The notes beneath the pieces are model-generated. The model was not told where the DNA came from, made no database searches, and was given only the letters and a program-made list of their open reading frames with translations. Made by a program: the position numbers and the translations under genes. This document shows positions 1 through 64,000 of a DNA stretch of 64,000 bases, in pieces; within the stretch, counting starts at the first letter, position 1, and each line of letters starts with the position of its first letter. Where the stretch lies: positions 242,763-306,762 of the forward strand of contig JAEPMI010000011.1 in assembly GCA_017644045.1 (NCBI GenBank). The letters are read 5' to 3'. The DNA comes from Deltaproteobacteria bacterium. GTDB taxonomy: Bacteria; Myxococcota_A; Polyangia; Polyangiales; Houyiibacteriaceae.

Positions 1-896
1 CGGCCCGACGCCTTGATGACCTCGGTGATCTCGAAGTCGGTCGTCTTCTGGATCACGACCAGATAGACCGCGAACTTCACGGCGACTTCGACGGCGCCGT
101 ACACGCCGCTCATGAAGGGATAGAAGACCGCGATGGCCGCGAGCGCGAGCGCGCCGCGGTAGAGGTCCTGGCCGAGGGGCTTGCCCTCCTTGCGGTTCTT
201 GAGGACGCCGACGACGTAACAGGACGCCGCGAAGATCACCGCCATCACGCCACCCGGGCCGAAGCCGGAGGCGAAGAGGGTCTCGACCTGGATGACCGCC
301 GTCTGGTTGACGATCGGGTAGAGGATCATCGGGATCGAGGGCGGGATGAGGATGCCCAGCGATCCGGCGCTGGTGAGCAGACCGTGGGTGAAGCGCTCGC
401 CGTAGCCGGCCTTCACCAGGGTGGGCGCCATCATCGCGCCGATCGCGACGACGGTGGCCGGGCTCGAGCCGCTGATCGCAGCGAAGAAGACGCAGGCGAA
501 GACCGCGCTCATCGCCAGGCCGCCGGGGATCCAGCCGATGCAGGCGCGGGCGAAGCCGATCAGCCGCTGACTGATTTCGCCGCGACCCATGACGGCGCCG
601 CTCATGATGAAGAGCGGAACGGCCAAGAGGGTGGGGTTGTCGCCGAGCCCGCGGCTGCGCTCGATGAGCGGGAACTCGTTGGGCTGGCTCGCGCCCATGT
701 AGACCACGAAGGCGGTCACGGTCAGCAGACCGATGATTCCGAAGAGCGGAACGCCGAGGACCGCGGAGCCGATGACGACGGCGGCGATGATGCCGCCCTT
801 GCCCATGAAGGGCAGGCCGATCGCCAGCAGCGCCAGGATGGCGAAGACGGGGATGTTGCCGCGAGGCTTGGCGGGCGCGGGAGGAGCGGCGCTCAT
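1..896 (-). CDS. TRAP transporter large permease (DctM family); 5' part only, gene runs off the left edge
   Basis: Not in the ORF track because it is open-ended. My reverse-strand translation from ATG 896-894 reads MSAAPPAPAKPRGNIPVFAILALLAIGLPFMGKGG..., and later ...SSPATVVAIGAMMAPTLVKAGYGERFTHGLLTSAGSLGILIPPSIPMILYPIV, the conserved DctM core. ATGA start/stop overlap with the upstream gene. Confidence 0.85.
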   Translation of the reverse strand, partial: MSAAPPAPAKPRGNIPVFAILALLAIGLPFMGKGGIIAAVVIGSAVLGVPLFGIIGLLTVTAFVVYMGASQPNEFPLIERSRGLGDNPTLLAVPLFIMSGAVMGRGEISQRLIGFARACIGWIPGGLAMSAVFACVFFAAISGSSPATVVAIGAMMAPTLVKAGYGERFTHGLLTSAGSLGILIPPSIPMILYPIVNQTAVIQVETLFASGFGPGGVMAVIFAASCYVVGVLKNRKEGKPLGQDLYRGALALAAIAVFYPFMSGVYGAVEVAVKFAVYLVVIQKTTDFEITEVIKASG

Positions 897-2152
897 CGGT
901 CGTCCTCCTCGTCTTCGTCGTCATCCGACTCCGACTCCGACTCCGACTCCGACTCCGACTCCGACTCCGACTCCGAGTCTGACTTCGACTCCGACTCCGA
1001 CTCCGACTTCAGGCTTTCGAGCCCGTCCATTGGCGGATGCCGGTCGTCGCCCTGGATCACCGGGTTGTACGGGCCCTGTCGGGCGGCCTTGGCGGCTGCG
1101 AGGTCCTCGTCCTCGGCCGTGCCGTAGGAGCCGCCCATCCAGGTGCTGATCGCCGCGGCGACGAATCGGATGACCGTGAGACCGAAGGCGAGGGGGATGG
1201 CGATGGTCGAGAACCAGTCGGGCACGCCCGTCTGCTCGTACACGCCGCCGTACTCCATCGTGGTCTTGGAGTACTCGTAGCCGAGCCAGGCCATGATCCC
1301 GCAGAAGAACGCCGCCAACAGGAACCCGAGGGCGCTGATGTGCTTCTCGATCTTCTCGGGGACGACCTTGCTCGCGGCCTCCATCCGGATGTGCTTGCCC
1401 TCGTGGGCGCAGATCGAGGCGCCGAGGAAGCCGACCCAGAGGAGCATGATCAGCGAGAGCTCCTTGGACCAGGAGTACTCGTCCGGGAAATAGCTGAGCG
1501 CGAAGGCCGCCAAGAGCCCGCCGGCGACCACCAGCCCGACGATGCGCGTGACCCAGCCGTCTTCCTTCTTGCGGAAGAGCTGCACGCTCCAGGGCACGGC
1601 GACCAGGCCGTAGAGGAGCAGGTAGAAGTACTTGCTCGGGAAGACCCGCATCCGGCGCTCGAAGCCGAACTCGTCGAGGCCCGGCGCCTTCCACTTCATC
1701 AGGAAGCCGAGCCCGGTGATGAGCCCCGCGACCCCCAGGGTGATGAGCACGCTCTTCCCGTCGATCTTCGACTTCTCGCCGCGCGGGCTTCGCGTGGCGG
1801 CGACCCCGAAGAAGAGGACCACCAGCCCCACCACCGAGCTCAGGATCGGTGCGACCGTGTGCTCGAGCATGTGGACGGTGCCCTCGTCGGTGACGCCGAA
1901 GAGGCGCGCGAGGAGCAGGCCCACCCGGCTGTCGGGGGCGGTCAGCCGCCGGTCGACGAAGTCGAGGAAGACCATGACCGTGATCGCCGAAAGGAAGGTC
2001 GCGACGATGGTCTGTTCGACGGCGAAGATCGCGTCGTCGATCTTCCGCAGAAGCCCGAACGGTCCCTCCTTGGGGTCCCCCGAATCGGTCTTCGCCGAAG
2101 CTTCTTCCGACCCGTCCCCGTTCGCGGACTCGGCAGTGGCGGCGGTAGCCAT
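893..2152 (-). CDS. TRAP small-permease-like (DctQ-type) membrane protein, oversized (419 aa), with an acidic Ser/Glu/Asp repeat tail
   Basis: ORF 893..2152. Multiple hydrophobic spans and translational coupling to the DctM gene. The C-terminus SESESESKSDSESESESESESESESESDDDEDEEDDR is encoded by CCGACT repeats. Confidence 0.7.
   Translation of the reverse strand: MATAATAESANGDGSEEASAKTDSGDPKEGPFGLLRKIDDAIFAVEQTIVATFLSAITVMVFLDFVDRRLTAPDSRVGLLLARLFGVTDEGTVHMLEHTVAPILSSVVGLVVLFFGVAATRSPRGEKSKIDGKSVLITLGVAGLITGLGFLMKWKAPGLDEFGFERRMRVFPSKYFYLLLYGLVAVPWSVQLFRKKEDGWVTRIVGLVVAGGLLAAFALSYFPDEYSWSKELSLIMLLWVGFLGASICAHEGKHIRMEAASKVVPEKIEKHISALGFLLAAFFCGIMAWLGYEYSKTTMEYGGVYEQTGVPDWFSTIAIPLAFGLTVIRFVAAAISTWMGGSYGTAEDEDLAAAKAARQGPYNPVIQGDDRHPPMDGLESLKSESESESKSDSESESESESESESESESDDDEDEEDDR
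925..1008. repeat. CCGACT hexamer array (about 12 units, slightly degenerate) inside the 3' end of the DctQ-like CDS
   Basis: The + strand reads ccgactccgactccgactcc... Same core as the four intergenic arrays. Confidence 0.9.
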
Positions 2153-2253
2153 GGTCGGCTCACCCTACGCAACTCGCGACGCTCGCATCAAGCGCAAAGG
2201 GCGGGCCTTTCCTTCCATCCCCCGCGCGGAGAGCGCGGTACCATCCCGCCGCC

Positions 2254-3321
2254 ATGGTGGTGAAGGACGGAAGCCGGGTTCTGGTGACGCTCGGCGGAGC
2301 CGTGCTCGTCGCGGCCGGTCTGTACTTCGCTCGGCCGGTGGTCGGCCCCGTGCTCCTCGCCAGCCTCGTCGCGGCCATCACTGCCCCGCTGGTACGATGG
2401 CTGACCGAGCACCGCATCCCGAGCTTCGTGGCGGTCCTGACCGGGCTCTTCGTCGACGGTCTGGTCCTCGCGGCCATCGGAGCCGTCATCGCCAGCGCCG
2501 TGGCGGACATCAGCGCCTCCCAGGAGCGCTACACGATGCACCTCGCCGACGCCTTCGAGGCCGTCGAGCAGTGGACGGTCGCGCTCGGGCTCGACCTCGA
2601 GGCGGAGGTGATCGAGAGCGCGCTCCAGCCCGACGCTCTCATCGACACCTTCGGGGCCATCCTCCAGCGGCTGCTGGGGGTGTTCTCGCAGCTGGTGCTC
2701 CTGCTCCTCCTGGTGGGCTTCATGCTCTCGGAGCTCTCGGAGTGGTCGCGGAAGGTGCGAAGCCTGCTCCACGACCGCGGTGACCTCGAGGCCCTCCGCG
2801 AGGCCGGCGCGGAGGTGCGCGGGTTCCTCCGAGTGAAGTTCGCCACGAGCGCGATCACCGGCTTGTTCGCCACCGGCATCTGCTTCGGCTTCGGGATCGA
2901 TCTCCCGATCCTCTGGGGGCTGACGGCGTTCCTGCTGAACTTCATCCCCAACATCGGCAGCATCATCGCGGCGATCCCTCCCATCGCCATGGCGCTCCTC
3001 CTCCACGGGCCGGGCACCGCGGCCCTCGTGGGCGGCTCCTACCTGGTCGTGAACACGGTCATCGGCTCCATCATCGAGCCGAAGATCATGGGCGAGACGC
3101 TGGGCCTCTCCGCGCTCGTGGTCTTCGTCGGCCTGCTCTTCTGGGGCTGGCTGCTGGGACCGATCGGCGCGCTGCTCTCGCCGCCACTGATGCTCCTGCT
3201 CAAGACCTGGCTCGAGCACACCCAGGACCTGCATTGGGTGGCCGTGTTGCTCGGCTCCGACGTCGACGAGCCGGGTCAGCTACCGCCGGCCCCGGAGCCG
3301 GACTCGGCCGCTCCTCAGTAG
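2254..3321 (+). CDS. AI-2E family transporter (PerM/YhhT-like permease)
   Basis: 355-aa polytopic membrane protein. Its layout and the C-terminal ...GETLGLSALVVFVGLLFWGWLLGPIGALLSPPL... are typical of the family. Confidence 0.8.
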   Translation: MVVKDGSRVLVTLGGAVLVAAGLYFARPVVGPVLLASLVAAITAPLVRWLTEHRIPSFVAVLTGLFVDGLVLAAIGAVIASAVADISASQERYTMHLADAFEAVEQWTVALGLDLEAEVIESALQPDALIDTFGAILQRLLGVFSQLVLLLLLVGFMLSELSEWSRKVRSLLHDRGDLEALREAGAEVRGFLRVKFATSAITGLFATGICFGFGIDLPILWGLTAFLLNFIPNIGSIIAAIPPIAMALLLHGPGTAALVGGSYLVVNTVIGSIIEPKIMGETLGLSALVVFVGLLFWGWLLGPIGALLSPPLMLLLKTWLEHTQDLHWVAVLLGSDVDEPGQLPPAPEPDSAAPQ

Positions 3322-4235
3322 TGCCAGGGGAACTTGCGGAACTCGAACTCCCGCTTCTCCAGGAACGCATCGCGCCCCTCGACGGCCTCGTCGGTGCCGT
3401 AAGCCAGCCGCGTGGCTTCGCCGGCGAAGAGCTGCTGCCCGACCATGCCGTCGTCGACCATGTTGAAGGCCAGCTTGAGCATGCGGATCGCGGTGGGGCT
3501 CTTCGCGGTGATCCGCTTCGCCCAGTCGAGGGCGACCTCTTCGAGCCGCTCGTGCTCGACCACCCCGTTGACCATTCCCATCATCGCCGCCTCTTCGGCG
3601 GAGTAGTCCCGGCCGAGGAAGAAGATCTCGCGGGCGCGCTTCTGACCGACCATTCGGGCGAGGTAGGCGCTGCCGTAGCCACCGTCGAAGCTGGCGACGT
3701 CCGCGTCGGTCTGCTTGAAGACCCCGTGCTCGCGGCTGGCCAGCGTCAGGTCGCACACGACGTGGAGGCTGTGGCCTCCGCCGACGGCCCAACCGGGCAC
3801 CACGGCGATCACCACTTTGGGCATGAAGCGGATGAGCCGCTGGACCTCGAGGATGTGCAGGCGCCCCAGCTTGGCCGGGTCGACGCTCTCTTTCGTCTCG
3901 CCTTCCGCGTACTGATAGCCGTCCCGGCCCCGGATCCGCTGGTCGCCGCCGGCGCAGAACGCCCATCCCCCATCTTTGGGAGACGGGCCGTTTCCGGTCA
4001 GCAACACGCAGCCGACGTCGCTCGTCGTTCGCGCGTGCTCGAGCGTCCGGAAGAGCTCGTCCACCGTGTTCGGGCGGAACGCGTTGCGCACCTCCGGCCG
4101 GTCGAACGCGATCCGTACCGTTCCCTGGTTCTTGGCCCGGTGGTAGGTGATGTCCTGGAGGTCGTCGAAGCCCGGGACGACGTCCCAACGGCTCGGGTCG
4201 AAGATGGTGGAGACCATGACGGCGGAGCTTGGCAC
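3315..4235 (-). CDS. menB: 1,4-dihydroxy-2-naphthoyl-CoA synthase
   Basis: The 306-aa ORF aligns by eye along its full length to MenB: DITYHR...VRIAFDRPEVRNAFRP...FCAGGDQ...GGGHSLHVVCDLT...FKQTDADVASFDGGYGSAYLAR...FPWHY. The start is GTG 4235 or ATG 4217. Confidence 0.9.
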   Translation of the reverse strand: MPSSAVMVSTIFDPSRWDVVPGFDDLQDITYHRAKNQGTVRIAFDRPEVRNAFRPNTVDELFRTLEHARTTSDVGCVLLTGNGPSPKDGGWAFCAGGDQRIRGRDGYQYAEGETKESVDPAKLGRLHILEVQRLIRFMPKVVIAVVPGWAVGGGHSLHVVCDLTLASREHGVFKQTDADVASFDGGYGSAYLARMVGQKRAREIFFLGRDYSAEEAAMMGMVNGVVEHERLEEVALDWAKRITAKSPTAIRMLKLAFNMVDDGMVGQQLFAGEATRLAYGTDEAVEGRDAFLEKREFEFRKFPWHY

Positions 4236-4284
4236 TCTGAGAGCCGTCCGCCAGTGGCCGGTCTGCTATCGTTCCTGCAACCCC

Positions 4285-5523
4285 GTGTCGGAAGTGTCAG
4301 ACAGTCAGGAGTTTCCCCGAGAGGAGTTGCTCTCCCATTTCGGTGGATACGTCGCGCCGGGGCTCCGCATCGTCCGTTCGCTCGGTGCCGGTGGGCAGGG
4401 CCGGGTCGTGCTGGCGGAGGACGAGCGGCTGGCGCGCTCGGTCGCGGTGAAGTTCCTGGGCGACGAGGAGACGGTGAGCGATCCAGACATCGCCGCCCGG
4501 GTTCGAGTCGAGGCCCGCACGATGGCCAAGGTGCGTCATCCGGCCGTGGTCCAGGTCTTCGACGTCGGGGACGCCGACGGCCGGCCCTACCTCGTCATGG
4601 AGTACATCGAGGGCGAGACCATCGAGGCTCGGCTTCGCGCGCGTGGTCGGCCCTTCGATCTCGCGGAGGCACTCTCGCTGCTCGAGCAGATCGCGCTCGG
4701 CCTCCAGGCCGTGCACGAGGCCGGGCTCGCGCACGGCGACCTCCAGCCGGCCAACGTCCTGATCAGCGCCGACCATCGCGCGCGGGTCGTGGACTTCGGC
4801 CTCGCCTTCCTCTCCGGGGGCACCGCGCATTACATGGCGCCGGAGCTGCACAGCCCGACCATGCCCTCGCGCGACGTGCGTTCCCGGCAGCGGGCCGACC
4901 TCTACGCGCTCGGGGTGGTCGCCTACGAGCTCTTGGTCGGGGAGCGACCCTTCGACGCGCCCGACCGGGCTCGCGTCCTCGCGCAGCACCAGCACAAGGC
5001 GCCGCCCGCCCTGCTCGCGCGGCGCCCGGATCTGCCGGCATCGCTCGGGGCGATCGTCGCTTCCTGCCTCGCCAAGGAGCCGGCCGACCGACCGGCGAAC
5101 GCGGCGGCGGTCGCACAGGAGCTCGGGGACGCCTCCCGTCGTCAGAGCCGTCCGTCGTTCCGGCGGGTGTTGCTGGTCGATGACGACCCTGCCTTCCGGG
5201 CTCTGGTTCGAGCGCACGTCGAGAGTGCGTTCGAAGGCGTGCACGTGTCCGAGGCCGCCGGCGGCGCCGACGCCATCGCGGAGTGTGAGCGGGTGCGCTA
5301 CGACGTGGTGCTCCTCGACCTCCACATGCCCGACGTGAACGGCGTCGAGCTCGCGGGCGCGCTCTGCGCCGAGCCTCACGCGCCGCGGCTCCTGGTCCTC
5401 ACCGGTCAGGGCTCCGCCCGCGACTGGGCACTGCTACATGGGCTCGGCGTCTCCGCGTTCCTCGCCAAGCCGCTCGAGCCCGATGTGCTCCGAGCCGAGC
5501 TCCAGCGCGCGCTCTACGACTAG
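4285..5523 (+). CDS. Ser/Thr protein kinase fused to a C-terminal response-regulator receiver domain
   Basis: Kinase motifs LGAGGQGRV, AVK, HGDLQPANVL, DFGLA and APE. These are followed by a canonical receiver (VLLVDDDP...VVLLDLHMPDVNG...LTGQG...FLAKP). The ORF-track start 4147 overlaps divergent menB, so I chose in-frame GTG 4285. The start is uncertain. Confidence 0.75.
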   Translation: MSEVSDSQEFPREELLSHFGGYVAPGLRIVRSLGAGGQGRVVLAEDERLARSVAVKFLGDEETVSDPDIAARVRVEARTMAKVRHPAVVQVFDVGDADGRPYLVMEYIEGETIEARLRARGRPFDLAEALSLLEQIALGLQAVHEAGLAHGDLQPANVLISADHRARVVDFGLAFLSGGTAHYMAPELHSPTMPSRDVRSRQRADLYALGVVAYELLVGERPFDAPDRARVLAQHQHKAPPALLARRPDLPASLGAIVASCLAKEPADRPANAAAVAQELGDASRRQSRPSFRRVLLVDDDPAFRALVRAHVESAFEGVHVSEAAGGADAIAECERVRYDVVLLDLHMPDVNGVELAGALCAEPHAPRLLVLTGQGSARDWALLHGLGVSAFLAKPLEPDVLRAELQRALYD

Positions 5524-6297
5524 CGTCGGCCGAGCGTCACGGTGTCGCCGACCCTCAGGGTCCCGGTCGCCAGGTGCACGACGTTGACCCCGAAGAGCAC
5601 CTTCGAGCCGTCGCGGTGATAGGTCGCGAGCGTGGCGAGCGGCTCCTTGTGGCGGACCGCGTCGTCGTCGACGGTCACCATCGTGCAGCGCTCGCAGCGC
5701 TTCACGTTGCGCGCGGGGACGTCGCCGAGTCGGAGGTCGTCCCAGCCGTCTTCCGCGTAGGGCTCGGCGCCCTCGACGACGACGTTGGGTCGAAAGCGTC
5801 GCATCGGGACCGGTGCGTCGAGCCGGGCGTTCAAGTCGTCCAGGCTCGCCTGGCCCGCGAGCAGCATGGGATAGGCGTCCGCGAAGGCGACCTTCGCGTC
5901 GGGCGCGGAGCTGCCGGCGCTTCGTTCCGCCTCGGGACCGAAGCAGACCAACCGGACCGCGCGGCCGAGGTGCTCGCTCAAGAGGGCCGAGCCTTCGGCG
6001 TGCACGCGCGCCGTGACGGGATCGCCCCACACGCTCACCGCCGTCGTCTCGCCCGCGTCCTCCTCGTGGATGGTGACCTCGCCGCCGGCGGTCACCCGCC
6101 AGCCGCCATCGCGCGCGGCGAGCTCGACCAGGTTTCAGGCGGGTCTCCTCGCGCTGGGTCACGAAGACACCGCGCTCGTCGACCACCATCCAGCGGCGGT
6201 CACCGACCAGCCCACGCTCGTCCAGCGTCGCCTCCGCGACCGTGATCGAGCGACAGCTCTTGATCGGGTGCAGGTGGAGCGACGCGATCCGGATCAT
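5520..6297 (-). pseudogene. MOSC-domain protein (YcbX-like) split by a 1-nt frameshift near 6130-6137
   Basis: The N-terminal beta-barrel part (MIRIASLHLHPIKSCRSI...VFVTQREETRLK) is in the frame of ORF 5434..6297. The rest (LVELAARDGGWRVTAGGEV...RFRPNVVVEG...RCERCTMVTVD...) is in the frame of ORF 5520..6095. That second frame is closed upstream by TGA at 6135-6137. Confidence 0.6.
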
Positions 6298-6986
6298 CGG
6301 CCTTCCTGGCTCGCCGCCGCCGCCTCGCTCTCGAAGCGGGTGGACTCGATCAGCGTCCGGAGCGCCTCTTCCGCCACGCCCACCGGATCGCGCCAGACCT
6401 CCGACCGGGTGGGCTGCACGATCAGCAGCCCTTCCGCCTGGAGCTCACGGTCCCGCATCTGCCGGTCACGCGTCGCCTTCGGTCCGAGGTCGGCGCCGAT
6501 GGTGAGAATGGCCATCGAGCGCTCACGAACGATCTCCTCGAGCGCGTCACCCGCGTAGCTGCGGTGCTGGTAGCGCACGAGGAAGTCCAGGTGCGAGCGC
6601 GCGATCTCGGCGCCGCACCGGATGACGAGATCGGGCTCGATGGGCTCACGACCCGGGACGAACGCGAGGTCGCGCGGGTGCCACGCGCTGCCGTCGTGAG
6701 CCTCGACGCGGAGCGCACCGATCGGGGTCAGGCGGGCACCGGCGACCACGAGCGCCGGCAGCAGCGTGCGGGCGACCGGGTTCTCGATGAGTCGCATCGC
6801 GTGGTGCAGCTTGGCCGCCTCTGCGGAGGCCTGCTGCGTCACCAGATCCCACGCGGCGGACGCGGCGCGCGGGTCGACCGGCTCTTCGCCTTCGCGCGCC
6901 CACCGCCACTCTTCGAGCGCCGGGTTGGCGTGGCTCTCGAGCGACGCCTCGAAGCGCTCCGGCCAGCCCTGCGGCTTGCGCTTCAC
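6294..6986 (-). CDS. Hypothetical protein (230 aa)
   Basis: Only the 3' part of ORF 6294..7361 is used. GTG 6986 forms a GTGA overlap with the upstream stop, and the stop forms an ATGA overlap with the MOSC start. No motif I can name with confidence. Confidence 0.55.
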   Translation of the reverse strand: MKRKPQGWPERFEASLESHANPALEEWRWAREGEEPVDPRAASAAWDLVTQQASAEAAKLHHAMRLIENPVARTLLPALVVAGARLTPIGALRVEAHDGSAWHPRDLAFVPGREPIEPDLVIRCGAEIARSHLDFLVRYQHRSYAGDALEEIVRERSMAILTIGADLGPKATRDRQMRDRELQAEGLLIVQPTRSEVWRDPVGVAEEALRTLIESTRFESEAAAASQEGR

Positions 6987-8380
6987 GCGGTGTCTCCGGC
7001 CCGCTCCGCGACTCGACGCTTCAGCAGGCGCAGCGAGGGGTAGCCGAAGAGCAGGGTCTGCCACGCCCAGCGGCCGGCGCTCGCCATGCCCTCGCGCTTC
7101 GCGAGCTTGTAGGCGTACGTCGCCTCGCCGACGTGGGCCGCGATGGCCGCTGCGGCGATCCCCTGGAGCACTCGGCGCGGGAGCATGGGTCCCACGTTCC
7201 TCCGCCAGAACGCGTAGGCCTCCGGGACGAACGCGAGCGCGAAGAGCAGCCCGAGCCCTCCGAGCACGGCCACCTGCCAGCCCACCGCGGGGCGCTCCAC
7301 ATCTTCGCTCGCCATCATCCGTCGCTCCTCGGTCGCCAGGTAGGCGACCCACTCCTGGCATCGGCGGTGTCCTTCTTCCGGCGGGACCTCGGGGCGCCAG
7401 CCGAAGTCGCGCGCCGCGCCTTCGATCGAGAAGAAGTGATCGTGTCGGAGCTTGTCCAGCTCCATCGTCGTCAGCGCCGGGCGCGGCCCACCGACCGAGT
7501 GCAGGAGCTCGCCGATCCGGGTGATCGGGTCGACCACCGCCGAGGGGACCGAGCGGGTGGGGAAGGGCACCCCGAGCTGATCCATCGTGGGCTTGAAGAA
7601 GTAGAAGTAGTTCTGCGGCTGGCCGTCGTTGATGAAGTAGGCCCGGCCACGGTTGGCGGCGTCGGGGTCGCAGAGCGCTTCGGCCGCCATGCGGTGCGCC
7701 GAGACGAGGTCGTCGATGTAGACGTTGTCGGCGAGCGCTCGGCCGCCGTCGATGAGCGCGACGACCTGACCGCGGAGCGCGTTCTTCACGATGCGCGGGA
7801 AGTGCTGGCCCTCGCCGGGTCCGTAGATCCCACCGGGCCGGAGCGCGCAGGTCGCCAGCTCCTCACCGTCGGCCGCGAGCACGAGCCGCTCGGCTTCCGC
7901 CTTCGTCTGTGTGTAGAGGTCGATGCCCTCTTCGCTCGCGTAGGGGACCGACTCGTCGGCGCCGGCGTACGACCGGTCCACGACGACGTTCACCGAGCTG
8001 GTGTAGACGACGCGCTCGGTGCCGGCCTCGCGGGCCGCGCGCAGCACGTGCTCGGTGCCGCCGACGTTGACCGTCTCCACCTCGCGGCGCTGATCGTCGG
8101 ATGCGATGCGCAGCGGGACGATGCGCGCAGCCGTGTGGAAGACGGTGTCGATCCCTTCGCAGGCGGCGCGGACCGCGTCGTAGTCGCGGATGTCACCAAC
8201 GACCACCTCGACGCCGTCGATCGGCGCGTCCGGAGCCCGCACGTCGAAGACCCGAACCGGGAGCCCGCGCGCGGCGAGGTCCTTGGCGAGCTCGCGACCG
8301 AGATAACCGGCCCCGCCGGTGATCAGGCAGCGACCGAGGTTCGCGCCCAGCGGGCGCACGGCGGAAGCGGGAGCGTTCAC
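6983..8380 (-). CDS. NAD(P)-dependent 3-beta-hydroxysteroid dehydrogenase/epimerase-family protein fused to a C-terminal two-TM domain
   Basis: Rossmann motif ITGGAGYLG, catalytic YxxxK (YTQTKAEAE), and a 3-beta-HSD-like middle region. The last ~110 aa are hydrophobic (WQVAVLGGLGLLFALAF..., AAHVGEATYAYKLA..WAWQTLLFGYPSL). Confidence 0.75.
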   Translation of the reverse strand: MNAPASAVRPLGANLGRCLITGGAGYLGRELAKDLAARGLPVRVFDVRAPDAPIDGVEVVVGDIRDYDAVRAACEGIDTVFHTAARIVPLRIASDDQRREVETVNVGGTEHVLRAAREAGTERVVYTSSVNVVVDRSYAGADESVPYASEEGIDLYTQTKAEAERLVLAADGEELATCALRPGGIYGPGEGQHFPRIVKNALRGQVVALIDGGRALADNVYIDDLVSAHRMAAEALCDPDAANRGRAYFINDGQPQNYFYFFKPTMDQLGVPFPTRSVPSAVVDPITRIGELLHSVGGPRPALTTMELDKLRHDHFFSIEGAARDFGWRPEVPPEEGHRRCQEWVAYLATEERRMMASEDVERPAVGWQVAVLGGLGLLFALAFVPEAYAFWRRNVGPMLPRRVLQGIAAAAIAAHVGEATYAYKLAKREGMASAGRWAWQTLLFGYPSLRLLKRRVAERAGDTA

Positions 8381-8435
8381 GAGGCGGAGGGTAGCTCAAC
8401 CGCCGCCGAGTGCGATCGGTCCGTCGGAACGATCG

Positions 8436-10511
8436 CTACGGCCGGTCGGACTCGTCGTCCGAGGGCAAGAGCTGCTGCAGGAGCCAGCGCTGTCGGTAGA
8501 GATCCTCGTCCGCCTTGGTGAGGCGGTCGTGGATGCCGCCGACCATTCGGACGCTGATGAGCGCGGCCAGAACGCAGCTCACCATCATGAACACGCGCAG
8601 CGAGACCTCGTCGAAGGAGAAGACCGGCGAGCTGACCTGGATCGCGTCACCCACCACCGAGTAGCTGGCGGGGAAGAGGCCCATCCACTCGAGGATCCCG
8701 GGGATGACGATGGCGAAGACCGACGCGGCCAGGACGAATCGTCGCCCGATCCCGTCGAGGTTGAGCACGACCGCGGGCGCGGAGGCGACGACGATGACGG
8801 GCAGCAGGAAGTAGGGGCCGAGCACCAGGCCCACGGGGATGATGCTGAGGATCTGGACGACCGCCGCGAAGCGGAGGACCGACATGGGTACGGGGCGCTG
8901 GAGGGAGGCCCAGCTCTGGACGGCGCCGGCGATCATCGCGACGGCGGTGATCAGGATGCCGAGCTTGATGTTGTCGAAGCCGACCCACACCCAGAGCGGC
9001 GCGTTGAGCAGCCAGGCGTAGCGACCGAGCGCCAGGAAGCGCATGCCGGCCCGGCGCACGCCGTCCCGCCGATGCTCGAGCGCGCGGCGGGCTTCGGGCG
9101 GGAGCTTCGCCGGCGGTTTCGCGATCAGCTCGACCAGAGTGCGGCGAGCGACCTCCGAGTCGGGGTCGAGCGCGACGGCCATGCCGGCGCGCCGCATCGC
9201 TTCGCTGTGCGCCTTCGAGGCGTCTGCCTGACCTTCGTAGGCTCGCTGCGCGGCCCGCTCGGCGGCGGCGGCGTGGCGCATCGCGGCGGTCTTGCGACCC
9301 TGGTCCCACTGATCGCCGTCGAGGAAGCTCTGGACCGCGGCGTGGAGCTCGCGGGCGGTGCCGAAGCGCTCCTCGCGGTTGGGGGCCGTGGCCAGCCCGC
9401 AGATCTCGAGCATGAAGTGGCTGACCGGGTTCGGCTCCTCGAGGGTCTTGTAGCGGCCGTGCACGTCCAGGTCGTGGAGCGTGTCCGTGAGCATCACGTG
9501 CGCCTCGGCCTCCGGGATCAGCGCGTGGCCGCTGAGGACCTCGAAGAGGATCGCTCCGAGCGCGAAGACGTCGGCGCGACCGTCGAGGTCGTCGCCCCGG
9601 ATCTGCTCCGGCGCGAGATAGCCTGGTGTGCCGAGGAGCGACCCGGACATCGTCTGCAGATCCATGATCTCGCGGGTGTCGAGGTGGCCGCCGTCGGCGG
9701 CGCCGAGGACACGGGCGATGCCCCAGTCGAGCACGTACACCTCGCCGAAGTCGCCGACCATGATGTTCGAGGGCTTGAGGTCGCGATGGATCACACCGCG
9801 CGAGTGGGCGTAGTCCACCGCGAGACAGACCTGCGCGAACGCGTGCAGCAGCCGCTTGACCGGGAACTCCTCCATGGTTCGCAGGTGTCCGCGGCGACGG
9901 CGGTAGAGGATGCTCGAGAGGGTGTGGCCGCGGACCCGCTTCATCGTGAAGTAGGGGATGCCGCCCCGGGTCTCGCCGATGTCGTGGACGGGAACGACGC
10001 ACGGGTGGTCGAGCTGACCTTGGATGCGCGCTTCGCGGAGGAAGCGCATGCGCTTGGTCTCGTTGTCGGCGAACTCCGGCAGGAGGACCTTCATCGCGAC
10101 TTCGCGACCGACGTGGACGTCGCGGTAGAGCCGAACCTCGCCCATGCCTCCTTCGCCGAGCACCCCGCGACCGCGGTAGCGCTCCGACGCGTCCATCTCG
10201 CTGCTCGAGGTGGCGCCGCCGGAGCCGACGATCGTCTCGTCGGAGTCCTGGGTGACCATGGGCGGCGGCGGCATGGTCGAGACCCGGCCGGCGCCGAGGG
10301 GGAAGCCGCCCTCGAGCTCCTCCTCGACGTCGGAATGGCTCATGACCTCGGTCTGGTCGCCGGTCTGCGGCACGTGGCGTGGGCGCGGAGTGGTCATCGA
10401 GATCCGACCGCTGCGTTCGTCTCTCGGGAGCGGTTCCTGCGAAGCGTCGAGCTCGTCTTCGACCTTCTGGTCATCGGTGCTCAACGTCTTCGCGCCGCTA
10501 GTTGGACTCAC
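8436..10511 (-). CDS. Ser/Thr protein kinase with a C-terminal multi-pass membrane domain
   Basis: Motifs GEGGMGEV, AMK, HRDLKPSNIMV, DWGIA and GTPGYLAPE. The C-terminal ~200 aa contain several hydrophobic helices. Confidence 0.85.
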   Translation of the reverse strand: MSPTSGAKTLSTDDQKVEDELDASQEPLPRDERSGRISMTTPRPRHVPQTGDQTEVMSHSDVEEELEGGFPLGAGRVSTMPPPPMVTQDSDETIVGSGGATSSSEMDASERYRGRGVLGEGGMGEVRLYRDVHVGREVAMKVLLPEFADNETKRMRFLREARIQGQLDHPCVVPVHDIGETRGGIPYFTMKRVRGHTLSSILYRRRRGHLRTMEEFPVKRLLHAFAQVCLAVDYAHSRGVIHRDLKPSNIMVGDFGEVYVLDWGIARVLGAADGGHLDTREIMDLQTMSGSLLGTPGYLAPEQIRGDDLDGRADVFALGAILFEVLSGHALIPEAEAHVMLTDTLHDLDVHGRYKTLEEPNPVSHFMLEICGLATAPNREERFGTARELHAAVQSFLDGDQWDQGRKTAAMRHAAAAERAAQRAYEGQADASKAHSEAMRRAGMAVALDPDSEVARRTLVELIAKPPAKLPPEARRALEHRRDGVRRAGMRFLALGRYAWLLNAPLWVWVGFDNIKLGILITAVAMIAGAVQSWASLQRPVPMSVLRFAAVVQILSIIPVGLVLGPYFLLPVIVVASAPAVVLNLDGIGRRFVLAASVFAIVIPGILEWMGLFPASYSVVGDAIQVSSPVFSFDEVSLRVFMMVSCVLAALISVRMVGGIHDRLTKADEDLYRQRWLLQQLLPSDDESDRP

Positions 10512-10571
10512 GATGGATCAGTATAGCTGGCTGACGCATCGCGTCACGTTTCGAATCTGTATCTTCGTGCG

Positions 10572-12353
10572 ATGAACGTAGGACAAACGCCTACCTTTGG
10601 CGCCCTTTCACGAGCGATCGTGCTATCTGGCGGGACCATGCGGCGCCACGTCCATCGGCACTTTCTCGCCATCGTCGCGATCGCGGTGCTCGTCCTGCCC
10701 GCGGTCGCTCACGCGCAGGGAGTGGAAGCGGCCGCCGAGCCGGACTTCGGGTGGCTGAGTCTGCTGCCTCCGCTGCTCGCCATCGCGCTCGCGTTGGTGT
10801 TGCGGCAGGTGCTGCTCGCGCTCGCCGCGGGTGTCTGGCTCGGGGCGCTCTTCGTCGAAGGCTTCGACCCGCTCGCGGCCACGTTGCGCGCCGTCGATCG
10901 CTACGCGGTCGAAGCGGCGGCGGACGCGGACCACGCGTCGATCCTGATCTTCAGCCTGGCGCTCGGCGGGATGATCGGCGTCATCACCCGGAGCGGCGGC
11001 GCGAGTGGCATCGCGGGCTTGGTCACCAAGCGCGCGAAGACGGCGCCGCGCGGACAGCTCGCGACCTGGTTCCTCGGTCTGCTGGTCTTCTTCGACGACT
11101 ACGCGAACTCGCTCCTCGTCGGTTCGTCCATGCGACCGATCACCGACCGGCTCCGCATCAGCCGCGAGAAGCTCGCGTTCCTCGTCGACGCCACGGCCGC
11201 GCCGGTCTCGTCGATCGCGCTCGTCTCCTCCTGGATCGGCGTCGAGGTCGGCTACATCGGTGAGCAGCTCGCGGCGCGCGACATCGACCTCGATCCCTAC
11301 CTCGCGTTCCTGCAGACGCTGCCCTACCGATTCTACCCGTGGCTGATGCTCTTCTTCGGGCTCCTGCTCGTGCTCAGCCGCCGTGACTTCGGCGCGATGC
11401 GCAAGGCCGAGGAGCGCGCCCGCAAGACCGGTCAGGTGAGCCGCCCCGGCGCGCGCCCCGCGTCCGACTTCGACTCGAGCGCGCTCGAGGAGGCGAGCAA
11501 GCCCCGCGCGCTCCTCGCGATCGGTCCCGTCATCACGGTCGTCGCCGTGGCGCTCTTCGGGATGTACTTCGACGGGCGCGCCACCGTGCTCGAGAACGAC
11601 GGTGTGCTGACGCTCCGCAACATCTTCGGCAGCGCGAGCTCGCTCAAGGGCCTGCTCTGGGCCGCGGTCGCCGGCGGAGCCGTCGCCATCGTGCTCTCGC
11701 TCGTCACCCGAGCGCTCACGCTCACCGACGCCATGGACGCATGGGTCGACGGGATGAAGTCGATGCTCCTCGCGTGCATCATCCTCGTGCTCGCCTGGTC
11801 GCTCGGACGGATCTGCAAGGAGATCGGTACGGCTCAGTACGTCATCCAGCTGATCGGGGACGGCCTCGCGCCCGGGCTGCTCCCGGCGGTGGTCTTCGTG
11901 ATCGCTGCGGCGGTCAGCTTCGCGACCGGGACCTCGTGGGGGACGATGGCGATCCTCTTCCCGCTCGTCGTCCCGCTCGCGGATCACCTGGCGCCCGGCG
12001 AGATGCACATCCTGCTCGGGGCGATCTCGTCGATCCTCGCGGGCAGCGTCTGGGGTGACCACTGCTCGCCCATCTCGGACACGACCATCATGAGCTCGAT
12101 GGCCTCGAGCTGCGATCACGTGGACCACGTACGAACACAGCTGCCCTATGCGCTCTCGGTGGGCTTCGCCGCGCTGATCTTCGGTGAGCTCGGAACGGGT
12201 CTCGGCCTCTACCCGGCGTGGGTCGGCCTGCTGCTCGGCGCCGGCGCGCTCACGGCGCTGGTCTACGTCCTCGGTCGCCGCGTCGACGGCCCCGACGACC
12301 CGCCGCCCGCGGAAGCCGCACCGGAAGCGGAACCCGACGCCGACCCGGCGTAG
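10572..12353 (+). CDS. Na+/H+ antiporter NhaC-family membrane transporter
   Basis: Polytopic ORF with ...FFDDYANSLLVGSSMRPITD... and ...GDHCSPISDTTIMSS..., motifs typical of the family. The true start may be ATG 10638 (MRRHVHRHF..., signal-like). Confidence 0.7.
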   Translation: MNVGQTPTFGALSRAIVLSGGTMRRHVHRHFLAIVAIAVLVLPAVAHAQGVEAAAEPDFGWLSLLPPLLAIALALVLRQVLLALAAGVWLGALFVEGFDPLAATLRAVDRYAVEAAADADHASILIFSLALGGMIGVITRSGGASGIAGLVTKRAKTAPRGQLATWFLGLLVFFDDYANSLLVGSSMRPITDRLRISREKLAFLVDATAAPVSSIALVSSWIGVEVGYIGEQLAARDIDLDPYLAFLQTLPYRFYPWLMLFFGLLLVLSRRDFGAMRKAEERARKTGQVSRPGARPASDFDSSALEEASKPRALLAIGPVITVVAVALFGMYFDGRATVLENDGVLTLRNIFGSASSLKGLLWAAVAGGAVAIVLSLVTRALTLTDAMDAWVDGMKSMLLACIILVLAWSLGRICKEIGTAQYVIQLIGDGLAPGLLPAVVFVIAAAVSFATGTSWGTMAILFPLVVPLADHLAPGEMHILLGAISSILAGSVWGDHCSPISDTTIMSSMASSCDHVDHVRTQLPYALSVGFAALIFGELGTGLGLYPAWVGLLLGAGALTALVYVLGRRVDGPDDPPPAEAAPEAEPDADPA

Positions 12354-12372
12354 CCCACGATAGACTTCGGGT

Positions 12373-13860
12373 GTGCGCGCCGTCCTGCTCATCGCCGTCG
12401 CTTCTGCCCTCGGGCTGAGCTGCACGGATCCGGACGACCCCGCGCGCGACAGCCGCGCGCAGTGGGAGCGCGCGCAGAAGGCGTGGGAGCGGGGAGAGGC
12501 GGGCGCCTACGGTCTCTGGAAGGACATGGACACGGACACGTCCATCGGCCGCGAGGCACACCGCCGCCTCGCGCAGGCCGACCCGTTCTATCGAGAGGGC
12601 GTCGAGCTCCTCCGCGAAGGGGATCCGGACGCGCGCCTGGCCCTCGCCCGAGGGGTCGAGCTGGCGCCGATGGACCCCTCGCTCTACCTGCCGCTCGCCC
12701 GCGCGTGCCGCGACCAGGGCCTCTCGCTGCGAGCGGCCGAGTACTACACGAAGTTCCTGACGGCCTTCCCCGAAGGTCGGCGCGCCGACGAGGCCCGCGT
12801 CGAGCTCCGGCGGCTCGACCCGCAGCTCGCGGGCGTCTTCGAGAGCCGGACGGTGCTGCCCCGCGCACCTGCCGCGCCGGGTCGCAGCCCATGGCTCCTG
12901 GTCCTCGTGGGGGTGTTGCTCGGTGGGGTGCTGACGCTGACCGGCCAGACCGTCGCGCGATTCTTCCGGACCCGGGGAGTCTCGCTCGAGAAGCTCGTCG
13001 AGGGCAGCCCCGAGTTCCACCCGGCGATCGCCTACCTGGTCGGGTCACTCCGCCACGAGCTGCTCAAGCACCGCATCGGGGCGGCGGCCGACGCGATCCG
13101 CAACACCGCGGACGAAGAGCGCCTCGCCTTCCTCCGCAAGCGCCTCTACGGCGGCCAGCCCCTGGTCGAAGCGTGGGAAGCGCACCTGCTCGCCTTCGAG
13201 CGCGCGCTCGGTCACCGCGTCGACCTCCATCGCGACCGTTCGTTTCGCCGCGCCGGCCGGGCCATCCGGCGCATCGCGCGCCTCGAGGAAGGCATCGCCG
13301 GTGGCTCGCCCCGGGCGTTGCGCGAGCTGGCGCGCTCTCACACGACCTTGATGGAGCTCGACCGCCAGCTCGCCGATCTGATCGGTGCGCTGATCCGGAC
13401 GCTGGTGGACGCGACGTTGCTCGAAGAGGTCGCCCACGAGGTGCGGTCCGAGCACAGCGCGGGCGCCGTGGAGCTCGAGACGCTCGCGATCGAGGCGCCC
13501 GACGAGCGCGTGGTGCTCGACGTCTTCCGGGTCGACCTGGTGCTCATCCTCAAGAACATCCTCCGGAACGCGATCCTCGCCGTCGGCGAGGACCCGGCGC
13601 CCAGGCACGTGCGCCTCGACGCGGTGCTGGAGCTCGAGCCGACGGGTGAAGAGACGGTCCGCATCCGGGTGCACGACTCGAGCAGCAAGGAGCTCGACCC
13701 GGAGATCCTCTTCGATCGGCGGGTCGACCGGGGCCTCGGCCTGGTCGCGGCCGCCGTGCATCGTTACGGCGGCACGATCGACGTCGAGCCGGCGGAGGCG
13801 CCCTTCGAGAAGCGCGTGGTGATCGCGTTCTTCCGAACCTTCGACGGCGACGACGTTTGA
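12373..13860 (+). CDS. Lipoprotein-anchored TPR sensor with a TM helix and a cytoplasmic histidine-kinase-like ATPase domain
   Basis: Lipobox LGLSC. TPR-like periplasmic region. TM helix PWLLVLVGVLLGGVLTLTG. Possible H-box SLRHELLKH. N-box-like LKNILRNAILAV and G-box-like DRGLGLVAAAVHRYGGTIDVE. Confidence 0.6.
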   Translation: MRAVLLIAVASALGLSCTDPDDPARDSRAQWERAQKAWERGEAGAYGLWKDMDTDTSIGREAHRRLAQADPFYREGVELLREGDPDARLALARGVELAPMDPSLYLPLARACRDQGLSLRAAEYYTKFLTAFPEGRRADEARVELRRLDPQLAGVFESRTVLPRAPAAPGRSPWLLVLVGVLLGGVLTLTGQTVARFFRTRGVSLEKLVEGSPEFHPAIAYLVGSLRHELLKHRIGAAADAIRNTADEERLAFLRKRLYGGQPLVEAWEAHLLAFERALGHRVDLHRDRSFRRAGRAIRRIARLEEGIAGGSPRALRELARSHTTLMELDRQLADLIGALIRTLVDATLLEEVAHEVRSEHSAGAVELETLAIEAPDERVVLDVFRVDLVLILKNILRNAILAVGEDPAPRHVRLDAVLELEPTGEETVRIRVHDSSSKELDPEILFDRRVDRGLGLVAAAVHRYGGTIDVEPAEAPFEKRVVIAFFRTFDGDDV

Positions 13861-14351
13861 GCGCCTCGGCCTGGTCGAGCGAGACGGGTATCATCCCGCT
13901 CGTGTCCCGCCCCGCCCTGCTCGTCATCGAAGACGGCCACGAGTACGAGGAGTTCGCCCAGGCGTTCTTGGGGGAGCGCTACGAGGTGCGCGCCGCTCAC
14001 TCCGCCGAGGAGGCCCTCGCCGCGCTCGAGGTCCAGATGCCGGAGGCGCTGCTGGTGGACCTGCGCTTCGAGCGAGCGGCCGTGAGCGACCTGATCGGTG
14101 ACATCGACGGCACCGCCCGACGCCGCTTCGCCGGCGACACCCACCGCGCCATCCGCCACCTGAAGGAGCAGCAGGGCACGCTGGTCCTCGGGGCGCTCCG
14201 CGACGCCGGCTGCGACGCGCCCGCGGTCTTCGTGCACGACTTCCCGCCGCGCCGGCTCGCCAACCTCCGTCGGCTCTATGGGAAGGTCCGCGCGGTTCCG
14301 GCCTTCGACGCCCGCGCGATCGCGGCGGCCTTCGAGGAGCCGGAGCAATGA
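13857..14351 (+). CDS. Atypical receiver-like (pseudo-receiver) protein
   Basis: TTG start overlaps the upstream TGA. Contains LLVIEDGHEYE and ALLVDLRFE, which parallel [12 protein letters not shown] and AVLLDVRFE in the downstream activator. The conserved Thr/Ser position is not obvious. Confidence 0.5.
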   Translation: MSASAWSSETGIIPLVSRPALLVIEDGHEYEEFAQAFLGERYEVRAAHSAEEALAALEVQMPEALLVDLRFERAAVSDLIGDIDGTARRRFAGDTHRAIRHLKEQQGTLVLGALRDAGCDAPAVFVHDFPPRRLANLRRLYGKVRAVPAFDARAIAAAFEEPEQ

Positions 14352-14683
14352 GCGTCGACAGGGAGCGCGTGCTGCACGACGTGGGCAAGTACGTCGCGCG
14401 CACGGCGATGAATCTGCCGGAGGGCGCGCTGGTCGCGCCCGCGCTGGCCGAGCTCATGCTGCGAGACGTCTACGGCCGCGGCGACGAGCCGCGGATGAGC
14501 GAGACCTTCGACGCGCTGGTCGGCGAGACCGACGATCCGGTCCTCGGCGAGTGTCGCGACTGCCTCCAGGAAATCGATGCCCTCGAGGGTGACGCTCGGG
14601 CCGGAGACGTGGACGCACTCACCCGGATCGCGACGCTCGCTCGCTCGATCAGCGAACGGCTGAAGGCGTGGGCGCGCGCGTGA
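14348..14683 (+). CDS. Small hypothetical protein (111 aa) with an HDVGKY motif
   Basis: ATGA overlap upstream, and overlap with the downstream start. Only LHDVGKY resembles an HD-domain fragment. Confidence 0.45.
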   Translation: MSVDRERVLHDVGKYVARTAMNLPEGALVAPALAELMLRDVYGRGDEPRMSETFDALVGETDDPVLGECRDCLQEIDALEGDARAGDVDALTRIATLARSISERLKAWARA

Positions 14684-16341
14684 CCCACCCCACCAAGGTG
14701 CTCATCGTCGACGACGGCGATCGCTACGTGGAGCTGCTGCACGCGCTCCTGCGCGACCTCCGCTACGCCACCCGCTGCACGCTGCCGGGACCCTGCTGGG
14801 AGTGCCCCCACCGCGTGGGGTGCGAGCTGACCCACGCGCACGACTGGGCCGAAGCGCGCGAGGTCCTCGCGCGCGACTCGAGCGTGGACGCGGTGCTCCT
14901 CGACGTGCGCTTCGAGCTCCCGGAGCAGCGCTTGCTCGGGTCCGCGGACGAACCGCTCGAAGAACGGCAGCGACTGCAGGGGCTCCGCATCCTCGACGCG
15001 ATCCGGCACCTCCGTCCCGACGTCCCGGTGGTCCTGATGACCAGCGAGGAGGCGATCGGGCTCGAACGCGCGGCGCCGCTCGCGGCGGACGAGTACGTCA
15101 CGCTCGCGGGCGATGACGCCTTCGACGCGCAGAGCCTGGCGTCGCTGGTCTCTCGGTTGGTCGCGCGCCGCCGCCGCTACGACGACGACGACAGCTACGT
15201 CTGGGGCCAGAGCAAGGCGATGCGCGCGCTCCGCCACGGCGTGATCACGCGGATCCGAACCGGGTTGCCGCTGCTGGTGCTCGGCGAGACCGGGACCGGC
15301 AAGAGCGCGCTCGCCGAGCGCGTGATCCATGCGCAGTCGTCGCGGCGCGCCGGGCCCTTCGTCGGCGTCGATCTCGCCGCGCTCCCCGACACCCTCGTCG
15401 CCTCCGAGCTCTTCGGCTCCGTGAAGGGCGCGTTCAGTGGGGCGGTCGATCGACCCGGGCGCTTCGAGCAGGCCCACGGCGGGACGCTCTTCCTCGACGA
15501 GATCGGCAACCTCCCGGCGGACGCGCAGCGCATGCTCCTGCTCGCGCTGCAGGACGGGCGGGTGACGCGACTCGGCGACACCCGGCCCCGCGACGTCGAC
15601 GTGCGGCTCGTGGCCGCCACCCACGTGGACCTCGAGCGCCGGGTCCGGGAAGGCTCGTTCCGCGCCGACCTCTACGCGCGCCTCAACCCGGCCATGGCGT
15701 TCGAGCTCCCCGCGCTCCGCGAGCGGCGCGCGGATCTACGGGAGCTCTGCGAGGCGCTGGTGCGACGGCGCTTCGCCGAAGGGACCAACCACGACCGACT
15801 CGCGGCGTATCAGAAGGCGGTGGGCATCGGCGGTCCGGTCCTGGCCACCTTCGCGGTCGGCAAGGAGGACCCGCCGGCCGAGGGGGTGGCCTTCGTCTTC
15901 ACCGAGGAGAGCTGGAAGCGCATGCGGGCTCACCCGTGGCCGGGGAACATGCGCGAGCTCGAGTACTTTCTCGCGTCGGCGAGCTTGATGACGCTCGAGA
16001 CCGACCTCGACGCCGCGGAGCAGGGGAGGGCGTCGCTGCTCGGCGCGCGCCTCCCGGTGTCGGCCAGCCTGGTGAGCCAGCTGCTCGAGCGATCCTGGGT
16101 GGCGCCGGACGCGGAGGGTTCGTCACCGCTCGCGAGCGGGGCCATCGAGCCGAGAGCGCAGCTCAAGGAGGTCGTGCGCGATCTCGAGACGGCGCTCTTC
16201 GAGCGGCTCTTCGAGGAGACCGACGGCGACTTCGAGGCGATGGCCGCGCGTCTGCTCGAAGGCGACCCGGCGGAGAACGCGCGGCGGGTGCGGCTGCGGT
16301 TCAACCAGCTGGGGCTGCGGGTCCGTGAGCTTCGCCGCTGA
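14668..16341 (+). CDS. Sigma-54-dependent AAA+ transcriptional activator with an atypical Cys-containing receiver and no canonical Fis-type HTH
   Basis: Walker [18 protein letters not shown] (a GAFTGA variant), Walker B FLDEIG, and an R-finger region. The start may be GTG 14680, which gives a GTGA overlap with the upstream stop. Confidence 0.8.
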
Positions 16342-16345
16342 GGCG

Positions 16346-16750
16346 GCGACTCCGACTCCGACGCCGACTCCGACTCCGACGCCGACTCCGGCGCCGACGC
16401 CGACTCCGACGCCGACTCCGACTCCGACGCAGACGCCGACTCCGACTCCGACGCCGACTCCGACGCCGACTCCGACGCCGACGCCGACTCCGACGCCGAC
16501 TCCGACGCCGACGCCGACTCCGACGCCGACTCCGACGCCGACGCCGACTCCGACGCCGACTCCGGCGCCGACGCCGACTCCGCCGCCGACGCAGACTCCG
16601 ACAGCGACCACCGACCACCGAGAGCCGACTCCCGAGAGCCGACAGCCGACTCCCGAGAGCCGACTCCCGAGAGCCGACCGCCGACAGCCGAGAGCCGACT
16701 CCCGAGAACCAACCGACGACTCCGACGCCCGAGTGGACGAGAGCCGACTC
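16346..16750. repeat. CCGAC[T/G] hexamer array (about 40 units, with a 30-nt higher-order unit) decaying into ~14-nt units
   Basis: Read directly from the sequence. tccgacgccgacgccgactccgacgccgac occurs three times at 16471-16560. ccgagagccgactc-type units run from 16610 to 16750. Confidence 0.95.
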
Positions 16751-16786
16751 TGGCCTGAATCGACGGGCTGGGTGTAGCTTGCGGCC

Positions 16787-18162
<1,376 letters not shown>

Positions 18163-18166
<4 letters not shown>

Positions 18167-18981
18167 CGCGAGCGCTGGCCCTCGGCCTCTTCGTCTGTCT
18201 CGGGTGCGGCGAGGCCGGTGACCCCGACGCGCTGAGCGAGGACACGACCGCGCCGCTCGCTTGGACCGCGGGCGAACGCTTCGCGCTGGTCACCGTGAAC
18301 CGGCTCACCCGCGACCCGCTTCTCGGCGATCCGGTCTGCTCCATCAACGTGCAGCTCGGCGAGGCGAACGCCGACGGGGCGTTCCCGGCGGCCGACACCG
18401 AAGGCGCGTGCGTCGTCGGCGGAGCGCTCCCCGAGCTGCAGAGCGCGAGCTTCACCGCGCTCGACGGAGGCACGATGGACCTGCGGGTTGGCGGCACGGT
18501 CGACGCGATCACCGTCGACGACACGAACGTCGGCTCTCCACTGAGCTTCGAGTGCGCGCGGCTCGAGTCCGAGCGCAGCGTCGGGGTGACCAGCCTCGCC
18601 GACGAGAGCGCGACCGACGCGCTCGGGGCGTTCGTGGCCGAGATTCCCCTCCAAGCGGCGCCGACCTTCAGTGAGCCCGAGGAGCTCCGCGCGGGCGTGG
18701 CCCTCTGGCCGGAGGGCGACATCGAGGTGAGCTGGAACGGCGGCCTGGGGGACTCGGTCGAGCTCGTCCTCATGCCACGCGACGGCAGCGCGCCGATGGT
18801 CCGCTGCTTCGCGGACGACGACGGTGACTTCGCCATCCCCGCGCGGCTGGCCGACCCCTATCGCGCGGCCGGCGCGACCCTCGAGGTCGGGCGCGTCGGG
18901 GTCGAGGTGCGGGACGTGGACGGCGTCGAGGTGCGCCTCGCCAGCCGCTCCGCCACCCAGCTCTGGCTCGAGCTCCGCTGA
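18163..18981 (+). CDS. Hypothetical lipoprotein
   Basis: ATGA overlap with the NtrC-type gene. Signal peptide with lipobox (LFVCLGC). Confidence 0.6.
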
Positions 18982-19075
18982 CCCCTCGATCGAGGGAGGC
19001 GGCGCCGCGTCCAACTGCGATAGAATCTTCTGGCCGGGAGCGCGTCGAGCGACACGGCATCGGGAGAGGTGAGCG

Positions 19076-19681
19076 ATGTGGAATCGAGTTGGACCCGCCT
19101 TGGTGGTCCTCGGTCTGGTCAGTGGGATGGTGTGGGTGTCGGCCGAGACGGGCGAAGCCCAGCGGCGCGGTCGGCGCGCTCGAAACCAGGGGCCGGTGGC
19201 CTTCTTCGCCGGTGCTTCCGAAGAGCAGACCATTCGCGGTGACACCAAGCTCGACTTCCGCGCGGTGTCCGAAGGCTCGACCGGCTGGGACCCGCGCGCG
19301 GGTCACTTCACCGTGCCCGCCGATGGTGCGTACCACTTCGATCTGGGCGCTCGGATCACCCACGCGCCGCCCTCGCTCAGTTGCGCCTACACCTTCACTC
19401 TGGTGAAGAAGCGCGGCGGGAACACGGTGGCCAGCGTCGAGATGCTGGTGCTCGAGCAGAGCACGGTCGACGTCGGGGACACGGGGCGCGGCAACCCGGT
19501 GATGCGACAGACGTCTTGGCGGCTGCGTGACTCTGCGGGCGTGACGCTGCCGCTGAAGGAAGGCGACATTCTCGAGGTGCACGCCGAACCGAGCATTCAG
19601 CTCTGCGGCGGACAGGCGCGGCTGACGCCGCTATCGGGCAGCCAGGTGGTGTCGTTCTTCTCGGGCCACCGGGTGCGCTGA
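19076..19681 (+). CDS. Secreted C1q/TNF-like jelly-roll domain protein
   Basis: Signal peptide, then VAFFAG...FRAV...GWDPRAGHFTVPADGAYHFD...L.EGD...FFSGHRV, which matches the C1q-domain landmark pattern. GGAGAGG Shine-Dalgarno lies before the ATG. Confidence 0.55.
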   Translation: MWNRVGPALVVLGLVSGMVWVSAETGEAQRRGRRARNQGPVAFFAGASEEQTIRGDTKLDFRAVSEGSTGWDPRAGHFTVPADGAYHFDLGARITHAPPSLSCAYTFTLVKKRGGNTVASVEMLVLEQSTVDVGDTGRGNPVMRQTSWRLRDSAGVTLPLKEGDILEVHAEPSIQLCGGQARLTPLSGSQVVSFFSGHRVR

Positions 19682-19687
19682 CGGCGT

Positions 19688-20812
19688 TCAGTCGTCGTCG
19701 CCGGCTGGCGGGATCCGGCCCGCGGGGCCCGGGTCTTCGCGCGTGCCGGCGATGCCCACCTTGAGGCGCTGCATCACGGCGTCGTGCTGACGCGCCTTGT
19801 ACGCCGCGTGGCTGGCGTCGCCGATCTCGTTGCCCTGGTCGGTCTCGTGGTCGAGGACCTGGAACTCGGTCTGCACGAAGATCACGCGACCGAGCGCCCA
19901 CGCGGCCGGGGGCGCTTCGCTGAGGAGCTCTTCCGGGAGGCGAACCGGCATGTCCGCCACGAAGTGCACGACCCGGTAGGCCTTGGAGGTGAACATGTTG
20001 TCCACCAGCTCGCGGCCTTCGTCCTCGAAGTCGATGCTGAGCTGGAGATCGGGCAGGTGCTTCTTCAGGGCCGGGAGCGACTCGCAGTGGCTCCGGAAGT
20101 GCACCAGCGTGTTCGTGGACTCGCAGGGGATCACGTAGTTGAACGGGAAGACCTCGCGCATGAGGTAGTTCAACATGGGGAACACGTCGTCGACGGATCG
20201 GGTGACGATGCGGAAGCGCAGCTTGTCGTAGATCTGCGCGGCGCTGACCTCCTGCTTGGAGAGCAGCTTCGTGTAGAGCGAGTCCTTGTTCTTCCGGCCG
20301 CCGATGAACTCGACCACCGGGAAGCCGCGGGCGAGGGCGTTGCCGATGACCCGGTAGACCTTCTGCTCCACCAGGTGGAAGACCTCCTCGTCGGAGGTGG
20401 GGAGCATGAAGAGCAGCTCCCGCGCTTCCAGGTGATGAATGATGTGCATCACCTTGAGGATCGTGCAGGCGCAGAGCTGGCGGTGGCCCTTGGCGGACGC
20501 CAGCTCGAGCAGGCCCGCGACGTCGAGGGCCGCGACCGGCTTCGGGATGGGGAAGTCGAACTTCCGTCGGAGGTAGCTGATGGCGGAGTGCTTCACCGCC
20601 TCCGAGCGGGCCCGGTCGACAGGCTCGTTCAGATCGATCTCGTGGGCGTGGAGGAAGCGGTCGACCTCGGCCCGGCTCTTGAAGTTCAGCCGGTGCCAGT
20701 CGATGACCGATCCGCCGCGTAGGAGGAGGCGGATGCCCTCCAGCTCCGCGAGCGTGCAGTCGCGAAGCTCGGCCAGCTCGTCCTGGGGGCCTTCGCTCGG
20801 TCGAGCCGTCAT
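19688..20812 (-). CDS. RelA/SpoT-like nucleotidyltransferase-fold protein of unknown function
   Basis: Synthetase-type motif series: GGRKNKDSLYTKLLSK (RxKxxxSxxxK), DKLRFRIVT (DxxxxRI), YRVVHFV (YxxxH), and VQTEFQV...HAAYKARQ (ExQ...HxxYK). Has a ~170-aa N-terminal extension. Confidence 0.55.
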   Translation of the reverse strand: MTARPSEGPQDELAELRDCTLAELEGIRLLLRGGSVIDWHRLNFKSRAEVDRFLHAHEIDLNEPVDRARSEAVKHSAISYLRRKFDFPIPKPVAALDVAGLLELASAKGHRQLCACTILKVMHIIHHLEARELLFMLPTSDEEVFHLVEQKVYRVIGNALARGFPVVEFIGGRKNKDSLYTKLLSKQEVSAAQIYDKLRFRIVTRSVDDVFPMLNYLMREVFPFNYVIPCESTNTLVHFRSHCESLPALKKHLPDLQLSIDFEDEGRELVDNMFTSKAYRVVHFVADMPVRLPEELLSEAPPAAWALGRVIFVQTEFQVLDHETDQGNEIGDASHAAYKARQHDAVMQRLKVGIAGTREDPGPAGRIPPAGDDD

Positions 20813-20831
20813 CCGGCGCGATCGTGCGGGC

Positions 20832-21026
20832 TCAGGAGCGCCCAGCGGTGGAGGAGGTGGGGGCTTCCGAGCGGGTCGCTTCGGTGCTGCGACCGAGGCG
20901 GAGGGTTCCGAAGAAGATGCCGAAGGTCACGCCGAGGACGATCACGTTCCCGACCAGGGCGCCGTTGCAGCCCGTCAGGACCATGGAGCCCACGACCATC
21001 GCCATGGTGGAGAGCGCCTTCAGCAT
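20832..21026 (-). CDS. Possible small membrane or lipoprotein (64 aa)
   Basis: Hydrophobic N-terminus with LTGC, then a second hydrophobic helix. Ends 19 nt upstream of the RelA/SpoT-like gene. Short ORF, so weak support. Confidence 0.35.
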   Translation of the reverse strand: MLKALSTMAMVVGSMVLTGCNGALVGNVIVLGVTFGIFFGTLRLGRSTEATRSEAPTSSTAGRS

Positions 21027-21312
21027 TCGTTGGTTCCGTTCATTCGTTGGTCCTCAAAACTGCTCGACCGGGGCCAAGAGCGGCGAAGGATGACCGTCCG
21101 CTACGCTCGTGCAAGCCCAGCACTACCTACAGGTAGTACCATGTACGACATGTCGGAGTGAGGTCAAGAATCTGTGAGCCCTCACACCTGCTGGGACGTG
21201 GGACCCGAACGCCCATCCACGCCCAGCGACCCGGAGGGGGTATCACGGGCGCACGGATCCGATCCACCACGATTGCTCCGAGCGGGCGCCTTCTCTATCT
21301 TCCCCCGCACGC

Positions 21313-23681
<2,369 letters not shown>

Positions 23682-23685
<4 letters not shown>

Positions 23686-25976
23686 CCGCGGAGCGACAAC
23701 GGCGGCGGCTTCCGCTGCCTCCCCGCCTGGCTCGCGTCCTGAAGGAGCGGGCCACGCGGGTGTCGCTCGCCCTCGCGCTCCTGCTCGGGCTCGGGCTCAG
23801 CTTCAATCGGCTCTCCGGGGTCCCCGGCGTCGAAGGCGCGCTCGCGCTCGGCGTGCCGCTGCCCTTCCTGGCTGCGATCCTCTCGTCGCGCGCCGTGGTG
23901 CGCGCGCGAGGTGGCGAGGGGCCGGGCGGGGCGCGCGATCTGATCCTGGACGCAGCGCTCCGCGGCGCGCTGCTCTGGCTGGTGCCGAGCCTGGTGCTGG
24001 CGGCGAACATGGTCTGGGTCCGCGTCTGCGAGCCAGGCCTGGGGCTCCTCTTCCTGGTGCTCGGTCCGTTCGTGGGCGTTCAGCTCGCGAGCCTGGCGGC
24101 GCTTTGGGTCGCGGTCGTGGTGCCACGCTTCGTGACCTTCGCGGCGATCCTGGTCCCGCTCGGCGGCGTGCTCTGGGGGCTCGGCGAGTTCTGGGCGACC
24201 CCTGCCATCTTCGTCTTCTCCCACACCGCTGGCTGGTTCCCGGGGACGCTCTACGACGTCGGCCGCGCGTTCCCCTTCGCGCTCGTGACCTATCGCGCGC
24301 TGACGCTCGTGTGGATCGCGGTGGCGGTGCTCGGCGTGTTGGCGGTCCGACCGGACAGCGCGCGCGCGGGCCGGCCGCGTTGGGCGCTGCTCGCGTTCGC
24401 GCTCTTGCTCACGGCCTGTGGTGTGGTGGGCTGGGCGAATGGGCCCGAGCTCGGTCACCGCAGCACCGTGGCCGCGATCGACGAGGCGCTCGGCAAGCGG
24501 GTGGTGAGCGAGCGCTGCGTGGTGCACCTCCCGCGCGAGGTCTCGCCGCACGATGCGTGGCGGCTCGCCCGCGACTGCGACTTTCGGGTCCACCAGGCCG
24601 AGCAGGCGCTCGCGGTGGAGCAGCGCGCCAAGGTGCACGCCTTCTTCTATCGGTCCGCGCAGGAGAAGGAGCGCTGGATGGGCGCTGGCCGGACCTACAT
24701 CGCCAAGCCCTGGCGCGACGAGGTCCACTTGCAGCTCTCCGGCTGGCCGCACCCGGTGCTGGCCCACGAGGTCGTGCACGCGGTCGCGGCGCGCGCCGCG
24801 CAGGGGCCCTTCCGCGTCTCCGGCCAGCTCGGCGGCTGGCTTCCGGACCCGGGGCTCATCGAGGGCACGGCCGTGGGCATCGACTGGCGCGAGCGCGACG
24901 GCATGGACCCGCACATGTGGTCGCGCGCGATGCGCGACCTCGAGCTCCTTCCGCCGCTCGACCGATTGCTGGGCCTGAGCTTTCTGCAGCTCCCGCACAG
25001 CGTCGCCTACAGCGGCGCCGGCTCGTTCACCCGCTTCTACCTGGATCGCTACGGCTCGGAGAAGCTGCGGCAGGCCTACCACGACGGCGACTTCGGGGGG
25101 CCGGTCGGCAAGACGCTGGAGGAGCTCGACGCCGAGTGGCAGGCGGTGCTCGACGAGCAGGTACTCCCCGAAGGCACGCTCGAGCTGGCGAAGCTCCACT
25201 TCGACCGGCCGAGCATCTTCGAGACCACGTGTCCCCACCGGCTCGCTGCGCTGAAGGGCGAGCTCGGTGGCGATCTGGCCGCAGGCGACGATCGGCGCGC
25301 CCAGGCCACGTGCGAGGAGATTCTGTCCATCGATCCCGGCAGCGCGACGACGCGCGCGGCGCTCGTCGGCGCGCTCGCGCGCGACGGACAGCAGGATGTC
25401 GCGGTCGAGCAGCTGACCCTGCTCGAGGGGGCGCCGCTGACCTTGGTGGCCAGCGCCCGCGCGTCGATGGCCGACGCCAAGTGGCTCGACGGAGACAGCG
25501 AAGGCGCCGCCGCGATCTACCGCGAGCTCATGGACGCCCCGCAGTCCGAGGCCTCGCGGCGGCAGCTCCAGGTGAAGCTGCTGGCCATCGAGGCGGGCGG
25601 ACGGCAGGAAGCGATCCTGCGCGGCCTCTTCCTCGGCACCAGCGGCCGCGGCTCGAGCGTCCCCGCGGTGGTCCACTTCGCGCACCTCCTCGACGGCATC
25701 CGGGAGGACGGCCTCGGCAGCTACCTCGCCGCCCGCCAGCTGCTCGACGCCGCATCGCGCCCCGATCTCGCGCTTCCGATGCTCGCGAGGTCACGCGAAC
25801 GCGGGCTTCCCTCCCCCGAGCTCGAACGGGAGGCGCTTCGCTTTCACGGGCGCGCGGCCTACGGGGCTCATCACTGGGACGAGTCGCGGGAGCTCTGGCA
25901 GGAGGCGGTGAGCGATCCGTTGCTGCAGCACGAGGCGGAGGACTGGTTGGCCCGGCTCGACTGGCGCGAGGACTGA
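23682..25976 (+). CDS. Polytopic membrane protein with an HExxH...EG (MA-clan-like) metallopeptidase motif and C-terminal TPR repeats
   Basis: TTG 23682 forms a TTGA overlap with the lon stop. About 8 TM helices. LAHEVVHAV...[11 protein letters not shown]-like C-terminal half. The ORF-track start 23496 lies inside lon. Confidence 0.6.
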
Positions 25977-26003
25977 GCAGCGCACCGTCGCTCGGGGGCG
26001 GCA

Positions 26004-26131
26004 GTCGGCGTTCGGCGTCGGCGTCGGCGTCGGAGTTCGGCGTTCGGCGTCGGAGTTCGGCGTCGGTGTTCGGCGTCGGTGTTCGGCGTCGGAGTTCGGC
26101 GTCGGAGTTCGGCGTCCGTGTCGGACTTCGG
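26004..26131. repeat. GTCGG-core 6/7-nt array (reverse-complement orientation of the CCGAC family)
   Basis: gtcggcgttcggcgtcggcgtcggcgtcggagttcggcg... Starts 28 nt after the stop of the TPR/peptidase gene. Confidence 0.9.
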
Positions 26132-26365
26132 TTGTGTAGCCTCGCTTCGCATCGGCTTGCCTTCGGCAAGGGGTGAAGGGGCTGGGCTCGTCCTGCTGAT
26201 CTGAGGCTGCCCTCGCGGTCGGGGTAAGTAAACCCGGCTCGCTGCGCTCGCCCCGCCTTCGGCGGCTGACGGGGTTGACTGACCCCGCCCGCGAGGGCGG
26301 GGGGGCGGGTGCGCAGGACGGCGTGGCGGTCACGTCGTCGCTCGCGCGCCGAAAGGAACCCAATC

Positions 26366-26698
26366 ATGCTTCTCGTTCAGGAACTCTCGTTGGAGCTCGT
26401 GGCTCTCGTTCATCGCGATGTCATGCCGAAGGCTCGCGTTGGCGATCCGGACCTCGCGGACCAGCTCGGTCGTGCGGTGCGGTCGACGCCGCTCAACATC
26501 GCAGAAGGCGAAGGCTACGGGCGGTCGCGTCGGCGGGCGCATCACTTCAAGACGGCGCTCGGCTCCGGTCGGGAGGTCTTCATCGCACTTCGACTGTTGG
26601 TCTCGACCAACGTGGTGCCTGTGGCTCAGGCGGCCGAGAGCGTTGCGCTCAGTGACCGGGTCAACAAGATGCTCTTCGGGCTGATTCGGAAGGGCTGA
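26366..26698 (+). CDS. Four-helix-bundle protein (23S rRNA intervening-sequence protein / DGR Avd-like family)
   Basis: MLLVQELSLELV...DQLGRAVRSTPLNIAEGEGYGRSRRRAHHFKTALGSGREV... matches the family signature. AAGGA Shine-Dalgarno lies before ATG 26366. The ORF-track start 26309 is probably too early. Confidence 0.8.
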   Translation: MLLVQELSLELVALVHRDVMPKARVGDPDLADQLGRAVRSTPLNIAEGEGYGRSRRRAHHFKTALGSGREVFIALRLLVSTNVVPVAQAAESVALSDRVNKMLFGLIRKG

Positions 26699-26714
26699 GG
26701 GTCGGGAACGCGGC

Positions 26715-26747
26715 GAGACCCGCCGGGCAGGCTGCCCGGCGGGTCTC
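26715..26747. terminator. Bidirectional hairpin between the convergent four-helix-bundle genes
   Basis: 16+1+16 perfect palindrome GAGACCCGCCGGGCAG g CTGCCCGGCGGGTCTC. No clear U-tract. Confidence 0.55.
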
Positions 26748-26760
26748 CGTCACGTTCGCG

Positions 26761-27099
26761 CTACGCGACCTGGTGCCGCGTGAGCTTCCAGAGAATCGCG
26801 CAGACGTGATCGAGCCGGTCGAGCGCCTGCTTCACGCCCGCGTTTCGCTTCAGCGCCCGAGTCGCCAATCCGAGCTCGATGCAGGTCTTGCTCTCACGAG
26901 CGGACCCGAGCGCGATCTGGAAGTGATTCCGCTGCCGCTTGCCGCCGAGCAGCCCGAGCCCCTCGGAGACATTGAGCGCCACGGACCGAGCCGCACGATG
27001 CAGCTGCTGAGCGAGCTCGGCATCGTGAGCCGAGAGCATCGGCATGACGTCTTCATGGACCGCCGAAACAGCGTCGAGCGAGAGAGAATAGATCTTCAT
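26761..27099 (-). CDS. Four-helix-bundle protein (23S rRNA IVS / Avd-like family), paralog of 26366..26698
   Basis: MKIYSLSLDAV...QQLHRAARSVALNVSEGLGLLGGKRQRNHFQIALGSARES... GGAGG Shine-Dalgarno lies 6 nt before ATG 27099. The ORF-track start 27252 adds an implausible extension. Confidence 0.8.
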   Translation of the reverse strand: MKIYSLSLDAVSAVHEDVMPMLSAHDAELAQQLHRAARSVALNVSEGLGLLGGKRQRNHFQIALGSARESKTCIELGLATRALKRNAGVKQALDRLDHVCAILWKLTRHQVA

Positions 27100-27319
27100 T
27101 GGAAACCTCCGGTTGTTGCTGCCGTGGACGCCTCGTCCTGGCGCAGCCCCTCCGCCCTCGAGCGCAGGCGGAGTCAACCCCTTGCCGTCGCGAAGCGACG
27201 GTGCGGAGGCCAAAGGCCGGAGCAGGGTTGACGCCGCCGAGCACGAGGGCACGGTTGAACGACCAGGACGAGAGCCCCATCACCACTGGCTGAACGTGCC
27301 GGGGCGGCTGGGGCTCCCA

Positions 27320-27602
27320 GTCGGAGCTCGGAGTCGGCCGTCGGAGCTCGGAGCTCGGAGTCGGAGTTCGGAGTTCGGAGTCGGCCGTCGGAGTTCGGAG
27401 TTCGGAGTTCGGAGTTCGGAGTTCGGAGTCGGACTCGGAGTTCAGAGTCGGAGTTCGGAGTCGGCGTCGGCGTCGGCGTCGGAGTTCGGAGTTCGGAGTC
27501 GGACTCGGAGTTCAGAATCGGAGTTCGGAGTCGGAGTCGGAGTCGGAGTCGGCGTCAGAGTCGGAGTCGGCGTCCGCGTCGGAGTCGGCGTCCGCCGTCG
27601 GT
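27320..27602. repeat. GTCGG/TTCGG-core 6/7-nt array (units GGAGTC, GGAGTTC, GGAGCTC, GGCGTC)
   Basis: gtcggagctcggagtcggccgtcggagctcgg...ggagttcggagttcggagttcgg... Ends 34 nt before the stop of the FAD-oxidase gene. Confidence 0.95.
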
Positions 27603-27635
27603 GTTGGGAGTCGCGCGCCGGGGTCCCAACGCGGC

Positions 27636-28991
27636 TCACGGAAGCGCGAAGACGTCGTTCTCCAGCCAGGGGTTCAAGAAGTGCCGGTTCGGGTCCCACG
27701 CCTGCCGGACGGCTTTGAAGTCGTTCATCTTCGGGTACATCGTCGGCAGGTCGCCGTAGCGCGAGAAGTGCTTGCCCCAGTGCGGGCGCGCGCCGGGGAT
27801 GGCCGCCCAGCGGCTCTCGAGCTCGTCGAAGAAGGCCTGGAAGCCCGGGGTGCCGATCGCGGTGGTCGCCTCGATGTAGAGGCTGTGGCGGTCGTAGTTC
27901 GGTGCGATGTAGCCGTCGCCCGGACCGACGAAGCGACCGTGGAGCGCGTAGTTGATCGGGTACTTGCCGACGGCCGCGTACGCCGCGACCAGGTCGATCG
28001 CTTCCGACCACGCCTGCGACGCGTGGGTCGCAGGGATGCTGTAGGCGATGTCCCAGTTCTTCGAGTAGGCGTCCTGGAAGTGGAAGGCGTCCGAGGCGGG
28101 GATGATCTCCTTCTCGACCTCGGTGACGGTTCCACCCGCGAGCTTGGTGAGCACGGGCGTCAGCGATGGCGCGTTCTTCGCGATCCACGGCACCCAGACG
28201 TTCGCGGCGCGGCTCTGCACCTGGGTGTTCAGCCACTCCTCGGCCTTCCGCTGGAAGCTCCACTCGTCGGCGTGCGCCTCGGAGGGATCCATCAACAGGA
28301 AGTAGAAGGTGTCCGCGCCTGGCATCCAGAACATCTCGACGTATTCGTACGACGCGATGAGGTCGTCGAACTCGGCGAGCGTGCGGTCGACCGCGATGTT
28401 CCGCTTGTCGACGTAGACGTTGAACTCCTTCGAGACCTCGAGCTCGATCGAATAGATCATCCCGAGCGACCCGAGCGCGACCTTCGCCGCCGGCATCTCT
28501 GCATCGCCTTCGCTCACCGTTCGCACGGCGCCCGTCGCGTCCACGATCTGCAGCTCGGTGATGCTGTCGGAGAAGCAACCACCGCTCTTGCCGACGCCAT
28601 GCGAGCCGGTCGAGATGGCTCCAGCGATGCTCGGCCAGGGAAAGAGCGTCGGCGAGCGCAGGGTCAGGCCGTTGCCGTGCGTGATGGCGATGAGCTCGCT
28701 CATCTTCATGCCGGCTTCGACCTTCACGAAGTGGCGCTCGGTGGGTCCGCTACCGGTCGACCGAATCCCCAGGAGCCGGTTCAGCCCGCTCGTCTCGATG
28801 ATGCTGTTCCCGCTCGGCAGCGGGATGAGCGGCGTCCAGCTGTAGCCGGTGCCGGCGGGGCGGATCCGCCGGCTGCCGGTCGCAGCGTTCGTGACCGCGG
28901 TCTGCAGCTCCGTCAGGCTCGTCGGCGTGTAGACGTCGGCGATGCAGCTCTGGTTGCCGGTCCAGTTCTTCCATTCGCGTGTGGTGGGCAT
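27636..28991 (-). CDS. FAD-linked oxidase of the gulonolactone / arabinonolactone / alditol oxidase type
   Basis: N-terminal WKNWTGNQ, an FAD-binding PCMH-type region (PAGTGYSW...GAISTGSHG), and C-terminal ARPHWGKHF. GAGGA Shine-Dalgarno lies 5 nt upstream. Confidence 0.8.
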   Translation of the reverse strand: MPTTREWKNWTGNQSCIADVYTPTSLTELQTAVTNAATGSRRIRPAGTGYSWTPLIPLPSGNSIIETSGLNRLLGIRSTGSGPTERHFVKVEAGMKMSELIAITHGNGLTLRSPTLFPWPSIAGAISTGSHGVGKSGGCFSDSITELQIVDATGAVRTVSEGDAEMPAAKVALGSLGMIYSIELEVSKEFNVYVDKRNIAVDRTLAEFDDLIASYEYVEMFWMPGADTFYFLLMDPSEAHADEWSFQRKAEEWLNTQVQSRAANVWVPWIAKNAPSLTPVLTKLAGGTVTEVEKEIIPASDAFHFQDAYSKNWDIAYSIPATHASQAWSEAIDLVAAYAAVGKYPINYALHGRFVGPGDGYIAPNYDRHSLYIEATTAIGTPGFQAFFDELESRWAAIPGARPHWGKHFSRYGDLPTMYPKMNDFKAVRQAWDPNRHFLNPWLENDVFALP

Positions 28992-28998
28992 CGGGTCC

Positions 28999-30696
28999 TC
29001 AGATGTTGATGCTGTTGGGGACCCGAGAGGGCCGGTAGAAGGCGCAGTCGCGATAGCGGCTGGCGTCGCGCGCGACGATGGTCGCCTCGACGTTCTTCAG
29101 GGCGTCCTGGAAGTCGCGCACGATCGAACGAGTCCGCGGCAGCCAGCCGAGTCGATAGCGCCAGTAGGTCCCGATGCTGTCGAAGTGGAAGTCGCCGAAG
29201 GTGCTGTACGTGAAGCGGAGGTTGGCCGCGTCGAAGGGCGGGAGCATCGCGCGCCAGTGTGCTTCCGTGTCATCGGAGGGATCGGCGGGCGGTGGCGCGT
29301 AGGCCGACGCCGCGAAGGCCGGCGGATAGCGGTAGTACTCCATCTGCGAGAAGTGCTGCGACGCGTGCCCGGCGGTCGCGGTGTAGACCACCTGTGCCAG
29401 GATCCGGACCAGCGTCGCCTTGTTGTCGAGCGCTTCGCCCGGCTTGAAGAGACCGCGGAGGTTCCCTTCGGACGGGTCGGTCAGCTCCGCGACCCACCGC
29501 TGCATCTCCCAATCGGCGAGCACCTCGGAATCGTGCGCGTAGTACACGTCGACGTAGCGCTCGACGAAGGTGCGGATGGCGGCCGTGTAGAGCCGCATGT
29601 CGTCGCGGTAGGGGTAGACGGCGGGGCCGACGTCGACTCCGCGAGCGCTCACCTCCTCATCGAGCTCGAGCTTCCACAGCTCGTCCTCGTGGTGGGCGAT
29701 CTTCACGGTCTCCCGGAGCTCCTCGAGCGTGCCCGCGTAGAAGGTGAAGTAGGCATCCGTGCGGTCGACGAAGTTGTTGTACGCCGCCTCGTTCGTCCCG
29801 AGCGTGAAGCGCAGGTGGGGCTCGAGAAGGATGTAGACCGGGTGGTTCCGCGCGAGGTTCCGATAGGTCGCCATGCAGAAGGGGTCCATCGTCAGGTGCG
29901 TTCGGAGCACGTGACCCACGGCGACGTGGAAGTTCTCGTCGGCCACCTCCACGTAGAGCTTGCCGATGCGCCAGCCCATGCCGTCGGTCGGGTACCAGAC
30001 GCGGTTCGGCGGGTCGGCGTTCTTCTGGTCGACCTGGATGACCAGGGGGACCAGGTCACAGCCACGCGAGGGATCCGGGTCCTCCCAGAAGACCACGACC
30101 GGTGCAGGCAGGTACTTGTTGCGCCAGCGGGTGTCACGATTGGCCGGCGGCCGCAGCGAGCGCTGAAGGATCTCGTAGTCGAGGAAGTAGATCTTCCCCG
30201 CCGCGATCTCGGCGTCGAGCGTGGCGCCCCCGAGCTGCGCCTCGATGGCCGGCATCACCGTCGCCGGGTCGAAGAAGCGCCCCTCGAGATCGGCGCGGCT
30301 GGGGACCTTTCGCAGGCTGAGCGGGTTCGGTCCGGCGATGCGCCGCCATGCGAAGTCGACGTCCGAGTCGAAGTCGTCCACGTAGTCCGGCACGCGTCCG
30401 ATGAAGAGGTCCCGGTAGGCCTCGAGCTTGTCGTAGCGAAAGACCGCCTTCTGGAGGAGCGTCAGCCCCTTCTTCGCCGCGCGGTTTGCCTGCGCGAGTC
30501 CGTACAGAGGAAGGAACTTCGCGACCCAGGGCAGCCGGATCTTCTCGCTGACGAGCGGGAGCTCGCCGCTCGACATCACCGGGTCGAGCTGGTTCTCGTT
30601 CGGCGGCATCACGGCGTAGCGCTTGGCGCGACGAGCGATGAGCGTCTTTCGGAGCGCGGGAAAGCGGGCGTCGAAGGGCAGGGTGGGTTGGAACAT
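28999..30696 (-). CDS. Lipoxygenase (mini-LOX, 565 aa, no PLAT domain)
   Basis: Exact H-x4-H-x4-H-x17-H-x8-H signature (HVAVGHVLRTHLTMDPFCMATYRNLARNHPVYILLEPH). GHASQHFSQ. C-terminal ...VPNSINI (terminal Ile). ATG 30696-30694 overlaps the upstream TGA by 1 nt. The 891-aa ORF-track version is an artefact. Confidence 0.9.
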   Translation of the reverse strand: MFQPTLPFDARFPALRKTLIARRAKRYAVMPPNENQLDPVMSSGELPLVSEKIRLPWVAKFLPLYGLAQANRAAKKGLTLLQKAVFRYDKLEAYRDLFIGRVPDYVDDFDSDVDFAWRRIAGPNPLSLRKVPSRADLEGRFFDPATVMPAIEAQLGGATLDAEIAAGKIYFLDYEILQRSLRPPANRDTRWRNKYLPAPVVVFWEDPDPSRGCDLVPLVIQVDQKNADPPNRVWYPTDGMGWRIGKLYVEVADENFHVAVGHVLRTHLTMDPFCMATYRNLARNHPVYILLEPHLRFTLGTNEAAYNNFVDRTDAYFTFYAGTLEELRETVKIAHHEDELWKLELDEEVSARGVDVGPAVYPYRDDMRLYTAAIRTFVERYVDVYYAHDSEVLADWEMQRWVAELTDPSEGNLRGLFKPGEALDNKATLVRILAQVVYTATAGHASQHFSQMEYYRYPPAFAASAYAPPPADPSDDTEAHWRAMLPPFDAANLRFTYSTFGDFHFDSIGTYWRYRLGWLPRTRSIVRDFQDALKNVEATIVARDASRYRDCAFYRPSRVPNSINI

Positions 30697-33600
30697 CAGC
30701 GGGCCTGGACGTTGCGAAGTGAGAGACCGGGAGCCATGGCCCGCGTCCAGCGGGCCGGATCGGCGACGTCGAGCGCGACGAGGAGCTCGTCGATCTCGCG
30801 AACCTTGTCGGTGTCGCCGAGGATCTCGGCGGCACGGCGTCGGGAGGTGGCGGCGCGCACGGGCAGCGCAGCGCGCTCGAAGTGCCGCGACGAGAGCGCG
30901 AGACGATCGATCGCGCCCTCGTGGTCCCCGTCCTGGAGGACGATCGCGGCTTCCAGTGTCGCTCGGCGGCCGAGCGCGTAGTCGGTCTGGGCACCGCCCA
31001 GCCAGCGGCGGAGCATTCGCTTCGCGCGGCCTCGCATGCGGCGTCCACGCAGCCCCCGGGCGCCTTCGCTCACCGCGAGGAGCGCGCCGATGCGAAGCGC
31101 GCCGTAGAATTCGCGACCCACGCGCACCATGAAGAGGCCGGCTTTGCGCAGGCCGGGCCAGGCGTCCTCGATGCGCTCGTGGGCGCGCTCCGAGCGGCCG
31201 AGGTAGAGCTCCGTCAACGTGTCGATCGTGAGCGACGCGAAGCGCACGTACATCGCGAGGCCGGGCACCTTCTCCCGAGCCGACGCGGTCGAGCGGCGAG
31301 CCACGGCCGGGTGGCCCAGCGCCAGCGACGCATAGGCGCCGTCGACCATGGCGGCGGCCTCGGTGTACGGGTTCCCGACCTCCCGCGCGTCCGCGACGAT
31401 CCGCTTCGTTCGCTCGTCGAGCTCGCGGAAGCGGTCCAGGTAACGGAGCTGAGTGGGGATCTGCATCAACGCCGCATGGCGGACACCGACGGTGTCCTTC
31501 ACCCGCACGAGCTGCTGATGAGCCGCCTCGAGCTCTTCGAGTGCACGAAGCCAGTCGTCCTCCATGAACGCCTGCAGCCCGCGCGCGTAGGCGGCGGTGC
31601 CGAGCGCCTCGGGCGTGTCGACGCGCTTCGCGAGCTCGGTCGCGCGCGCGAGCAGGATTTCGGCGCGCTTCCATCCGAAGTTCGTGAAGAAGCTGCCGAG
31701 TACCGCCGTGCCGACGGCGACCGAGTGGGTGTCACCGGCGCGGAGGGCCAGCTCGTACCCCTGGATGTAGTAGTGCAACGCACGCACGAGGTCGGAGAGG
31801 GTCAGCGACGGAGCCAGCGTGAAGCACGCGCGAATGCGGAGCGCCTCTTCGGTGGGGATCGACTCCTGCGGTCGCTCGTGAAGCTCCTGGTCGCGGGCCA
31901 CCAGACGGATCAGACGCGCTGCGGTCTGTAGGTTCATGCGCAGGCGCGAGCTCGCCGGAGGGAGACCGAGTTGCCTGCCGAGTGGCTCGAGCAGCCCGTC
32001 GCCTTCGCGGGTCGCGCCGCTGGTGTAGTAGGCCTGTGCGGCCGACAGCTCGAGCTTCGACCGCTCGAGCGGGTCGGCGAATTCCCGGGCGAGCGACTCG
32101 TGGAGCCGGGCGCCCTCGCGGCACCGCCCGGCGCGCACCAGCGCCTCCCCGAGCTTGCGCCGCAGCACCCGTCGCTCGCTCATCTGGGGCGGCGTCGCCA
32201 TCTTGTCGGTCCACTCGAGCGCGCGCTCGTAGAGCTGCACCGCCTCTTCGAACGCGAGGGCGCGCGCAGCGTCGTCCCCGGCGCGCTGTGCGTGCAGCGC
32301 TGCGAGAGCCGCTTCGCCCGCCTCGACGAAGTGCGGGAGGAGCGCGCGCGACGGCGCACCCTCCTCGGCCAGCGAGTGACCGATCGCGCGGTGGAGCTCG
32401 CGCCGCGCCGGCGCGCTCAGTCCTTCGAGCAGCGTGGAGCGGATGCGGCTGTGGTAGGGCGCCACTCGTTCGACGTCGCCGCTCTGCTGGGTCCGGAGCA
32501 GGCGCGCCGCCACCAGCCGATGGACGGTCGTGCGGTCGGCGGGGGTCTCGCTCGCGGCGCGGTGAGCGGCGGTGACGGTGATCGGCACGCCCGCCACGGC
32601 GACGACCTCGAGCAAGCGTTGCGATCCGGGCGGGAGCTTGCGCAGGCGGTCGGCGAGCACCTGCGAGAGCAGGAAGCGACGGTCGTCGCTGTCGGGGGTC
32701 TCGCCGGAACGGTCGCCGTCCAGATCCCAGGTGCCCGAGTTCCGTGCGTGGCGCGCGAGCTCCTCGACGAAGAGCGGGTGGCCCGCGGCTTCTTTCGCGA
32801 TGCGCTTGGCAATGGTCGGGTTGTTGGTCGCCAGGATTCGGCCAGCGAGGTCGGCGCTCGCGTCCGCACGGAGCGGCGTGAGCGCGATGCGAGAGACCGG
32901 CAGCGACGGGTCGCTCTCGATCCGTTCGAGCAGGGCACGAGGGAAGGGGCTCGACCGCTCTTCGCTGCGCATCGCGAGCAGCCAGAGCACGGGCGGTGCG
33001 GCCGCGCCGCGGAGCTGGTCGAGGAGGATCTCCGCGCTCTGAGGGTCGCCCCATTGTACGTCGTCGACGAACGCGACGATCGGCCGGTCGCGGCCCAGCC
33101 GGAAGAGCAGCTCGCGGAGCGCGCGGAAGCCGCGCCGACGCGCCGCGACGGGATCGCCGAGCAGCTCCGCGCTCGAGACCTCGGCAGACTGGAGCACGGC
33201 CGCGAAGACCGGGAAGAGTCGGGCGAGCTCGGCGGCGTGCGGAGGCAGGAGCGCGCGCAGCTGGGGACCGGCGATGCGACCGAGGTGGTCGCTGAGCTCG
33301 TCCACCAACGCGTCCATCGCCTTGTAGGGAACGAAGTCCTGCTCGTAGCAGCGGCCCGGGAGGAGGAGCGCGTCGCGCTGTCCGGCGACGGCGTCGAGGA
33401 AGGTCTCGACCAGCGCGGACTTGCCCATGCCGGACTCGCCCTCGAGGAGCACGAGCCGGGGCTCGGCGTGGCGGGTGGTCTCGTCGAACGCCTGATGCAG
33501 CGCCTGCAGCTCCTCATCGCGTCCGACCACGGAGAACGCCTGGTGCTTCGGCGTCTTCATCCGCGGCGCGCGGCCGCCGAGCCCACGCGCGACGTGTGCC

Positions 33601-34607
33601 GCGTCCGGGCGCTGCTTCGGCTGGACCTCGAGGAGCGCGTCGCAGAGCTCGGCGAGCCGCTCCGGGACCCGTGGGTTGAGGTCGCGGACCTTCGGCGCGC
33701 CCCCGCGCACCTTGCGCCAGAGCAAGGTCATCAGGTTGGGGTGTTCGTAGGGCAGCCGGCCCGTGAGCACCTCGTAGAGGATCACGCCGAGCGCGTAGAG
33801 GTCGCTCGGCGGCCCGACTTCGCGGCCCGTCGCCTGCTCGGGGGCCATGTAGTTCGGGGTGCCGATGACCATGCCGGTGCGTTCGCCGGCGCCGCGCGGG
33901 TCGAGCTCCGTCACCAGCCCGAAGTCGAGCACCACCGGGCGACCGGCGCTGCTGACGAGTACGTTGTGCGGCTTCAGATCGCGGTGAAGCATGCCCGCGC
34001 CGTGCAACGTCGCGAGCGCGTCGGCGACGTCACCGAAGACGCGCGCGATGTTGGTCCAGTCCAGGTCGACCGGGTTCGGTTCGGGAGGTCCTTCGAGCTC
34101 GAGCTCGCCGAGCGTCTGCGCGAGCGCCTTGTCCTCCTCGGTGGCGTCGAGCGGCGTCGGCCTCGGATCGAAGTGGGTGGCGTCGCTCTCGGAGCTGATC
34201 GAGTGCTCGGCCAGCCGCTGGTCGGTCGGCAGGATCTCGTCGACCATCATGGTCTGCATGAGGCTCGCGCCCGGCCGGAGCGTCGGTAGCGGGCCGCTCG
34301 GACGCAGATGGTCGGTGATCGGGGTGCCCTCGACGAGCTCCATCGCGAGGTACCAGGAGCCGTCCTCCACGAAGAGCTCGTAGAGCGCGACGAGGTTCGG
34401 GTGGCTCAGTCGGGCGAGCGACCGGAACTCGCGCTTGAACCGATAGAGTCCGCGAGCGTCCGCGCGGTGGAGCCGCTTGAGCGCGACCTCCGTTCCACGC
34501 TCCGTGTCCACGGCGGAGAAGACCTCGCCATAGCTGCCGGAGCCGAGCACTCCTTCGATTCGAAAGCGTCGCCCGACGATCGCTTTCGAAGAGGGGGCCC
34601 CCGCCAT
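30696..34607 (-). CDS. Ser/Thr kinase fused to an AAA/STAND NTPase and TPR-like repeats (1303 aa)
   Basis: Kinase motifs GSGSYGEV, ALK, HRDLKPHNVL, DFGLV and APE. P-loop LLEGESGMGKSAL. Long helical-repeat C-terminus. Confidence 0.9.
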   Translation of the reverse strand: MAGAPSSKAIVGRRFRIEGVLGSGSYGEVFSAVDTERGTEVALKRLHRADARGLYRFKREFRSLARLSHPNLVALYELFVEDGSWYLAMELVEGTPITDHLRPSGPLPTLRPGASLMQTMMVDEILPTDQRLAEHSISSESDATHFDPRPTPLDATEEDKALAQTLGELELEGPPEPNPVDLDWTNIARVFGDVADALATLHGAGMLHRDLKPHNVLVSSAGRPVVLDFGLVTELDPRGAGERTGMVIGTPNYMAPEQATGREVGPPSDLYALGVILYEVLTGRLPYEHPNLMTLLWRKVRGGAPKVRDLNPRVPERLAELCDALLEVQPKQRPDAAHVARGLGGRAPRMKTPKHQAFSVVGRDEELQALHQAFDETTRHAEPRLVLLEGESGMGKSALVETFLDAVAGQRDALLLPGRCYEQDFVPYKAMDALVDELSDHLGRIAGPQLRALLPPHAAELARLFPVFAAVLQSAEVSSAELLGDPVAARRRGFRALRELLFRLGRDRPIVAFVDDVQWGDPQSAEILLDQLRGAAAPPVLWLLAMRSEERSSPFPRALLERIESDPSLPVSRIALTPLRADASADLAGRILATNNPTIAKRIAKEAAGHPLFVEELARHARNSGTWDLDGDRSGETPDSDDRRFLLSQVLADRLRKLPPGSQRLLEVVAVAGVPITVTAAHRAASETPADRTTVHRLVAARLLRTQQSGDVERVAPYHSRIRSTLLEGLSAPARRELHRAIGHSLAEEGAPSRALLPHFVEAGEAALAALHAQRAGDDAARALAFEEAVQLYERALEWTDKMATPPQMSERRVLRRKLGEALVRAGRCREGARLHESLAREFADPLERSKLELSAAQAYYTSGATREGDGLLEPLGRQLGLPPASSRLRMNLQTAARLIRLVARDQELHERPQESIPTEEALRIRACFTLAPSLTLSDLVRALHYYIQGYELALRAGDTHSVAVGTAVLGSFFTNFGWKRAEILLARATELAKRVDTPEALGTAAYARGLQAFMEDDWLRALEELEAAHQQLVRVKDTVGVRHAALMQIPTQLRYLDRFRELDERTKRIVADAREVGNPYTEAAAMVDGAYASLALGHPAVARRSTASAREKVPGLAMYVRFASLTIDTLTELYLGRSERAHERIEDAWPGLRKAGLFMVRVGREFYGALRIGALLAVSEGARGLRGRRMRGRAKRMLRRWLGGAQTDYALGRRATLEAAIVLQDGDHEGAIDRLALSSRHFERAALPVRAATSRRRAAEILGDTDKVREIDELLVALDVADPARWTRAMAPGLSLRNVQAR

Positions 34608-34717
34608 GAGCGGGACTCTAGCGTCTCGGAGTCGAGCTTGGAACGACTGGATTTACGGGGCGTCCCTGCCTTTGGAGGTCCGGAGACTCCGGCTCCGAGA
34701 GCCGACGACCGACCCTG

Positions 34718-36184
34718 ATGTCGAGTACCCTTCGCCGGATGAGTGTGGCTGAGGGGCTGATGACCCGACTGCAGCAGTGGGTTCCTCCCACCGAGCGGCG
34801 GTCGCGAGAGGCGATCCTCCGCGCGGGGATGCCGCCGCCCTGGCCAGAGTCGCCGATGCGGCAAGTGCGTCGGTGGGCCTCCGACATGGATGGGCTCCTC
34901 GGCGAGGCCGCGGCCACTGGCAGCGCGTGGACCTTCGACTTCTGGCGCCAGGGGCGCATGGCGGTCTTCACCTCGGAGTCCGCTCGCCGCCAGGTGCTGG
35001 CGGCGGGTCCCGAAGAGCTCGGCCACGCGAACGATCTCGCCGGGCTCTTCGTCGGCCCGCATTCGCTCCTGCTGCGCAACGGCGAGGACCACGCACGTGC
35101 GCGGCGTCGAACCCTCAAGCTGATCGGAGCGGAGCGCCTCTCGGTCTACGGGCAGGCGATGCTCGACGTGACCCGCGAGTGGCTCGCGACGCTCTCCCCC
35201 GGCGACGAGATCGAGGTGCTCGACGCCTGCCAGAACATGACCCTCGACATCATCCTGCGGACGGTGCTCGGCGTCCCGCCAGGGCCCGACTACGACGCTC
35301 TCCACGCCGCGGCGCGTGCGTTCATGATGAGCGGCCGCTCGGTCGCGGGGAACCTCGCGGCGCTCCTGTTGCCCACGGACGCGCTCCGTGGCGCCGTGCT
35401 GGGTCCGGAGGACCCGACCGGCGGCTCGGCGACCCTGGGGGCTCTGGGGCGGTCGCTACCCGGTGCCGTGGAGGGCCGCACGCTCGTCTCGCTCCTTCGC
35501 GCCTCGATCGCGCGCCGCCGTGCGAAGCCGGACGGTGACGATGTGCTCGCCAGGCTCGTCCAGGAAGGCGAGCTCGGAGACGCGGCCATCCTCGACGAGA
35601 TCGCCACCCTCCTGCTCGCGGGCCACGACACCACGGCCGTCACCCTCGGGTGGATGCTCTACCGCATCGGCCGGCGACCGACCCTCTGGACCGAGCTCCG
35701 CACGGAGCTCGAGGCCCACACCGAGGGCGAGCCGCTGGACCCGACGAAGCTGCCTCGCCGAGGCCTGCTCGGCGCGTGCGTGATGGAGAGCCTGCGCCTC
35801 GACGGACTCACGCTGGGAGTGCTCCGCCGCGCACGGCGCTCCGTGATGATCGACGGCTACCGGATCCCCGCGGGGACCTTGGTCAACGCCCTGGTCCGCC
35901 CGCGACACATCGACCCCGAGCGATGGGACGATCCGGAGCGCTTCGCGCCCGAGCGCATGCTCTCCGCGAAGCCCGCGCCCCACGAGTTCGCGCCCTTCGG
36001 TGGAGGCTATCGGCGCTGCGTCGGAGCGTCCTTCGCGACCTATGAGATGCAGATCGTGCTCGCAGGGATCGCGGAGGCGATCGAGCTCCACACGCCGCCG
36101 GACGTGGTGGTCGATCGGGTTCAGTACGGGCCCTTTCCCGGTCCGAGCAACCGCATCCCGATGCGGGTCGTCGCCCGCCCCTGA
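34718..36184 (+). CDS. Cytochrome P450
   Basis: I-helix AGHDTT, ExxR (ESLRL), PERF-like DPERFAPER, and heme loop FAPFGGGYRRCVGASFA. Confidence 0.9.
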   Translation: MSSTLRRMSVAEGLMTRLQQWVPPTERRSREAILRAGMPPPWPESPMRQVRRWASDMDGLLGEAAATGSAWTFDFWRQGRMAVFTSESARRQVLAAGPEELGHANDLAGLFVGPHSLLLRNGEDHARARRRTLKLIGAERLSVYGQAMLDVTREWLATLSPGDEIEVLDACQNMTLDIILRTVLGVPPGPDYDALHAAARAFMMSGRSVAGNLAALLLPTDALRGAVLGPEDPTGGSATLGALGRSLPGAVEGRTLVSLLRASIARRRAKPDGDDVLARLVQEGELGDAAILDEIATLLLAGHDTTAVTLGWMLYRIGRRPTLWTELRTELEAHTEGEPLDPTKLPRRGLLGACVMESLRLDGLTLGVLRRARRSVMIDGYRIPAGTLVNALVRPRHIDPERWDDPERFAPERMLSAKPAPHEFAPFGGGYRRCVGASFATYEMQIVLAGIAEAIELHTPPDVVVDRVQYGPFPGPSNRIPMRVVARP

Positions 36185-36207
36185 GAAGAGTCGCGGACCC
36201 AACGAAA

Positions 36208-36235
36208 GAGGCCACCCCGTCGCCGGAGTGGCCTC
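36208..36235. terminator. Candidate bidirectional hairpin between the convergent P450 and exbD-like genes
   Basis: GAGGCCAC-12 nt-GTGGCCTC. T-rich only on the minus-strand side (ctctttcgtt). Confidence 0.35.
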
Positions 36236-36255
36236 GATTCGTAGCGTCGCTTCGC

Positions 36256-36831
36256 TCAGTCGGGTCCGCCGATGGACCCGGTCTTGTTGGTGACGAAGCG
36301 CAGGTTGCTGAACTCGGTCTGGCCGAGCGTGTAGATCACCTCGGACAGGGTCCGGAACGGCGTCCGGGAGTCCGCGACGATCTGCACCTCTCCCTTGAAG
36401 GGGCGGGAGGGCGTTCGCTGCTCGATGAGCTTCTGCAGGTCTCGGATGCGCCCCATCTCGCGGAAGAGCGGGGTGATCAGGAACCCGGTGCCGCCGCCCT
36501 GCTTCTGGCTGGGGTCGACCAGCCCGTTGCGGAGCTCGAGGATGGTGTTTCCGTCCACGACGATCGCGTTGCGCGAGATCTGGATCGGGGTGGCTTCCCC
36601 CATCTCGATCTCGGTGGTGGAGTAGGGGATCCGAAGCTCTTCCGACTGCGTGATCGCGGCCGCCGAGGAGGACGCGAACTGCATGACCATGAAGACGAGG
36701 AGAATCGTCATCATGTCCATCATCGGGTAGATGTTGAGACCGTGCCCTTCGGGCTCGGGGTGCTTGGCGATGCGGCGGCGGATCTCCCGCTTCACCGCTC
36801 CCATCGACGCTTGTTCTTCTTCTTCGGCCAT
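36256..36831 (-). CDS. ExbD/TolR-family protein (triad A, distal)
   Basis: Single TM helix with the conserved Asp (NIYPMMDMMTILLVFMV) and a periplasmic ExbD-like domain. GAGGTAA Shine-Dalgarno. Confidence 0.8.
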   Translation of the reverse strand: MAEEEEQASMGAVKREIRRRIAKHPEPEGHGLNIYPMMDMMTILLVFMVMQFASSSAAAITQSEELRIPYSTTEIEMGEATPIQISRNAIVVDGNTILELRNGLVDPSQKQGGGTGFLITPLFREMGRIRDLQKLIEQRTPSRPFKGEVQIVADSRTPFRTLSEVIYTLGQTEFSNLRFVTNKTGSIGGPD

Positions 36832-36835
36832 GGTG

Positions 36836-37390
36836 TTACCTCACGCCCGCTGAGATGAGCACGTCGGGGAAAAGTTCCTCGCCTTCTTTGTCGCGCACCG
36901 CATCCATCGCCGAGACCAGGTCCTGGAACTCGACCAGGTTGTCGGCGGAGACGGTCACGCGAGTCTCGTCGGGGAACTCCTGCTTCACCGTCGACACGCA
37001 GTTGCGCAGCCCCTCCCAGTCGTAGTCGTTGCCGCGCTTGGGCACGGTGAGGACGTCGCCGGTCGAGGTGGTGGCGCAACCGGGCGCGAGCTTTCCGCCC
37101 GAGCCGGTCACGGTGATGCCGTTCTGCGTCACGAACACGCTCAGGTTGAGCTGAGGCTCGTCCGAGGCTCGCCGCCCCACGCCGCCGCTCGAGTACGTCG
37201 GTAGCGACGCTTCGAGCTGCGAGTAGAAGGCGATCGAGCTCGTGATCATGAGCAGGAACATGATCAAGTTCACGACGATGTCGAGGAACGGGATGATGTT
37301 CAGCTCGTCATCGGTCTCATCCGGCCCGGGCTCCTCGTACTTGGAGCGCTTCCGGATGTAGGCGCGCTGTTGTGCACTGAATTGCGGCAT
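36836..37390 (-). CDS. ExbD/TolR-family protein (triad A, middle)
   Basis: LNIIPFLDIVVNLIMFLL TM helix with Asp, plus an ExbD-like C-terminal domain. Confidence 0.8.
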   Translation of the reverse strand: MPQFSAQQRAYIRKRSKYEEPGPDETDDELNIIPFLDIVVNLIMFLLMITSSIAFYSQLEASLPTYSSGGVGRRASDEPQLNLSVFVTQNGITVTGSGGKLAPGCATTSTGDVLTVPKRGNDYDWEGLRNCVSTVKQEFPDETRVTVSADNLVEFQDLVSAMDAVRDKEGEELFPDVLISAGVR

Positions 37391-37403
37391 GGGGCGAGCC
37401 CCG

Positions 37404-38033
37404 TCAGCCCTTCGGGCGGAGCGTCAGCAGGTTCTCGAGCTTGGTCGCCGCCTTCTCCATCTCCGTCTTCTGCTTCTTGGCCATACCGTGCAGCACGAGG
37501 TGCGCGGTCATGCAGATGACGGCGATGAGGAGGCCGAGGAAGGTGTTCCACATGGCCTCGGCGATACCGGCCGAGAGGATCTTGGACTTCTCGCCCGGGT
37601 CGTCGATGGCACCGACGGCCTTGAAGGCCGTGATGAGGCCCTTGATGGTCCCGAGGAGACCGATGAGCGTCGCGATGTTCGCGAGCGTCCAGAGAGAGCC
37701 GATGCGCTTCTCCAGCCGCGGCAGCTCCTCGCCCATCCGCTCGTCCATCGCAGCGATGATCGCCTCCTCACCTCGGTTGACCTGGGTGAGACCAGCCTTG
37801 CAGACCTGCAGGAGCGGCAGCGGGGCTGCTTCGCAGAGCTTGATCGCGCGATCGATGTTGCCCGCCTGCACGAGCTTTCGGATCTGCCCCATGAACTCGG
37901 TCGTGTTGACCCGGTACTTGGTCAGGATGAACACGAAGCGCTCCGCGATGATCGCGAGCGCGAGGGCCAGCACTCCGATGTTGATGAACGAGAACGGAGC
38001 TCCCTCCATCAACGCATGCCAGACTTCTTCCAT
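37404..38033 (-). CDS. MotA/TolQ/ExbB-family proton channel (triad A)
   Basis: MEEVWHAL... contains three TM helices and the family C-terminal core LSAGIAEAMWNTFLGLLIAV. AGGAG Shine-Dalgarno lies before ATG 38033. The ORF-track start 38441 is too early. Confidence 0.85.
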   Translation of the reverse strand: MEEVWHALMEGAPFSFINIGVLALALAIIAERFVFILTKYRVNTTEFMGQIRKLVQAGNIDRAIKLCEAAPLPLLQVCKAGLTQVNRGEEAIIAAMDERMGEELPRLEKRIGSLWTLANIATLIGLLGTIKGLITAFKAVGAIDDPGEKSKILSAGIAEAMWNTFLGLLIAVICMTAHLVLHGMAKKQKTEMEKAATKLENLLTLRPKG

Positions 38034-38385
38034 CAGTAGGCTCCTATGGATGGCTCGGCTCGTCGTGGCCGAGTCGCCGTCCCCCCCGAGGGGCCCAATC
38101 GCGCCTGCGATTTGCCTTGGTCGGGCGGAATCCCTTGAAATCGTTGAACTTTCGCGGTTTTTAGGCCGCTTTCTCAGGGGCGACGCTACCGCAGCGCCGC
38201 TCGGGTTGTCAACGGAATCGGATGGGCATCCTGAACCCCCCATGAAGAGCACCTCTGGACGAGAGAAAAGGAGGGGCTCCCCAAATGAAGAGAGATGGCC
38301 GGGAACTTTTGCTCGCGAGTGGCCTCTCAGCCTCCACGTCAGCGAGGTCCCCGCACGGACATTCAGCCAGCCCGTCGGATCCCCG

Positions 38386-38413
38386 TTGACTTGTGGGCAC
38401 CACTCTGTATCAT
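38386..38413 (+). promoter_or_regulatory. Candidate sigma-70-type promoter for triad B
   Basis: TTGACT (38386-38391), 16-nt spacer, TATCAT (38408-38413), about 145 nt upstream of ATG 38559. Pattern match only. Confidence 0.3.
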
Positions 38414-38558
38414 CGCCCTCGCTCGAGCCCAGCCGTCCCAAATTGGTTGGTTTTTCGGGCTCGTTTCAAGATTTCGCAAGGTTCTGACGAGGACCGAGGC
38501 GGCACCGCATGGAGCGGGCCGCAGCTCCGGTCCGAGGTTTTCCAGGAGGCAGTCTGAC

Positions 38559-39212
38559 ATGTCGGCAATCGCACACCATTTCGACGAAGGCGGATGGGCG
38601 ATGTACGTCATCCTTTTCTGGCTTGTGATGGCGATTGGTTTCTCCATCGAGCGTGCCGTCTATCTCTATAAGGCGAGCATCAACAAGGATGTGTTCCTCG
38701 CGACGATGCAGAAGTGCATCTTGGCCGGTGACATCGGCCGCGCGATCAAGCTCTGCAGCGCCGCCAACGCGCCGCTCGCTCGTATCGTGAAGGCTGGCCT
38801 CATGAAGGTGAACCGGCCGGACGCGGAGGTTCAGGCCGCGATGGACGAGGCCGCGCTTCGCGAGCTCCCCAAGATCGAGGCTCGTACCCCGTTCCTCGGT
38901 CTCTTCGCCAACCTCGCCATGCTCTCGGGCCTCTTCGGCACCGTTCTCGGTCTCATCGGCGCGTTCGCTGCCGTTGCCGGCGCGGACCAGGCCTCGAAGG
39001 CCACCATGCTCGCCAAGGGTATCTCCGAGGCCATGAACTGCACGGCCTTCGGTCTCCTCTCGGCCATCGTCGCTCTCATGAGCATGGCGGTGCTGAACGG
39101 TAAGACCCAGGGTCTGCTCGACGACATCAACGCCGCGACCGTCCAGGTGATGAACCTTGTGGTGAACAACCGCTCCAAGGTGAACCTGCAGGGTCTCGAG
39201 CAGGGCGCCTGA
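38559..39212 (+). CDS. MotA/TolQ/ExbB-family proton channel (triad B)
   Basis: MSAIAHHFDEGGWAMYVILFWL... Paralogous to triad A (AGDIGRAIKLCSAANAPLARIVKAGL versus AGNIDRAIKLCEAAPLPLLQVCKAGL). AGGAGG Shine-Dalgarno. Confidence 0.85.
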   Translation: MSAIAHHFDEGGWAMYVILFWLVMAIGFSIERAVYLYKASINKDVFLATMQKCILAGDIGRAIKLCSAANAPLARIVKAGLMKVNRPDAEVQAAMDEAALRELPKIEARTPFLGLFANLAMLSGLFGTVLGLIGAFAAVAGADQASKATMLAKGISEAMNCTAFGLLSAIVALMSMAVLNGKTQGLLDDINAATVQVMNLVVNNRSKVNLQGLEQGA

Positions 39213-39249
39213 GGCGCTCGAACACAGGACACCTAGGAGGAACTGAGCC

Positions 39250-39726
39250 ATGGGCGGTATCGACACCGGTGGTGGACACGGCGGAAAGAAGAGCGTGGAC
39301 CAGGAGATTCCCCTGATCCCGTTCATCGACCTCCTGTTCTGCTGCATCATGTTCCTGCTCGCCACGGCCGTGTGGAACCAGCTGGCCCGCATCGCGGCCA
39401 ACCAGCAGACCCCCGGCCAGGCGCCCAGCGACGATCAGCCCCCGCCCGAAGAACGGGTGAAGCTCATCCTCCAGGTGCAGAACTCCGGCTACAAGCTGGC
39501 GTCCACCGCGGGCGACGACTTGCCGATCCCCAAGAACGGCGACGAGTACGACGTGGAAGAGCTTCGTAACAAGCTGCAGGAGCGCAAGCGCCTCGAGCCC
39601 AACCGGCAGGACATCATCGTCGCGCCGGAGGACGGGGTTCGCTACGAGGACGTGGTCACGGCCATGGATCTCGTGGTGGGCGAAGGCTTCCCGCAGATGA
39701 CCCTCAGTGACGGCGCCACGCTGTAA
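39250..39726 (+). CDS. ExbD/TolR-family protein (triad B, middle)
   Basis: IPLIPFIDLLFCCIMFLL TM helix with Asp. IPKNGDEYDVEELRNKL parallels VPKRGNDYDWEGLRNCV of triad A. AGGAGG Shine-Dalgarno. Confidence 0.8.
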   Translation: MGGIDTGGGHGGKKSVDQEIPLIPFIDLLFCCIMFLLATAVWNQLARIAANQQTPGQAPSDDQPPPEERVKLILQVQNSGYKLASTAGDDLPIPKNGDEYDVEELRNKLQERKRLEPNRQDIIVAPEDGVRYEDVVTAMDLVVGEGFPQMTLSDGATL

Positions 39727-39738
39727 GGATCGATACTC

Positions 39739-40278
39739 ATGGCCGTACACACCCCCGGACCGGTACTGCTCCACCACATCCCGCTCAAGTTCGTGCGGGA
39801 CAAGGTGGGTGGCGGAGGCCGAAAGAACGTCGACCAGTCACTGCCGCTGGTTCCGTTCATCGACTTCCTCATCGTTCTCATCGTGTTCCTGATCATGAAC
39901 TTCGCGGCGTCGGGTGAGCTCCTCGCGCAGAAGGCCTCCATCCGGATGCCCAACGCGTCGAACACCGAGACCCTGGAGATCTCGCCGGTCATCGCCATCG
40001 ACGATCGCGTCGTCACCCTCGACGGTGACCGCGTGGCCGATGCGAACACCCTGGCGCAGTCTCCGCAGCTCGACCGGATCGAGGCCCTCGTTCAGAACCT
40101 CGAGACCCAGAAGCGCAACTGGGGCATCCTCCATCCGGCGGAGCCTTTCCCGGGCGCCATCATCCTTCAGGCCGACGTCGACGTGGACTTCCGCGTCATC
40201 AAGAAGGTCATGTTCTCGGCGGCTCAGGCCGGCTACGCGAACGTGAACTTCGCGGTCAACAAGACCGGCGGCGACTGA
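39739..40278 (+). CDS. ExbD/TolR-family protein (triad B, distal)
   Basis: LPLVPFIDFLIVLIVFLI TM helix with Asp. C-terminal ...NVNFAVNKTGGD parallels ...NLRFVTNKTGSIGGPD of triad A. Confidence 0.8.
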   Translation: MAVHTPGPVLLHHIPLKFVRDKVGGGGRKNVDQSLPLVPFIDFLIVLIVFLIMNFAASGELLAQKASIRMPNASNTETLEISPVIAIDDRVVTLDGDRVADANTLAQSPQLDRIEALVQNLETQKRNWGILHPAEPFPGAIILQADVDVDFRVIKKVMFSAAQAGYANVNFAVNKTGGD

Positions 40279-40301
40279 GCCGACCGGCATTCGAGAAACG
40301 A

Positions 40302-40340
40302 GGCGCGTTCCTTCGGGAGCGCGCCTTCTTTCTTTGTTTC
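40302..40340 (+). terminator. Rho-independent terminator after triad B
   Basis: 10-bp stem GGCGCGTTCC / GGGAGCGCGCC with a TTCG loop, followed by TTCTTTCTTTGTTTC. A second perfect hairpin GGGGCTGG-cac-CCAGCCCC follows at 40343-40361. Confidence 0.7.
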
Positions 40341-40456
40341 TAGGGGCTGGCACCCAGCCCCTCTCTCCTCGGCGAAGCCTCGTCGATTCACCCGAACTCC
40401 CCCGCCCATTGGGTTGCGCCTTTCCTAAGGCCGACCTGTTCGGATATTGCCTGGGG

Positions 40457-41899
40457 ATGCGCTTCCTGCACCCCGAACGCGACGAGCAGCTCGAGCTCGC
40501 GCTCGAAGACGTCTTCATCGTTCCCGATCTGTTCGACGGCGGATCGCGCCTCGACGTGGATCTCACGCCCGACGACTTCGGTGGCGCCAGCCACCCGATC
40601 GTCTCCGCCAACATGAACGCGGTCACCGGCAAGCGAATGGCCGAGACCATGGCGCGGCTCGGTGGCCTCGGCGTGCTGCCGCAGGACATGACGCTCGCGA
40701 CGGTTCGCCGGATCGTCGAGCACGTGCATCGGGCGCACGTTCGCTTCGACACCCCGCTGGTGGTCGAACCGGAAGCGACCCTTCGTGACGTCCAGGGGAT
40801 CATTCACAAGCGGGCCCACGACATGGTCGTGGTGGTCGTCAACGATCGTCCAGTCGGCATCCTGACGCAGGCCGATCTGCAGGACCGCGATCAGTACACC
40901 CTGGCCGAGAACGCGATGTCCCGCGACATGGTGACGCTCGGCGCCGATCTCGAGCCGCGCGCGATGTACGAGCGCATGCGGACCAGTCGCGTTCGTTCGG
41001 CGCCTGTCGTCGCCGCCGACGGGCGGTTGGTCGGCATCGTCGGTCGGTGGGATCCGGTCCGTCAGTCGATCCTCGAGCCCGCGCTCGGAGGAGCAGGCAA
41101 GCTCCAGGTCGCGGGCGCGGTGGGCATCAGCGGCGACAGCGCGGAGCGCGCGGCGGCGCTCGTCGAGTACGGGGTCGACTGCGTGGTGGTCGACACGGCG
41201 CATGGTCATCAGCGCCGGATGCTCGCGACCCTCGGTGAGGTGCGCGAGTCCACCGGTGGCAAGGTGCCGATCGTCGCGGGCAACGTGTGCACGGCACCAG
41301 GCACGGCGGCGCTCCTCGACGCGGGCGCCGACATCGTGAAGGTGAACGTGGGCCCCGGCGCCATGTGCACCACGCGTATGCAGACCGGCGTCGGTCGCCC
41401 GAGCTTCAGCTCCGTGCTCGCCTGCGCGCGCGAGGCCCACTCGCGCGGCGCGAAGGTCTGGGCGGACGGAGGCGTGCGGCACCCGAGGGACGTCGCGCTC
41501 TACCTGGCGGCCGGCGCGTCGCGGGTGATGATCGGCACCGCCCTCGCGGGAACCTACGAGAGCCCCGGCGATCTCCGAACGGATCCCGAAGGCCGTCGCT
41601 TCAAGGAGAACTACGGCATGGCGTCCGCGCGCGCCGTCAGCGATCGGACCGAGAAGGACGACGCCTTCACGCGCGCGCGGAAGGCCTTCTTCCGTGAGGG
41701 CATCAGCACCTCGAAGATCTACCTGCGCTCGGGGTTCGAGAGCGTGGGCGACATCGTGGTCGACATGATCAGCGGGGTGCGCAGCACCTTCACGTACGTG
41801 GGCGCGAAGAACCTGCAGGAGCTCCGCGAGAAGGTGGTCGTCGGGGTGCAGACGCCTCACGGCTACGGCGAGGGGACCCCTCACGGCCGCGAGCGCTGA
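40457..41899 (+). CDS. GuaB1-type IMP dehydrogenase-family protein (GMP-reductase-like, with a CBS pair)
   Basis: MRFLHPE...DVFIVP...SANMNAVTGKRMAETMARLGGLGVLPQD, catalytic loop GPGAMCTTR, and GGVRHPRDVALYLAAGAS. ORF-track start trimmed to ATG 40457. Confidence 0.8.
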   Translation: MRFLHPERDEQLELALEDVFIVPDLFDGGSRLDVDLTPDDFGGASHPIVSANMNAVTGKRMAETMARLGGLGVLPQDMTLATVRRIVEHVHRAHVRFDTPLVVEPEATLRDVQGIIHKRAHDMVVVVVNDRPVGILTQADLQDRDQYTLAENAMSRDMVTLGADLEPRAMYERMRTSRVRSAPVVAADGRLVGIVGRWDPVRQSILEPALGGAGKLQVAGAVGISGDSAERAAALVEYGVDCVVVDTAHGHQRRMLATLGEVRESTGGKVPIVAGNVCTAPGTAALLDAGADIVKVNVGPGAMCTTRMQTGVGRPSFSSVLACAREAHSRGAKVWADGGVRHPRDVALYLAAGASRVMIGTALAGTYESPGDLRTDPEGRRFKENYGMASARAVSDRTEKDDAFTRARKAFFREGISTSKIYLRSGFESVGDIVVDMISGVRSTFTYVGAKNLQELREKVVVGVQTPHGYGEGTPHGRER

Positions 41900-42057
41900 G
41901 CGCGTTCAGCAGAGAGGTCGAGCGGAAGCGAAGGGTCGGTGCTCGATCGGCACCCCGGACAGAAACATCCGCCTCACCTGTGTCTCACGCGGTCGCGGGG
42001 GCGCCCACGGCCCGAATCCGAGTACCGTGGTGTGCGATTTCTCGCTATGACCGGCCC

Positions 42058-42543
42058 ATGACCTACCGACGCTTCCTCCCACTCTTCGCTCTGCTCCTCG
42101 CCGCCTGCGGCAGCGATCCTGCGGACGTCGCGGGCGACTACACCGTGGCGGTCACCAACGGCGCGAACGAGTGCATGCTCGGGATGTGGAACGAGGGTGA
42201 CACCAACAGCGGCATCGACATGGTCATCAGCCAGTCGGGCAGCTCTGCCAACGCGGACGTGCGTGGGCTGACCGGTGGGTTCCTCGACTTCTGGCTCGGT
42301 GCCTCGGTCTTCTCCGGCGACGTCGATGGCGACGAGCTCGACCTGCTGCTGATCGGTACGACCGAGCAGACCGCGCCGGGGTGCACCTACACGATCGACG
42401 CGGAGCTGGACGCGACGCTCGATGGAGACGTCCTGCTCGGCACGATCACCTACCGGCCGAACCCGATCGAGGGGACCTGCGGGATCCTCGAGGACTGTCG
42501 GAACGTCCAGGACTTCAACGGCACCCGCCCGCCGACGCCCTGA
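42058..42543 (+). CDS. Hypothetical lipoprotein
   Basis: MTYRRFLPLFALLLAACG lipobox. Start trimmed from 41980. Confidence 0.55.
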   Translation: MTYRRFLPLFALLLAACGSDPADVAGDYTVAVTNGANECMLGMWNEGDTNSGIDMVISQSGSSANADVRGLTGGFLDFWLGASVFSGDVDGDELDLLLIGTTEQTAPGCTYTIDAELDATLDGDVLLGTITYRPNPIEGTCGILEDCRNVQDFNGTRPPTP

Positions 42544-42558
42544 GCCCGGCCGCGGCCC

Positions 42559-43917
42559 TTGAGTTGGGGCCCAGCACCCCGCACTGTCCCCTCGTTGGCC
42601 CCGACCCCCGAGACCCCGGCCGACCGACCTCTCGGTCAGTCGATGGACATGCGCGCCGATCCGCTCGGCTTCCTCGAGCGGATCGCGAGCGAGCACGCCG
42701 AGGCGGGCATCGCGCCGCTGCGGCTCGGCCCGGTGGACGGGTACCTGGCCTTCGCTCCCGCGATGGTCGAGCAGGTGCTGCGCTCGTCGATGCGGAGCTT
42801 CAACCGGCAGACGCCGGTGTACCAGACCCTCACGCGTTTCCTCGGCAAGGGCATTCTCACCTCCGAGGGCGAGCCGTGGCGCAAGCACCGCCGGGTGGTG
42901 CAGCCCGCGTTTCATCGCCGTCGCCTCAGCACCTTCGCGAGCGCGATGGTCCGGCTGGCCGACGAGGCCGTCGACCGCTGGGACGACACCATCGACCTCG
43001 GCGCGGAGATGATGCGCCTCACCCTCTCGGTGGTGGGCGAGACGCTCTTCGGGACCGACATGCGCTGGATGGCCAGCGAGCTGACCCCTGCGCTCGACAC
43101 GGCTCAGCGACACACCGAGCGCGTCATCGCCGGTCTGATCCCCGCGGACGAGTCGAGCACCTCACGCCGCGGGCGACGCTTCGATCGCGCGGTGGAGACG
43201 TTGGACGAGCTCGCCTACCGGCTCATCGACGAGCGTCGCGCCGCTGGAGCCGAAGGCGACGACGTCCTCGGGATGCTGCTCGCCGCGACCGACGAGACCG
43301 GTGAGATGCTCCCGCGACGGCAGGTTCGAGACGAGGTGCTCACCCTGGTGAGCGCGGGCCACGAGACGACTGCCAACGCCCTGAGCTGGACGCTGCTGGC
43401 GCTGAGCCGCCACGCGGACGTGTGGGAGCGTCTGGTGGAAGAGGTCGATGCCGCCGTCGGCGAGCGTGCTCCGACCATCGAGGACGTCGCCCAGCTCACC
43501 TACGTCCGCCAGGTGCTCGACGAGTCGATGCGGCTGCGTCCGCCGGTCTGGACCTTGGGTCGCATCGCCGACGAGCCGGTGGACCTCGGTGACGAGGTCA
43601 CCGTGGCGCCCGGGGAGCTGGTGTTGCTCAGCCCGTGGATCACTCATCGGCTGCCCACGCTATGGCCCGAGCCGGAGCGCTTCCAACCGGAGCGATGGGT
43701 GGAAGGCGTCCCAGCCCATCCCTTCGCGTTCTTTCCCTTCGGCGGTGGGGCTCGAAAGTGCGTGGGCGAGGCGTTCGCCTACCTGGAGGCCACGCTGGTG
43801 CTCACGCGGATCGCTCAACGGGCCCGGCTCGAGCTGGTGGGCGCGGCGCCGGAGCCGGAGCCCCAGATCACGCTCGGGGTCGGTAGCGGGGTCCAGATGC
43901 GGGTGCGCCAGCGCTGA
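42559..43917 (+). CDS. Cytochrome P450
   Basis: AGHETT, ExxR (ESMRL), PERFQPERW, and FFPFGGGARKCVGEAFA. The start is uncertain (TTG 42559 or ATG 42643). Confidence 0.9.
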   Translation: MSWGPAPRTVPSLAPTPETPADRPLGQSMDMRADPLGFLERIASEHAEAGIAPLRLGPVDGYLAFAPAMVEQVLRSSMRSFNRQTPVYQTLTRFLGKGILTSEGEPWRKHRRVVQPAFHRRRLSTFASAMVRLADEAVDRWDDTIDLGAEMMRLTLSVVGETLFGTDMRWMASELTPALDTAQRHTERVIAGLIPADESSTSRRGRRFDRAVETLDELAYRLIDERRAAGAEGDDVLGMLLAATDETGEMLPRRQVRDEVLTLVSAGHETTANALSWTLLALSRHADVWERLVEEVDAAVGERAPTIEDVAQLTYVRQVLDESMRLRPPVWTLGRIADEPVDLGDEVTVAPGELVLLSPWITHRLPTLWPEPERFQPERWVEGVPAHPFAFFPFGGGARKCVGEAFAYLEATLVLTRIAQRARLELVGAAPEPEPQITLGVGSGVQMRVRQR

Positions 43918-43964
43918 CGAGGTCGGCGCTGGCGCAGGCTGGCGTGGTCAGGTGTGAGTCTCAG

Positions 43965-44924
43965 TCACACATCTGTGGCAAGAGCTTCACGCTGGGTGGG
44001 CTTCGGGAGCGCGCCGATCTTGCCGAGATCCTCGAGGGTCGCGCGGGTGCCGCGGCGCTGCCAGATGGCCGCGACGATGAAGACCGCGTTCATCGCGAAG
44101 AGGCGGACGTAGAGGTAGACGTCGAGCCGGTCGAAGATCGCGCAGATGGCCATGAGGTAGCTGTGCGGCGCGAGGCTGACGATGGCCCAGAGGCGCATCG
44201 GGCCCTGGTTGTGCTTCCGGTAGATCTCGGCGGTCGCTTCGTTCCGCTCGATGTTGTTCCGGTTCTGGACCGCGAGCGGATCGAGGAGCTTGATGATCTT
44301 CTGCTGGGTCTGCACGTAGGGCAGGAGGACGTGCTTCACCGCGAAGTGGGTGATGGCGCCCTTCTCCTTCGCGCGCTCGACGAGGCGGGCGACCTGCTCC
44401 GGATCCTCACCCTCGCCGCCGCGGTCGAGCCGGGTCCGGCGCAGGTAGTTTTCCTTGTAGAAGTCGTAGAGCCAGAGGTGCACGGCCGTGAGGCCGATGG
44501 CCGGAACCATGAGGTAGAGGTGGGTCGGGTTCTGGTCCTTGAACCACAGATGCGCGAAGGCCGGGAAGACGGTGGCGACTGCGACGATCACGTCCGCCGC
44601 CCCATCGAGTGCGCGGCCGAACTGCGAGGCCTGGTTCTTCGCTCTCGCGAGGATCCCGTCTGCGCCGTCGAGGATGGCGGCAGTCCAGAGGAGCGCGCCG
44701 GCGGCGACCATCGCGGTCGGCGTGCCGGTGAGGAAGAAGGCGCCCGAAGCGATGCCCGCGATGATCGCGAGCAGCGTCACGCCGTTCGGCGTCAGCGGGG
44801 TTCGGAAGACCGACCACACGAACGCGTACGCCAGCGGCCGATGGACGCAGATGTTGACCGGGTCCTCCACCTCGGTGGATTTGAGGAGCGACCGGAAAGG
44901 GGGGAGTGTCGGTTTCGCCTGCAT
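43965..44924 (-). CDS. CDP-alcohol phosphatidyltransferase-family membrane protein with a long C-terminal extension
   Basis: Signature DGADGILARAKNQASQFGRALDGAADVIV (D-G-x2-A-R-x8-G-x3-D-x3-D). Start trimmed to ATG 44924 (MQAKPTL...). Confidence 0.8.
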   Translation of the reverse strand: MQAKPTLPPFRSLLKSTEVEDPVNICVHRPLAYAFVWSVFRTPLTPNGVTLLAIIAGIASGAFFLTGTPTAMVAAGALLWTAAILDGADGILARAKNQASQFGRALDGAADVIVAVATVFPAFAHLWFKDQNPTHLYLMVPAIGLTAVHLWLYDFYKENYLRRTRLDRGGEGEDPEQVARLVERAKEKGAITHFAVKHVLLPYVQTQQKIIKLLDPLAVQNRNNIERNEATAEIYRKHNQGPMRLWAIVSLAPHSYLMAICAIFDRLDVYLYVRLFAMNAVFIVAAIWQRRGTRATLEDLGKIGALPKPTQREALATDV

Positions 44925-45265
44925 CGTCACCCTTGTGGAAAGCAAGACCCGGACCGTTGCATTTTCTGGTCGCCGACCCCGGTTTTGGGGCCGATCGGGC
45001 CGGATTGAGCGTGAACCGTGGCACCACCCGTTGCCGAAAGGCACCACCAGGTGGCTATCCGAGAAGCCACTGAAGCCGCAAATTCACGGCCCATTCGCGC
45101 TCGTTGTCGGGGCTACGGACGGGCCGTAACGCGCATTTCACGAGAACTTCGCGAGTGTGAAGGGGGATCGATGCTCGCCCGACGCCTCGGCGAGGCACGT
45201 GGTCTGCATTGGTAACCGCGCATCGGATCCCCCGACGGGACCGAAGAGCCGGACCGCCTCTCATC

Positions 45266-46330
45266 ATGCTGGATTCCAAACCATTCGACCGCAGCCCCTT
45301 TCGCGGGACCTTTCTCGACCGGATGCCCACGCATCCACTTCGCACGCTCCGTCGCGCCGCCCTCGCGATGGCGAAGAAAGAGACCCCGCTGCTGACCCAG
45401 CTCGTGGTCATCCGGCGCTGCAACCTGACCTGTGGCTACTGCAACGAGTACGACGACCACTCGGACCCGGTGCCCAAGGAGGTCCTCTTCGAGCGGATCG
45501 ATCACCTGGCGAAGCTCGGGAACCTGATCCTCACGCTCACGGGCGGCGAGCCCTTCATGCACCCGGACCTGCACGAGGTCGTGAAGCGCGCCGTCGACCA
45601 CGGGATGATCGTGACTTCGATCTCCAACGCCTACCCGGTCACGCGCCGACGCATCGAGCAGATGAACGAGGCGGGACTCACGCTCCTGCAGGTCAGCGTC
45701 GACAACATGGAGCCCAACGAGGTCAGCCAGAAGAGCTGGTCGAAGATCAAGAAGCGCCTGCTGGTCATGCAGGAGCACGCGAAGTTCAAGGTCAACGTCA
45801 ACGCGGTGCTCGGCTCGTCGCCCCCCGACTCGACTCGGAAGCTGATCGACGAGATTCGATCGCTCGGCTTCTACATGACGGTCGGCCTGCTCCATGACCA
45901 GAGCGGCGCCATCGACTCCGGGCTGATCGGCGACATCCTCCCGGAGTTCTACGAGGAGATGCGCGAGCTCTGTCGGAAGAGCTTCTTCCACCAGTTCGGC
46001 GAGGGCTGGGAGCAGAAGATGCTCCGCGACGGAGAGGCGCCCTGGAAGTGTCGGGCCGGAGCGCGCTACCTCTACGTCGACGAGCATGGGGCGGTGAACT
46101 ACTGCAGCCAGCGCCGCGGCGAGCCGGGCACGTCGATTCTCGACTACGGGCGCGCGGACCTGAAGCGCGAGCACGGTCGGGCGAAGGGCTGCGAGGACCA
46201 CTGCACCATCGCGTGCGTCCGACGCGCCTCGAGCTTCGACGAGTGGCGGCCCCAGACGAGCGCTCCGCGTCCACCCAGGGTCACCGTTTCGCGCGACGAC
46301 GGCCGGGTCGGGCTGCCGGTCGCGGTCTGA
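45266..46330 (+). CDS. Radical SAM enzyme with a SPASM/twitch-like C-terminal Cys region
   Basis: CNLTCGYC (CxxxCxxC), GGEPF, then C-x12-G-x4-C (CRAGARYLYVDEHGAVNYC) and CEDHCTIAC. The start is uncertain (ATG 45266 or a later in-frame ATG). Confidence 0.8.
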   Translation: MLDSKPFDRSPFRGTFLDRMPTHPLRTLRRAALAMAKKETPLLTQLVVIRRCNLTCGYCNEYDDHSDPVPKEVLFERIDHLAKLGNLILTLTGGEPFMHPDLHEVVKRAVDHGMIVTSISNAYPVTRRRIEQMNEAGLTLLQVSVDNMEPNEVSQKSWSKIKKRLLVMQEHAKFKVNVNAVLGSSPPDSTRKLIDEIRSLGFYMTVGLLHDQSGAIDSGLIGDILPEFYEEMRELCRKSFFHQFGEGWEQKMLRDGEAPWKCRAGARYLYVDEHGAVNYCSQRRGEPGTSILDYGRADLKREHGRAKGCEDHCTIACVRRASSFDEWRPQTSAPRPPRVTVSRDDGRVGLPVAV

Positions 46331-46436
46331 GCCGCGCTCACGGCTGGGACTCTTCTCACATCGCACCGCCTCCAGGGGCAACAGGTTCGTGCGTCCATGT
46401 GAACCACGTCGTGGGATGATGTAGGCTGCGCCCGTC

Positions 46437-47957
46437 ATGCGCCGTTTGCAGCTTGTCTTTTTGACTTCCCTCGCCCTCGTGGCCCTCGCCGGTTGCGGTC
46501 GTTCCGTTCTCAGCACCGACGACTCCTTCGAAGACGGTGGCCCGCCGCGCGACATGATCGACCCCCCGGACCTGCCGGGTGAGGTCTGCGGCAACGGGTT
46601 CTGCGCCCCGGGCCTCGAGAGCTGCAACACCTGCGCGGCGGACTGTGGCGAGTGCCCCCGCGAGTGCGGCGACGGCCTCTGCGGTGGTGACGAGGACTGC
46701 GCGAGCTGCCCGGCCGACTGTGGCTTCTGCCGCGAGTGCGGCGACGGCTTCTGTGACCCGGACGTCGAGGCTTGCGACAGCTGTCCGGAGGACTGCGGCT
46801 CCTGCGCCGGCTGCGGCGACGGTGCCTGCAACGGAGCCGAGACCTGCGCCTCCTGCGCGATCGATTGTGGCGCCTGCGTCCGCTGCGGTGACGGCACCTG
46901 TCAGGCGGACCGCGGCGAGAGCTGCGCGACCTGCCCGAGCGACTGCGGCTTCTGCGACACCTGCGGCGACGGCGCGTGCACGGCTGGCGAGAGCTGCTCG
47001 AGCTGCCCGCGCGACTGCGGTCTCTGCGAGACCTGCGGCAACGGCCGCTGTGGCGCCGGCGAGGACTGCGCGTCCTGCCCCGACGACTGCGGGTTCTGCG
47101 TGACCTGCGGCGACGGCATGTGTGCCGGCAGCGAGAGCTGCTCGAGCTGTCCGGCCGACTGTGGCCGCTGCGAGTTCTGTGGGGACCGCACCTGCGGCAC
47201 CGGCGAGAGCTGCACCAACTGCCCGGAGGACTGCGGTCTCTGCGAGAGCTGCGGCAACGGCCGTTGCGCGACCAGCGAGAGCTGCTCCACCTGCCCGGTG
47301 GACTGCGGTCTCTGCGTCGAGTGCGGCGACGACCGCTGCAGCCCGTCGGAGAGCTGCAACTCCTGCCCCGGTGACTGCGGTGTCTGCGACACCTGCGAGG
47401 ACGGCTTCTGCCGCCCCGAGGACGGCGAGGACTGCCTCAGCTGTCCGGAGGACTGCGACGCCTGTCCGGCCTGCGGCGACGGCATGTGTGACGCGGGCAT
47501 CGAGAACTGCTCGACCTGTCCGGCGGACTGCGGGATCTGCCCCGGCTGTGGCGACGGACGCTGTCAGCCGCGGCGCGGTGAGACCTGCGCGAGCTGTGCC
47601 CGCGACTGCGGTGCGTGCTCGTTCTGCGGCAACGGGGTCTGCGAGGCGGACGAGTTCGAGAGCTGCACGAACTGTCCCGGCGACTGCGGGACCTGCCCCG
47701 GCGTCACCTGCATCGAGGTGGTGACCTGCACCTTCGGCTGCATCGAGCTGATGTCCTCTCCGCCGATGGTGTCGTTCACCTGCATCTCGACATGCGTCGC
47801 TCAGGCGTGTGCGGACGTGCAGTTCTTCGTCGATCAAGTCATCAACTGCGCCATTGGTCAGATCGGCACCTGCACCGACATCAGCTGCATCATGAACGAG
47901 TGCAGCTCCGAGATCGCGGCCTGCCTGACGGCGCCGCGCTGCCCGATGGGCATGTGA
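46437..47957 (+). CDS. Lipoprotein with 15 tandem Cys-rich repeats (Myxococcus-type cysteine-rich repeat) plus a distinct Cys-rich C-terminal domain
   Basis: Lipobox LALAGC. 15 copies of C-G-[DN]-G-x-C-x4-6-C-x2-C-x2-D-C-G-x-C at a ~25-aa (75-bp) period. Confidence 0.85.
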   Translation: MRRLQLVFLTSLALVALAGCGRSVLSTDDSFEDGGPPRDMIDPPDLPGEVCGNGFCAPGLESCNTCAADCGECPRECGDGLCGGDEDCASCPADCGFCRECGDGFCDPDVEACDSCPEDCGSCAGCGDGACNGAETCASCAIDCGACVRCGDGTCQADRGESCATCPSDCGFCDTCGDGACTAGESCSSCPRDCGLCETCGNGRCGAGEDCASCPDDCGFCVTCGDGMCAGSESCSSCPADCGRCEFCGDRTCGTGESCTNCPEDCGLCESCGNGRCATSESCSTCPVDCGLCVECGDDRCSPSESCNSCPGDCGVCDTCEDGFCRPEDGEDCLSCPEDCDACPACGDGMCDAGIENCSTCPADCGICPGCGDGRCQPRRGETCASCARDCGACSFCGNGVCEADEFESCTNCPGDCGTCPGVTCIEVVTCTFGCIELMSSPPMVSFTCISTCVAQACADVQFFVDQVINCAIGQIGTCTDISCIMNECSSEIAACLTAPRCPMGM

Positions 47958-47970
47958 GCCCCGGCCGACG

Positions 47971-48438
47971 GTGCCGCGCGCGCAGTCGGCCGGGTTGGTG
48001 ATGGTCCGGGTCGGTTCGCCGACCCGCTATCTCCTCGTTCACCCGGGCGGTCCCTACTTCCGCAAGCGAGAGGACCACGTGTGGTCCATACCCAAGGGCC
48101 TGCCCGAAGACGGCGAGTCGTTGCTCGACTGCGCGCGCCGAGAGATGCGCGAAGAGACCGGCTACGAGCCACCACTCGAGGGGTACGTCGAGCTCGGCTT
48201 CGTTCGTCAGAGTCGCAAGGACGTCCACGCCTGGGCGTTCCGCGACGACGACTGGGACCCGGCGACGCTGGTGAGTCAGCCCTTCGAGCTGGAGTGGCCC
48301 CCGAAGTCCGGCAAACGCGAGTCGTTCCCCGAGGTCGACCGCGGCGCGTTCTTCACCCTCGAGGAAGCAGGCCCTCGGGTCGTGAAGGCCCAGCTGGAGC
48401 TACTCGAGCGTGCCGCCGCGCGGCTGGGCGACCTGTAG
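47971..48438 (+). CDS. NUDIX hydrolase
   Basis: Nudix box GLPEDGESLLDCARREMREETG. N-terminal ...SAGLVMVR is typical of one subfamily. GTG start. Confidence 0.85.
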   Translation: MPRAQSAGLVMVRVGSPTRYLLVHPGGPYFRKREDHVWSIPKGLPEDGESLLDCARREMREETGYEPPLEGYVELGFVRQSRKDVHAWAFRDDDWDPATLVSQPFELEWPPKSGKRESFPEVDRGAFFTLEEAGPRVVKAQLELLERAAARLGDL

Positions 48439-48440
48439 AG

Positions 48441-48764
48441 CCGACTGCCGACTCCGACTCCGACAGCCGACTCCGACAGCCGACTCCGACAGCCGACTCC
48501 GACAGCCGACTGCCGACTCCGACAGCCGACTCCGACTCCGACTCCGACTCCGACTCCGACTGCCGACTGCCGACAGCCGACAGCCGACAGCCGACAGCCG
48601 ACAGCCGACAGCCGACAGCCGACTCCGACTGCCGACAGCCGACTCCGACTGCCGACAGCCGACAGCCGACTCCGACTGCCGACGACCGACAGCCGACCAC
48701 CGACTCCGACGCTGAGACAGCCGACTGCCGACAGCCGACGCCGACGCCGACACCGACACCCGAC
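48441..48764. repeat. CCGAC-core array mixing 6-nt (CCGACT) and 7-nt (CCGACAG/CCGACTG) units; fills the whole convergent intergenic gap
   Basis: Starts 3 nt after the NUDIX TAG and ends at the base before the stop of the minus-strand SGNH gene. Seven consecutive CCGACAG units at 48570-48618. Confidence 0.95.
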
Positions 48765-50153
48765 TCACTCCGCGTCGACGACCGGCCGGTCGATCACCAC
48801 CGTGACCGACTTCTCCTGCTCGGGGCTCAGCTCCACGACCAGGTGGTGCACGCCTCGCTGCAGGGTCACCTCGAGGTCTTCCTCGCCGCGGGCCGCGCAG
48901 GCCATCGGGTCGGCCTCGGCGCCGAGCAGGAACGTGCGCGCCCCTTCGTCGGCGAAGACGTTCACTTCGAGCCGGGTCTCTTCCTCGACCCGAATGCGGT
49001 AGACCCGCTCCGCGCCTCCGGAGGGCTCGGCGCCCTCGCACCCGTAGGCCGTCAGGGCGCTTCCTTCGGAGGGAACGAAGCGCTCGCCGAAGGGGACGCG
49101 CGTCAGGTGGAGCGGCGCCTCGGCCGTGCCCTCGCCTGCCATCTCGCGGGGCTCCGGGTCGGGGGCGCCTTCGCCGGCGACCACGGTCCGGCGCAACCGA
49201 TCGAGCAGCTCGAGGGTGCGCAGGTTCCGCTGGTTGCTGCCGTGCTGGAGCCCTTCTTCGCTCATCACGCAGGCGCGGCCACGACCGCCCTCGAGCAGCG
49301 TGTTCGGGTGCACTCCGTCTCCGGCGAGCCCGCGCCCCGGGAGGGCGTCCTGGGCGACGTAGAAGTCGAGGTAGGGCACCTGCCAGGCCTGGGCGATGGC
49401 ACGGCTGATCCGGTTGTAGCGCTTGGCCCAACCGTCCATCTCGGGATCGTCGCCCCGAGGTGAGGTCGCTCCGACGATCGGGATCAGCCCCCGGTCGAGC
49501 AGCTGGTCCAGCATTCGCTCCAGTCGCTCGGCGAAGCTCCGGGGGCGGCGCGCCTGGACGTCGTTGCCGCCGAAGAAGACCAGCGCGAAGCGTGCGTCGG
49601 TGGCGCGTGCCTCCTGGAGCGCGCGCGACGGGCGGCCCGCGAGCCCCTGACGCAGCGACCAGCCGACCTGGGCGGCGGTGCTCTCGCGCCCAAAGGGGTT
49701 GGAGCCGGCGGCGTTGCCGCGACGGAAGAACTCGAGGGTCTCGACGAGCTCGTCGTGGTCCGCGAGGTCCAGGTTGTCGCCGTCGTAGGCGAAACAGTGG
49801 AGGAAGGCCCGGCTCTCGACCGACGAGCCCCCGAGCTTGATGAAGACGTCGTCGCGGTGCTCGCGGCCCTCGCGCAGGGCGCGGAGCCGGGCGACCATCG
49901 CCGGAGTCAGCGCCGAGTGGATGGCCGGCGCGACCCACGTGAGCGCCGGGTCCGGCGGTGGCTCGGGGATCAGCCGGACCTCTTCGGCCGGCTCCGGCTC
50001 GGGGTCCGCCGTCGCCCGTGCCGGCCGCTCGTCGCCGGTGGGCTCGGCCATCTCTGCAGTCTCCGGTTCGGGAGGCGTGGCGCAGGGCGCGAGCGCACTG
50101 ACGGCCGCGACACTCAGCCCGAGGGCCAACGCTGCGTGCACCGGAGACGACAC
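48765..50153 (-). CDS. SGNH/GDSL-like hydrolase lipoprotein with a C-terminal beta-sandwich-like domain
   Basis: Lipobox LAPC. FFGGNDV and GDGVHPN blocks. Confidence 0.55.
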   Translation of the reverse strand: MSSPVHAALALGLSVAAVSALAPCATPPEPETAEMAEPTGDERPARATADPEPEPAEEVRLIPEPPPDPALTWVAPAIHSALTPAMVARLRALREGREHRDDVFIKLGGSSVESRAFLHCFAYDGDNLDLADHDELVETLEFFRRGNAAGSNPFGRESTAAQVGWSLRQGLAGRPSRALQEARATDARFALVFFGGNDVQARRPRSFAERLERMLDQLLDRGLIPIVGATSPRGDDPEMDGWAKRYNRISRAIAQAWQVPYLDFYVAQDALPGRGLAGDGVHPNTLLEGGRGRACVMSEEGLQHGSNQRNLRTLELLDRLRRTVVAGEGAPDPEPREMAGEGTAEAPLHLTRVPFGERFVPSEGSALTAYGCEGAEPSGGAERVYRIRVEEETRLEVNVFADEGARTFLLGAEADPMACAARGEEDLEVTLQRGVHHLVVELSPEQEKSVTVVIDRPVVDAE

Positions 50154-50243
50154 TCGCTACCGATAGCACGGGACCGGCGTTGGCTCCCCTTTGCCGCAAG
50201 CGGGGTGGCGAGGGTCCGGTCGGCGGTCCATCCTCCGCCCGAC

Positions 50244-50756
50244 ATGCCCCTCGACGACGCCTTCGTGAAGGACTGCCCCTACGGCCCCGGCGGCCTGCTG
50301 ATCGACGATCTGCTCGAGGTCGACGAAGAGGCCAGCCGCGTGGTGGTGCGCATGCCCACCCACCCCGAGCTGCCCCTCACCCGAGAGCAGCGGGCTCACC
50401 CGGTCTTCCACCCTCGTCACGTCAGCGGCGGGCTGATGGTCCACATGACCGGGATGGTCGGCTTCGTGCACGCATATTACGTGCTGGGCCTCCGCCATTC
50501 GGAGGGGTGGATTGGCTACGGCGGCCGCATCTACGACGCCCGCTTTCTCGCGCTCGCCGAGCCCGGCGAGCCGCTCATCCTCGAGGGCGAGGCCACCAAG
50601 GTCCGCCGCCGAGCCAAGCAGATCTTCGCTCGCTACCGTTTCCGCTTCACCCAGGGCGACAGCGAGGTCTACGTGAGCGAGCAGGCAGCCATGTGGATGC
50701 GGGTCGAGGCCAGCGACCAACCCGAGGCAGGGGCCGCCGCTCTGGAGCACGCCTGA
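50244..50756 (+). CDS. Hotdog-fold (FabZ/MaoC-like dehydratase or thioesterase) protein
   Basis: 170 aa. HPVFHPRHVSGGLMVHMTGMVG resembles the FabZ active-site region. Start trimmed to ATG 50244. Confidence 0.45.
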   Translation: MPLDDAFVKDCPYGPGGLLIDDLLEVDEEASRVVVRMPTHPELPLTREQRAHPVFHPRHVSGGLMVHMTGMVGFVHAYYVLGLRHSEGWIGYGGRIYDARFLALAEPGEPLILEGEATKVRRRAKQIFARYRFRFTQGDSEVYVSEQAAMWMRVEASDQPEAGAAALEHA

Positions 50757-51166
50757 TGCACCGTCGGAAGCTCACGATCGCGACGCCGGGGCGGGCGACC
50801 CTCGAGATCACCGGCCAGGTCCAGGCGGCCGTCGCCGAGTCCGGGGTAGCGGAGGGGGTCGCGAACGTCTTCGTCCACCACACCAGCTGCTCGCTGATGA
50901 TCAACGAGAACGCCGATCCCGCCGTTCAGCGGGACCTGGAGGCGTTCCTGGCTCGGCTGGTGCCCGACGGGGACCGGCTCTTCGAGCACACCGCCGAGGG
51001 GCCGGACGACATGCCCGCTCATGTCCGGACGGCGCTCACCGCGACCACCCTGACCATCCCCGTCGAGGGAGGGCGCTGCGCCCTTGGAACATGGCAGGGG
51101 ATTTACCTGTTCGAACACCGACACCGGCCCCATACCCGCAGGGTGACTGTCACCACGTGGGGGTGA
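50756..51166 (+). CDS. YjbQ/UPF0047-family protein (secondary thiamine-phosphate synthase type)
   Basis: ...GVANVFVHHTSCSLMINENADPAVQRDLEAFL...MPAHVRTAL...GRCALGTWQGIYLFEHR... 1-nt overlap (ATG 50756 with the upstream TGA 50754-50756) in the sequence TGATG. Confidence 0.85.
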   Translation: MHRRKLTIATPGRATLEITGQVQAAVAESGVAEGVANVFVHHTSCSLMINENADPAVQRDLEAFLARLVPDGDRLFEHTAEGPDDMPAHVRTALTATTLTIPVEGGRCALGTWQGIYLFEHRHRPHTRRVTVTTWG

Positions 51167-51290
51167 AGCGTTAACGCAACGCTCTGTTTTCGTTGAGAAA
51201 TGTAAAACTCGTCAACATCGCTTGACTCACTTGGGGGCCGGATCCAGTCTTTGTGGACCGAATGGTCCAGAATGACGAAAGGGGTCATCG

Positions 51291-51836
51291 ATGAACCGAC
51301 CCAACGACGAGAGCACGGCGACGACGAGCGGCACTGCGCCCGCGCGCCTCGACAAAGACCTGGTAGCGGAGCTCGAGCCCACCCTGATGCGCTACGCCCG
51401 GCGCCGGGTGGCCACCGAAGAGCAGGCCCGCGACCTCGTGCAGGAGACCTGGCTCGCGGCCCTGGGCGGCATCGACCGCTTCGCCGGCCGATCGAGCCTG
51501 CGGACCTGGCTGGTCAGCATCCTCCGACGGAAGATCGTGGACTCCCACCGCCGGAAGCGTCCGAAGGTCACCTTCGAGGAGCACCACACCCCGCCGGTCG
51601 ATCCGCCCCGCGAGCGTTTCGATGACGCCGCGGCCCTCCAGATGATCCACGAGGAGCTCCCGAGCCTCCCGCGCCGCGAGCGCCAGGCCGTGACCTTCGT
51701 CGACGTCGAGGGGCTCTCCCGCGAGGAGGCCGCGAGCCGGATGGGCGTGAAGCGCACCGCGCTCCGCGTCATGCTCCACCGCGGTCGCCGTCGGCTGAAC
51801 GACAAGCTCAGCGCCGCCGGCCACGCCTTCAGTTAG
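51291..51836 (+). CDS. ECF-type RNA polymerase sigma factor
   Basis: Region 2 (ARDLVQETWLAAL...FAGRSSLRTWLVSILRRKIVDSHR) and region 4 (LPRRERQAVTFVDVEGLSREEAASRMGVKRTALRVMLHRGRRRL). Confidence 0.85.
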   Translation: MNRPNDESTATTSGTAPARLDKDLVAELEPTLMRYARRRVATEEQARDLVQETWLAALGGIDRFAGRSSLRTWLVSILRRKIVDSHRRKRPKVTFEEHHTPPVDPPRERFDDAAALQMIHEELPSLPRRERQAVTFVDVEGLSREEAASRMGVKRTALRVMLHRGRRRLNDKLSAAGHAFS

Positions 51837-53250
51837 CGCGTGATGCGCTAGGTAGGCGAGGTCGGACGGCCTCGAAGACGAACTCGACGTCCGGGCGGAG
51901 CCCGACGAGCCGCTCTCGTTCACCCTCCGCCAAGGGGACCTCGATCAGGACTACCCGCTGCAACGCGCTCATCGACGCGATGCACGCGGGTAGTCGTGCG
52001 ATCGGGTTGAAGCTCAGACCGAGGGACACCAGCTGGTCCAGCTGACCGAGCGCCTCCGGAACGCTGGTGAGCTCGTTGTGGTTGAGGGCCAGTCGGGTCA
52101 GCGAGGGCAGCTCGAAGAGCGCGGGGTGCCACTCGGTCAGCCCAGCGCGGTTGAGGTGCAGCTGCTGCAATCGCGTGCAGCCCTCCAGACCGGCGAGGTC
52201 GAGAGAGTCGATGTCGTTCAGCCGCAGGATCTCGAGCGCGGTGGACCCGAGGCCCTTCGGGAGCGCACCGAGCCGGGTCGCAGCGAGATTCAACGACGTG
52301 AGTCGCTCGAGCGATGACAGGTCGCCGATGCGCTCGAGCGGGTTGTCCATCACGCTCAGCCGCTCGAGTCGACGCAGCTGGCCGAGCTCGCTCGGGAGCT
52401 CGACGACTCGGTTGTGGTCCAGCTCCAGTCGTTCGAGCTCCGTGAGCGAGAAGAGCTCCACCGGCAGGCGCTCGAGGTGGTTGCTCGAGAGTTGCAGTCG
52501 CCGAAGCCGCGTGAGCTCCCCGATCGCCGAGGGGATCTCGCTCAGGTGGTTGTTGCGGAGGTCGAGGTGCTCGGCCTCGGTCGCGGTCCACACCACGTCC
52601 GGGATCTTGGCGTTGAGCTGGCGCAGGAGCTTCAGAGCGCGGGTGCCCGGCTCGATCTGGAGTGGAGCCGACACGGTTCGCAGGGACTCCCGTAGCCAGT
52701 GCTCGAACCAGTCGAGGAAGGACAGCCGCGCGCCCGTGTCCTCGTCGAAGTGCGGGCACCAGCCGAAGTCGCCCACGGTCCAGACGTCGCCGTGCATCGG
52801 CCCCTCGAGGACGACCGCCGTGTACCACCCGCAGCCGAAATGGGAGAGCTCCAGCACGCCGTCGCGGCTCCGCGAGTCGGCGTCCACGAAGTCGCCGATG
52901 TCGCGGCCGGAGCGCCGGGCCTCGATGACCGCCTCACCGGCGGCGTGGTCGAGGGGGAAGGGCGCCTGCAGATGGTCACCACTCAGGTGGTCGAGCAGGG
53001 TCAGTCCGTAGCCGGGGCCCATTCCACCCGCGCTGACCTCCAGCACGAAGCGTCGGAGCTCCTCGGGGAGGCGCACGCCAGCCTCGCTCTCGAGTGCCTC
53101 GACCTCGGCTTCGCTCAGCGGTGGGAGCGCGCGGTGACCGTGCCCGGCCGGCGGCTCGGAACCGTGGATCCGGTAGGCGACGTCGATCCCACGGAGCTCG
53201 TCCAGCCCTTCGCGGATCGCGCGCAGGCGCTCGGTCAGGCTCGCGCTCAT
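51829..53250 (-). CDS. SMI1/KNR4 (SUKH)-domain protein fused to leucine-rich repeats
   Basis: The N-terminal LSEAEVEALESEAGVRLPEELRRFVLEVSAGG is the SUKH pattern. The C-terminal half has about 10 LRRs (LxxLxLxxNxLxxLP). ATG 53250 is preferred over TTG 53253. Confidence 0.75.
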   Translation of the reverse strand: MSASLTERLRAIREGLDELRGIDVAYRIHGSEPPAGHGHRALPPLSEAEVEALESEAGVRLPEELRRFVLEVSAGGMGPGYGLTLLDHLSGDHLQAPFPLDHAAGEAVIEARRSGRDIGDFVDADSRSRDGVLELSHFGCGWYTAVVLEGPMHGDVWTVGDFGWCPHFDEDTGARLSFLDWFEHWLRESLRTVSAPLQIEPGTRALKLLRQLNAKIPDVVWTATEAEHLDLRNNHLSEIPSAIGELTRLRRLQLSSNHLERLPVELFSLTELERLELDHNRVVELPSELGQLRRLERLSVMDNPLERIGDLSSLERLTSLNLAATRLGALPKGLGSTALEILRLNDIDSLDLAGLEGCTRLQQLHLNRAGLTEWHPALFELPSLTRLALNHNELTSVPEALGQLDQLVSLGLSFNPIARLPACIASMSALQRVVLIEVPLAEGERERLVGLRPDVEFVFEAVRPRLPSASRAN

Positions 53251-53287
53251 CAATCGATGATCGCCCGCCGACGAGCAGATGTCGACG

Positions 53288-55360
53288 CTACTCGATGCGC
53301 CAGGTGCGGTGCGGCTCGCCTTGGAAGTCGCGTGGAACGGTCTGGCGAGTGATCTCCTTCACCTCGTGGCCGCGGATCGGATCGAGCTCGAAGTCCCGGG
53401 CGTGGGTGGAGAAGAAGAGCGCGCCGCCCGGTGCCAGACACTCGAGCGAGCTCTCGATCAGCTCGGCATGGTCGCGCCGCAGATCGAGCTCGTCGGCTCG
53501 GCTCGAGCGGCTGAAGCTCGGCGGCGCCAGCAGGACGGTGTCCCAGCGCTGGCGACCGCGGACGTGTGAGAGGAAGCGGCGAACGTCGAGCGGCTCGAAG
53601 ACGTGCTCGTTCGGGTCGAGGTCGTTCTGGCGGAAGTTGTCCTCGCCCCACGCCAGGTAGGTCTTCGAGAGGTCGACGCTGGTGACCTTCGCGCCGGCCG
53701 CCGCGGCGACGACGCTCGCGGTGCAGGTGTAGGCGAAGAGGTTCAGGAAGCGGCCATCGCCCACCCGCTCGGCGGCCATGGCTCGCAGGTCGCGGTGGTC
53801 GAGGAAGAGCCCGGTGTCCAGGTAGTCTTGGAGGTTCACCTCGAAACGGCACGAACCCTCGCGGACCACGTGCCGTTCGCCGGTCGCCTGCCGCTTCTCG
53901 TACTGCTGCTCGCCGCGCGCGCGAACCCGGAGGTGCACCTGCTTTTCGTCGAGCTCGAGCACCTCCTGGACGACCAACAGAGTGTCGCGAAGCCGGGCTT
54001 CGGCCAGCCCGGGATCGATCTTCCGCGGCCGGTGGTGCTCCTGCACCAACGCGGCGTCGCCGTAACGATCGATCACGACGTTGTACTCGGGGATCTCGGC
54101 GTCGTAGATGCGATAGGCGTCGAGGTCGCGCTTCGCGGCCCACTTGCGCAGCCGCTTGAGGTTCTTGCGCAGCCGGTTGACCAGCATCTCCGCCTCCGGC
54201 CGGCGGCGGGGCTTGCTCGGCTTGGCGTCTTCCGCGATCGCGTAGCTCGCGAAGGTGCAGCGGATCGGGCCGTTGTAGAGCGTCTGCCGGTCGCGGCTCT
54301 TGAGCCCGAGCTGCTTGAGCATGCGCGGCTCGCCGGTGATCACGTGCGCCTCCCAGCCTGGGAAGTGGCGGAAGGTGGTGCCGAGGTCCAGGTGCGCGCG
54401 AAGGGCGTCGCCGCTCGCGCCGAGGCGCTCGCCGTAGGGCGGGTTCACCACGAGGTGCCCCGGACCGCTGCCGAAGGGGCGCGCCTCGATCGCGGGGCCC
54501 TTCTCCAGCATCACCCCATGCACGCCCGCGCGGCGCAGACTCTCGCCGGCGCGCCGCAGCGACTCCGGGTCGGTGTCGCGGCCGCGGATCGCGATGGCGA
54601 GATTCTCGCGTTCCTTGGCGTCGCGCTCGAGCGAGTCCTTGATCGACCGAAAGGCGCGCTCGTCGTGGCCGCGCCAACCCCCGAGCAGGATCGACCGCCC
54701 CGGCGGAACGGCCCGCGCCATCAGCGCGGCCTCGACCAGGAGCGTCCCCGAGCCACACATCGGATCGAGCAGTGGCTGCGAGGGCTTCCAGCCCGAGGCG
54801 TGGAGAATCGCCGCCGCCAGGGTCTCTTTGAGCGGCGCCTTCGCGCCCTTCGGCCGATAGTGGCGGCGGTGGAGCGAGCGCCCGGCCAGGTCGAGCGCGA
54901 GCGTCACCTCGTCGGCGAAGTGGACGTGGAAGGCCACGTCGGGCTCGTCGCGGTCCACGTCCGGTCGCCGGCCCGCGCGATCGCGGAGACGGTCGACCAA
55001 CGCGTCCTTCACCCGCTGCTGCAGGTACCGGGCGTGGATCTTCTCCTTCGAGCCGATGGCGGTGCGGATCGCGAAGGTGTCGTCGGGCCCGAGGTGCTGC
55101 TCCCAGGGGAAGTCCATCAGCAGCGGGTAGAGCGCGTCGGCGTCGAAGACGTCGTCCCAGTGCCCCAGTGGCCAGAGCACCCGCTGGGCGATGCGCGAGC
55201 CGAGCATCGCGCGGTACGCCGCCTGGAGTCCGCCGCGCCCTTCGACGGCGCCGACACTGGCCTCGCCATCCACGCCGAGGGCCTCGAGCTCGTTCACCAG
55301 GAGCGCCTCGGTGCCCCGGGCGCAGGTGATGGCGAAGGTGTTGGGTCGGGGCGTTCTCAT
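53288..55360 (-). CDS. rlmL: Bifunctional 23S rRNA methyltransferase RlmKL (THUMP plus two methyltransferase modules)
   Basis: Collinear by eye with E. coli RlmL: ...APLKETLAAAIL..SGW...LLDPMCGSGTLLVEAA...NPPYGERL...YRIYDAEIPEYNVVIDRY...YLDTGLFLDHR...DPPSFS. Start trimmed to ATG 55360 (ATGA overlap). Confidence 0.9.
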   Translation of the reverse strand: MRTPRPNTFAITCARGTEALLVNELEALGVDGEASVGAVEGRGGLQAAYRAMLGSRIAQRVLWPLGHWDDVFDADALYPLLMDFPWEQHLGPDDTFAIRTAIGSKEKIHARYLQQRVKDALVDRLRDRAGRRPDVDRDEPDVAFHVHFADEVTLALDLAGRSLHRRHYRPKGAKAPLKETLAAAILHASGWKPSQPLLDPMCGSGTLLVEAALMARAVPPGRSILLGGWRGHDERAFRSIKDSLERDAKERENLAIAIRGRDTDPESLRRAGESLRRAGVHGVMLEKGPAIEARPFGSGPGHLVVNPPYGERLGASGDALRAHLDLGTTFRHFPGWEAHVITGEPRMLKQLGLKSRDRQTLYNGPIRCTFASYAIAEDAKPSKPRRRPEAEMLVNRLRKNLKRLRKWAAKRDLDAYRIYDAEIPEYNVVIDRYGDAALVQEHHRPRKIDPGLAEARLRDTLLVVQEVLELDEKQVHLRVRARGEQQYEKRQATGERHVVREGSCRFEVNLQDYLDTGLFLDHRDLRAMAAERVGDGRFLNLFAYTCTASVVAAAAGAKVTSVDLSKTYLAWGEDNFRQNDLDPNEHVFEPLDVRRFLSHVRGRQRWDTVLLAPPSFSRSSRADELDLRRDHAELIESSLECLAPGGALFFSTHARDFELDPIRGHEVKEITRQTVPRDFQGEPHRTWRIE

Positions 55361-56286
55361 GGGTCGAGCGTCACGATCCAGAGAGCGCTCGGGCCCGTGC
55401 GGAGCCCGCGATACTGGTTGTCCACCAGCAGCGCCACCCGATCGTCGTCGAGCCGGGCGATCCCCTCGAAGTTCGGCTGCTGGTCCAGCGAACGGACCCA
55501 GTCGTCGAGGTTCACCAGAACCTCCGACCGCACCGAGACCGGCTCGCCCGCGTGGGGCGGTGGCAGCTCGAAGCCCAAGATTCGCGTCACGCCGAAGTGG
55601 CGCTCCACCGCGATGACCTCGGCGCTCCCGTCCGGGCTCGCGCGGCAGGTGATGCCGGCCAGCTTGCCGGTCTCCGAGCTGAGGAAGACGCGGTAGGGGC
55701 TCCACTCGCCGTTCTCGGTGCGCCAGGCGAGCGGGGCGTAACGACGCCCTCGCACCGAGCCGGTCACCTCCGCGGCGACGATCACCCCTGCGTCGCCGAC
55801 CGTGCAGAGGCCCTCGAGCCCGCGGTTGCGATCGCTCTGGAGTCCCCAGAGCTCATACGAGCACTCGTAGGACTCCCGGACCCGCGCGACGCTTCCGTCG
55901 AAGTCGAGCACGTAGAGGTAGTCGGTCGGGCGGTCGATGCCGTCGGTCTCGGTCCCGACCAGGAATTCGCCGTTCCCGCGGTAGGACAGGGCTTCCGCCT
56001 CCACGCCCTCCGGCAGGCCTTCGATCGGGTAGGCGGTGACCGCGCCCGTCTCACGATCGATGCGAAGGAGCTCGCGGCGCTCCTCGGGGATCGCCCAGAG
56101 CGATCCGTCGGACCCCAAGGCCAGACCGCTCAGCCCCGGCGCGTCCGTCTCCAGGTGGATGGGATCGTTGGGCAAAGGCCGTGTACAGCCGAGCGCCAGG
56201 ACCGCCACGAGGGCAGCCGACCGGCCGCGAGGGTGGCGTCGTCGCACCGTCGGATTAACCTCTCGCCAGCCTTCCGGCGCAAGCAT
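55357..56286 (-). CDS. Lipoprotein, probable beta-propeller (SdiA-regulated / phytase-like family)
   Basis: Lipobox LALGC. Repeated GLSGLA / EGL / FEGIA motifs. Confidence 0.45.
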   Translation of the reverse strand: MLAPEGWREVNPTVRRRHPRGRSAALVAVLALGCTRPLPNDPIHLETDAPGLSGLALGSDGSLWAIPEERRELLRIDRETGAVTAYPIEGLPEGVEAEALSYRGNGEFLVGTETDGIDRPTDYLYVLDFDGSVARVRESYECSYELWGLQSDRNRGLEGLCTVGDAGVIVAAEVTGSVRGRRYAPLAWRTENGEWSPYRVFLSSETGKLAGITCRASPDGSAEVIAVERHFGVTRILGFELPPPHAGEPVSVRSEVLVNLDDWVRSLDQQPNFEGIARLDDDRVALLVDNQYRGLRTGPSALWIVTLDP

Positions 56287-56382
56287 CGCGCGATCGCACT
56301 GTCACCCGGTGTCCTTTGGGGCCAATGGCCCGATCCGCAACCCGCGACGCAACTCCCGCCGGCCGATGGCGACAACCGCCAC

Positions 56383-58266
56383 ATGCTCGAACCCAGCTCC
56401 GTGACCGACCCAGCACCCTCCGACGCCGTCCAGCGAGCGCTCGAGGAGCGCTTCGGGCTCGAGGCCTTCCGACCCTGGCAGCGTGAGGCGATCGACGCGC
56501 TCCTCGAGGGACCGAAGCGGGTGCTGGTCGTGGCGCCGACGGGTGGTGGAAAGTCGCTGACCTACCAGCTGCCCGCGGTGGTCCTCGAGGGGACCACCGT
56601 GGTGGTCTCGCCGCTGATCGCCCTGATGGAGGACCAGGTCCGCGGGCTGCGCGAGCGCGGCATCGAGGCGACCTACCTCGCATCCACGCTCTCGCGCGCC
56701 GAGGTCTCGGAGCGCGAGCGGGGCATCGCCCAGGGGCGCTACCAGCTGGTCTATGTGGCGCCGGAGCGGCTGGGGAACCGCTGGCTGGTCGAGCTGCTGC
56801 GCAAGGTCGCGCCGCCGCTCATCGCGATCGACGAGGCGCACTGCATCAGCCAGTGGGGCCACGACTTCCGGCCGGACTACCTGCGACTCGGTGAGCTCGT
56901 TCGGGAGCTCGACCCGCGCCACGTGCTCGCCTGTACCGCGACCGCCACGCCGCTGGTGCGCGACGAGATCCTCGAGCGGCTGGACCTCGGCTCGGCCGAC
57001 GTGGTGCTCCGCGGGTTCGCGCGACCGAACCTGCACCTCGAGGCGGCGCCGGTCGACTCCAAGAAGGCCCGGATGCGCGCGCTCCACGATGCGCTGGCGG
57101 ACGCGATCGGCCCGCCTGGCGAGCCGACGAGCGGAGCCGCGATCGTCTACACGGCCACCCGCAAGGAGACCGAGAAGGTCGCCCAGACCTTGGCCGAGCG
57201 TGGCTACGACTGCTCCGCCTATCACGCGGGGCTCCCGAGCGAGGAACGCGCCGAGGTGAACGCGCGCTTCGGCGCCGGCGAGCTGGACGTGGTCGCCGCG
57301 ACCAACGCCTTCGGCATGGGCATCGACCGACCCGACATTCGTCTGGTCGTGCACGTGCAGGCGCCGGGCAGCATCGAGGCCTACTACCAGGAGGTCGGTC
57401 GCGCGGGGCGTGACGGGCTGCCCGCCAAGGGCCTGCTGATGAGCGCCAGCCGCGACCTCGGCCTCCGGCGCTTCCTGATCGAGTCGGGGACCTCCAACAC
57501 GGAGCACGTCGAGCGGCAGTGGTCGCTCTTCCTCGACCTGATGCGCTACGTGGAGGCCGGGAGCTGTCGGCACGACTTCATCCTCCGCTACTTCGGCGAC
57601 GAGGAAGAGATCCTCGGCGGCTGCGGCCACTGCGATGTCTGCGCGCGCATGGACGAGGGCGACGCGCCCGCGGTCACGCCGGCGGACGAAGAGCTGGTGC
57701 GCAAGGCGCTCGCTGGGGTCGCCCGCACCAAGGGGCGGGTCGGCATGCGCTCGGTCGCCGACATGCTCGCGGGGCGCGGCGGCCAGAAGCTCAGCCGCTG
57801 GGGCTTCGACCGCCTCAGCACCTACGGACTGCTCGAGGGCGAGTCGAGCGAGTGGCTCGTGGCGCTGCTACGACGGTTGGTGACGGCGGGCTACGCGACG
57901 ATCAGCGGTGACCGCTACCCGCTCGTGGGCATGACGCGGCTCGGTTGGGAAGTGATGAAGGGCGAGAAGCCGGTGCGGGTGATCGCGCCGAGCAAGACCC
58001 GCCCCCGGCGGAAGAAAGGCAGCCGGCCCGATCGACCCGCGGGCGCCGAGGGCGATCTCTTCGACGCGCTCCGAGAAGCGCGGCGCGCGCTCGCGAAGGA
58101 GCACGGCGTACCGGCGTACGTCGTCTGCAGTGACCGCACGCTCCTCGAGATCGCGTCCGTCGCGCCCTCGGACGCGGCGTCGCTCGAGGACGTCTACGGG
58201 ATGGGTCCCTCGAAGGTCGCGCGCTTCGGCGACGCGCTCCTCGCGGTCGTCGCCCGGCACTCCTGA
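56383..58266 (+). CDS. recQ: ATP-dependent DNA helicase RecQ
   Basis: APTGGGKSL, DEAHCISQWGHDFRPDY, TATAT, QEVGRAGRDG, a Zn-binding Cys cluster (CRHD...CGHCDVC), and a C-terminal HRDC domain. Start trimmed to ATG 56383. Confidence 0.9.
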   Translation: MLEPSSVTDPAPSDAVQRALEERFGLEAFRPWQREAIDALLEGPKRVLVVAPTGGGKSLTYQLPAVVLEGTTVVVSPLIALMEDQVRGLRERGIEATYLASTLSRAEVSERERGIAQGRYQLVYVAPERLGNRWLVELLRKVAPPLIAIDEAHCISQWGHDFRPDYLRLGELVRELDPRHVLACTATATPLVRDEILERLDLGSADVVLRGFARPNLHLEAAPVDSKKARMRALHDALADAIGPPGEPTSGAAIVYTATRKETEKVAQTLAERGYDCSAYHAGLPSEERAEVNARFGAGELDVVAATNAFGMGIDRPDIRLVVHVQAPGSIEAYYQEVGRAGRDGLPAKGLLMSASRDLGLRRFLIESGTSNTEHVERQWSLFLDLMRYVEAGSCRHDFILRYFGDEEEILGGCGHCDVCARMDEGDAPAVTPADEELVRKALAGVARTKGRVGMRSVADMLAGRGGQKLSRWGFDRLSTYGLLEGESSEWLVALLRRLVTAGYATISGDRYPLVGMTRLGWEVMKGEKPVRVIAPSKTRPRRKKGSRPDRPAGAEGDLFDALREARRALAKEHGVPAYVVCSDRTLLEIASVAPSDAASLEDVYGMGPSKVARFGDALLAVVARHS

Positions 58267-58270
58267 CGCG

Positions 58271-60322
<2,052 letters not shown>

Positions 60323-60449
60323 CGCGTCCGCCGTCTAGCACGAGGTCGCTCCGTTCGCTCACCGACGCGCTTCGGTCGCTGGCTCGTGCTTCTGTCGATC
60401 CACGCGCGTCCGTCGATCGGATGCCAGCGTCGACCTCTCGCGGGGCAGG

Positions 60450-61676
60450 TCAGAAGAGGCGGGTGACGAGAAAGGTGAGCAGCGCCGCGAGACCGGCGGT
60501 GACGGGCACGGTCGAGACCCAGCTGAACGCGATCTCCCGGACCACTCGCAGATTGATCGCGCCGATGCTCCGCGAGAGCCCGACGCCGACCACGGCGCCC
60601 ACGAGCACCTGCGTGGTGCTGACCGGGAGACCGAGCTCGCTGGCCACGACGATGGTGAGCGCGGCGCCGAGCTCCGCCGCGAAGCCGTGCGCCGCCGTGA
60701 GCTCGGTGATCTCGCGGCCGATGGTCGCCATGACCCGGAAGCCGAAGGTGGCCAGGCCGAGCACGATGCCGACGGCGCCGATCAGCAGGAGGTTCATCGG
60801 GACGGCGACGGACTCCGTCAGGTGCCCGCCGAGCGCCGCGAACACGCCGGCCATGGGACCGACGGCGTTGGCGACGTCGTTGCTGCCATGGGCGAGCGCG
60901 ATGAAGCACGCGGTCACGATCTGGAGCCGGATGAAGAGCCGGTCCGCCGTTCGGTGCCGACCGTCGCGCAGCTCGCGGCCGAGCCAGATGCGCGTCACGA
61001 TTGCGCCCACGACACCGGCGCCGAGGGCGATGGGGAGCGCGACGGTCCAGTCCTGCCCGAGCGAGAGCGGCGGGCGCGGATCGACCAGGAGCGCGAACGA
61101 AGGAACCGCGAGCATCACGAAGACGGCGGCCGGCCCGAGGCCGAGCAGACCGCGCGCGGGCCGCGGGGCCTGGAGCACACGGCGCTGGATCGTCCGAAAG
61201 AGGAGCCACGCGACCAGCCCTCCGAGCACCGGCGAGACCACCCAGCCGATGGCGATGGTGCTGACGAGTGACCACTCGACCGCGTCGGGGCCTCCGACGA
61301 CCAGTCCGAAGCCGAGCACGGAGCCCACGATCGCGTGGGTGGTGCTCACGGGCCAGCCTCGCTGGGTCGCGAAGTGCAGCCACACGGCGGCGCTGATGAG
61401 GCAACAGGTCAGGCCCCCGGCCACGGTGCGCGCGTCGAGCGGCAGCGAGGAGACCTCGACGATCCCATCGGCGATGGTCTCGGTGACCGTCGAGCCGAAG
61501 AAGACCGCCCCGGCCAGCTCGAAGATCGCGGCCGCCACCAGGGCCTGGCGCAGCGTGAGCGCGCCGGAGCCGACCGAGGTGCCCATCGCGTTGGCGACGT
61601 CGTTGGCGCCGATGTTCCACGCCATGTAGAGCGCGCTCACGGCGGCCGCCGCCAACAGTAGGGTGACGAAGTCCAT
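60450..61676 (-). CDS. Inorganic phosphate transporter, PiT family
   Basis: Duplicated GANDVANA / GSNDVANA motifs. Polytopic. Confidence 0.9.
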   Translation of the reverse strand: MDFVTLLLAAAAVSALYMAWNIGANDVANAMGTSVGSGALTLRQALVAAAIFELAGAVFFGSTVTETIADGIVEVSSLPLDARTVAGGLTCCLISAAVWLHFATQRGWPVSTTHAIVGSVLGFGLVVGGPDAVEWSLVSTIAIGWVVSPVLGGLVAWLLFRTIQRRVLQAPRPARGLLGLGPAAVFVMLAVPSFALLVDPRPPLSLGQDWTVALPIALGAGVVGAIVTRIWLGRELRDGRHRTADRLFIRLQIVTACFIALAHGSNDVANAVGPMAGVFAALGGHLTESVAVPMNLLLIGAVGIVLGLATFGFRVMATIGREITELTAAHGFAAELGAALTIVVASELGLPVSTTQVLVGAVVGVGLSRSIGAINLRVVREIAFSWVSTVPVTAGLAALLTFLVTRLF

Positions 61677-61690
61677 CGGACGTCAGCAGG

Positions 61691-62371
61691 TCAGCGTGCG
61701 ACGAAGAGGCGAAACTGGTCGCCCACGTTCTCCGCGTGGTTGGCCATGTCGCCCATCTGCTGCAGGACCTTCGTCCACATGAAGAGGGCGACCGGCGCGA
61801 GCTCGGACTCGGCGCGGAAGAGCGCCTTGGCGCACTGGTCCTGGAGCTTGTCCGCTTCGTGCTCGCGTTCGCTGATGACGGTCACGCGCTCCAGCGCCTC
61901 CGTCGCGGCCCGCCCGCTGAAGCCCGCCTTGACCAGCGTGTCGAGGGTGTCGACCAGCTCTCGGGCCGCCGCGACCGTGTCCATCACGCCGACCACCAGA
62001 TCCCGCAGCCCCTCCCGCATCCCATCCGGAACCGTCAGGGGCCGAAGCGTGAAGAGGACCCCGACGTCCTCCGTGCAGTCCGCGATGGCGTCGACCTCGC
62101 TGACCAGCCGAAGCAGATCGCGGCGATCGACGGGGAGCAGCAGCCGGGTCGGCAGCTCGTCCCGGACCATGTTCTTCACCTCGTCGGCGCGGCCTTCGAG
62201 GATGCTCGTCTCCTTGGCGAGCCGGTCGAGGCCTGCCGAGTCCTCCGCGATCACGGCTTCGACCAGAGGGGGGAGCATGTCGGCGCACGCCTGGACCGCC
62301 ACCATCAGCTCGCCGATGCGCGGGAGCGGGCTCTTCACGAGCAGGTTGGCCAAGGGGATACGCATGGGCAT
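61691..62371 (-). CDS. DUF47 / PhoU-like phosphate-transport regulator
   Basis: Helical ~225-aa protein immediately upstream of PiT. E..AD and D.AD motifs (HEADKL, DAIADCTED). Confidence 0.75.
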   Translation of the reverse strand: MPMRIPLANLLVKSPLPRIGELMVAVQACADMLPPLVEAVIAEDSAGLDRLAKETSILEGRADEVKNMVRDELPTRLLLPVDRRDLLRLVSEVDAIADCTEDVGVLFTLRPLTVPDGMREGLRDLVVGVMDTVAAARELVDTLDTLVKAGFSGRAATEALERVTVISEREHEADKLQDQCAKALFRAESELAPVALFMWTKVLQQMGDMANHAENVGDQFRLFVAR

Positions 62372-62498
62372 TCGAGTCTAGCAGCACGGCGCGAAGGCTG
62401 AACCGTGAATGAGGGCCGAGTCAGGTCCGTGGGGCAGGCGGCGGGGAGTGTCCAGCGGTCGCTTGATCTCCCGGGCGGGGCCGGGGTATGGCGCACTC

Positions 62499-62819
62499 AT
62501 GGCTGACACCGTTCGCGCGTCTCACATCCTCCTCATGTACCAGGGCTCGGCCCGCTCGACCGCCAGCCGGTCGAAGGACGAGGCCCAGACCCAGATCGCT
62601 CAGATCAAGCAGCAGCTGGACGGCGGCGCCGACTTCGCCGACCTCGCTCGCCAGCACTCCGACTGCCCGAGCGGGCAGAAGGGCGGCGACCTGGGTGAGT
62701 TCGGCAAGGGCCAGATGGTCAAGGCCTTCGAGGACACCACCTACGCCCTGCAGCCCGGTCAGACGAGCGACGTCATCGAGACCGACTTCGGCTACCACAT
62801 CATTCATCGGACGGGCTGA
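62499..62819 (+). CDS. Parvulin-type peptidyl-prolyl cis-trans isomerase
   Basis: ASHILL...FADLARQHSDCPSGQKGGDLGEFGKGQMVKAFE...TDFGYHIIHR. Start trimmed to ATG 62499. Confidence 0.85.
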   Translation: MADTVRASHILLMYQGSARSTASRSKDEAQTQIAQIKQQLDGGADFADLARQHSDCPSGQKGGDLGEFGKGQMVKAFEDTTYALQPGQTSDVIETDFGYHIIHRTG

Positions 62820-63717
62820 CCCAGTCGCCGGCGGCCCATCGTTCGTCGAAGGTCGCTCGGTCGAAGCTCACGGTCAGGGATGCGGCGCGCTCGAGGATCG
62901 CGCGACGCCGAGCCTCGTCTCGGAGGTGCGCCGCCAGGTCCGGCGCGAACGCGTGCACCTGGGGCGCGGGGTCGTGCTCGAAGGGCTGCCCAGCCTCGTC
63001 GGTGACCAGCTCCCACTCGAGCGACCAGGCAGCCTGGCTGAGGCTCAGCTCCTCGCGGCCCAGTAGCGCGTCGACGAGCGCGCGATGGCGCGCCGCCGGC
63101 TCCCGCTCCACGAAGCTCAGCTCGCGGCTGTAGATCACCGCGTTGTGGAAGTGGTCCGCCACTCCCGCGAGACCGTCGAGCTCGAGTCGCTCGGTGACCC
63201 GGTAGAGGACCTCGAGGATCTGCTCGCCCATCCCGAGACCCGGGGCGTCCTGGCCGGGGAGCCGGGGGCGGCTCTCGCTGAAGGGCCGCGCCGGATCGCG
63301 CATGGTCAGCCAGTCGAGCGTCAGCACCTCGTGCTCGCGCTCGATGGGGGAGTCCGGCCCCGGGACGAGTCGGTCGCGCCGAACCACCATCTCGATGAGG
63401 AGCTGCGGCCCTTCGAGGCCCGGGGTCGTTCCCTCGACGCGCAAGACGTGCCGGGAGTCGTCCGCATCGGTCTCCAGGGTGATGTCGCCGTAGCCCCGCT
63501 CTTCCAGCGAGCGCTCGAGCCCGTACTTGCGGAAGCCGAGGCGGAGGCCGTCGGACCCGTAGAAGTCCAGGAAGCGCCGCGGTCCGCGTCGCTCGTCCGG
63601 GCCGCCCGAGAGGCCGAGGTCCTCGGGCATGAAGGAGTCGTCCATCGACTGCGCCATCAGCTCGACGGTGCCGAGCTTCCGGGCGATGCGCCGATAGTCT
63701 CGCGCGAAGCGGGTCAT
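62800..63717 (-). CDS. Hypothetical protein (305 aa)
   Basis: Long ORF with coding-like composition and no nameable motif. Its 3' end overlaps the parvulin gene by 20 nt. Confidence 0.5.
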   Translation of the reverse strand: MTRFARDYRRIARKLGTVELMAQSMDDSFMPEDLGLSGGPDERRGPRRFLDFYGSDGLRLGFRKYGLERSLEERGYGDITLETDADDSRHVLRVEGTTPGLEGPQLLIEMVVRRDRLVPGPDSPIEREHEVLTLDWLTMRDPARPFSESRPRLPGQDAPGLGMGEQILEVLYRVTERLELDGLAGVADHFHNAVIYSRELSFVEREPAARHRALVDALLGREELSLSQAAWSLEWELVTDEAGQPFEHDPAPQVHAFAPDLAAHLRDEARRRAILERAASLTVSFDRATFDERWAAGDWVSPSDE

Positions 63718-63753
63718 CCCAGGTCGAGTCTAGGCTCCACGGCGATGGTCACG

Positions 63754-64000
63754 CTACGCCCCTCGCTTCGGGAGGGGGGCGAGGGTCGTGGCCAGGTCGA
63801 GGCATCGGGCTCGCCGCTTCTTCCCGCTCGCCGTGCGCGGCAGCGCGTCCACCACGTACACCTCGCGCACACGGCGGTGCGGCGCGAGGGACTCGTTGGT
63901 GCTCGCGATCGCCGCGGCGACGTCGTCCGTGCCGGCCACGACGAGCGCGCTCACGCGCTGACCCCACTCGGGATCGGGCGAGCCGAAGACGGCGGCCTCG
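63754..64000 (-). CDS. AMP-dependent synthetase/ligase (acyl-CoA synthetase-like); C-terminal end only, gene runs off the right edge
   Basis: The reading frame is open to the window edge. ...VYVVDALPRTASGKKRR... is the conserved C-terminal lysine motif region. Confidence 0.6.
   Translation of the reverse strand, partial: EAAVFGSPDPEWGQRVSALVVAGTDDVAAAIASTNESLAPHRRVREVYVVDALPRTASGKKRRARCLDLATTLAPLPKRGA

Follow-up and report, generated by a model that had tools for sequence, protein, structure and literature searches.

Four genes lie in tandem at positions 12373-16341 of the 64,000-nucleotide stretch of Polyangiales DNA analyzed here (the window), the last of them encoding a sigma-54 activator. 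The question raised by this locus is whether the four genes form a functional unit and, if so, how a signal would pass through it. All four genes, and the features within them, are on the forward strand. P1 (12373-13860, open reading frame call) encodes 495 amino acids (aa), P2 (13902-14351) 149 aa from GTG 13902 or 164 aa if TTG 13857 is the start, P3 (14348-14683) 111 aa, and P4 (14680-16341; open reading frame call from 14668 or 14680) 553 aa from GTG 14680. A sequence-only reading had described these genes as linked by three start/stop overlaps, and genes and overlaps alike (TTGA at 13857-13860, ATGA at 14348-14351, and GTGA at 14680-14683) lie where it placed them.

P2, P3, and P4 adjoin one another in every locus recovered, about 25 independent Polyangia loci in all (22 genome loci, metagenome contigs, and the cultured Sandaracinus amylolyticus, CP070225.1). 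A 4-nt stop/start overlap joins P2 to P3 in about 23 of 26 loci and P3 to P4 in 25 of 26, the latter overlap, together with conservation, backing GTG 14680 rather than 14668 as the P4 start. With some 25 independent occurrences, the gene set is more than a chance arrangement, and given the near-universal P2/P3 and P3/P4 overlaps it can be regarded as a conserved, translationally coupled unit, as had been proposed. Furthermore, the opposite outcome, in which ordinary HisKA, REC, and HTH_8 domains would be encoded by an unconserved gene set, was examined by profile searches and locus comparison, neither of which bore it out. It is extremely improbable that the genes have no joint function and merely adjoin one another through chance or through synteny shared locally by close relatives. 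The displacement of P1 in some loci and the variation of flanking genes between clades would suit such a reading, but it is effectively refuted by the P2-P3-P4 adjacency and overlaps, which persist in Sandaracinaceae, Polyangiaceae, and unclassified Polyangia alike, down to 35 to 55% protein identity and with changing flanks; the one natural P2-P3 fusion protein known among the homologs (P0402) also speaks against it.

The linkage of P1 is looser. P1 lies several kilobases off in three loci and was not found in the available flank of two, while P1/P2 overlaps occur in at least seven other loci. In eight loci, P1 and a canonical single-domain receiver that has the Lys form a divergent pair, and this receiver could be the true P1 substrate. 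Within the window, the TTGA overlap between P1 and P2 is present in the sequence but is probably not used. In L027, the nearest relative, P1 does not adjoin P2, and P2 starts at a GTG equivalent to window position 13902; with this start, the window P2 would be about 149 aa long and separated from P1 by a 41-nt gap. Close relatives begin with M(S/T)RPALL. Judged from these aligned starts, P2 probably begins at GTG 13902, and the 164-aa length first assigned to it is probably too long.

P1 had been described as kinase-like, with a lipobox, tetratricopeptide repeats (TPR), and one transmembrane segment, and this description holds. Its only profile matches, TPR_16 and HATPase_c (E=2.8e-4, 21.7 bits versus a cut-off of 26.4), are below threshold, HisKA models do not recognize it in profile searches, and its homologs (259 clusters) are almost never assigned to Pfam. 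The lipobox region LGLSC (12409-12423) contains Cys17, which is nearly invariant in 62 homologs; L-[AS]-[AG]-C lipoboxes are present in homologs, and a hydrophobic stretch at aa 173-198 (12889-12966), conserved in position in the family alignment, forms the single transmembrane segment. The H box LRHELLKHR (13048-13074) lies midway along the long first cytoplasmic helix of the AF2 model; R227, H228 (the candidate phospho-His), E229, K232, H233, and R234 are invariant in 62 sequences. So are the ATP-binding residues N395, N399, D435, G454, and L455, which fall in the N box KNILRNA (13552-13572), in the G1 motif HDSS (13672-13683; Asp435 present, glycines absent), and in G2 RGLGL (13729-13743). 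In a Foldseek search of the PDB with the model of residues 198-495 (pLDDT 92.9), the top 50 of 50 matches are DHp+CA sensor histidine kinases (E about 1e-7), and HK853, CpxA, WalK, and KinB are among the matches, of which 134 have E<=1e-3. As modeled, the cytoplasmic part is structurally a bona fide DHp+CA histidine kinase, and P1 is a lipid-anchored, TPR-like periplasmic sensor with one transmembrane segment and a cytoplasmic histidine kinase.

P2 and the N terminus of P4 proved to be the same divergent receiver variant, as suspected, sharing a beta3-alpha3 insertion, loss of the conserved Lys, a DGxxYxE motif after beta1, and an FDA motif at the start of alpha5. P2 (384 homolog clusters, mostly of 143 to 149 aa) gives a subthreshold Response_reg match confined to its N-terminal half, and hhalign against canonical receivers supports the receiver fold (Prob 95.8%, E=8e-9). 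The P2 phospho-acceptor strand VDLRFER continues into a 34-aa insertion ending in QQG (14055-14177), evident relative to CheY and PhoP. The acidic pair E25/D26 is kept in at least 90%, and D68, L69, R70, F71, R73, G81, F91, G93, R97, Q105, Q106, and G107 are invariant in 37 sequences. In P4 (REC match below threshold; receiver fold assigned at Prob 97.3%), the corresponding strand LLDVRFE is followed by a 22-aa insertion ending in LQG (14896-14982); the acidic DDGD is kept, and VLLDV, aligned to CheY D57, is invariant in the family alignment. The "RFE" reported after the phospho-Asp is invariant only in the P2 family (DLRF[ED]R), whereas the P4 family has DV-A-F-[DE]. Likewise, of the Lys and Thr positions said not to be obvious, Lys is indeed missing from both proteins (Pro/Val is aligned there in P2 and Asp in P4) and Thr is replaced in P2 by His127 (FVHDF), but P4 has kept its Thr (LMTS).

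A pseudo-receiver, as defined by Bourret and colleagues, has the (beta-alpha)5 fold and lacks at least one of five active-site residues; many are not phosphorylated, although T or K substitutions need not abolish phosphotransfer (PMC12632262). Because the conserved Lys is missing, and in P2 the Thr also, P2 and the P4 N terminus are pseudo-receivers by this definition. This suits a phosphorylation-independent partner switch, an unlikely but serious alternative in which P2 and P4 never receive a phosphoryl group. P2, as a stand-alone paralog of the P4 receiver, would heterodimerize with it through the shared alpha4-beta5-alpha5 face, and the pairing would relieve or impose a receiver-mediated block on assembly of the AAA+ ring; P3 would be an adaptor or anti-activator binding P2 or P4, with either the kinase or a signal at the P4 Cys4 site, metal or redox, shifting the equilibrium. 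The DGxxYxE and FDA motifs, which lie on the same surfaces of both proteins, are consistent with such pairing, as are the conservation of P2, the highest among the four proteins (60 to 70% identity where P3 has 35 to 47%) and expected of a protein with several binding partners, the strict P2-P3-P4 coupling, which suggests a stoichiometric complex, and the several loci in which the local gene arrangement does without P1. However, the acidic pair and acceptor Asp show little or no variation across distant relatives in both receiver families, which an unused pocket would not readily explain, and a complete kinase with an invariant H box adjoins in most loci.

P3 had been noted for HDVGKY as its only motif, and this stands: it belongs to no Pfam family, and HDVGKY is invariant. 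The family comprises 215 clusters at 50% identity. In 58 homologs, the signature HDVGKYVARTAMN (14375-14413) is conserved, and H10, which lies in this Gly/Lys-containing motif, D11, V12, K14, Y15, A17, R18, A20, and N22 are invariant. The AF2 model is all-helical (pLDDT 91.8), with His10-Asp11 on helix 1, a short helix, near the N terminus. PDB sequences gave no match and PDB folds nothing significant, the best being generic four-helix bundles at E>0.2; none of the 58 members matches Pfam Hpt even at E<=10. On the model, P3 represents a new four-helix-bundle family. That every test run on P3 came out not HPt-like also favors the partner switch, which nevertheless offers no obvious role for the invariant His10.

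The lack of an HPt signal can be accommodated in another way, which we regard as rather improbable, namely, a branched two-component system in which P1 has two direct targets, the P4 receiver and P2, the latter being a competing phosphate sink. P3 would then be a phospho-Asp phosphatase or connector, an analog of Spo0E or CheZ rather than a phosphotransferase, and would use conserved residues of its own, acidic ones and His (HD..., EIDALE), at the receiver active site. P3 does have conserved acidic residues (D11, D40, D77, and E80) besides His10, and, since known auxiliary phosphatases are small helical proteins, it resembles them in size and helicity. Single-domain receivers are often sinks, with a second, canonical one often beside P1, and the P2-P3 fusion suits an enzyme-substrate pair as well as a relay pair. 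Yet the gene order of kinase, receiver, His protein, and receiver-output protein is exactly that of a relay, P3 contains an invariant His, the residue class that defines a phosphotransferase, and the searches detected no similarity to the Spo0E, CheZ, CheX, or Rap families; the loss of Lys is equally problematic for direct phosphorylation of P4.

We tentatively favor, with rather less than even confidence, a divergent His-Asp-His-Asp phosphorelay with atypical receivers and sigma-54 output. The phosphoryl group would pass from P1-H228 to P2-D68, P3-H10, and P4-D79 (D75 from GTG 14680), the steps being laid out in gene order in a Spo0F/Spo0B-like or LuxU-like manner, and the beta3-alpha3 insertion may stand in for the missing Lys. 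We infer this from the invariant H box of the kinase, the phospho-pocket acids kept in P2 and P4, and the invariant His10 of P3. Against the relay, both receivers lack the catalytic Lys, and P2 also Thr/Ser; P3 has no detectable HPt relation, its His being near the N terminus on a short helix; P1 is more loosely linked, with a canonical single-domain receiver beside it in eight loci; and P1 lacks the G1 glycines and is unrecognized by HisKA models.

P4 is an AAA+ sigma-54 activator with GAFSGA, as had been read from the sequence (Sigma54_activat 5e-55). Its engine is complete, the AAA+ core (15202-15963; profile match and family alignment) containing Walker A GETGTGKS (15283-15306), GAFSGA (15427-15444), Walker B LFLDEIG (15487-15507), a lid insertion of about 44 aa (15781-15912), and WPGNMRELE (15937-15963). 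The receiver fold of P4 also contains an insertion, C-x5-C-x2-C-x5-C-x3-H-x-H (14773-14841), 18 residues extra relative to CheY, that is absent from the sequence-only reading; its four Cys and two His residues are invariant in 19 family members. The N-terminal Fe-S motif of Escherichia coli FNR is C20-x2-C23-x5-C29, and the P4 insertion has a similar C-x2-C-x5-C with a fourth Cys nearby, a lead only, set in a receiver domain rather than a CRP-family N terminus. The insertion could equally be a Zn knuckle. In the relay, this insertion would supply a metal or redox input at the final step.

The earlier idea that P4 may have no DNA-binding domain of its own is not borne out: the conserved C terminus, its Fis-type alignment, and the -24/-12 promoter and palindrome that follow P4 in related loci speak against it. 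The HTH_8 model does not match P4, even after loop trimming, which counts against the relay. However, the C-terminal domain (16162-16338), probably a divergent Fis-like HTH whose turn is lengthened, has 19 of 64 columns invariant, the last ~60 residues of P4 (GDFxxMAxxLL...) being among the most conserved of the protein, and hhalign aligns it with the first two Fis-type helices at P=2.7e-4 (controls, P>=0.06). P4 thus probably binds DNA through this C terminus.

Because the palindrome, sigma-54 promoter, and p236 gene were not found within the window, the output step is read from other genomes. A -24/-12-like element lies within 200 nt past the P4 stop, on the P4 strand, in 15 of 24 loci (1.7 expected; P about 6e-10), and the same regions contain 14 exact TCTACGA/TCGTAGA half-sites (0.63 expected; P about 1e-14). 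In six of the 15 loci, the near-perfect 15-bp palindrome TCTACGAnTCGTAGA occurs at a fixed distance upstream of the promoter, full palindromes preceding the -24 element by 56 or 67-68 nt. The promoter is followed by a ribosome binding site and the gene of p236, a conserved membrane protein; where p236 instead converges on P4, as it does in two more loci, a TGGC-N7-TTGAA element is still upstream of p236. Activated P4 would be expected, in the relay, to bind TCTACGAnTCGTAGA through its Fis-like C terminus and open the -24/-12 promoter, directly downstream of P4 in most genomes, driving p236, a membrane-anchored coiled-coil protein; in the window, this target is not adjacent.

A precedent for a relay from histidine kinase through HPt to sigma-54 activator is ShkA-ShpA-TacA of Caulobacter crescentus (PMC7010744), in which the pseudo-receiver REC1 of ShkA binds c-di-GMP and takes part in control (PMC7010744, PMC6969517). 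The relay proposed here would likewise be multistep and end on an NtrC-family sigma-54 activator, with a small all-helical His protein between one receiver and the activator's receiver and with a pseudo-receiver involved in control. It differs in that the first receiver is a separate protein, unfused to the kinase, both receivers are Lys-less with a beta3-alpha3 insertion, P3 shows no HPt sequence or fold signal, and P4 has the Cys4/His2 insertion in its receiver and an HTH not recognizable as HTH_8. LuxN/LuxQ-LuxU-LuxO of Vibrio follows the same logic as the Caulobacter relay. KinA-Spo0F-Spo0B-Spo0A of Bacillus subtilis sporulation consists of a kinase, a single-domain receiver, a His phosphotransferase, and a receiver transcription factor, four separate proteins in the same order as here. 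However, Spo0B forms a DHp-like dimer and has a CA-like domain, whereas P3 is a 111-aa monomeric-looking bundle; Spo0F and Spo0A, unlike P2 and P4, are canonical receivers with Lys; and the Spo0 output depends on sigma-A/sigma-H rather than on sigma-54, its genes not being in one operon.

Systems of the NtrB-NtrC type share with this locus a histidine kinase and a REC-AAA+ activator with Walker A/B, a GAFTGA-type loop, and the lid motif WPGNxRELE. An example is the canonical NtrC-type regulator that had been noted nearby, which is the next gene, 16787-18166 (REC+AAA+HTH_8; REC 1e-29, HTH_8 4e-9). In contrast to this type, two extra obligatory genes are present here, P1 is undetected by HisKA and below the HATPase_c threshold, the P4 receiver is Lys-less and below the PF00072 threshold, the loop of the AAA+ core reads GAFSGA, the lid has an insertion of about 44 aa, and HTH_8, found in the canonical neighbor, is undetected. 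The pseudo-receiver class includes sigma-54 activators with nonphosphorylated receivers, such as FleQ (PF06490) (PMC12632262), and P2 and the P4 N terminus resemble it in having a (beta-alpha)5 fold with missing active-site residues. Unlike FleQ-type and most studied pseudo-receivers, they strictly keep DD and D and are encoded together with a kinase and a His protein, and the small PsR Pfam families did not match them in profile searches.

The cassette appears not to have been described previously. The four-gene set is a real, conserved signaling cassette of polyangial myxobacteria, a four-protein module that is lineage specific to the class Polyangia and ends in a sigma-54 activator.

Homologues of P3, the third of the four proteins encoded by the sigma-54 signalling module at window positions 12373 to 16341, numbered 58 in a word-indexed search; an exhaustive search gave 215 clusters (50% identity). 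Nearly all are stand-alone proteins of 100 to 160 aa, and one, from a “Deltaproteobacteria bacterium” MAG (JJ863_29965), is 100% identical to the window protein. A pattern scan restricted to one genome per species yielded 22 loci, all from Polyangia, Sandaracinaceae, Polyangiales or “Myxococcales” MAGs, and the four window proteins were mapped onto these loci and onto metagenome contigs. The P2, P3 and P4 genes are contiguous in every locus mapped. Of 26 loci, about 23 offer a 4-nt stop/start overlap between P2 and P3, and 25 offer one between P3 and P4. P1 lies directly 5' of P2 in most loci and overlaps it in at least seven, is found a few kilobases away in L003, L005 and L011, and is absent from the available flank in L001 and L023. 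The four-gene set described in the sequence-only reading of this stretch is borne out, with P2-P3-P4 as the constant part. Because identities drop to 35 to 55% while the flanking genes vary, the comparison indicates conservation far beyond chance or shallow synteny, and a chance juxtaposition of the genes is extremely improbable. The cultured species Sandaracinus amylolyticus carries the operon intact, with all three overlaps (CP070225.1, 1540088 to 1544134). A metagenomic database protein of 330 aa, P0402, is a candidate head-to-tail P2-P3 fusion, for which a frameshift artefact is possible.

In the window, where G+C content is about 71% across the region, the four open reading frames all lie on the forward strand: P1 at 12373-13860 (495 aa), P2 at 13857-14351, P3 at 14348-14683 (111 aa) and P4 from either 14668 or 14680 to 16341. 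The overlaps TTGA (13857-13860), ATGA (14348-14351) and GTGA (14680-14683) are all present as first described; the translational coupling of all four genes that was drawn from them stands for the last two. Conservation of the 4-nt P3/P4 overlap argues for GTG 14680 as the start codon of P4. The use of TTG 13857 as the P2 start is doubtful. The majority of P2 homologues are 143 to 149 aa long, close relatives begin with M(S/T)RPALL, and in L027, the nearest relative of the window locus (P3 identity, 85%), P2 begins at a GTG equivalent to window position 13902 and P1 is split off by another gene. Therefore, functional coupling is supported for the P2/P3 and P3/P4 overlaps, and the P1/P2 overlap is probably coincidental in the window genome. 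The intervening L027 gene (4218-5498, minus strand) encodes a secreted-looking protein of 426 aa, and its opposite orientation shows, as judged from gene arrangement, that transcription of P2-P3-P4 can do without P1. Just 5' of the P2 GTG, GGTATCAT(C/T)CCG is conserved between the window and L027; a further related locus, L028, has TATCATCC at this place.

P1 was resolved by structure prediction and not by sequence search, and its identity as a kinase was settled in this way. Its only Pfam/NCBIfam matches, TPR_16 and HATPase_c, are both below threshold (HATPase_c, 21.7 bits against a cutoff of 26.4), no HisKA-type Pfam model matches it, and a profile of the cytoplasmic family found no kinase among PDB sequences at an E value of ≤1. 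An AF2 model of residues 198 to 495, built from 62 homologues, has a pLDDT of 92.9, and all of its top 50 Foldseek matches in the PDB are DHp+CA sensor kinases (probability 1.00; E values of 5e-8 to 2e-6). There are 134 PDB matches at an E value of ≤1e-3, and the matches include HK853, CpxA, WalK, KinB and LOV-HK chimeras. By its predicted fold, P1 is a DHp+CA histidine kinase. The possible H-box noted earlier, R-H228-E-L-L-K-H233-R, matches no HisKA model but sits in the first long helix of the model, and R227-H228-E229 and K232-H233-R234 are invariant in the 62 sequences. So are N395 and N399 of the N box, Asp435 of G1 and G454-L455 of G2; HDSS takes the place of the G1 glycines, and the ATP lid is short. 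These invariant residues appear to be the ones that a kinase requires. The hairpin carries an additional helical insertion of about 60 aa between its two long helices. At the N terminus lie a lipobox whose Cys is near-invariant, a periplasmic domain resembling TPRs and a single transmembrane segment.

An NhaC-type Na+/H+ antiporter gene (10572-12353, plus strand) stops 19 nt short of the first codon of P1. Since the gap is this short, and shorter still in L027 (8 nt), the antiporter gene is probably cotranscribed with P1, in the clade of the window and L027 only. A Ser/Thr protein kinase gene (8436-10511, minus strand) lies divergently upstream in both genomes.

P2 and the N terminus of P4 match the Pfam receiver model below its threshold of 30.2 bits (17.6 bits for P2, in its N-terminal half only, and 22.7 bits for P4). 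Profile-profile comparison with canonical receivers, namely E. coli CheY, the NtrC-type neighbor in the window and eight receivers from related loci, gave probabilities of 95.8% (E = 8e-9) and 97.3% (E = 2e-11), respectively, which identifies both as (beta-alpha)5 receiver folds at the level of sequence profiles. The acidic pair and acceptor Asp of P2 (E25-D26 and D68) and of P4 (D15-D16 and D79, numbered from 14668) align with D12/D13/D57 of CheY and are invariant or at least 90% conserved. CheY K109 aligns with Pro148/Val147 in P2 and Asp150 in P4, and no basic residue (Lys or Arg) is conserved in the beta5-alpha5 loop of either family. The receiver Thr is His127 in P2, where FVHDF is aligned to FLT of PhoP (PDB alignment) and MVT of CheY, but is retained in P4 as T125 (LMTS); the earlier remark that neither Lys nor Thr is obvious therefore holds for both residues in P2 and for Lys alone in P4. 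P0402 has Gln at the His127 position. The unusual receiver variant said to be shared by P2 and P4 is recognizable in the missing Lys and in an insertion that follows the acceptor strand and ends in QG (P2, 34 aa; P4, 22 aa), but the RFE motif ascribed to it is invariant in P2 only. Both receivers also have DGxxYxE following beta1, and alpha5 begins with FDA in each. Because Lys is absent from both, and Thr from P2 as well, they are pseudo-receivers as defined in the literature (PMC12632262). According to the same source, DD, T or K substitutions need not abolish phosphotransfer, pseudo-receivers that retain the Asp may work less efficiently as receivers, and the activation of pseudo-receivers is an open question (PMC12632262).

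The P4 receiver contains a feature that the sequence-only reading had overlooked, an 18-residue insertion (14773-14841) in which four Cys and two His are invariant in 19 family members. The C-x2-C-x5-C portion resembles the ligand spacing of the Fe-S cluster of FNR, which serves as a lead only; a Zn site is equally possible. A gene for a mono-haem cytochrome c (CBB3-type) occurs 1 to 5 kb downstream of P4 in seven loci (L003, L011, L014, L015, L020, L021 and L026), an FMO-like flavoprotein gene downstream of the module in four of these (L003, L011, L014 and L026), and a MopE-like copper-binding protein is encoded there in L003. These genes could reflect a redox or metal theme or plain synteny.

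P3 has no Pfam or NCBIfam match, in line with the earlier remark that it offers only an HDVGKY motif. Its invariant residues are H10, D11, V12, K14, Y15, A17, R18, A20, N22, D40, D77, L79 and E80, and a helical wheel would place H10, K14 and R18 on a polar face. The AF2 model (pLDDT, 91.8) is an all-helical bundle whose best Foldseek matches in the PDB are generic four-helix bundles (TMq of 0.5 to 0.6; E > 0.2). Membership in the HPt family was rejected: none of the 58 family members matches Pfam Hpt at an E value of ≤10, no HPt fold is among the top 50 PDB matches, no sequence relative was found in the PDB, and the motif, H-D-V-G-K, differs from the H-x-x-K-G of HPt. An HD domain was likewise rejected, as only 2 of the 58 touch the HD model (E of about 0.04), through the HDxGK motif only, and the HD fold is absent from the Foldseek matches. 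By sequence, P3 represents a new family. A phosphotransferase would be expected to look like this, a small predicted helical bundle with an invariant His whose gene lies between those of two receivers.

The reading best supported is a four-component module in which P1 would sense a signal at the envelope and hand it on, via P2 and P3, to P4. For its mechanism we tentatively favor, at somewhat less than an even chance, a His-Asp-His-Asp relay, the phosphoryl group passing from P1 H228 to P2 D68, P3 H10 and P4 D79 (14668 numbering; D75 from GTG 14680). The relay is favored because the gene order fits it, each of the proposed phosphoryl carriers is an invariant residue, and both receivers keep their acidic pockets. 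The absence of Lys from both receivers and of any HPt signal from P3 counts against it. A partner switch independent of phosphorylation, in which the paralogous receivers of P2 and P4 would interact and P3 would be their adaptor, is a live rival that we consider possible but rather unlikely.

The relay also has to contend with the linkage of P1, which is looser than that among P2, P3 and P4, and with a canonical single-domain receiver encoded divergently 5' of P1 in eight loci (L003, L010, L013, L014, L016, L018, L021 and L026), a possible P1 substrate. In L026 this receiver (7478-7888, minus strand) has 137 aa, a PF00072 match with an E value of 7e-14 and the KP motif. The gene stays beside P1 where P1 is separated from P2-P4, and the window lacks it. 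Its product may serve P1 as a further substrate or as a phosphate sink. A branched two-component system, with P3 as a phosphatase or connector, is a live but unlikely alternative to the relay.

At the output end, P4 is the AAA+ sigma-54 activator that had been recognized from its GAFSGA motif: Sigma54_activat (PF00158) matches with an E value of 5e-55, the core is complete (Walker A, Walker B, GAFSGA and WPGNxRELE), GAFSGA is invariant in 19 family sequences, and about 44 residues are inserted in the lid. Conservation is high over roughly the last 60 residues, where 19 columns are invariant. As the sequence-only reading had it, no Fis-type HTH is recognizable there by Pfam; HTH_8 (PF02954) matches none of 16 family C termini at an E value of ≤10, nor any of seven P4 variants from which four putative turn residues had been removed (NtrC neighbor control, 1.5e-10), and no sequence match to the C terminus was found in the PDB. 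Alignment with hhalign against a small Fis/NtrC alignment gave a weak signal over the first 38 columns (LERxLxxRLxxxTxGDFxxMAxRLL; P = 2.7e-4), compared with P values of ≥0.06 for unrelated helical profiles and ≥0.26 for 30 column-shuffled controls.

The comparative DNA evidence for DNA binding by P4 is stronger than this signal. In 15 of 24 loci, against 1.7 expected (P of about 6e-10), the P4 strand carries, 55 to 195 nt past the P4 stop, a GG-N10-GC element that agrees with the consensus at 8 or more of 11 positions, and exact TCTACGA/TCGTAGA half-sites in the 160-nt zone after P4 number 14 against 0.63 expected (P of about 1e-14). In six loci (L006, L009, L012, L016, L024 and L026), a near-perfect 15-bp palindrome, TCTACGAnTCGTAGA, occurs within 150 nt past the P4 stop and 56 or 67 to 68 nt upstream of the -24 element, two spacings roughly one helical turn apart. 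L026 has a third half-site, which overlaps the P4 stop codon. Each palindrome/promoter element is followed by a ribosome binding site and then by the gene for p236, a membrane-anchored coiled-coil protein that belongs to no Pfam family and whose N terminus (..NSVMFALxELxxLE..) is conserved. In L001 and L005, where p236 and P4 converge, a TGGC-N7-TTGAA element is still found upstream of p236. Because this evidence points to a P4 target site, the earlier suggestion that P4 may lack its own DNA-binding domain is disfavored; we infer that P4 binds DNA, with TCTACGATTCGTAGA as a candidate site for residues 493 to 553 and p236 as the usual target. L004 has a P3 homologue (..AHDVGKYVAMTARN..), a sigma-54-like promoter and a p236 gene in that order (1849-3497), with neither P2 nor P4 in the 10.5 kb covered, and may be a rearranged or reduced locus.

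The window itself differs from these relatives. The search for -24/-12 promoters that had been proposed as a check, run within the 64-kb window, gave 28 matches to TGGCAC-N5-TTGC at up to two mismatches against 43 expected, none of them near the operon. The palindrome at up to three mismatches gave three matches in the window against 1.7 expected, none relevant, and no p236 homologue was found there by tblastn or by the N-terminal motif. The spacer after P4 is occupied by a tandem array (16347-16707) of 12/18/30-nt units (CGACGCCGACTC...) in about 21 copies, followed by a 14/21-nt array. The gene directly after it (16787-18166) encodes, as had been noted, a textbook NtrC-type regulator (Pfam REC, AAA+ and HTH_8). 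L027 has the same arrangement of P4 and the NtrC-type gene with a spacer of just 98 nt and no array, and the window array therefore looks like a recent local expansion. Further downstream, a 201-aa secreted protein (19076-19681, plus strand) has a weak C1q-domain match (E = 0.002).

The logic of the module resembles that of the LuxU-LuxO and KinA-Spo0F-Spo0B-Spo0A relays. It is also like that of ShkA-ShpA-TacA, a similar relay (PMC7010744, PMC6969517). Unlike all three, the module has a kinase that HisKA models miss, two insertion-bearing receivers without the Lys, a His protein of no recognized class, an activator whose receiver contains a Cys4/His2 insertion and, in that activator, a probable HTH that HTH_8 does not recognize; our literature searches found no description of the four-protein module. 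Three further propositions, which we regard as unlikely to hold jointly, are that P3 represents a new His phosphotransfer class unrelated to HPt, Spo0B and ChpT, that P2 and P4 achieve Lys-less phosphotransfer through an alternative active site formed from the conserved, Arg-rich beta3-alpha3 insertion, and that the Cys4/His2 insertion of P4 binds an Fe-S cluster or Zn. If they were true, P4 would be an AND gate that combines an envelope signal, received through the TPR kinase, with a signal of redox state or metal.

The module embodies no new principle; it is a conserved and tractable system for the control of pseudo-receivers that retain the Asp. Whereas sigma-54 activators and phosphorelays are well understood, how pseudo-receivers are activated is described as an open question (PMC12632262), and the module offers two conserved pseudo-receiver families that retain the Asp pocket. 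Alongside these it has a kinase of its own, a His protein of no known class, a probable metal site and, next to it in most of the genomes that carry it, a clearly marked target promoter. Because cultured S. amylolyticus carries an intact copy, a relay through Lys-less receivers is directly testable. Three of the four proteins are without family annotation, and their definition would better annotate several hundred myxobacterial and metagenomic proteins.

Follow-up and report, generated by a model that had tools for sequence, protein, structure and literature searches.

Between two co-directional sigma-54 activator genes in a MAG of the Sandaracinaceae (Polyangiales, Myxococcota) lies a spacer filled by a short tandem repeat, which we term array 3. 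The window analyzed here, by which we mean the whole 64-kb stretch of DNA, contains further members of the same satellite family, whose host is this MAG. The features of the activator spacer are as follows:

14680..16341, plus strand: upstream sigma-54 activator gene (Pfam Sigma54_activat), with its stop 5 nt before array 3
16342..16760, plus strand: array 3, non-coding CCGAC[T/G] hexamers decaying into 7-nt CCGAGAG/CCGACTC units, filling the activator spacer
16471..16560, plus strand: three exact copies of the 30-nt (5-hexamer) block TCCGACGCCGACGCCGACTCCGACGCCGAC
16787..18166, plus strand: downstream NtrC-type sigma-54 activator gene, with receiver, AAA+ and Fis HTH domains

Array 3 takes up ~420 bases of the 445-nt spacer and comprises ~55 units. 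Its first unit begins 5-6 nt past the activator TGA (16339-16341) and its last one ends ~36 nt ahead of the ATG at 16787, in close agreement with the 5 and 37 nt given in the original prediction for this DNA. Tandem Repeats Finder assigns periods of 6/12/18/30 to positions 16347-16602, followed by 14/21-nt units up to ~16707, which bears out the predicted decay into ~14-nt units. The hexameric core is built of CCGACG (n=16) and CCGACT (n=15), and the 3' part of CCGAGAG, CCGACTC and CCGACAG units. The 30-nt unit predicted to occur three times at 16471-16560 is exact in the window, and these identical blocks are best read as the trace of a recent block duplication; nevertheless, their copy number is assembly-dependent and hence uncertain, given that a second, independent assembly of this sample, from ENA, shows a 100-N scaffold gap exactly at window positions 16533-16562. 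The product of the downstream activator gene is identical in the ENA scaffold. The spacer holds neither a sigma-70-like promoter nor an intrinsic terminator, and the sense RNA of array 3 folds more weakly than all of its shuffled counterparts (100/100; z = +4.97).

Five CCGA-core tandem arrays, including array 3, are recovered by Tandem Repeats Finder in the window. They lie where they had been predicted and together span ~1.24 kb (~1.2 kb in the prediction), such that ~2% of the window consists of one 6-7-nt motif. For arrays 2 and 4 the program sets slightly narrower limits than those listed, namely 26005-26116 and 27319-27592. The remaining arrays, along with the module enclosed by two of them, are listed below:

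924..1008, minus strand: array 1, TCCGAC x14, an in-frame hexamer within the 3' end of the DctQ gene (893..2152, minus strand)
26004..26131, minus strand: array 2, CCGACG/CCGAAC[T/A/G] 6/7-nt units with a 13-nt TRF period, C-rich on the minus strand, ending 234 nt before the start of hb1
26132..26365, plus strand: hb1 leader, containing a conserved long hairpin
26366..26698, plus strand: hb1, a PF05635/TIGR02436 four-helix-bundle (S23p/Avd-like) gene
26715..26747, no strand: G+C-rich hairpin common to the convergent hb1 and hb2, as read from the sequence
26761..27099, minus strand: hb2, a PF05635/TIGR02436 four-helix-bundle gene, 39% identical to hb1
27100..27318, minus strand: hb2 leader, with a conserved 23-bp helix
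27319..27602, minus strand: array 4, CCGACT/CCGAACT units, C-rich on the minus strand, ending 219 nt before the start of hb2
34695..34712, plus strand: three-unit mini-array CCGAGAG-CCGACGA-CCGA in a divergent spacer, marginal in that shuffles give 0.36 such runs per window
48439..48766, plus strand: array 5, a solo array of CCGACAG/CCGACT/CCGACTG 6/7-nt units that fills the gap between convergent NUDIX and GDSL genes

CCGA-core runs of at least four units at 6-7-nt spacing form 11 segments in the window, whereas 100 dinucleotide-preserving shuffles yield none; beyond the five arrays the motif stays at chance level, with 24 two-unit runs where 20.9 +/- 4.4 are expected. All sizeable non-coding tandem arrays found in the window by Tandem Repeats Finder contain the CCGA core, and these non-coding arrays, with their mixed 6/7-nt units, number four in ~84 kb of the source genome, the 10 kb flanking the window on each side holding no further arrays. 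With head-to-tail short units beyond chance, and scores of 337-400 for array 3, the arrays qualify as short tandem repeats or VNTRs. CRISPR arrays are made of 23-50-nt repeats with unique spacers between them; here the 6-7-nt units are contiguous and devoid of spacers, and no Rfam CRISPR-DR match rose above threshold. Likewise, a search of the window for known RNAs and tRNAs (Rfam gathering and E-value thresholds, ARAGORN) returned no match.

In composition, arrays 3 and 5 contain 46-50% C versus 26-28% G, and arrays 2 and 4 are the mirror image of this on the plus strand, confirming the predicted strand asymmetry. The repeats are also nearly free of stops, as had been proposed, with 0-1 stop codons per frame, array 4 having one in each of the three minus-strand frames. 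Since arrays 2-5 mix 6- and 7-nt units, they maintain no constant reading frame. The arrays begin 2-33 nt past stop codons and, as predicted, all five abut gene 3' ends; but array 1 lies inside DctQ, and arrays 2, 3 and 4 also lie 5' of a co-directional gene. The further notion that 3'-end placement marks a positional class did not hold up: with four intergenic sites the placement is not significant, as ~3/4 of the spacers of a compact genome touch a 3' end. All array lengths come from short-read assemblies, one of them gapped inside array 3. An assembly artefact is ruled out with respect to the existence of the arrays, which are present in independent assemblies and in relatives; the caveat stays for copy number. 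As bacterial satellites, the window arrays are unusual in size but not new in kind.

Array 1 is the coding member of this set. The acidic tail at the DctQ C-terminus owes its (Ser-Glu)n stretch to this array and reads ...SESESESKSDSESESESESESESESDDDEDEEDDR followed by the stop, which overlaps the ATG of the downstream DctM gene. The tails of DctQ orthologs are hypervariable, ranging from SESESE x3 to SDSDSD or PEPE, with 3 to ~13 SE units. Array 1 thus shows that the hexamer is able to encode protein, and the frame of the upstream activator stays readable for ~85 codons past its TGA. These two observations are what one would expect if array 3 were an Asp/Ser-rich C-terminal extension of the activator, reached by TGA read-through or masked by a sequencing error. 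We nevertheless consider this extremely improbable and reject such a tail: the TGA is kept in three assemblies, namely the window, the independent ENA assembly and the relative L127; every activator ortholog stops at the same residues; and the 7-nt units in the 3' third disrupt any frame. The orthologs measure 551-556 aa, with one of 610 aa bearing N-terminal and internal extras, and share an ...LRVRELRR-like C-terminal end without a tail. Hence, the attributes of a protein-coding low-complexity tail are found in array 1 and are lacking in array 3, which the mixed 6/7-nt units and tail-less orthologs indicate to be non-coding.

Comparison with relatives, which are different species or strains as opposed to a population sample, points to rapid turnover at these sites. 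In the syntenic L127, whose activator is 96% identical, homologous flanks enclose a spacer of just 98 nt with only 4-5 units (CCGACG CCGAGAA CCGAGAA CCGAC..CCGACTC). The same relative has mini-arrays of CCGA units at sites comparable to those of the window arrays, and displays a truncated hb1 and a mini-array where the window carries the full module. At the array-3 site, L177 (84%) has an extra gene and L128 (81%) an unrelated 215-nt spacer, both without an array, and neither the window nor any relative has remnants of a cassette or leader beside array 3. The array-5 junction, traced through GDSL orthologs gathered by homology search, spans 326 nt here versus 5 nt in L133 (70%); in L130 (82%) it consists of decayed units over 132 nt, and in L132 (77%) it holds both a CCGACT x4 mini-array and the four-helix-bundle module. 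Beside the solo array 5 of the window there are no leader or four-helix-bundle remnants. The recorded gene call for the GDSL protein differs, probably in its start.

For arrays 3 and 5, copy number at the same locus therefore differs between related genomes, as is characteristic of VNTRs. Such free variation in presence and length (445 versus 98 nt and 326 versus 5 nt) is what the original prediction had named as a sign of a plain microsatellite. Its contention that the arrays form one family with one core, and are no random debris, is upheld by the mini-arrays of the relative, the flanks of the module and the wider cassette data.

Arrays 2 and 4 constitute the two flanks of this module and are direct repeats of each other. 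They have CCGAAC units in common that are absent from arrays 3 and 5, and array 4, which is identical in the ENA scaffold, lies 33 nt past the stop of an ALO oxidase gene. The order of elements is array, leader, hb2, hairpin, hb1, leader, array, and both the window and L135 have it in full. The products of hb1 and hb2 match Pfam PF05635 (E = 1e-12 and 9e-14, respectively) and TIGR02436 (E = 4e-14 and 6e-17), and each gene carries a conserved hairpin leader of ~170 nt. In the leader helix 90.7% of cells are paired versus 31-47% when it is slid, and 13 pairs display compensatory changes, with 0/500 shuffles being equally good. The G+C-rich hairpin between the two genes recurs in L132, L135 and L136. 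The same module is encountered at two other loci, one in a relative and one on a metagenome contig, and wherever these contigs reach an edge of the module there are CCGA-core arrays (the L132 contig stops inside hb1); L136 and L092 (Polyangiaceae) furnish additional cassette-array pairs. The CCGA array family is physically tied to PF05635 four-helix-bundle cassettes. Neighbors of the module are the ALO oxidase, a lipoxygenase, a kinase and a 738-aa protein without a Pfam match; the module itself has no recombinase, transposase or reverse transcriptase, and the ENA assembly breaks within the hb1 cassette. Diversity-generating retroelements (DGRs) combine a reverse transcriptase and a TR/VR repeat pair beside an Avd-like gene. 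No reverse transcriptase domain was found among the proteins scanned near the Avd-like genes, which sets the module apart from these elements.

The PF05635 four-helix-bundle (4HB) proteins are very common and functionally unknown, and are homologous to both the Avd protein of DGRs and the ORF of 23S rRNA intervening sequences (IVS). In a set of 42 unrelated metagenome loci, where the array motif varies, the density of tandem arrays is 0.78/kb near a 4HB gene versus 0.036/kb farther off, a 21-fold difference. Of the metagenome 4HB loci whose upstream sequence extends over 150 nt or more (n=32), 17 carry an array whose end lies 57-356 nt (median 218) before the gene; the window distances for comparison are 219 nt (hb2) and 234 nt (hb1). 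In such cassettes of unrelated bacteria, the short-unit array stops right before a conserved hairpin leader. In 10/10 loci with enough upstream sequence, the cassette and the best-scoring ORF ahead of it point the same way; if that ORF belongs to the adjacent gene, 4-117 nt separate its stop from the array. The wider cassette data also include recurrent arrays starting no more than ~35 nt past the stop of a co-oriented gene. By motif, the cassettes form groups, with GGAAGC/CGGAAG in L140, L143, L144 and L146, and CCGA in L092, L135, L136, L139 and L155. The single cassettes L136, L171, L175 and L160 display inverted copies of one motif on both sides. Searches for 4HB homologs on plasmids (tblastn) and in viral contigs gave no match. 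The CCGACT hexamer is not unique to this lineage: a pattern scan for its arrays recovered at least 119 loci from many phyla, mostly with single pure-hexamer arrays, and the source genome is not among the matches listed. As only L092 matched the 4HB HMM among the listed loci, most hexamer arrays elsewhere appear to be unrelated to the cassette.

Several known systems bear comparison with these arrays. Like VNTRs and SSRs, they have head-to-tail short units, higher-order block duplications and fast expansion or contraction between relatives, and both spacers and, where the frame is kept, disordered protein tails tolerate them. The motifs of ordinary SSRs have independent origins and are unrelated to one another, whereas in the window a single core recurs in either orientation, in arrays that extend to 300-400 nt and border a specific cassette; moreover, these arrays give no sign of phase-variable control of a neighboring gene. 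Array 3 RNA recalls a rut site in being long, untranslated, C-rich, weakly structured and right after a stop. However, rut sites are not tandem repeats, while the window arrays are tandem, inconsistently oriented and non-conserved. Cyanobacterial STRRs are tandem units of ~7 nt at many non-coding sites per genome, with lineage-specific motifs and no known function (PMC2670836). The window arrays resemble them as dispersed short-unit arrays, often between or after genes. They differ in belonging not to filamentous heterocyst-forming cyanobacteria with STRR motifs but to a member of the Myxococcota, and in their CCGAC-core, mixed 6/7-nt units; the window arrays are in addition linked to PF05635 cassettes, a link that STRRs may or may not share. 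Borg repeats reportedly evolve rapidly, are recent and independently arisen, and yield disordered regions when in genes (bioRxiv 10.1101/2022.05.18.492195). Such disorder parallels array 1 in the DctQ tail, and the difference is that Borgs are archaeal elements whose motif varies by site, unlike the one motif across sites seen here.

A close counterpart of the cassettes comes from the 23S rRNA IVS of Coxiella burnetii, which is regarded as a selfish insert that uses host transcription and is processed by RNase III at its stem, with strain-variable tandem heptamers, GACAGAT x2-3, directly 5' of the S23p ORF (PMC4990558). The module between arrays 2 and 4 encodes the same PF05635 family, and array 3 has no adjoining PF05635 ORF. 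In contrast to the IVS, the window cassettes follow the stops of protein-coding genes, and there is no rRNA in the window into which a 23S insertion could have occurred. Furthermore, arrays of the window type have 10-50 units, and a separate conserved hairpin leader comes between them and the ORF, which starts ~220 nt farther on. The original prediction that no described element class matches the arrays was hence overstated, with STRRs (PMC2670836), VNTRs/SSRs and the Coxiella IVS heptamers (PMC4990558) being close precedents.

Taking these observations together, we propose that array 3 is probably a non-coding hypervariable tandem repeat, namely a lineage-specific, STRR-like and cassette-linked CCGA satellite that expanded in situ. 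It would have grown in place from a short seed through replication slippage or unequal exchange of multi-unit blocks, with selection merely filtering the sites at which growth is tolerated. A disordered protein tail would tolerate pure hexamers, and mixed 6/7-mers would persist in spacers right after stops. Array 3 would then give its neighbors no conserved service. As a side effect, ~445 nt of untranslated, C-rich and unusually unstructured RNA could be a good entry site for Rho; such loading at array 3 is plausible and would weaken co-transcription of the downstream activator. Against this explanation stands the single core in either orientation, which slippage alone leaves unexplained. The link of array 3 itself to the cassettes is suggested by two things, the shared motif and the precedent of array 5 and L132, and a lineage-specific function may exist despite the lack of conservation of the arrays.

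Alternatively, the arrays could be integral parts of a mobile or selfish 4HB element, as its termini, landing pads or RNA excision stem, a possibility that we regard as real but doubtful. Recombination between arrays could release the module and let it insert again; array 3 and other solo arrays would be footprints after cassette loss or unoccupied landing pads; and the inverted arrays of single cassettes could pair in RNA to form an RNase III stem, as in the 23S rRNA IVS. This would fit with the presence of one module at three loci with CCGA-core arrays at every edge reached by the contigs, and with its direct-repeat flanks (arrays 2 and 4) of private unit types. It would also fit with the solo array 5 at the exact junction that holds the module in L132, the truncated hb1 and mini-array of L127 at the full-module site of the window, and the inverted motif copies flanking the four single cassettes. 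Also consistent are the near-constant array-gene distance, the co-orientation of cassettes with the upstream gene, and the ENA assembly break inside the hb1 cassette, as expected of a multi-copy sequence. In the Coxiella IVS, moreover, the first of the tandem heptamers 5' of the S23p ORF is the site of RNase III action (PMC4990558). Conversely, the module contains no recombinase, transposase or reverse transcriptase and has the oxidase, lipoxygenase and 738-aa protein as neighbors; the array-3 site bears no trace of a cassette or leader in the window or any relative; and about half of the 4HB loci have no upstream array. Nor does the motif keep one orientation with respect to the gene, being C-rich before hb2 and G-rich before hb1, and two kinds of tolerated inserts may simply co-accumulate in permissive spacers. 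Extended beyond this lineage, the same idea leads to the tentative proposal, to which we give limited credence, that PF05635 genes are the cargo of a widespread, previously undescribed selfish cassette with the arrays as functional parts. Such a cassette would follow the stop of a co-oriented host gene and consist of a 6-7-nt hypervariable array, a ~170-nt hairpin leader and the 4HB gene, with a hairpin at its 3' end, plus an inverted array copy in single cassettes. The arrays would serve as recombination landing pads or as an RNase III stem freeing the element from the host transcript, and the array between the sigma-54 activators would be a footprint or an empty landing pad.

We consider it unlikely that the arrays are selected Rho-utilization (rut-like) 3' tracts that end transcription in an intrinsic-terminator-poor genome. 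The excess of C over G with a YC dinucleotide each 6 nt, the sense RNA of array 3 being less structured than all shuffles, the terminator-free spacer and the array starts 2-33 nt past stop codons are in keeping with such a role, as is the C-rich sense strand of arrays 3, 4 and 5 (NUDIX side), two L127 mini-arrays, L132 and L136. It is weakened by the G-rich sense strand of array 2, the L127 mini-array beside ALO, the right-hand array of L135 and the GDSL side of array 5. The resulting tally, ~6-8 C-rich versus 3-5 G-rich arrays, is not significant and its cases are non-independent; which strand is C-rich does not consistently follow the sense of the abutting gene, and this weakens the Rho-tract role raised in the original prediction. 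Even in array 3, with C/G of ~1.7-1.9 on the sense strand, 26-28% G is high for a classical rut site, and its sister arrays are G-rich in sense. Close relatives have missing or tiny arrays at the same sites, and cassette arrays of other bacteria are G-rich or AT-rich, e.g. GGAAGC, GCGGGC and CTTAAT. Furthermore, array 3 lies between co-directional genes (445 nt apart versus 98 nt in the relative), and termination there would cut off the second gene. To our knowledge, no sequence-specific binding has been reported for the four-helix-bundle family, and a role of the arrays as binding sites for a pentameric four-helix-bundle protein, or another repeat-reading protein, appears quite improbable. 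Under such a scheme, arrays close to a cassette would serve in its autoregulation, solo ones would provide additional sites, and co-evolution of motif and protein would result in different motifs per lineage. The fixed distance between array and 4HB gene across taxa, the single motif per genome, solo sites included, and the motif types common to related cassettes (the GGAAGC/CGGAAG and CCGA groups) would agree with this, as would the homology of the family to Avd, a pentamer that binds nucleic acids and reverse transcriptase (PMC10053308). Nevertheless, array length varies from 4 to >40 units, arrays are gained or lost between close relatives, and hb1 and hb2 go with one motif despite being only 39% identical.

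Our preferred reading of array 3 as a lineage-specific CCGA satellite expanded in place has a practical corollary, in that such arrays are a warning that short-read assemblies of these genomes break or collapse at these sites. Beyond this, the array leads to a repeatable architecture comprising a host gene stop, a short-unit tandem array, a covariation-supported hairpin leader and a PF05635 gene. This architecture offers an experimental way into the old question of the role and spread of the S23p/IVS proteins. The cassette pattern further hints at where dispersed short tandem arrays like the STRRs may come from and, if the selfish-cassette reading were true, the STRR arrays of cyanobacteria might share that origin.

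The tandem array between two activator genes (array 3) is one of five in the window with a CCGA core, and Tandem Repeats Finder recovered all five arrays listed in the original prediction. No segment with at least four CCGA cores at 6-7-nt spacing was encountered in 100 dinucleotide-preserving shuffles of the window, as against eleven in the window itself, thereby confirming that the arrays exceed chance. All eleven fall within the five arrays, and elsewhere in the window the motif occurs at chance level. The claim that the family is not random debris is likewise upheld, as all sizeable non-coding tandem arrays of the window have this one core. The features concerned are:

893..2152, minus strand: DctQ gene, the last 40 codons of which hold array 1 (924-1008)
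14680..16341, plus strand: upstream sigma-54 activator gene (Pfam)
16342-16760: array 3
26004-26131: array 2
26132-26365: leader of hb1
26366..26698, plus strand: hb1, a four-helix-bundle gene (PF05635/TIGR02436)
26761..27099, minus strand: hb2, a second gene of this family
27100-27318: leader of hb2
27319-27602: array 4
48439-48766: array 5

Array 3 sets in 5-6 nt past the TGA of the upstream activator gene and ends 36 nt before the ATG of the second, NtrC-type activator gene. Its hexamer section, reaching to 16602, contains 31 intact units (16 CCGACG and 15 CCGACT) with a few point variants, and is followed up to ~16750 by 7-nt CCGAGAG/CCGACTC/CCGACAG units. The three exact copies of a 30-nt block (16471-16560), the excess of C (46-50%) over G (26-28%) in a window of ~70% G+C, and the near-absence of stop codons across six frames were all borne out in the sequence; the finding is real and its first description largely accurate. 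The sense RNA folds more weakly than 100 of 100 shuffles (z = +4.97), and neither a sigma-70-like promoter nor an intrinsic terminator was found in the spacer. Since 6- and 7-nt units are intermixed in arrays 2-5, these are unable to hold a reading frame.

Array 3 directly follows the activator TGA; array 1, in a correction to the first description, is coding and lies within the DctQ gene. There it reads ...SESESESKSDSESESESESESESESDDDEDEEDDR up to a stop codon that shares bases with the DctM start codon (ATG). The acidic end (DDDEDEEDDR-like) is retained in DctQ orthologs, and the stretch preceding it is SESESE x3, SDSDSD, PEPEAEPE, or absent; array 1 is thus labile like arrays 3 and 5. An interpretation of array 3 as a lost protein tail was rejected: a DSDSDA reading lies in frame after the TGA, yet the upstream-activator orthologs (551-556 aa, and one of 610 aa with N-terminal and internal extras) all terminate in ...LRVRELRR or a close variant and have no Asp/Ser tail. 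The reading is therefore a by-product of the hexamer. Homologs of this activator place the host in the Sandaracinaceae (Polyangiales, Myxococcota), and the clade shows a further in-frame expansion of a short repeat in the internal SEPSEPSEPSEGS insert of one 71% ortholog (P0007). A long coding tandem repeat at 46437-47957 (72/144-nt period) encodes cysteine-rich CxxCGDGxC...CxxDCG-type units, which are typical of myxobacterial secreted proteins, and is unrelated to the CCGAC arrays.

In the syntenic contig L127 of a relative (GCA_964462035.1; activator 96% identical), just 98 nt separate the two activator genes, with the units CCGACG CCGAGAA CCGAGAA CCGAC..CCGACTC and flanks homologous to those of the window; these 4-5 units are a seed of array 3, corresponding to its 3' part. 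In an 84% relative (L177, 11676-12675), an extra ~330-aa gene with a scaffold gap inside lies between the activators, and there is no array. In an 81% relative (L128) the spacer measures 215 nt and is unrelated; the junction is a variable site in the clade. Ahead of the second activator ATG, a stretch of ~20 nt (GGTGTAGC.TGCGGCC) is conserved between the window, L127 and L177, and L128 has it in a looser form. Array 5 (326 nt) occupies all of the interval from the NUDIX stop codon to that of GDSL. The same site holds 5 nt in a 70% relative (L133), 132 nt of decayed GAGCCGAC-like units in an 82% relative (L130/L131), and CCGACT x4 with a gene module inserted behind it in a 77% relative (L132). 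Within 21.6 kb, L127 also has three mini-arrays of window-type units, all of them 7-12 nt away from a stop codon. These comparisons, made between related species or strains and not within a population sample, show the arrays to be evolutionarily labile; their presence and length differ among these relatives, an outcome that the original prediction had named as counting against a special element.

Array 3 is non-coding and lineage-specific, has a small homologous seed in the nearest relative, and bears recent block duplications. We infer that it grew in situ via slippage or unequal exchange, and its effect on neighboring genes is probably incidental. Rho prefers long, untranslated, unstructured C-rich RNA (rut sites) as its substrate; the RNA of array 3 being of this kind, the second activator may be partly uncoupled from the first. 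A role as a selected terminator is weakened because array 3 is not conserved, the sense strand is G-rich in array 2, in the L127 mini-array by ALO and in the right-hand array of the metagenome contig L135, and cassette-linked arrays elsewhere have G-rich or AT-rich motifs.

Arrays 2 and 4 enclose the convergent genes hb1 and hb2, whose family is homologous to Avd (PMC10053308) and between which lies a G+C-rich hairpin. Read on the minus strand, 33 nt separate the ALO oxidase stop from the C-rich array 4, which is followed by a leader of 219 nt and by hb2; past the hairpin come hb1 and its leader of 234 nt, both reversed, and then the C-rich array 2 and the stop of a gene for a 738-aa protein. 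The two arrays are mutual direct repeats and share CCGAAC[T/A/G] units absent from arrays 3 and 5. In L132, at the position of the window's solo array 5, the GDSL stop is followed by CCGACT x4, a leader, an hb2-like gene, a hairpin and an hb1-like gene, inside which the contig ends. L135 has the whole module, with an array tail at one end and a CCGACT/CCGAATT/CCGACGA array adjoining an unrelated gene at the other, and L136 a single hb2-like cassette (stop, CCGA-core array, leader, gene, hairpin, inverted mini-array). At the module site of the window, L127 retains only the 3' half of hb1, the hairpin and a mini-array. Among the genome-scan matches listed, one Polyangiaceae MAG locus (L092), recovered via the array pattern alone, has at least 13 copies of CCGACT at the end of a contig, and a four-helix-bundle gene follows 164 nt downstream of them. 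Multiple CCGACT/GAGTCG hexamer arrays occur, among the matches listed, in other large high-G+C genomes: a Planctomycetia MAG (L029, L035, L070, L081, L098), a Polyangiales MAG (L004, L076, L100, L104) and Singulisphaera (L111); these may be either acidic linkers in proteins or non-coding satellites. No cassette or leader trace was found at the array 3 site in the window or any relative compared; its link to the cassette rests on the shared motif and the array-5/L132 precedent.

hb1 and hb2 each follow a leader conserved over ~170-200 nt, and the sequence from array to gene is conserved between the hb1 and hb2 cassettes and across many metagenome loci. It folds into a 23-bp helix with 90.7% of cells paired, versus 31-47% with partners slid by 1-3 columns, and with compensatory changes at 13 pairs across 12 sequences from different contigs; none of 500 shuffles matched these values. 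No Rfam family matched the leader, which makes it a candidate for a new motif with structure at the RNA or DNA level. Its few G-U pairs are consistent with a sense-strand RNA, but it may instead be a DNA structure.

A metagenome scan seeded solely with peptide patterns inside the four-helix-bundle protein yielded 42 loci, which were then searched with Tandem Repeats Finder. Upstream sequence of 150 nt or more was available for 32 loci, and in 17 of these a short-unit array ends 57-356 nt before the gene start (median 218 nt; 219 and 234 nt in the window); downstream, 12/38 loci have an array no more than 800 nt away. Arrays number 0.78 per kb close to the gene versus 0.036 per kb further off (33 versus 2 arrays). 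The motifs vary by contig: GGAAGC x30, AGCGGG x26, TCGATC x24, CGCCCCA x13, ATGCGTG x14, GCGGGC x14, CTTAAT x8 and several of CCGA type. Single cassettes flanked on both sides (L136, L171, L175, L160) have inverted copies of one motif, and the arrays are direct in the convergent two-gene modules (window, L135) and in L137. In each of the ten loci where the upstream sequence sufficed, the top-scoring ORF upstream points in the same direction as the cassette; when this ORF is the immediate neighbor, 4-117 nt separate its stop from the array. Among L135-L176, cassettes on unrelated contigs have 6-13-nt tandem arrays of differing motifs just upstream of the leader (e.g., L144 141-321; L141 2449-2766; L169 2651-2792, 3853-3944; L171 1-92, 651-858), and many contigs stop inside such arrays.

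The window is itself metagenome-derived, and array length is uncertain. In an ENA assembly made independently from this sample, scaffold_45 carries 100 N precisely in place of window 16533-16562, within the 30-nt blocks, and ends at 26257; the next scaffold, scaffold_117, begins at 26645. This break (26258-26644) interrupts the leader and gene of hb1, which would be expected of a cassette present in several genomic copies. In the hb2 leader (27230-27263), eight clustered base differences separate the window (TTGACG...GGTTGAACGACC) from scaffold_117 (TTTACG...GATGAACAGCTC). As one of these, the T replacing G in the TTGACG block, agrees with L135, they may reflect strain heterogeneity or collapse of cassette copies.

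Comparable short arrays are known: filamentous cyanobacteria have STRR arrays, in which units of ~7 nt are repeated in tandem in the spaces between genes and which have no known function (PMC2670836). The Coxiella 23S rRNA IVS, described as a selfish element excised by RNase III, has tandem heptamers directly ahead of its S23p ORF, two or three in number and variable between strains (PMC4990558), and cas loci have been found to contain 23S_rRNA_IVP genes (PMC3936711). The general array-leader-gene architecture was not described in the literature searched, which is weak evidence given its incomplete coverage. Array 3 is best classed with the hypervariable STRR/VNTR-type satellites of bacteria and not with conserved regulatory elements. 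What sets the family beyond an ordinary microsatellite is the use of one motif per genome, the sites directly after stop codons, and the association with PF05635 cassettes and a structured leader. The association of arrays with PF05635 cassettes is reproducible, statistically strong, as far as could be checked new to the literature, and open to direct test.

Follow-up and report, generated by a model that had tools for sequence, protein, structure and literature searches.

The 64-kb window (the whole stretch of 64,000 nucleotides analyzed here) contains a cassette of ∼1.2 kb in which two paralogous four-helix-bundle genes of the S23p/IVS type (Avd-like) are convergent on a shared hairpin. Each gene has its own leader copy of ∼190 nt directly 5′ of it, and tandem arrays flank the whole (Table 1). 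An earlier note on this DNA had listed five features (arrays, paralogs, a palindrome, a 10-mer, and small hairpins), and all were found in place. Its proposal of a mirror duplication of gene plus leader also held: positions 26162 to 26320 and 27134 to 27294 are inverted copies with 69% identity, and the duplication stretches far beyond the 10-mer. With these inverted ends of 160 nt, the cassette as a whole forms a quasi-palindrome. The lower GC content attributed to the cassette was borne out in part. GC is 64 to 70% inside and 72 to 74% to the left, a marginal drop, and equally low values are found in the FAD-oxidase gene on the right. GC3 is 0.76 in gene A and 0.81 in gene B; host genes range from 0.88 to 0.94.

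Table 1. Features of the cassette and its flanking arrays (coordinates in the window)
Feature	Coordinates	Strand	Basis
Left TCGG-core tandem array	25992..26131	+	TCGG-density scan; TRF: 26005-26116, period 13, 8.6 copies
5′ proximal hairpin of A unit, TAGCCTCGCTTCGC...GGCTTGCC-UUCG-GGCAAG...	26135..26185	+	Sequence, fold
A-type leader, structured RNA element	26178..26368	+	Covariance model 178 bits, E 4e-40; consensus fold, covariation
Gene A, four-helix-bundle protein of S23p/23S-rRNA-IVS-protein family, 110 aa	26366..26698	+	PF05635 E 1.3e-12; TIGR02436 E 4.1e-14
Perfect 16+1+16 palindrome between convergent genes	26715..26747	.	Sequence; conserved in relatives
Gene B, paralog of gene A, 112 aa	26761..27099	-	PF05635 E 8.5e-14; TIGR02436 E 5.7e-17
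B-type leader, homologous to A leader	27097..27281	-	Covariance model 137.7 bits, E 1e-30
Right TCGG-core tandem array	27319..27602	+	TRF 27319-27592, period 6/7/13/70; TCGG-density scan

Genes A and B are 39% identical at the protein level (E 2e-21), in agreement with the pair of ∼110-aa paralogs described before. Both score above the curated cutoffs of PF05635 (48.3 bits for A and 52.1 for B; cutoff, 33.8) and TIGR02436 (52.7 and 61.9 bits; cutoff, 24). Against two NCBIfam models for narrower subfamilies, NF008911 and NF008912, they reach only 27 to 36 bits, far under the cutoffs of 124 to 137. The AlphaFold2 model of gene B (pLDDT 94.5) has four helices (2-25, 27-48, 53-79, and 87-108). Its best Foldseek matches are 2RLD and 2GSC (TM 0.80 to 0.81), followed by Avd (4DWL and 8UBE) at TM 0.72 to 0.74. 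A single-sequence phmmer search with gene B against PDB sequences gave no match, and a profile was needed to obtain matches there (E 2e-4 and 2e-3). HMM, profile-to-PDB, and fold searches agree on the four-helix-bundle/Avd-like assignment that the earlier note had made. With the profile used here, the superfamily comprises 5,269 cluster representatives (50% identity clusters) at an E value of ≤1e-3. The A/B clade is narrow, as only 3 of these representatives are retained at ≤1e-30. Judged from dN/dS values (for gene A, 0.12 to 0.49 among homologs; for both genes, 0.1 to 0.5), A and B are under purifying selection. Between gene A of the window and that of a related locus, L003, there are zero nonsynonymous changes at a pS of 0.17.

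Members of the S23p family (PF05635 and TIGR02436, with structures 2GSC [XCC0516] and 2RLD [BT_0352]) resemble A and B in being small stand-alone open reading frames (ORFs) present in several copies in many genomes. What sets the A/B clade apart from the family in general is that its genes are paired in a fixed convergent arrangement, preceded by a conserved structured leader, and flanked by arrays. The literature on PF05635, TIGR02436, the family name, and tandem repeats of Sandaracinus yielded no description of such an architecture.

The leader covariance model matches at only two places in the window, upstream of A and of B, and at E values of 4e-40 and 1e-30 these features of the locus exceed chance. 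In the A unit, the 5′ proximal hairpin starts right at the array end and is kept in all A-type copies (L002, L003, L006, L008, L010, and L011). The main part of the A leader is a long hairpin (26187-26322) with an outer stem, CTCGTCCTG/CAGGACGG; a middle stem, GCCCTCGCGG.../...CCGCGAGGGC; and a CCGCC-UUCG-GGCGG hairpin as its apex. A Shine-Dalgarno region and then the ATG lie downstream. The long hairpin of the B leader occupies 27132-27272 (outer stem, CTCGTCCTGG/CCAGGACGAG), and the minimum free energy fold of this leader is a single long hairpin (z = -4.8). Two TTCG-loop hairpins, at ∼26153-26170 and 26253-26265, correspond to the extra small GC hairpins seen previously. The 10-mer GGGGTTGACT occurs once per strand in 64 kb (26271 on the + strand and 27172 on the - strand), so an identical copy does precede each gene. 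Instead of a stand-alone promoter-like box with a small hairpin behind it, the 10-mer belongs to the 3′ arm of a covarying hairpin of ∼140 nt; the CCGCC..GGCGG hairpin after it is likewise a portion of this much longer conserved structure.

The leader is extensively base paired. In a hand-made alignment, 94.9% of cells pair versus 86.6% in shuffles (0/500 reach the observed value), and pairing is only 38 to 49% when the partners are slid. A model-fitted alignment of 16 sequences has both-sided (compensatory) changes in 13 of 34 pairs (0/500). On the sense strand, there are ∼20 G.U pairs versus ∼2 A.C mismatches, and the leader carries several cUUCGg/UACG tetraloops. From these wobble pairs and tetraloops, the leader is most likely an RNA read in the gene sense. 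Among A-type copies, the hairpin is 83 to 96% identical, and the coding regions differ at 42 to 62% of synonymous sites; by this comparison, the leader is far better conserved than its genes. All strong matches of the leader model in ∼170 kb are found immediately 5′ of a family gene, and divergence between the A and B leaders parallels that between their genes. No Rfam 15 family matched the leader at the gathering score, and a search of the cassette at an E value of ≤10 returned only generic hairpin or miRNA-like matches far under threshold. An attenuator in which CAGGACG pairs with a downstream CGTCC was considered and dropped, as this pairing is not kept in L012. The leader would be a previously undescribed structured RNA, tightly linked to the genes and more conserved than they are, for which RNA binding and autoregulation are directly testable.

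The palindrome on which both genes converge was confirmed as perfect and is kept, with compensatory changes, in L002, L005, L006, L007, L013, L015, and L017. It is a probable bidirectional hairpin terminator that lacks a U-tract. A simple terminator scan of 25900-27700, which requires a T-run, gave zero sites and left the palindrome uncalled; a sigma-70 promoter scan of the same interval also gave zero sites. The TTGACT motif in the 3′ arm of the leader hairpin is invariant across 11 aligned A- and B-type leaders. It was rejected as a -35 box because no -10-like sequence lies 16 to 18 nt downstream in any copy and because it sits within the covarying stem. Six or seven of 10 units are co-oriented with a host gene and lie directly downstream of it. 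Three units (L002, L010, and L011) are divergent from the neighboring gene; thus, read-through from the host gene is not the sole source of transcription.

Both flanking arrays have a GTCGG core on the + strand and hence the same orientation, as the earlier note had it. An 826-aa gene lies upstream, and the left array (units GTCGGCG, TTCGGCG, and GTCGGAG; G-rich on the + strand) begins 16 to 28 nt past its stop codon. The distance from the end of the right array (units AGTCGG, AGTTCGG, and AGCTCGG) to the FAD-oxidase stop codon is 34 nt. This array, too, is G-rich on the + strand, so that it reads as C-rich in the direction of gene B. Mixed periods of 6, 7, and 13 together with indels rule out that the intergenic arrays are coding. 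A further array at 924-1008 is coding and specifies a (Ser-Glu)n tail. Cassette-free TCGG-core arrays are also present in the window, at 16347-16760 and 48439-48766. Arrays of this kind recur between genes in this genome, and the cassette is always embedded in them with fixed polarity. An array abuts the leader in 14/14 leaders for which upstream sequence is available; ∼130 kb of other sequence holds only ∼3 noncoding arrays. A G-type array precedes 7/7 A-type leaders, and a C-type array precedes 6/6 B-type leaders. The idea of a self-contained module tied to its arrays is supported. Of the suggestion that the arrays mediated an insertion, the link to the cassette stands, while the notion of boundary repeats made by, or unique to, one insertion does not.

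Most related loci are short metagenome contigs. Homologous cassettes lie beside unrelated housekeeping genes in at least eight contexts (window and L003; L002/L016; L005; L006; L007; L010; L011; and L015). One NCBI metagenome-assembled genome (MAG) contains at least six members over four contigs (accessions MBO6933456 to MBO6939244), and one Sandaracinus MAG has a full copy (L005) and a remnant (L013). Assemblies break repeatedly within the cassette. The cassette is a multicopy dispersed family rather than a one-off. Its A and B combinations are shuffled, as L005 combines a 74%-identical A and an 88%-identical B. An array was present at every cassette end examined. No reverse transcriptase, rRNA, or template/variable-type repeat was found in the flanks of the relatives.

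The relatives also form a series of decay. B is cut down to ∼20 nt in L004, and A is cut down to ∼95 nt in L015; L006 has A alone, and L013 retains only the 3′ half of A. In all four, the lost side is the array-facing side. L013 occupies the orthologous site in a related MAG, where the flanking genes are 84 to 89% identical to those of the window. The remnant itself is 80% identical to L006 and only 73% identical to A of the window. The earlier note had raised the possibility that the flanking genes are adjacent without the cassette in relatives; at this orthologous site they are not, the space being taken up by the decayed remains of another cassette variant. Neither a recombination intermediate nor a truly empty orthologous site was recovered among the related loci. 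The leader pattern was absent from viral contigs, and the cassette had no match in plasmids.

We lean toward reading the segment 26132-27318 as one copy of a dispersed, multicopy, nonautonomous gene cassette of Sandaracinus-like Myxococcota that resides inside short tandem-repeat arrays. One alternative is that ordinary paralogous four-helix-bundle genes happen to lie in array-rich intergenic regions, have no mobility, and carry a conserved 5′ untranslated or promoter region as their leader. Paralogous families of TIGR02436 proteins are known from some genomes, and such an account would suit the very large superfamily, the two cassette-free arrays, and the fact that no transposase or other mobility gene was found in or near any copy. 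We consider it unlikely, as it fits poorly with arrays abutting all 14 leaders that have upstream sequence versus ∼3 unlinked arrays in ∼130 kb, with a polarity fixed across independent contexts, and with at least eight unrelated contexts in close relatives. It likewise does not predict one syntenic site holding different variants, shuffled A/B combinations, or a hairpin far more conserved than synonymous sites. Should the cassette reading fail, the locus would remain a well-defined orphan paralog pair from a known family.

Under the cassette reading, arrays at many intergenic sites would provide portable homology. We infer a route in which homologous recombination or gene conversion from array to array copies the cassette into new arrays, thereby preserving its polarity to the array. 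The same recombination could swap one cassette variant for another at a given site, and recombination, slippage, and microhomology together may erode cassettes from their array-facing ends. Some polarities complicate this route. An intact pair would predict one polarity for the array beside the eroded end, yet L004, L006, and L015, which are truncated or solo copies, show the opposite one there; in addition, the upstream array of L002 reverses polarity 25 nt from the cassette. A simple array-to-array crossover is insufficient alone to explain this. A telomere-like "healing" model of the arrays was ruled out, because the polarities beside truncated copies are mutually inconsistent under it. Such genes appear to move in compact cassettes that encode no recombinase, and the polarity-fixed association may show how microsatellite-like arrays serve small genes in high-GC genomes as landing pads or as erasers.

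Dispersal without a recombinase, together with a quasi-palindromic cassette whose 160-nt inverted ends are 69% identical, could also reflect a DNA-level mobile element (MITE-like, an integron-type cassette, or a substrate of a hairpin-recognizing HUH transposase) whose long imperfect hairpins are recombination sites used in trans. The cassette shares with integron gene cassettes (attC hairpins) and REP/BIME elements small, promoter-poor, dispersed units with an imperfect hairpin and no recombinase of their own, as well as an intergenic position after gene 3′ ends. It differs from both in hairpin topology and in tetraloops and wobble pairs that indicate RNA, and it comes with no integrase or RAYT. 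Unlike integron cassettes, the units are embedded in microsatellite-like arrays, not in arrays of cassettes; neither an integrase nor a cassette array was found among the ∼30 window ORFs scanned. The cassette ends are the inverted leaders (69% identical); the B-side boundary is fuzzy, with no sharp common termini, and no target-site duplication is recognizable inside the repeat arrays. We judge a DNA-level element to be very unlikely, given also that no flank carries an integrase or transposase, that the G.U excess and UUCG tetraloops point to sense-strand RNA, and that the A and B leaders diverge in step with the genes, as expected for a cis-regulatory RNA. PADLOC returned only a spurious Cas6d match (E 0.005) for the cassette, and PHROGs returned none.

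The GTAAAC and GTTGAC boxes of the leader faintly recall the R″ and R′ cores of attC. The analogy was set aside, as these AAC/GTT-like boxes are near the stem apex with 25 or more base pairs below them, and attC cores form the base of the stem.

The protein family invites comparison with the intervening sequences (IVSs) of 23S rRNA, the nature of which has been in question, for those bearing ORFs, since the early 1990s. IVSs with an S23p ORF (Leptospira, Coxiella, and others) are patchily distributed and have long been suspected to be selfish or mobile (PMC4990558). In the Coxiella IVS, the S23p ORF is closely preceded by variable tandem heptamer repeats, and RNase III cuts the terminal inverted repeats of the element; the hypothesis of Ralph and McClelland holds that the S23p-like protein serves the propagation of the element itself (both in PMC4990558). 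Like these IVSs, the cassette is patchily distributed and combines an ORF of the same family with short tandem repeats just before the ORF and a long stem that would suit RNase III. Unlike them, it lies outside rRNA, whereas IVSs reside in the 23S rRNA gene at helix 25 or 45. Its stem (26187-26322) is wholly upstream of the ORF, whereas the terminal inverted repeats of an IVS enclose the ORF. The cassette also has two ORFs convergent on one hairpin, and its arrays are hundreds of bases long. Its ORFs are under purifying selection, as judged above, whereas the ORF of the Coxiella IVS is decaying (PMC4990558).

One interpretation of these likenesses is that the cassette is a chromosomal, free-living relative of 23S IVSs, with the leader hairpin acting as an RNase III substrate that frees the transcript from read-through RNA and the protein serving propagation. 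The near-perfect duplex of ∼140 nt and the position of most units (6 to 7 of 10) directly after a co-oriented host gene would suit such processing, as would the Coxiella parallel. This interpretation is nonetheless improbable in our view. Neither the 64-kb window nor any of 12 related loci contains an Rfam family match at the gathering score, rRNA included, and the flanks are protein-coding genes; the stem does not enclose the ORF; both proteins score far under the NF008911 and NF008912 cutoffs; and three units are divergent from their neighbor. Somewhat less probable again is a bolder form, in which the cassette is the free-living chromosomal form of the 23S IVS element and its leader RNA and S23p-like protein constitute a selfish ribonucleoprotein that spreads via arrays that it targets or even generates. 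Should the free-living element reading be true, it would account for where IVSs come from and would assign the large orphan family PF05635 a role in propagation, either RNA guided or RNA bound. Avd in diversity-generating retroelements (DGRs) is the only member type with an assigned function in PF05635/TIGR02436, a family abundant enough to exceed 5,000 clusters at 50% identity.

The cassette proteins share the four-helix-bundle fold of Avd, and structured RNA is associated with both. Avd differs in having only ∼10% sequence identity to them, and the cassette has no reverse transcriptase, template repeat/variable repeat (TR/VR) pair, or target gene. The leader RNA is probably a cis site for its own protein, an idea drawn by analogy from Avd within the DGR ribonucleoprotein. 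At the leader hairpin, the cassette protein (putatively nucleic-acid-binding and ring-forming, with homopentameric rings as in the S23p family), RNase III, or both would control or make use of the transcript that encodes this protein.

The same resemblance raises the prospect of a retroelement remnant or trans-acting part (DGR or retron-like), with proteins and RNA that work with a reverse transcriptase elsewhere and possibly make the arrays. The closeness in fold to Avd and the DGR ribonucleoprotein (4DWL and 8UBE), the structured RNA adjoining an Avd-like gene, the co-occurrence of PF05635 with DGRs, and the arrays of differing motif that accompany distant-clade cassettes are consistent with this prospect. 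However, the structures that match best, 2RLD and 2GSC, are non-DGR S23p proteins, and some arrays carry no cassette. The genes had been called orphans, and this description stands. Pfam scans found no RVT domain in ∼30 window ORFs or in the flanks of relatives, and self-BLAST of the window gave only arrays, a Cys-rich coding repeat, and two paralog pairs, with no TR/VR-like pair. Rfam likewise gave no match to retron or DGR RNA families. A retroelement part is, on this evidence, highly improbable, marginally more so than a DNA-level element.

Distant relatives bear on the origin of the arrays. In the deeper clades L017 and L018, the design of array, leader, and gene is kept; a convergent partner gene is seen in L017, and the outer stem is compensated in L018. 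The arrays of distant clades differ in motif, for example, (CCTGAA)n in L018, and thus the cassette could make its arrays rather than land in preexisting ones.

The cassette is a compact, recombinase-less unit with two genes under selection, and it is part of a dispersed, multi-copy family that lies beside unrelated genes. Its layout in the window (see the table) was as the earlier note had described it. Inspection of the sequence and Tandem Repeats Finder returned the two flanking arrays, each G-rich (GTCGG core) on the + strand; genes A and B are paralogs (39% identity, E 2e-21) that converge on a perfect palindrome, and the 10-mer GGGGTTGACT occurs once per strand in the 64-kb window. The inverted duplication that the note read as a mirror pair of gene plus leader is present but extends far beyond the 10-mer (69% identity), so the entire 1.2-kb segment is a quasi-palindrome. 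The reported GC drop is likewise present but small, and it is common to the downstream FAD-oxidase gene. The arrays do bracket the cassette, but arrays of the same kind also lie elsewhere in the window at two cassette-free places, where they start 2 to 6 nt past stop codons; these may be unoccupied landing sites or traces left where cassettes were lost. Taken together, the earlier observation is confirmed, while its interpretation as a self-contained nucleic-acid-binding module or an array-mediated insertion is partly supported.

Coordinates of features in the window and at related loci (L numbers)
Locus	Feature	Position	Strand	Description
Window	(TCCGAC)14	924-1008	-	3' end of DctQ-like gene
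Window	Cassette-free array	16347-16760	C-rich on +	between two sigma-54 activator genes
Window	Upstream gene	23496-25976		826 aa
Window	Flanking array	26005-26116	G-rich on +
Window	Inverted match	26162-26320 / 27134-27294
Window	10-mer	26271	+
Window	Gene A	26366-26698	+	110 aa
Window	Palindrome	26715-26747		16+1+16
Window	Gene B	26761-27099	-	112 aa
Window	10-mer	27172	-
Window	Flanking array	27319-27592	G-rich on +
Window	ALO-type oxidase	27636-28991		FAD-binding
Window	Lipoxygenase	28999-30696		directly upstream of oxidase
Window	Tandem repeat	46587-47705		periods 72/75/144
Window	Cassette-free array	48439-48766	C-rich on +	whole spacer of convergent NUDIX and GDSL-lipase genes
L002	Array polarity switch	~9735-9770
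L012	Repeat-encoded tail (putative)	1274-1307
L013	FAD-oxidase/peptidase spacer	9357-9677		320 bp
L018	Segment between array and leader	~95-275		~170 nt

Membership of A and B in the four-helix-bundle/Avd-like family, as proposed earlier, is established. Both exceed the curated HMM thresholds of PF05635 and TIGR02436, and a profile of A, B, and close relatives, run against PDB sequences, matches 2GSC and 2RLD, two structures of the S23p family. AlphaFold2 predicts a confident four-helix bundle for the gene B protein (pLDDT 94.5), with 2RLD and 2GSC as best structural matches (TM 0.8), followed by Avd (4DWL) and a DGR ribonucleoprotein (8UBE; TM 0.72 to 0.74). A search of 1.84 billion cluster representatives with the profile gave 5269 relatives at E<=1e-3 and just 3 at E<=1e-30; thus, A and B form a narrow clade inside a very large family. 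Purifying selection acts on both genes (dN/dS 0.1-0.5), and gene A of the window differs from that of L003, a contig carrying the same site, by a synonymous difference of 17% and zero non-synonymous changes. GC3 is 0.76 in A and 0.81 in B, compared with 0.88-0.94 in neighboring genes. Some relatives (P0058, P0071, P0077, P0094, P0138, and others), at 250-280 aa, match over two stretches and are four-helix-bundle domains fused in tandem, consistent with the idea of paired A and B genes acting together. A large-scale study that catalogued proteins linked to CRISPR adaptation modules included the PF05635-type domain, one more nucleic-acid-handling association.

The genes stand apart from the known settings of this family, in keeping with the earlier claim that no rRNA, reverse transcriptase, or TR/VR pair lies near them. 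No Rfam family reached its gathering score anywhere in the 64-kb window, which therefore holds no rRNA or tRNA. Pfam scans of 30 further window ORFs found no reverse transcriptase, transposase, or integrase; these are ordinary chromosomal genes, including Lon, kinases, sigma-54 activators, ExbBD, IMPDH, P450s, RecQ, and transporters. PADLOC and PHROGs models gave no match, self-comparison of the window revealed no template/variable-type repeat pair, and the flanks of related loci contain no reverse transcriptase, mobility protein, or rRNA. The cassette does not belong to a DGR, because both the reverse transcriptase and the TR/VR pair are absent. Nor is it an rRNA IVS, as it is located outside rRNA and the ORF is not enclosed by its stem. 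It does resemble ORF-bearing IVSs in its protein family, in having a long stem and short tandem repeats ahead of the ORF, and in being suspected of a selfish nature. In the literature, we found no description of the leader, the convergent pairing, or the array association. At E<=1e-5, Pfam gave no match for the gene upstream of the cassette, termed a TPR-peptidase in the earlier note, and its L013 orthologue is likewise without a recorded Pfam hit. On the other side, the lipoxygenase/FAD-oxidase pair, together with a P450 and a large kinase, keeps its synteny in a related MAG (L013). Lipoxygenases are probably uncommon in bacteria. Farther downstream, a long imperfect tandem repeat (~70-75% identity), unrelated to the cassette, occupies a Cys-rich CxxC-type coding region.

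The covarying leader exceeds the genes in conservation. Eleven leaders (six A-type and five B-type) are alignable over ~190 nt, and their RNAalifold consensus is one long hairpin comprising an outer stem (CTCGTCCTG/CAGGACGRG), a middle stem of 15 pairs (GCCCU.../...AGGGC), a closing stem (CCC/GGG), and small apical hairpins. In a hand-made alignment, 94.9% of cells pair, compared with 86.6% in column shuffles (0/500 reach the observed value) and 38-49% with slid partners, and nine pairs show double-sided changes. When 16 leaders were aligned by fitting to the model, a procedure that favors the structure, such changes were present at 13/34 pairs (0/500). In L018, from a more distant clade, the outer stem is GCTCCG/CGGAGC instead. 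Pairing on the gene's sense strand includes G.U in ~20 cells and A.C in 2, and cUUCGg or UACG tetraloops recur at the apex; judged from these indirect signs, the leader probably acts as RNA on that strand. The hairpin is the most constrained part of the cassette, since A-type copies are 83-96% identical in it even though 42-62% of synonymous sites in their coding regions differ. Within its 3' arm, TTGACT is invariant in 11/11 aligned A- and B-type leaders while its pairing partner varies; the counterpart is TTGACA in L017 and lost in L018. This pattern suggests a site of sequence-specific contact; a -35 box is less likely, as no -10 follows the motif. Covariance-model matches in the ~170 kb searched were confined to sites directly upstream of family genes, and no Rfam family corresponds to the leader. 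Genes A and B share a probable terminator hairpin, which is conserved across copies with compensatory changes. In L018, a segment between a (CCTGAA)n array and the leader is bounded by a ~26-nt inverted repeat (CTAGCCCGGAAAAATCACCAG...CTGGTGATTTTTCCGGGCTAG) and may be a small inserted element.

Look-ups of exact protein matches, together with a single genome scan and a single pattern scan of metagenomes, recovered homologous cassettes. There are many copies per genome at unrelated sites, always in arrays of fixed polarity. Their neighbors include a photolyase-like gene (L002/L016), a 1750-aa TPR protein (L005, a Sandaracinus sp. MAG), a beta-helix protein (L006), a gene read from its N-terminus as PduO-like in a formyltransferase and deformylase gene cluster (L007), a MATCAP-like peptidase (L010), a FecR/VIT/VWA protein (L011), and a hydrolase gene on one side with an HXXSHH gene on the other (L015). 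Further copies lie on short contigs (L008, L009, and L012). One NCBI MAG has six or more family members, spread over four contigs (MBO6933456 to MBO6939244). The closest genome match places the lineage in Sandaracinus. Assembly contigs repeatedly break within the cassette, as expected of a repeated and palindromic element.

A TCGG-core array adjoins 14/14 leaders with enough upstream sequence; unlinked non-coding arrays number roughly three in ~130 kb of other sequence. Read in gene sense, the array is G-type before 7/7 A-type leaders and C-type before 6/6 B-type leaders; thus, across independent genomic contexts, the pair keeps one orientation within an array whose polarity is uniform. The homology of the A and B leaders, combined with their opposite array polarity, shows that the arrays were not included in the inverted duplication that made the pair. 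The design persists with different repeat motifs in more distant clades: L017 has a (CTCGGA/C)n array, a 91-bit leader, and a gene followed by a hairpin and a B-like gene in convergent orientation, and the L018 array motif is (CCTGAA)n. Array length and unit composition are unequal even at orthologous sites (window and L003). In L002, the upstream array turns from CCGAC-type to GTCGG-type ~25 nt before the cassette, with ...GCCGACCGCC passing directly into GTCGGTGTCGG... as a local palindrome.

At a syntenic site, the cassette has been replaced and eroded. Sandaracinus MAG GCA_964462035.1 (L013) has the same gene order: ExbD, P450, kinase, lipoxygenase, FAD oxidase (95% identical), peptidase-like gene, and Lon. 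The suggested synteny check showed that the flanking genes do adjoin without an intact cassette, but their spacer is not empty: it holds a decayed remnant in which an A-type gene, truncated at its 5' side, keeps its 3' half next to the terminator hairpin and a few CCGAG units. Identity of the remnant is 80% to the solo A of L006 and only 73% to window A, while the flanking genes are 84-89% identical to those of the window; thus, different cassette variants have occupied one intergenic site, which shows decay. Reduction takes several forms: L004 keeps A and the terminator, with B down to its last ~20 nt and joined to array; L015 keeps B, with A down to its last ~95 nt and joined to array; L006 has A alone; and L013 has half of A. 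In all four, the side lost is the array-facing (5') one, and in 3/4 the abutting array has polarity opposite to that at an intact pair.

This descriptive picture is solid, and the mechanism that we infer from it is reasoned. The arrays would serve as homology arms through which homologous recombination or gene conversion may move, replace, and delete cassettes; exchange of this kind would keep polarity automatically. The leader may be an RNA site to which its own ring-forming protein binds, in autoregulation or as a ribonucleoprotein; it may also, or instead, be an RNase III substrate. Roughly two thirds of the units follow a host gene closely and are co-oriented with it. Three are divergent from their neighbor, which requires an internal or array-proximal promoter; a search for a cassette promoter found none.

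The array hexamer also has a coding use. The (TCCGAC)14 repeat near the start of the window, a (TCGGAG)n stretch on the other strand, has the same hexamer as the arrays and codes for an acidic (Ser-Glu)n tail with DDDEDEEDDR* after it; one repeat motif thus occurs in both coding and intergenic use. A putative similar repeat-encoded tail is present in L012.

Follow-up and report, generated by a model that had tools for sequence, protein, structure and literature searches.

Gene organization of the locus

The window analyzed here, a stretch of DNA of 64,000 nucleotides, contains three closely spaced genes on the minus strand and a fourth that diverges from them (Table 1). In order of transcription, the three encode a Ser/Thr kinase joined to a STAND-type ATPase (kinase-STAND), a lipoxygenase (LOX) and a flavoenzyme (FADox), and the divergent gene encodes a cytochrome P450. 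One base is common to the stop codon of kinase-STAND and the start codon of LOX (minus strand ...cgcTGATGttc...), and only 7 nt (TGAggacccgATG) lie between the LOX stop and the FADox start, with a GAGGA Shine-Dalgarno-like sequence present. The starts of the kinase (34607) and P450 (34718) genes are divergent, and promoters are presumed to lie in the region between them. An earlier note on this DNA had described the same reading frames, overlap, gap and divergent P450, and its coordinates match ours exactly. The translational coupling that it proposed is real, as seen in the TGATG overlap and the 7-nt spacer, and its four family assignments (kinase/NTPase, LOX, FAD oxidase and P450) all hold in a Pfam search. 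Housekeeping genes (Lon, ExbBD, IMPDH) make up the flanks, and no pfa or desaturase genes were found in the 64-kb window.

Table 1. Features of the locus, with positions counted from the first letter of the window.
Feature	Position	Strand	Basis
Kinase-STAND gene	30696-34607	minus	ORF; 1303 aa
Kinase domain, aa 17-341	33585-34559	minus	Pfam and motifs
AAA_16 P-loop NTPase domain, aa 360-542	32982-33530	minus	Pfam
C-terminal helical region (putative sensor/interaction), aa 801-1303	30699-32207	minus	AF2 model
TGATG stop/start overlap, kinase-STAND/LOX	30694-30698	minus	read in sequence
Lipoxygenase (LOX) gene	28999-30696	minus	ORF; 565 aa
LOX-FADox spacer, 7 nt	28992-28998	minus	read in sequence
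FADox (flavoenzyme) gene	27636-28991	minus	ORF; 451 aa
Intergenic region, 110 bp, between kinase-STAND operon and P450 gene (divergent)	34608-34717	no strand	read in sequence
Cytochrome P450 gene	34718-36184	plus	PF00067; 488 aa

A PLAT-less lipoxygenase

The LOX matches PF00305 (E 2e-39, 136 bits against a cut-off of 23.6), and no PLAT domain was matched in it at E<0.01 in the Pfam search. The signature H257-x4-H262-x4-H267-x17-H285-x8-H294, the motif H444-ASQ-H448 and the C-terminal NSINI are seen directly in the protein, which, along with PF00305, bears out the earlier description of an exact His signature, a terminal NSINI and no PLAT domain. The iron ligands (H262, H267, H444, H448 and I565) are intact, and none of the five varies across the clade alignment A2, the numbering of which is offset by -1. 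No signal peptide or transmembrane segment was found in the protein. Overall, the window LOX is, by prediction, a cytoplasmic, PLAT-less 'mini' iron lipoxygenase.

The best solved relative is LOX2 from Cyanothece sp. PCC 8801 (CspLOX2; 5MED/5MEE/5MEF), matched through 5MED/5MEF at E 3e-66, with the alignment to 5MEF covering residues 86-565 and reaching the C-terminal Ile. Both proteins are PLAT-less and ~565-569 aa in length; each is extended at the N-terminus by helices, carries the His-rich motif and uses its C-terminal Ile as an iron ligand. The two are nonetheless only ~32% identical, the window LOX has His448 (HASQH) where the fourth ligand of CspLOX2 is Asn, and the first ~85 residues of the window LOX, which align only within its clade, are unlike those of CspLOX2. 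The position which we take to be the Coffa site, based on our own alignment to soybean LOX-1 numbering, is Ala (A304/305), as in CspLOX2. Pseudomonas aeruginosa LoxA (4G32) is a more distant relative. Neither CspLOX2 nor LoxA is known to be paired with a flavoenzyme. Among the solved-structure matches of the window LOX, 3DY5/2FNQ, from the group of LOXs with a dedicated partner enzyme discussed below, also turned up.

A distinct VAO-type flavoenzyme

FADox matches the FAD_binding_4 and ALO models (E 1e-15 and 2e-35, respectively; Pfam) and contains the motifs WKNWTGN and HWGK, and its NCBIfam matches all fall far below curated cut-offs. The closest folds to its AlphaFold model (pLDDT 90) are those of L-galactono-1,4-lactone dehydrogenase (GalDH; 8QMY), AldO (2VFR), a VAO-type cholesterol oxidase (1I19) and DprE1, with a Foldseek probability of 1.00 against both GalDH and AldO. 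FADox shares the two-domain VAO fold with these solved enzymes (TM 0.72-0.80 normalized to the query, 0.64-0.83 to the target) at 16-23% identity in the structural (Foldseek) alignments, and the combination of FAD_binding_4 and ALO, as well as an HWxK motif, is common to FADox and AldO-type enzymes. The protein also contains a 44-residue two-helix insertion (aa 246-289).

With respect to the active site, the hydroxyl undergoing oxidation in AldO is bound by Arg322 and Lys375, while Ser106, Glu320 and His343 serve in polyol binding and give the channel its shape. The equivalents of the Arg/Lys pair in FADox, R353 and K407, are invariant in 28/28 sequences. At the positions of AldO S106, E320 and H343, FADox has L116 (within PTLFP), H351 and E374, and throughout the clade (20/20 members) these positions are Leu or Met, His, and Glu or Asp, so that the residues for polyol recognition have given way to a hydrophobic or otherwise different set. 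Oxidase members of the ALO/GULO/AldO type feature 8-alpha-N1-histidyl covalent FAD (AldO His46); Y50 takes the place of this His in FADox, and the position is Tyr in 18/20 clade members as opposed to His in 7/7 generic AldO-like sequences. A sharp gap in the homolog list further separates the clade (at least 282 bits) from generic alditol oxidases (at most 151 bits). Because the polyol-binding residues and the covalent His are replaced, we file FADox as a separate subfamily and not as an alditol/gulonolactone oxidase. The gulonolactone/alditol oxidases proposed earlier are only distant cousins of FADox. As judged from these comparisons, FADox is a VAO-superfamily flavoenzyme belonging to a distinct LOX/STAND-associated subfamily, which would be new to the VAO family and carries the active-site signature PTLFP / His351 / Glu374 / no covalent His.

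The kinase-STAND protein

The 1303-aa protein encoded upstream of LOX contains a Pkinase domain (E 9e-47, 160 bits) and an AAA_16 domain (E 6e-25, 89 bits against a cut-off of 32.6) in the Pfam search. All Hanks-type motifs are present (GSGSYGEV, VALK, HRDLKPHN, DFG and APE), with an ~85-aa insert between subdomains V and VI, and both Walker A (GESGMGKS, aa 390) and Walker B (VAFVDD, aa 511) are intact. The C-terminal ~500 aa are all-helical in a single-sequence AlphaFold model of low confidence (pLDDT 52), and no Pfam TPR model matched this region at E<0.01; of the helical TPR repeats proposed earlier, the helical part is plausible and the TPR part is putative. A TIGR03903-like match covers aa 354-837, with a score of 227 against an NCBIfam cut-off of 706. 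The family is very large (5117 representatives at E<1e-30), and the LOX-linked STANDs have no sharp boundary within this huge set of paralogs. Orthologs are found upstream of LOX at the surveyed loci L001, L002, L005, L006, L008 and L013, with C-terminal regions that are 31-34% identical in L005, L006 and L008.

Conservation of the gene neighbourhood

The loci informative for comparison were 22 members of the clade of the window LOX, all from Myxococcota-type genomes and spanning 31-95% LOX identity. FADox directly follows LOX in every one of them (22/22), and in all loci other than the window the junction is either a spacer of 6-12 nt or a 4-nt overlap. No flavoenzyme was present beside those LOXs surveyed outside the clade. 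The NJ trees of LOX and FADox show the same groupings, and the two have co-evolved as a tightly coupled pair.

In 14 of ~17 lineages the pair adjoins a gene for a STAND ATPase, in an order that varies. Its output domain is either a Ser/Thr kinase, as in the window, or a class-III nucleotide cyclase, the latter replacing the former in about half of the lineages. The kinase type is found upstream, overlapping LOX, in the window and its six ortholog-bearing loci listed above (a TGATG-class overlap also in L006 and L008), and convergently downstream elsewhere. The cyclase type is upstream in L012 and convergent downstream in L004, L010, L020 and L027. In two or three loci (L024, L003 and L039), which contain the LOX-FADox pair or FADox alone, no STAND gene is seen in the visible flanks. 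The C-termini of the kinase-type and cyclase-type STANDs have no detectable homology (hhalign probability 6%), and a common ligand-binding domain is therefore not supported.

Given that Myxococcota encode very many kinase/cyclase-STANDs (the 5117 representatives above), one could ask whether the adjacency is fortuitous in a kinase- and STAND-rich genome. The survey effectively refutes this idea, to which we assign a negligible probability: the trio is met again among proteins of 35-45% identity, with its genes arranged in at least five ways, the start/stop overlaps are conserved, and LOX and FADox adjoin without exception. Because it recurs in distant relatives, the arrangement is, on comparative grounds, far beyond chance. 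The earlier note had named, as a refutation of its proposal, that LOX homologs elsewhere never co-occur with the FAD oxidase, the signalling ATPase-kinase and the P450. The survey favors the proposal for two of these partners: the FAD oxidase accompanies LOX in all informative loci and the STAND protein in most lineages, with the qualification that the kinase is not a constant feature.

The P450 itself is well defined (PF00067, E 2e-42; motifs AGHDT, ESLR and FGGGYRRCVG), and its nearest solved relatives are monooxygenases, the lipid/sterol-type CYP11A1, CYP90B1, CYP46A1, CYP120 and CYP102. A CYP74-type role in handling hydroperoxides was ruled out, as the oxygen-activating I-helix motif AGHDT is retained and no CYP74 is found among the 60 matches listed (of 225 at E<=1e-10). 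A P450 occurs beside the module in only two lineages: it is adjacent in the lineage of the window (L001, L002 and L013), and L005 and L006 carry a P450 of ~30% identity elsewhere in the locus. The proposal of a core pathway partner is accordingly not supported, and the P450 is a lineage-specific accessory gene.

Other tailoring-type neighbours of the pair are EBP (L008), WS_DGAT (L005 and L006, alongside their P450) and SDR with Metallophos (L012). Such variable genes around a fixed two-enzyme core, together with the FAS/aryl-polyene-like cluster that adjoins a variant locus (L037), could indicate a specialized-metabolite cluster, regulated by its own STAND, in which a secreted lipid is assembled by LOX and FADox with the help of tailoring enzymes (P450, SDR, EBP/ERG2-like isomerase, WS_DGAT). 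We consider this quite improbable, since the conserved companions of the core include no transporter, thioesterase, PKS or NRPS, the tailoring genes change from lineage to lineage so that only the LOX-FADox-STAND trio recurs, and the window genes sit among housekeeping functions.

Several observations favor a lipid over a sugar as the substrate of FADox. In L037, a cyclase-STAND gene overlaps an ERG2_Sigma1R-FADox fusion by 4 nt, and in L008 an EBP gene overlaps the FADox stop; both ERG2/sigma-1 and EBP are membrane domains of the sterol-isomerase type. WS_DGAT, P450 and a fatty-acid desaturase are also among the FADox neighbours. The AldO polyol residues are replaced throughout the clade while the Arg/Lys pair is invariant, and two enzymes that oxidize lipid alcohols, cholesterol oxidase and DprE1, are among the structural neighbours. 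The substrate need not be a LOX product, as L037 and L040 have FADox without LOX, still accompanied by cyclase-STANDs; in L040, FADox lies among four cyclase-STAND paralogs, one of which overlaps its stop codon. This link without LOX means that the core may be wider than an 'oxylipin pathway'. It is conceivable, though rather unlikely in our estimation, that the core is the flavoenzyme-STAND pair and not LOX, making or detecting an oxidized membrane lipid for kinase or cNMP signalling, with interchangeable LOX, ERG2-like or EBP-like front ends as suppliers of the lipid. Such a core could take the form of an operon that encodes both an oxylipin autoinducer made by the cell itself and the receptor for it, or of an NLR-like sensor/effector set that triggers ferroptosis-like death through lipid peroxidation.

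Proposed function

The reading that we favor, tentatively and at somewhat under an even chance, is that of a conserved, vertically inherited module for lipid oxidation and signalling in Myxococcota-type bacteria, in which LOX and FADox would act sequentially on a lipid and STAND would couple them to signalling. Specifically, LOX would dioxygenate an endogenous polyunsaturated fatty acid, the production of which is documented in several myxobacteria (PMC6163206). Once the hydroperoxide had been reduced or rearranged, FADox would oxidize a CH-OH group of the lipid to a carbonyl; a hydroxy-diene would, for instance, yield a keto-diene, and a vicinal diol/triol would yield a ketol. STAND, being co-translated, would then read either the oxidized lipid or the enzymes themselves through its helical C-terminal region, and this reading would drive nucleotide-dependent assembly that turns on the kinase or cyclase output. 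The module would in effect be an oxylipin-type signal generator encoded beside its own transducer, with the divergent P450 as a lineage-specific tailoring or hydroxylating accessory.

Information may flow either from the enzymes to STAND or, as in the 'signal-gated' lipid oxidation of the earlier note, from STAND to the enzymes. In the second case STAND would be an upstream regulator that responds to a different cue (stress, development, prey or exogenous fatty acid) and, through phosphorylation or cNMP, switches on the activity or expression of LOX/FADox so as to remodel or oxidize lipids. Regulators are typically found beside their targets in any orientation, as is the case here, and the differing sensor regions of the two STAND types would fit varied inputs to one output. 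TIGR03903-type STANDs are annotated as cluster-associated proteins of biosynthetic loci, and Mycobacterium tuberculosis PknK (kinase plus AAA_16) controls the adjacent lipid-modifying mymA operon. However, LOX and FADox both lack a cNMP-binding domain (Pfam), so that a cyclase output could not target either enzyme directly. Moreover, the STAND/enzyme stop-start overlaps give a co-production that a purely transcriptional regulator does not need, and no DNA-binding partner is conserved in the surveyed loci. We regard this direction as rather unlikely.

STANDs that act as immune sensors in bacteria typically have swapped N-terminal outputs and repeats at the C-terminus that diverge quickly, which raises the possibility of a conflict system in which an NLR-like STAND senses molecules of phage or competitors and LOX and FADox serve as suicide effectors, bringing about ferroptosis-like abortive infection by peroxidation of membrane lipids or by H2O2. 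The patchy distribution of the module and the four STAND paralogs around one FADox in L040 fit this idea, as do PADLOC matches of the kinase domain to the defence-kinase models mad6 and PD-T4-6. These matches, however, concern the generic kinase domain only, and LOX, FADox and P450 have none. In relatives at 62-95% identity (L001, L002 and L013), the module is flanked by housekeeping genes in synteny, which is not the picture given by a mobile defence island. Moreover, the neighbours that recur belong to lipid metabolism, and the main survey of NTP-dependent conflict systems makes no mention of LOX. An immune role is consequently very improbable in our view.

Returning to the lipid-oxidation/signalling module, if STAND senses a LOX product, this would be a prokaryotic LOX-based oxylipin circuit with a logic like that of eicosanoids and jasmonate. 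If the enzymes are instead effectors, regulated lipid peroxidation in bacteria would be indicated. The LOX-FADox pair may also serve the production of keto- or polyoxygenated fatty acids.

Comparison with known systems

Lipoxygenases have been put at <0.5% of bacterial species in one account (PMC6612559), and current reviews treat the bacterial enzymes only as biocatalysts (PMC13319228). Full-text searches, including a 2026 review of bacterial LOXs, found no description of a LOX-FAD oxidase-STAND context, in line with the earlier claim that this is not a described LOX context. For the role of bacterial LOXs, the module would provide a defined second step and a signalling read-out.

Coupling of LOX, by fusion or adjacency, to a dedicated second enzyme is found in plants, corals and cyanobacteria. 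The plant LOX/CYP74 pairs and the coral and cyanobacterial catalase-related AOS-LOX fusions follow the same logic as the genes described here, in that LOX is coupled to an enzyme that takes its product. The second enzyme is a VAO-superfamily flavoenzyme here, whereas it is a haem protein in those systems. As for the local P450, it is not conserved as a partner, and its AGHDT motif preserves the acid-alcohol pair of O2-activating monooxygenases.

The kinase-STAND protein has the same architecture as M. tuberculosis PknK, the Rv0386-type cyclases and TIGR03903 ('TOMM system kinase/cyclase fusion protein'), in which an STK or class-III cyclase serves as the output domain and is joined to an AAA_16 NTPase and to a long C-terminus made of helices. 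These proteins are likewise encoded beside enzyme operons. Unlike that group, the window protein lacks an HTH domain, and a link to LOX/FADox has not been described for STANDs of this type.

Finally, membership in Pseudomonas-type oxylipin quorum sensing was rejected, as the locus has no domains of a di-haem diol synthase or its cognate transcription factor (Pfam), and the analogy is a functional one only. In P. aeruginosa, oxylipin enzymes are encoded with, and feed, a signalling circuit (diol-synthase operon; PMC6377657). The enzymes of that system are unrelated, being di-haem dioxygenases that attack oleate beyond the cytoplasm, and its regulator is a transcription factor, whereas the module described here combines an iron LOX of the cytoplasm with a flavoenzyme and with a kinase or cyclase of the STAND type.

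Organization and Catalytic Motifs of the Locus

The open reading frames of the locus, three on the minus strand and one on the plus strand, lie exactly where the earlier note had placed them. Specifically, the stop codon of the 1303-aa STAND gene and the start codon of the 565-aa lipoxygenase (LOX) gene have one base in common within a TGATG overlap, a gap of 7 nt separates the LOX gene from that of a 451-aa flavoenzyme (FADox), which has a GAGGA shortly before its ATG, and the start of the divergent P450 gene is 110 bp from that of the STAND gene; the three junctions are as originally described. Pfam upheld the four family assignments, including a LOX without a PLAT domain. The TPRs that had also been named are matched by no TPR model in the 1303-aa protein, residues 801–1303 of which are all-helical in a single-sequence AlphaFold (AF2) model of low confidence (pLDDT 52).

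Features of the locus and of the surrounding window
Feature	Positions	Strand	Content
STAND protein, 1303 aa	30696-34607	-	Pkinase + AAA_16
STAND/LOX overlap	30694-30698	-	TGATG
LOX	28999-30696	-	Lipoxygenase
FADox	27636-28991	-	FAD_binding_4 + ALO
P450	34718-36184	+	p450
Interval 3' of FADox, 1.66 kb	25977-27635		
Satellite	26005-26116		(TCGGCGTCGGAGT)x8.6
Inverted repeat pair	26271-26306 / 27146-27181		
Four-helix-bundle ORF	26309-26698	+	23S_rRNA_IVP
Four-helix-bundle ORF	26761-27252	-	23S_rRNA_IVP
Satellite	27319-27592		(AGTCGG)x43
Steroid dehydrogenase fusion	6983-8395	-	3-beta-hydroxysteroid dehydrogenase/isomerase-family domain + TMEM254
ExbB/ExbD cluster	36256-40278		
ExbD-like	36256-36831	-	
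ExbD-like	36836-37390	-	
MotA/ExbB	38295-39212	+	
ExbD-like	39250-39726	+	
ExbD-like	39739-40278	+	
Second P450, full length	42544-43917	+	
CDP-alcohol phosphatidyltransferase	43965-45083	-	
Radical-SAM enzyme	45161-46330	+	
SUKH-1 protein	51829-53358	-	SUKH-1 (SMI1/KNR4) + leucine-rich repeats

In terms of catalytic residues, the LOX motif is intact (H257-x4-H262-x4-H267-x17-H285-x8-H294, H444/H448 and the C-terminal Ile565), as are the kinase motifs of the STAND protein (Gly loop, VALK, HRDLKPHN, DFG and APE) and the Walker A and Walker B motifs of its NTPase; the P450 contains AGHDT, ESLR and FGGGYRRCVG. Because a signal peptide or hydrophobic segment was found in none of the four proteins, their chemistry is placed in the cytoplasm. 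The region has a G+C content of ~70%, and elsewhere the window carries ordinary chromosomal genes (Lon, ExbB/ExbD arrays, IMPDH, sigma-54 activators, transporters and RecQ). The closest relatives are marine Sandaracinus-like Myxococcota MAGs, and the same genes are found at 91–95% protein identity in locus L001 (CAYXAP010000002, 'uncultured Sandaracinus sp.') and at 62–77% in UBA1660 'Myxococcales bacterium'.

Several other features of the window were recorded. The interval 3' of FADox contains two convergent 23S_rRNA_IVP ORFs whose upstream regions are mutual inverted repeats, and this block has G+C-rich satellites on both sides of it within the interval; the equivalent interval in the 95%-identical L001 is only ~330 bp with one partial four-helix-bundle match, as if the interval here had recently been inserted or expanded. 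A steroid dehydrogenase fusion, encoded ~20 kb away from the module, gives this myxobacterial genome an enzyme of sterol type. The second P450, beside a CDP-alcohol phosphatidyltransferase and a radical-SAM enzyme, may belong to a separate lipid-modifying locus. The ExbB/ExbD cluster holds four ExbD-like genes and one MotA/ExbB gene, with further paralogous copies of the family nearby in the related loci L001 and L002. The SUKH-1 protein, encoded beside an ECF sigma factor, has an immunity-protein-type architecture.

Conservation of the LOX–FADox Pair

Relatives were gathered by LOX homolog search and by scanning contigs from genomes and metagenomes for sequence patterns; the scan derived from a 15-sequence LOX alignment gave 4 genome loci and 24 metagenome loci. 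Contigs encoding distant LOX homologs, and those encoding FADox homologs, were added by exact look-up. Loci were scored by tblastn against a protein panel, after which all flanking ORFs were clustered.

A FADox ortholog was the next gene downstream of LOX in every distinct locus that carries a LOX of this clade and has downstream sequence (22/22), at a spacing of 6–12 nt or with a 4-nt overlap. The LOXs concerned have identities of 31–95% in alignments that are close to full length, and in neighbor-joining trees LOX and FADox fall into the same groups. The pairing is obligate, with co-evolution of the two genes, and chance adjacency is excluded. LOXs outside the clade have no FADox and keep different neighbors: in Archangium (L011, 8431-12239), a P450 that diverges from LOX and a 4HBT thioesterase encoded downstream, and in P0059 a 995-aa patatin phospholipase directly 5' of a Planctomycetota-like LOX, for which the patatin could release substrate. 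Six further non-clade loci (L028–L033) have neither P450/thioesterase nor patatin. 'Rosetta stone' fusions of LOX and FADox were absent among 120 FADox homologs.

With respect to the flavoenzyme, members of its clade also occur without LOX. In L037 (10001-11995) and L038, an ERG2/sigma-1-receptor-like domain is fused to a FADox-type flavoenzyme in a 664-aa protein whose gene is overlapped by 4 nt by a cyclase-STAND gene; lipase, PhyH and SDR genes and a FAS/aryl-polyene-like cluster lie nearby. In L040 (1016-17528), one LOX-less FADox-clade gene and a Metallophos gene lie within a group of four DZR-cyclase-AAA_16 STAND paralogs (~1110 aa each), one of which overlaps the FADox stop codon. This NLR-array-like layout is the strongest hint that the flavoenzyme–STAND pair, and not LOX, is the module core. 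A Metallophos (calcineurin-like phosphoesterase) gene lies 3' of the cyclase-type modules of L012 (10285-11538) and L040 (12488-13786); the enzyme could be the circuit's cNMP phosphodiesterase. Finally, in L008 (13146-13580) the FADox stop is overlapped by a gene for a membrane protein of EBP/EXPERA (sterol-isomerase) type; the flavoenzyme is thus linked to two sterol-isomerase families, EBP and ERG2, which are unrelated to each other.

The FADox Subfamily

The scores of FADox homologs step down from ≥282 bits for clade members (≥41% identity) to 222 bits for the ERG2 fusion and ≤151 bits for generic alditol/xylitol oxidases, and every clade member with an inspectable contig lies in one of the LOX-linked or LOX-less/STAND contexts described here. 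On sequence grounds, FADox forms a separate subfamily. Its AlphaFold model (pLDDT 90) most closely resembles L-galactonolactone dehydrogenase, alditol oxidase, VAO-type cholesterol oxidase and DprE1, all of which convert CH-OH to carbonyl, two of them on lipid alcohols.

The alditol-oxidase active site, in which Arg322 and Lys375 hold the reacting hydroxyl while the remaining hydroxyls are bound, and the channel shaped, by Ser106, Glu320 and His343 (PMC8788829), was mapped onto the FADox alignment. The Arg322/Lys375 equivalents (R353 and K407 in the window FADox) are invariant, and Ser106, Glu320 and His343 are replaced by Leu/Met (in a PTLFP motif), His and Glu/Asp, respectively, in 20/20 clade members; in 18 of the 20, Tyr occupies the position of the covalent-FAD His46. 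Together with the fusion to, or overlap with, the membrane sterol-isomerase families ERG2 and EBP, these changes argue for a hydrophobic alcohol as the probable substrate and for non-covalent FAD. Although the VAO/ALO fold is the same, FADox departs from the alditol/lactone oxidases in two of their defining features.

The STAND Partner

A STAND protein adjoins the pair in 14 of the ~17 lineages with at least one gene visible per side. In five lineages, a kinase-AAA_16 ortholog of the window protein lies upstream and overlaps the LOX start, with identities of 37–44% in the kinase, 39–44% in the NTPase and 31–34% in the C-terminus; in one, the kinase-AAA_16 gene is convergent and downstream. The partner in six lineages is a double-zinc-ribbon/class-III cyclase/AAA_16 protein, encoded upstream in L012 and convergently downstream in L004, L010, L020, L027 and one further locus. 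No STAND was seen within the visible flanks of L024 and L003. The linkage is recurrent through rearrangement, output-domain swap and LOX loss.

An exhaustive HMMER search with the STAND NTPase and C-terminal region returned 5117 cluster representatives at E<1e-30, with >150 full-length matches of ~1250–1300 aa at 30–38% identity. This continuum of >5000 representatives led us to reject a small dedicated family; given its very large size, the LOX-linked proteins are one orthologous line in a generic signal-transducer class. Also rejected as evidence was a sensor domain or ligand common to both STAND types, as hhalign found no detectable homology between their C-terminal regions (probability 6%). 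A word-indexed protein search with the C-terminus (30699-32207) returned nothing despite 61–92%-identical relatives in L001 and L002, an uninformative result presumably due to Ala/Arg/Leu-rich words saturating the index.

An immune or suicide system is very unlikely: PADLOC matched generic kinases only, and we rejected its defense-system classification because the matches are confined to the kinase domain.

The P450 and Other Accessory Genes

The earlier note had counted the P450 as a partner of the module, which the wider sampling did not bear out. A P450 adjoins only in the window lineage and in L005/L006, where it is ~30% identical to that of the window and differently positioned. CYP74-like chemistry was also rejected, since AGHDT is retained and no CYP74 was among the solved-structure matches listed. 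Other lineage-specific neighbors are WS_DGAT, an acyl-ACP-desaturase-like gene, the EBP/EXPERA gene and SDRs. The module has intact catalytic sites and lipid-type accessory genes around it; that it forms part of a tailoring-rich metabolite cluster seems unlikely. Based on the recurring neighborhoods, we consider LOX–FADox plus a STAND signaling ATPase to be the unit under selection, with the P450 only accessory.

Proposed Mechanism and Comparison with Known Systems

Beyond gene linkage and active-site conservation, the functional scheme is one that we infer. LOX would oxygenate endogenous PUFA, FADox would convert a hydroxyl group on the LOX-derived lipid into a carbonyl by oxidation, and the STAND protein would link these reactions to Ser/Thr phosphorylation or cNMP synthesis. 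Several myxobacteria are documented to synthesize PUFA (PMC6163206), and no PUFA-synthase or desaturase genes as a substrate source were found within the 64-kb window. We tentatively favor sensing of the product or an enzyme by the STAND protein, because the start/stop overlaps co-produce STAND and enzymes and because neither LOX nor FADox can be a direct target of cyclase output. The latter point also weighs against the reverse direction, in which STAND gates LOX and FADox and which we regard as rather unlikely.

The module makes the long-open question of bacterial LOX function directly testable. Its gene context is mentioned neither in full-text searches nor in a bioinformatic survey of LOXs in bacteria from 2024 or a review from 2026, in agreement with the original remark that it is not a described one for LOX. 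Among the individual components, LOX belongs with the bacterial PLAT-less enzymes, of which Cyanothece LOX2 is the type example, and the STAND architecture is that of PknK-type, Rv0386-type and TIGR03903-type proteins. Whereas the known LOX partners CYP74 and catalase-related AOS are haem enzymes, the partner here is a flavoenzyme. The only described bacterial oxylipin signaling system, that of P. aeruginosa, likewise differs, as its enzymes are unrelated to LOX and FADox (PMC6377657).
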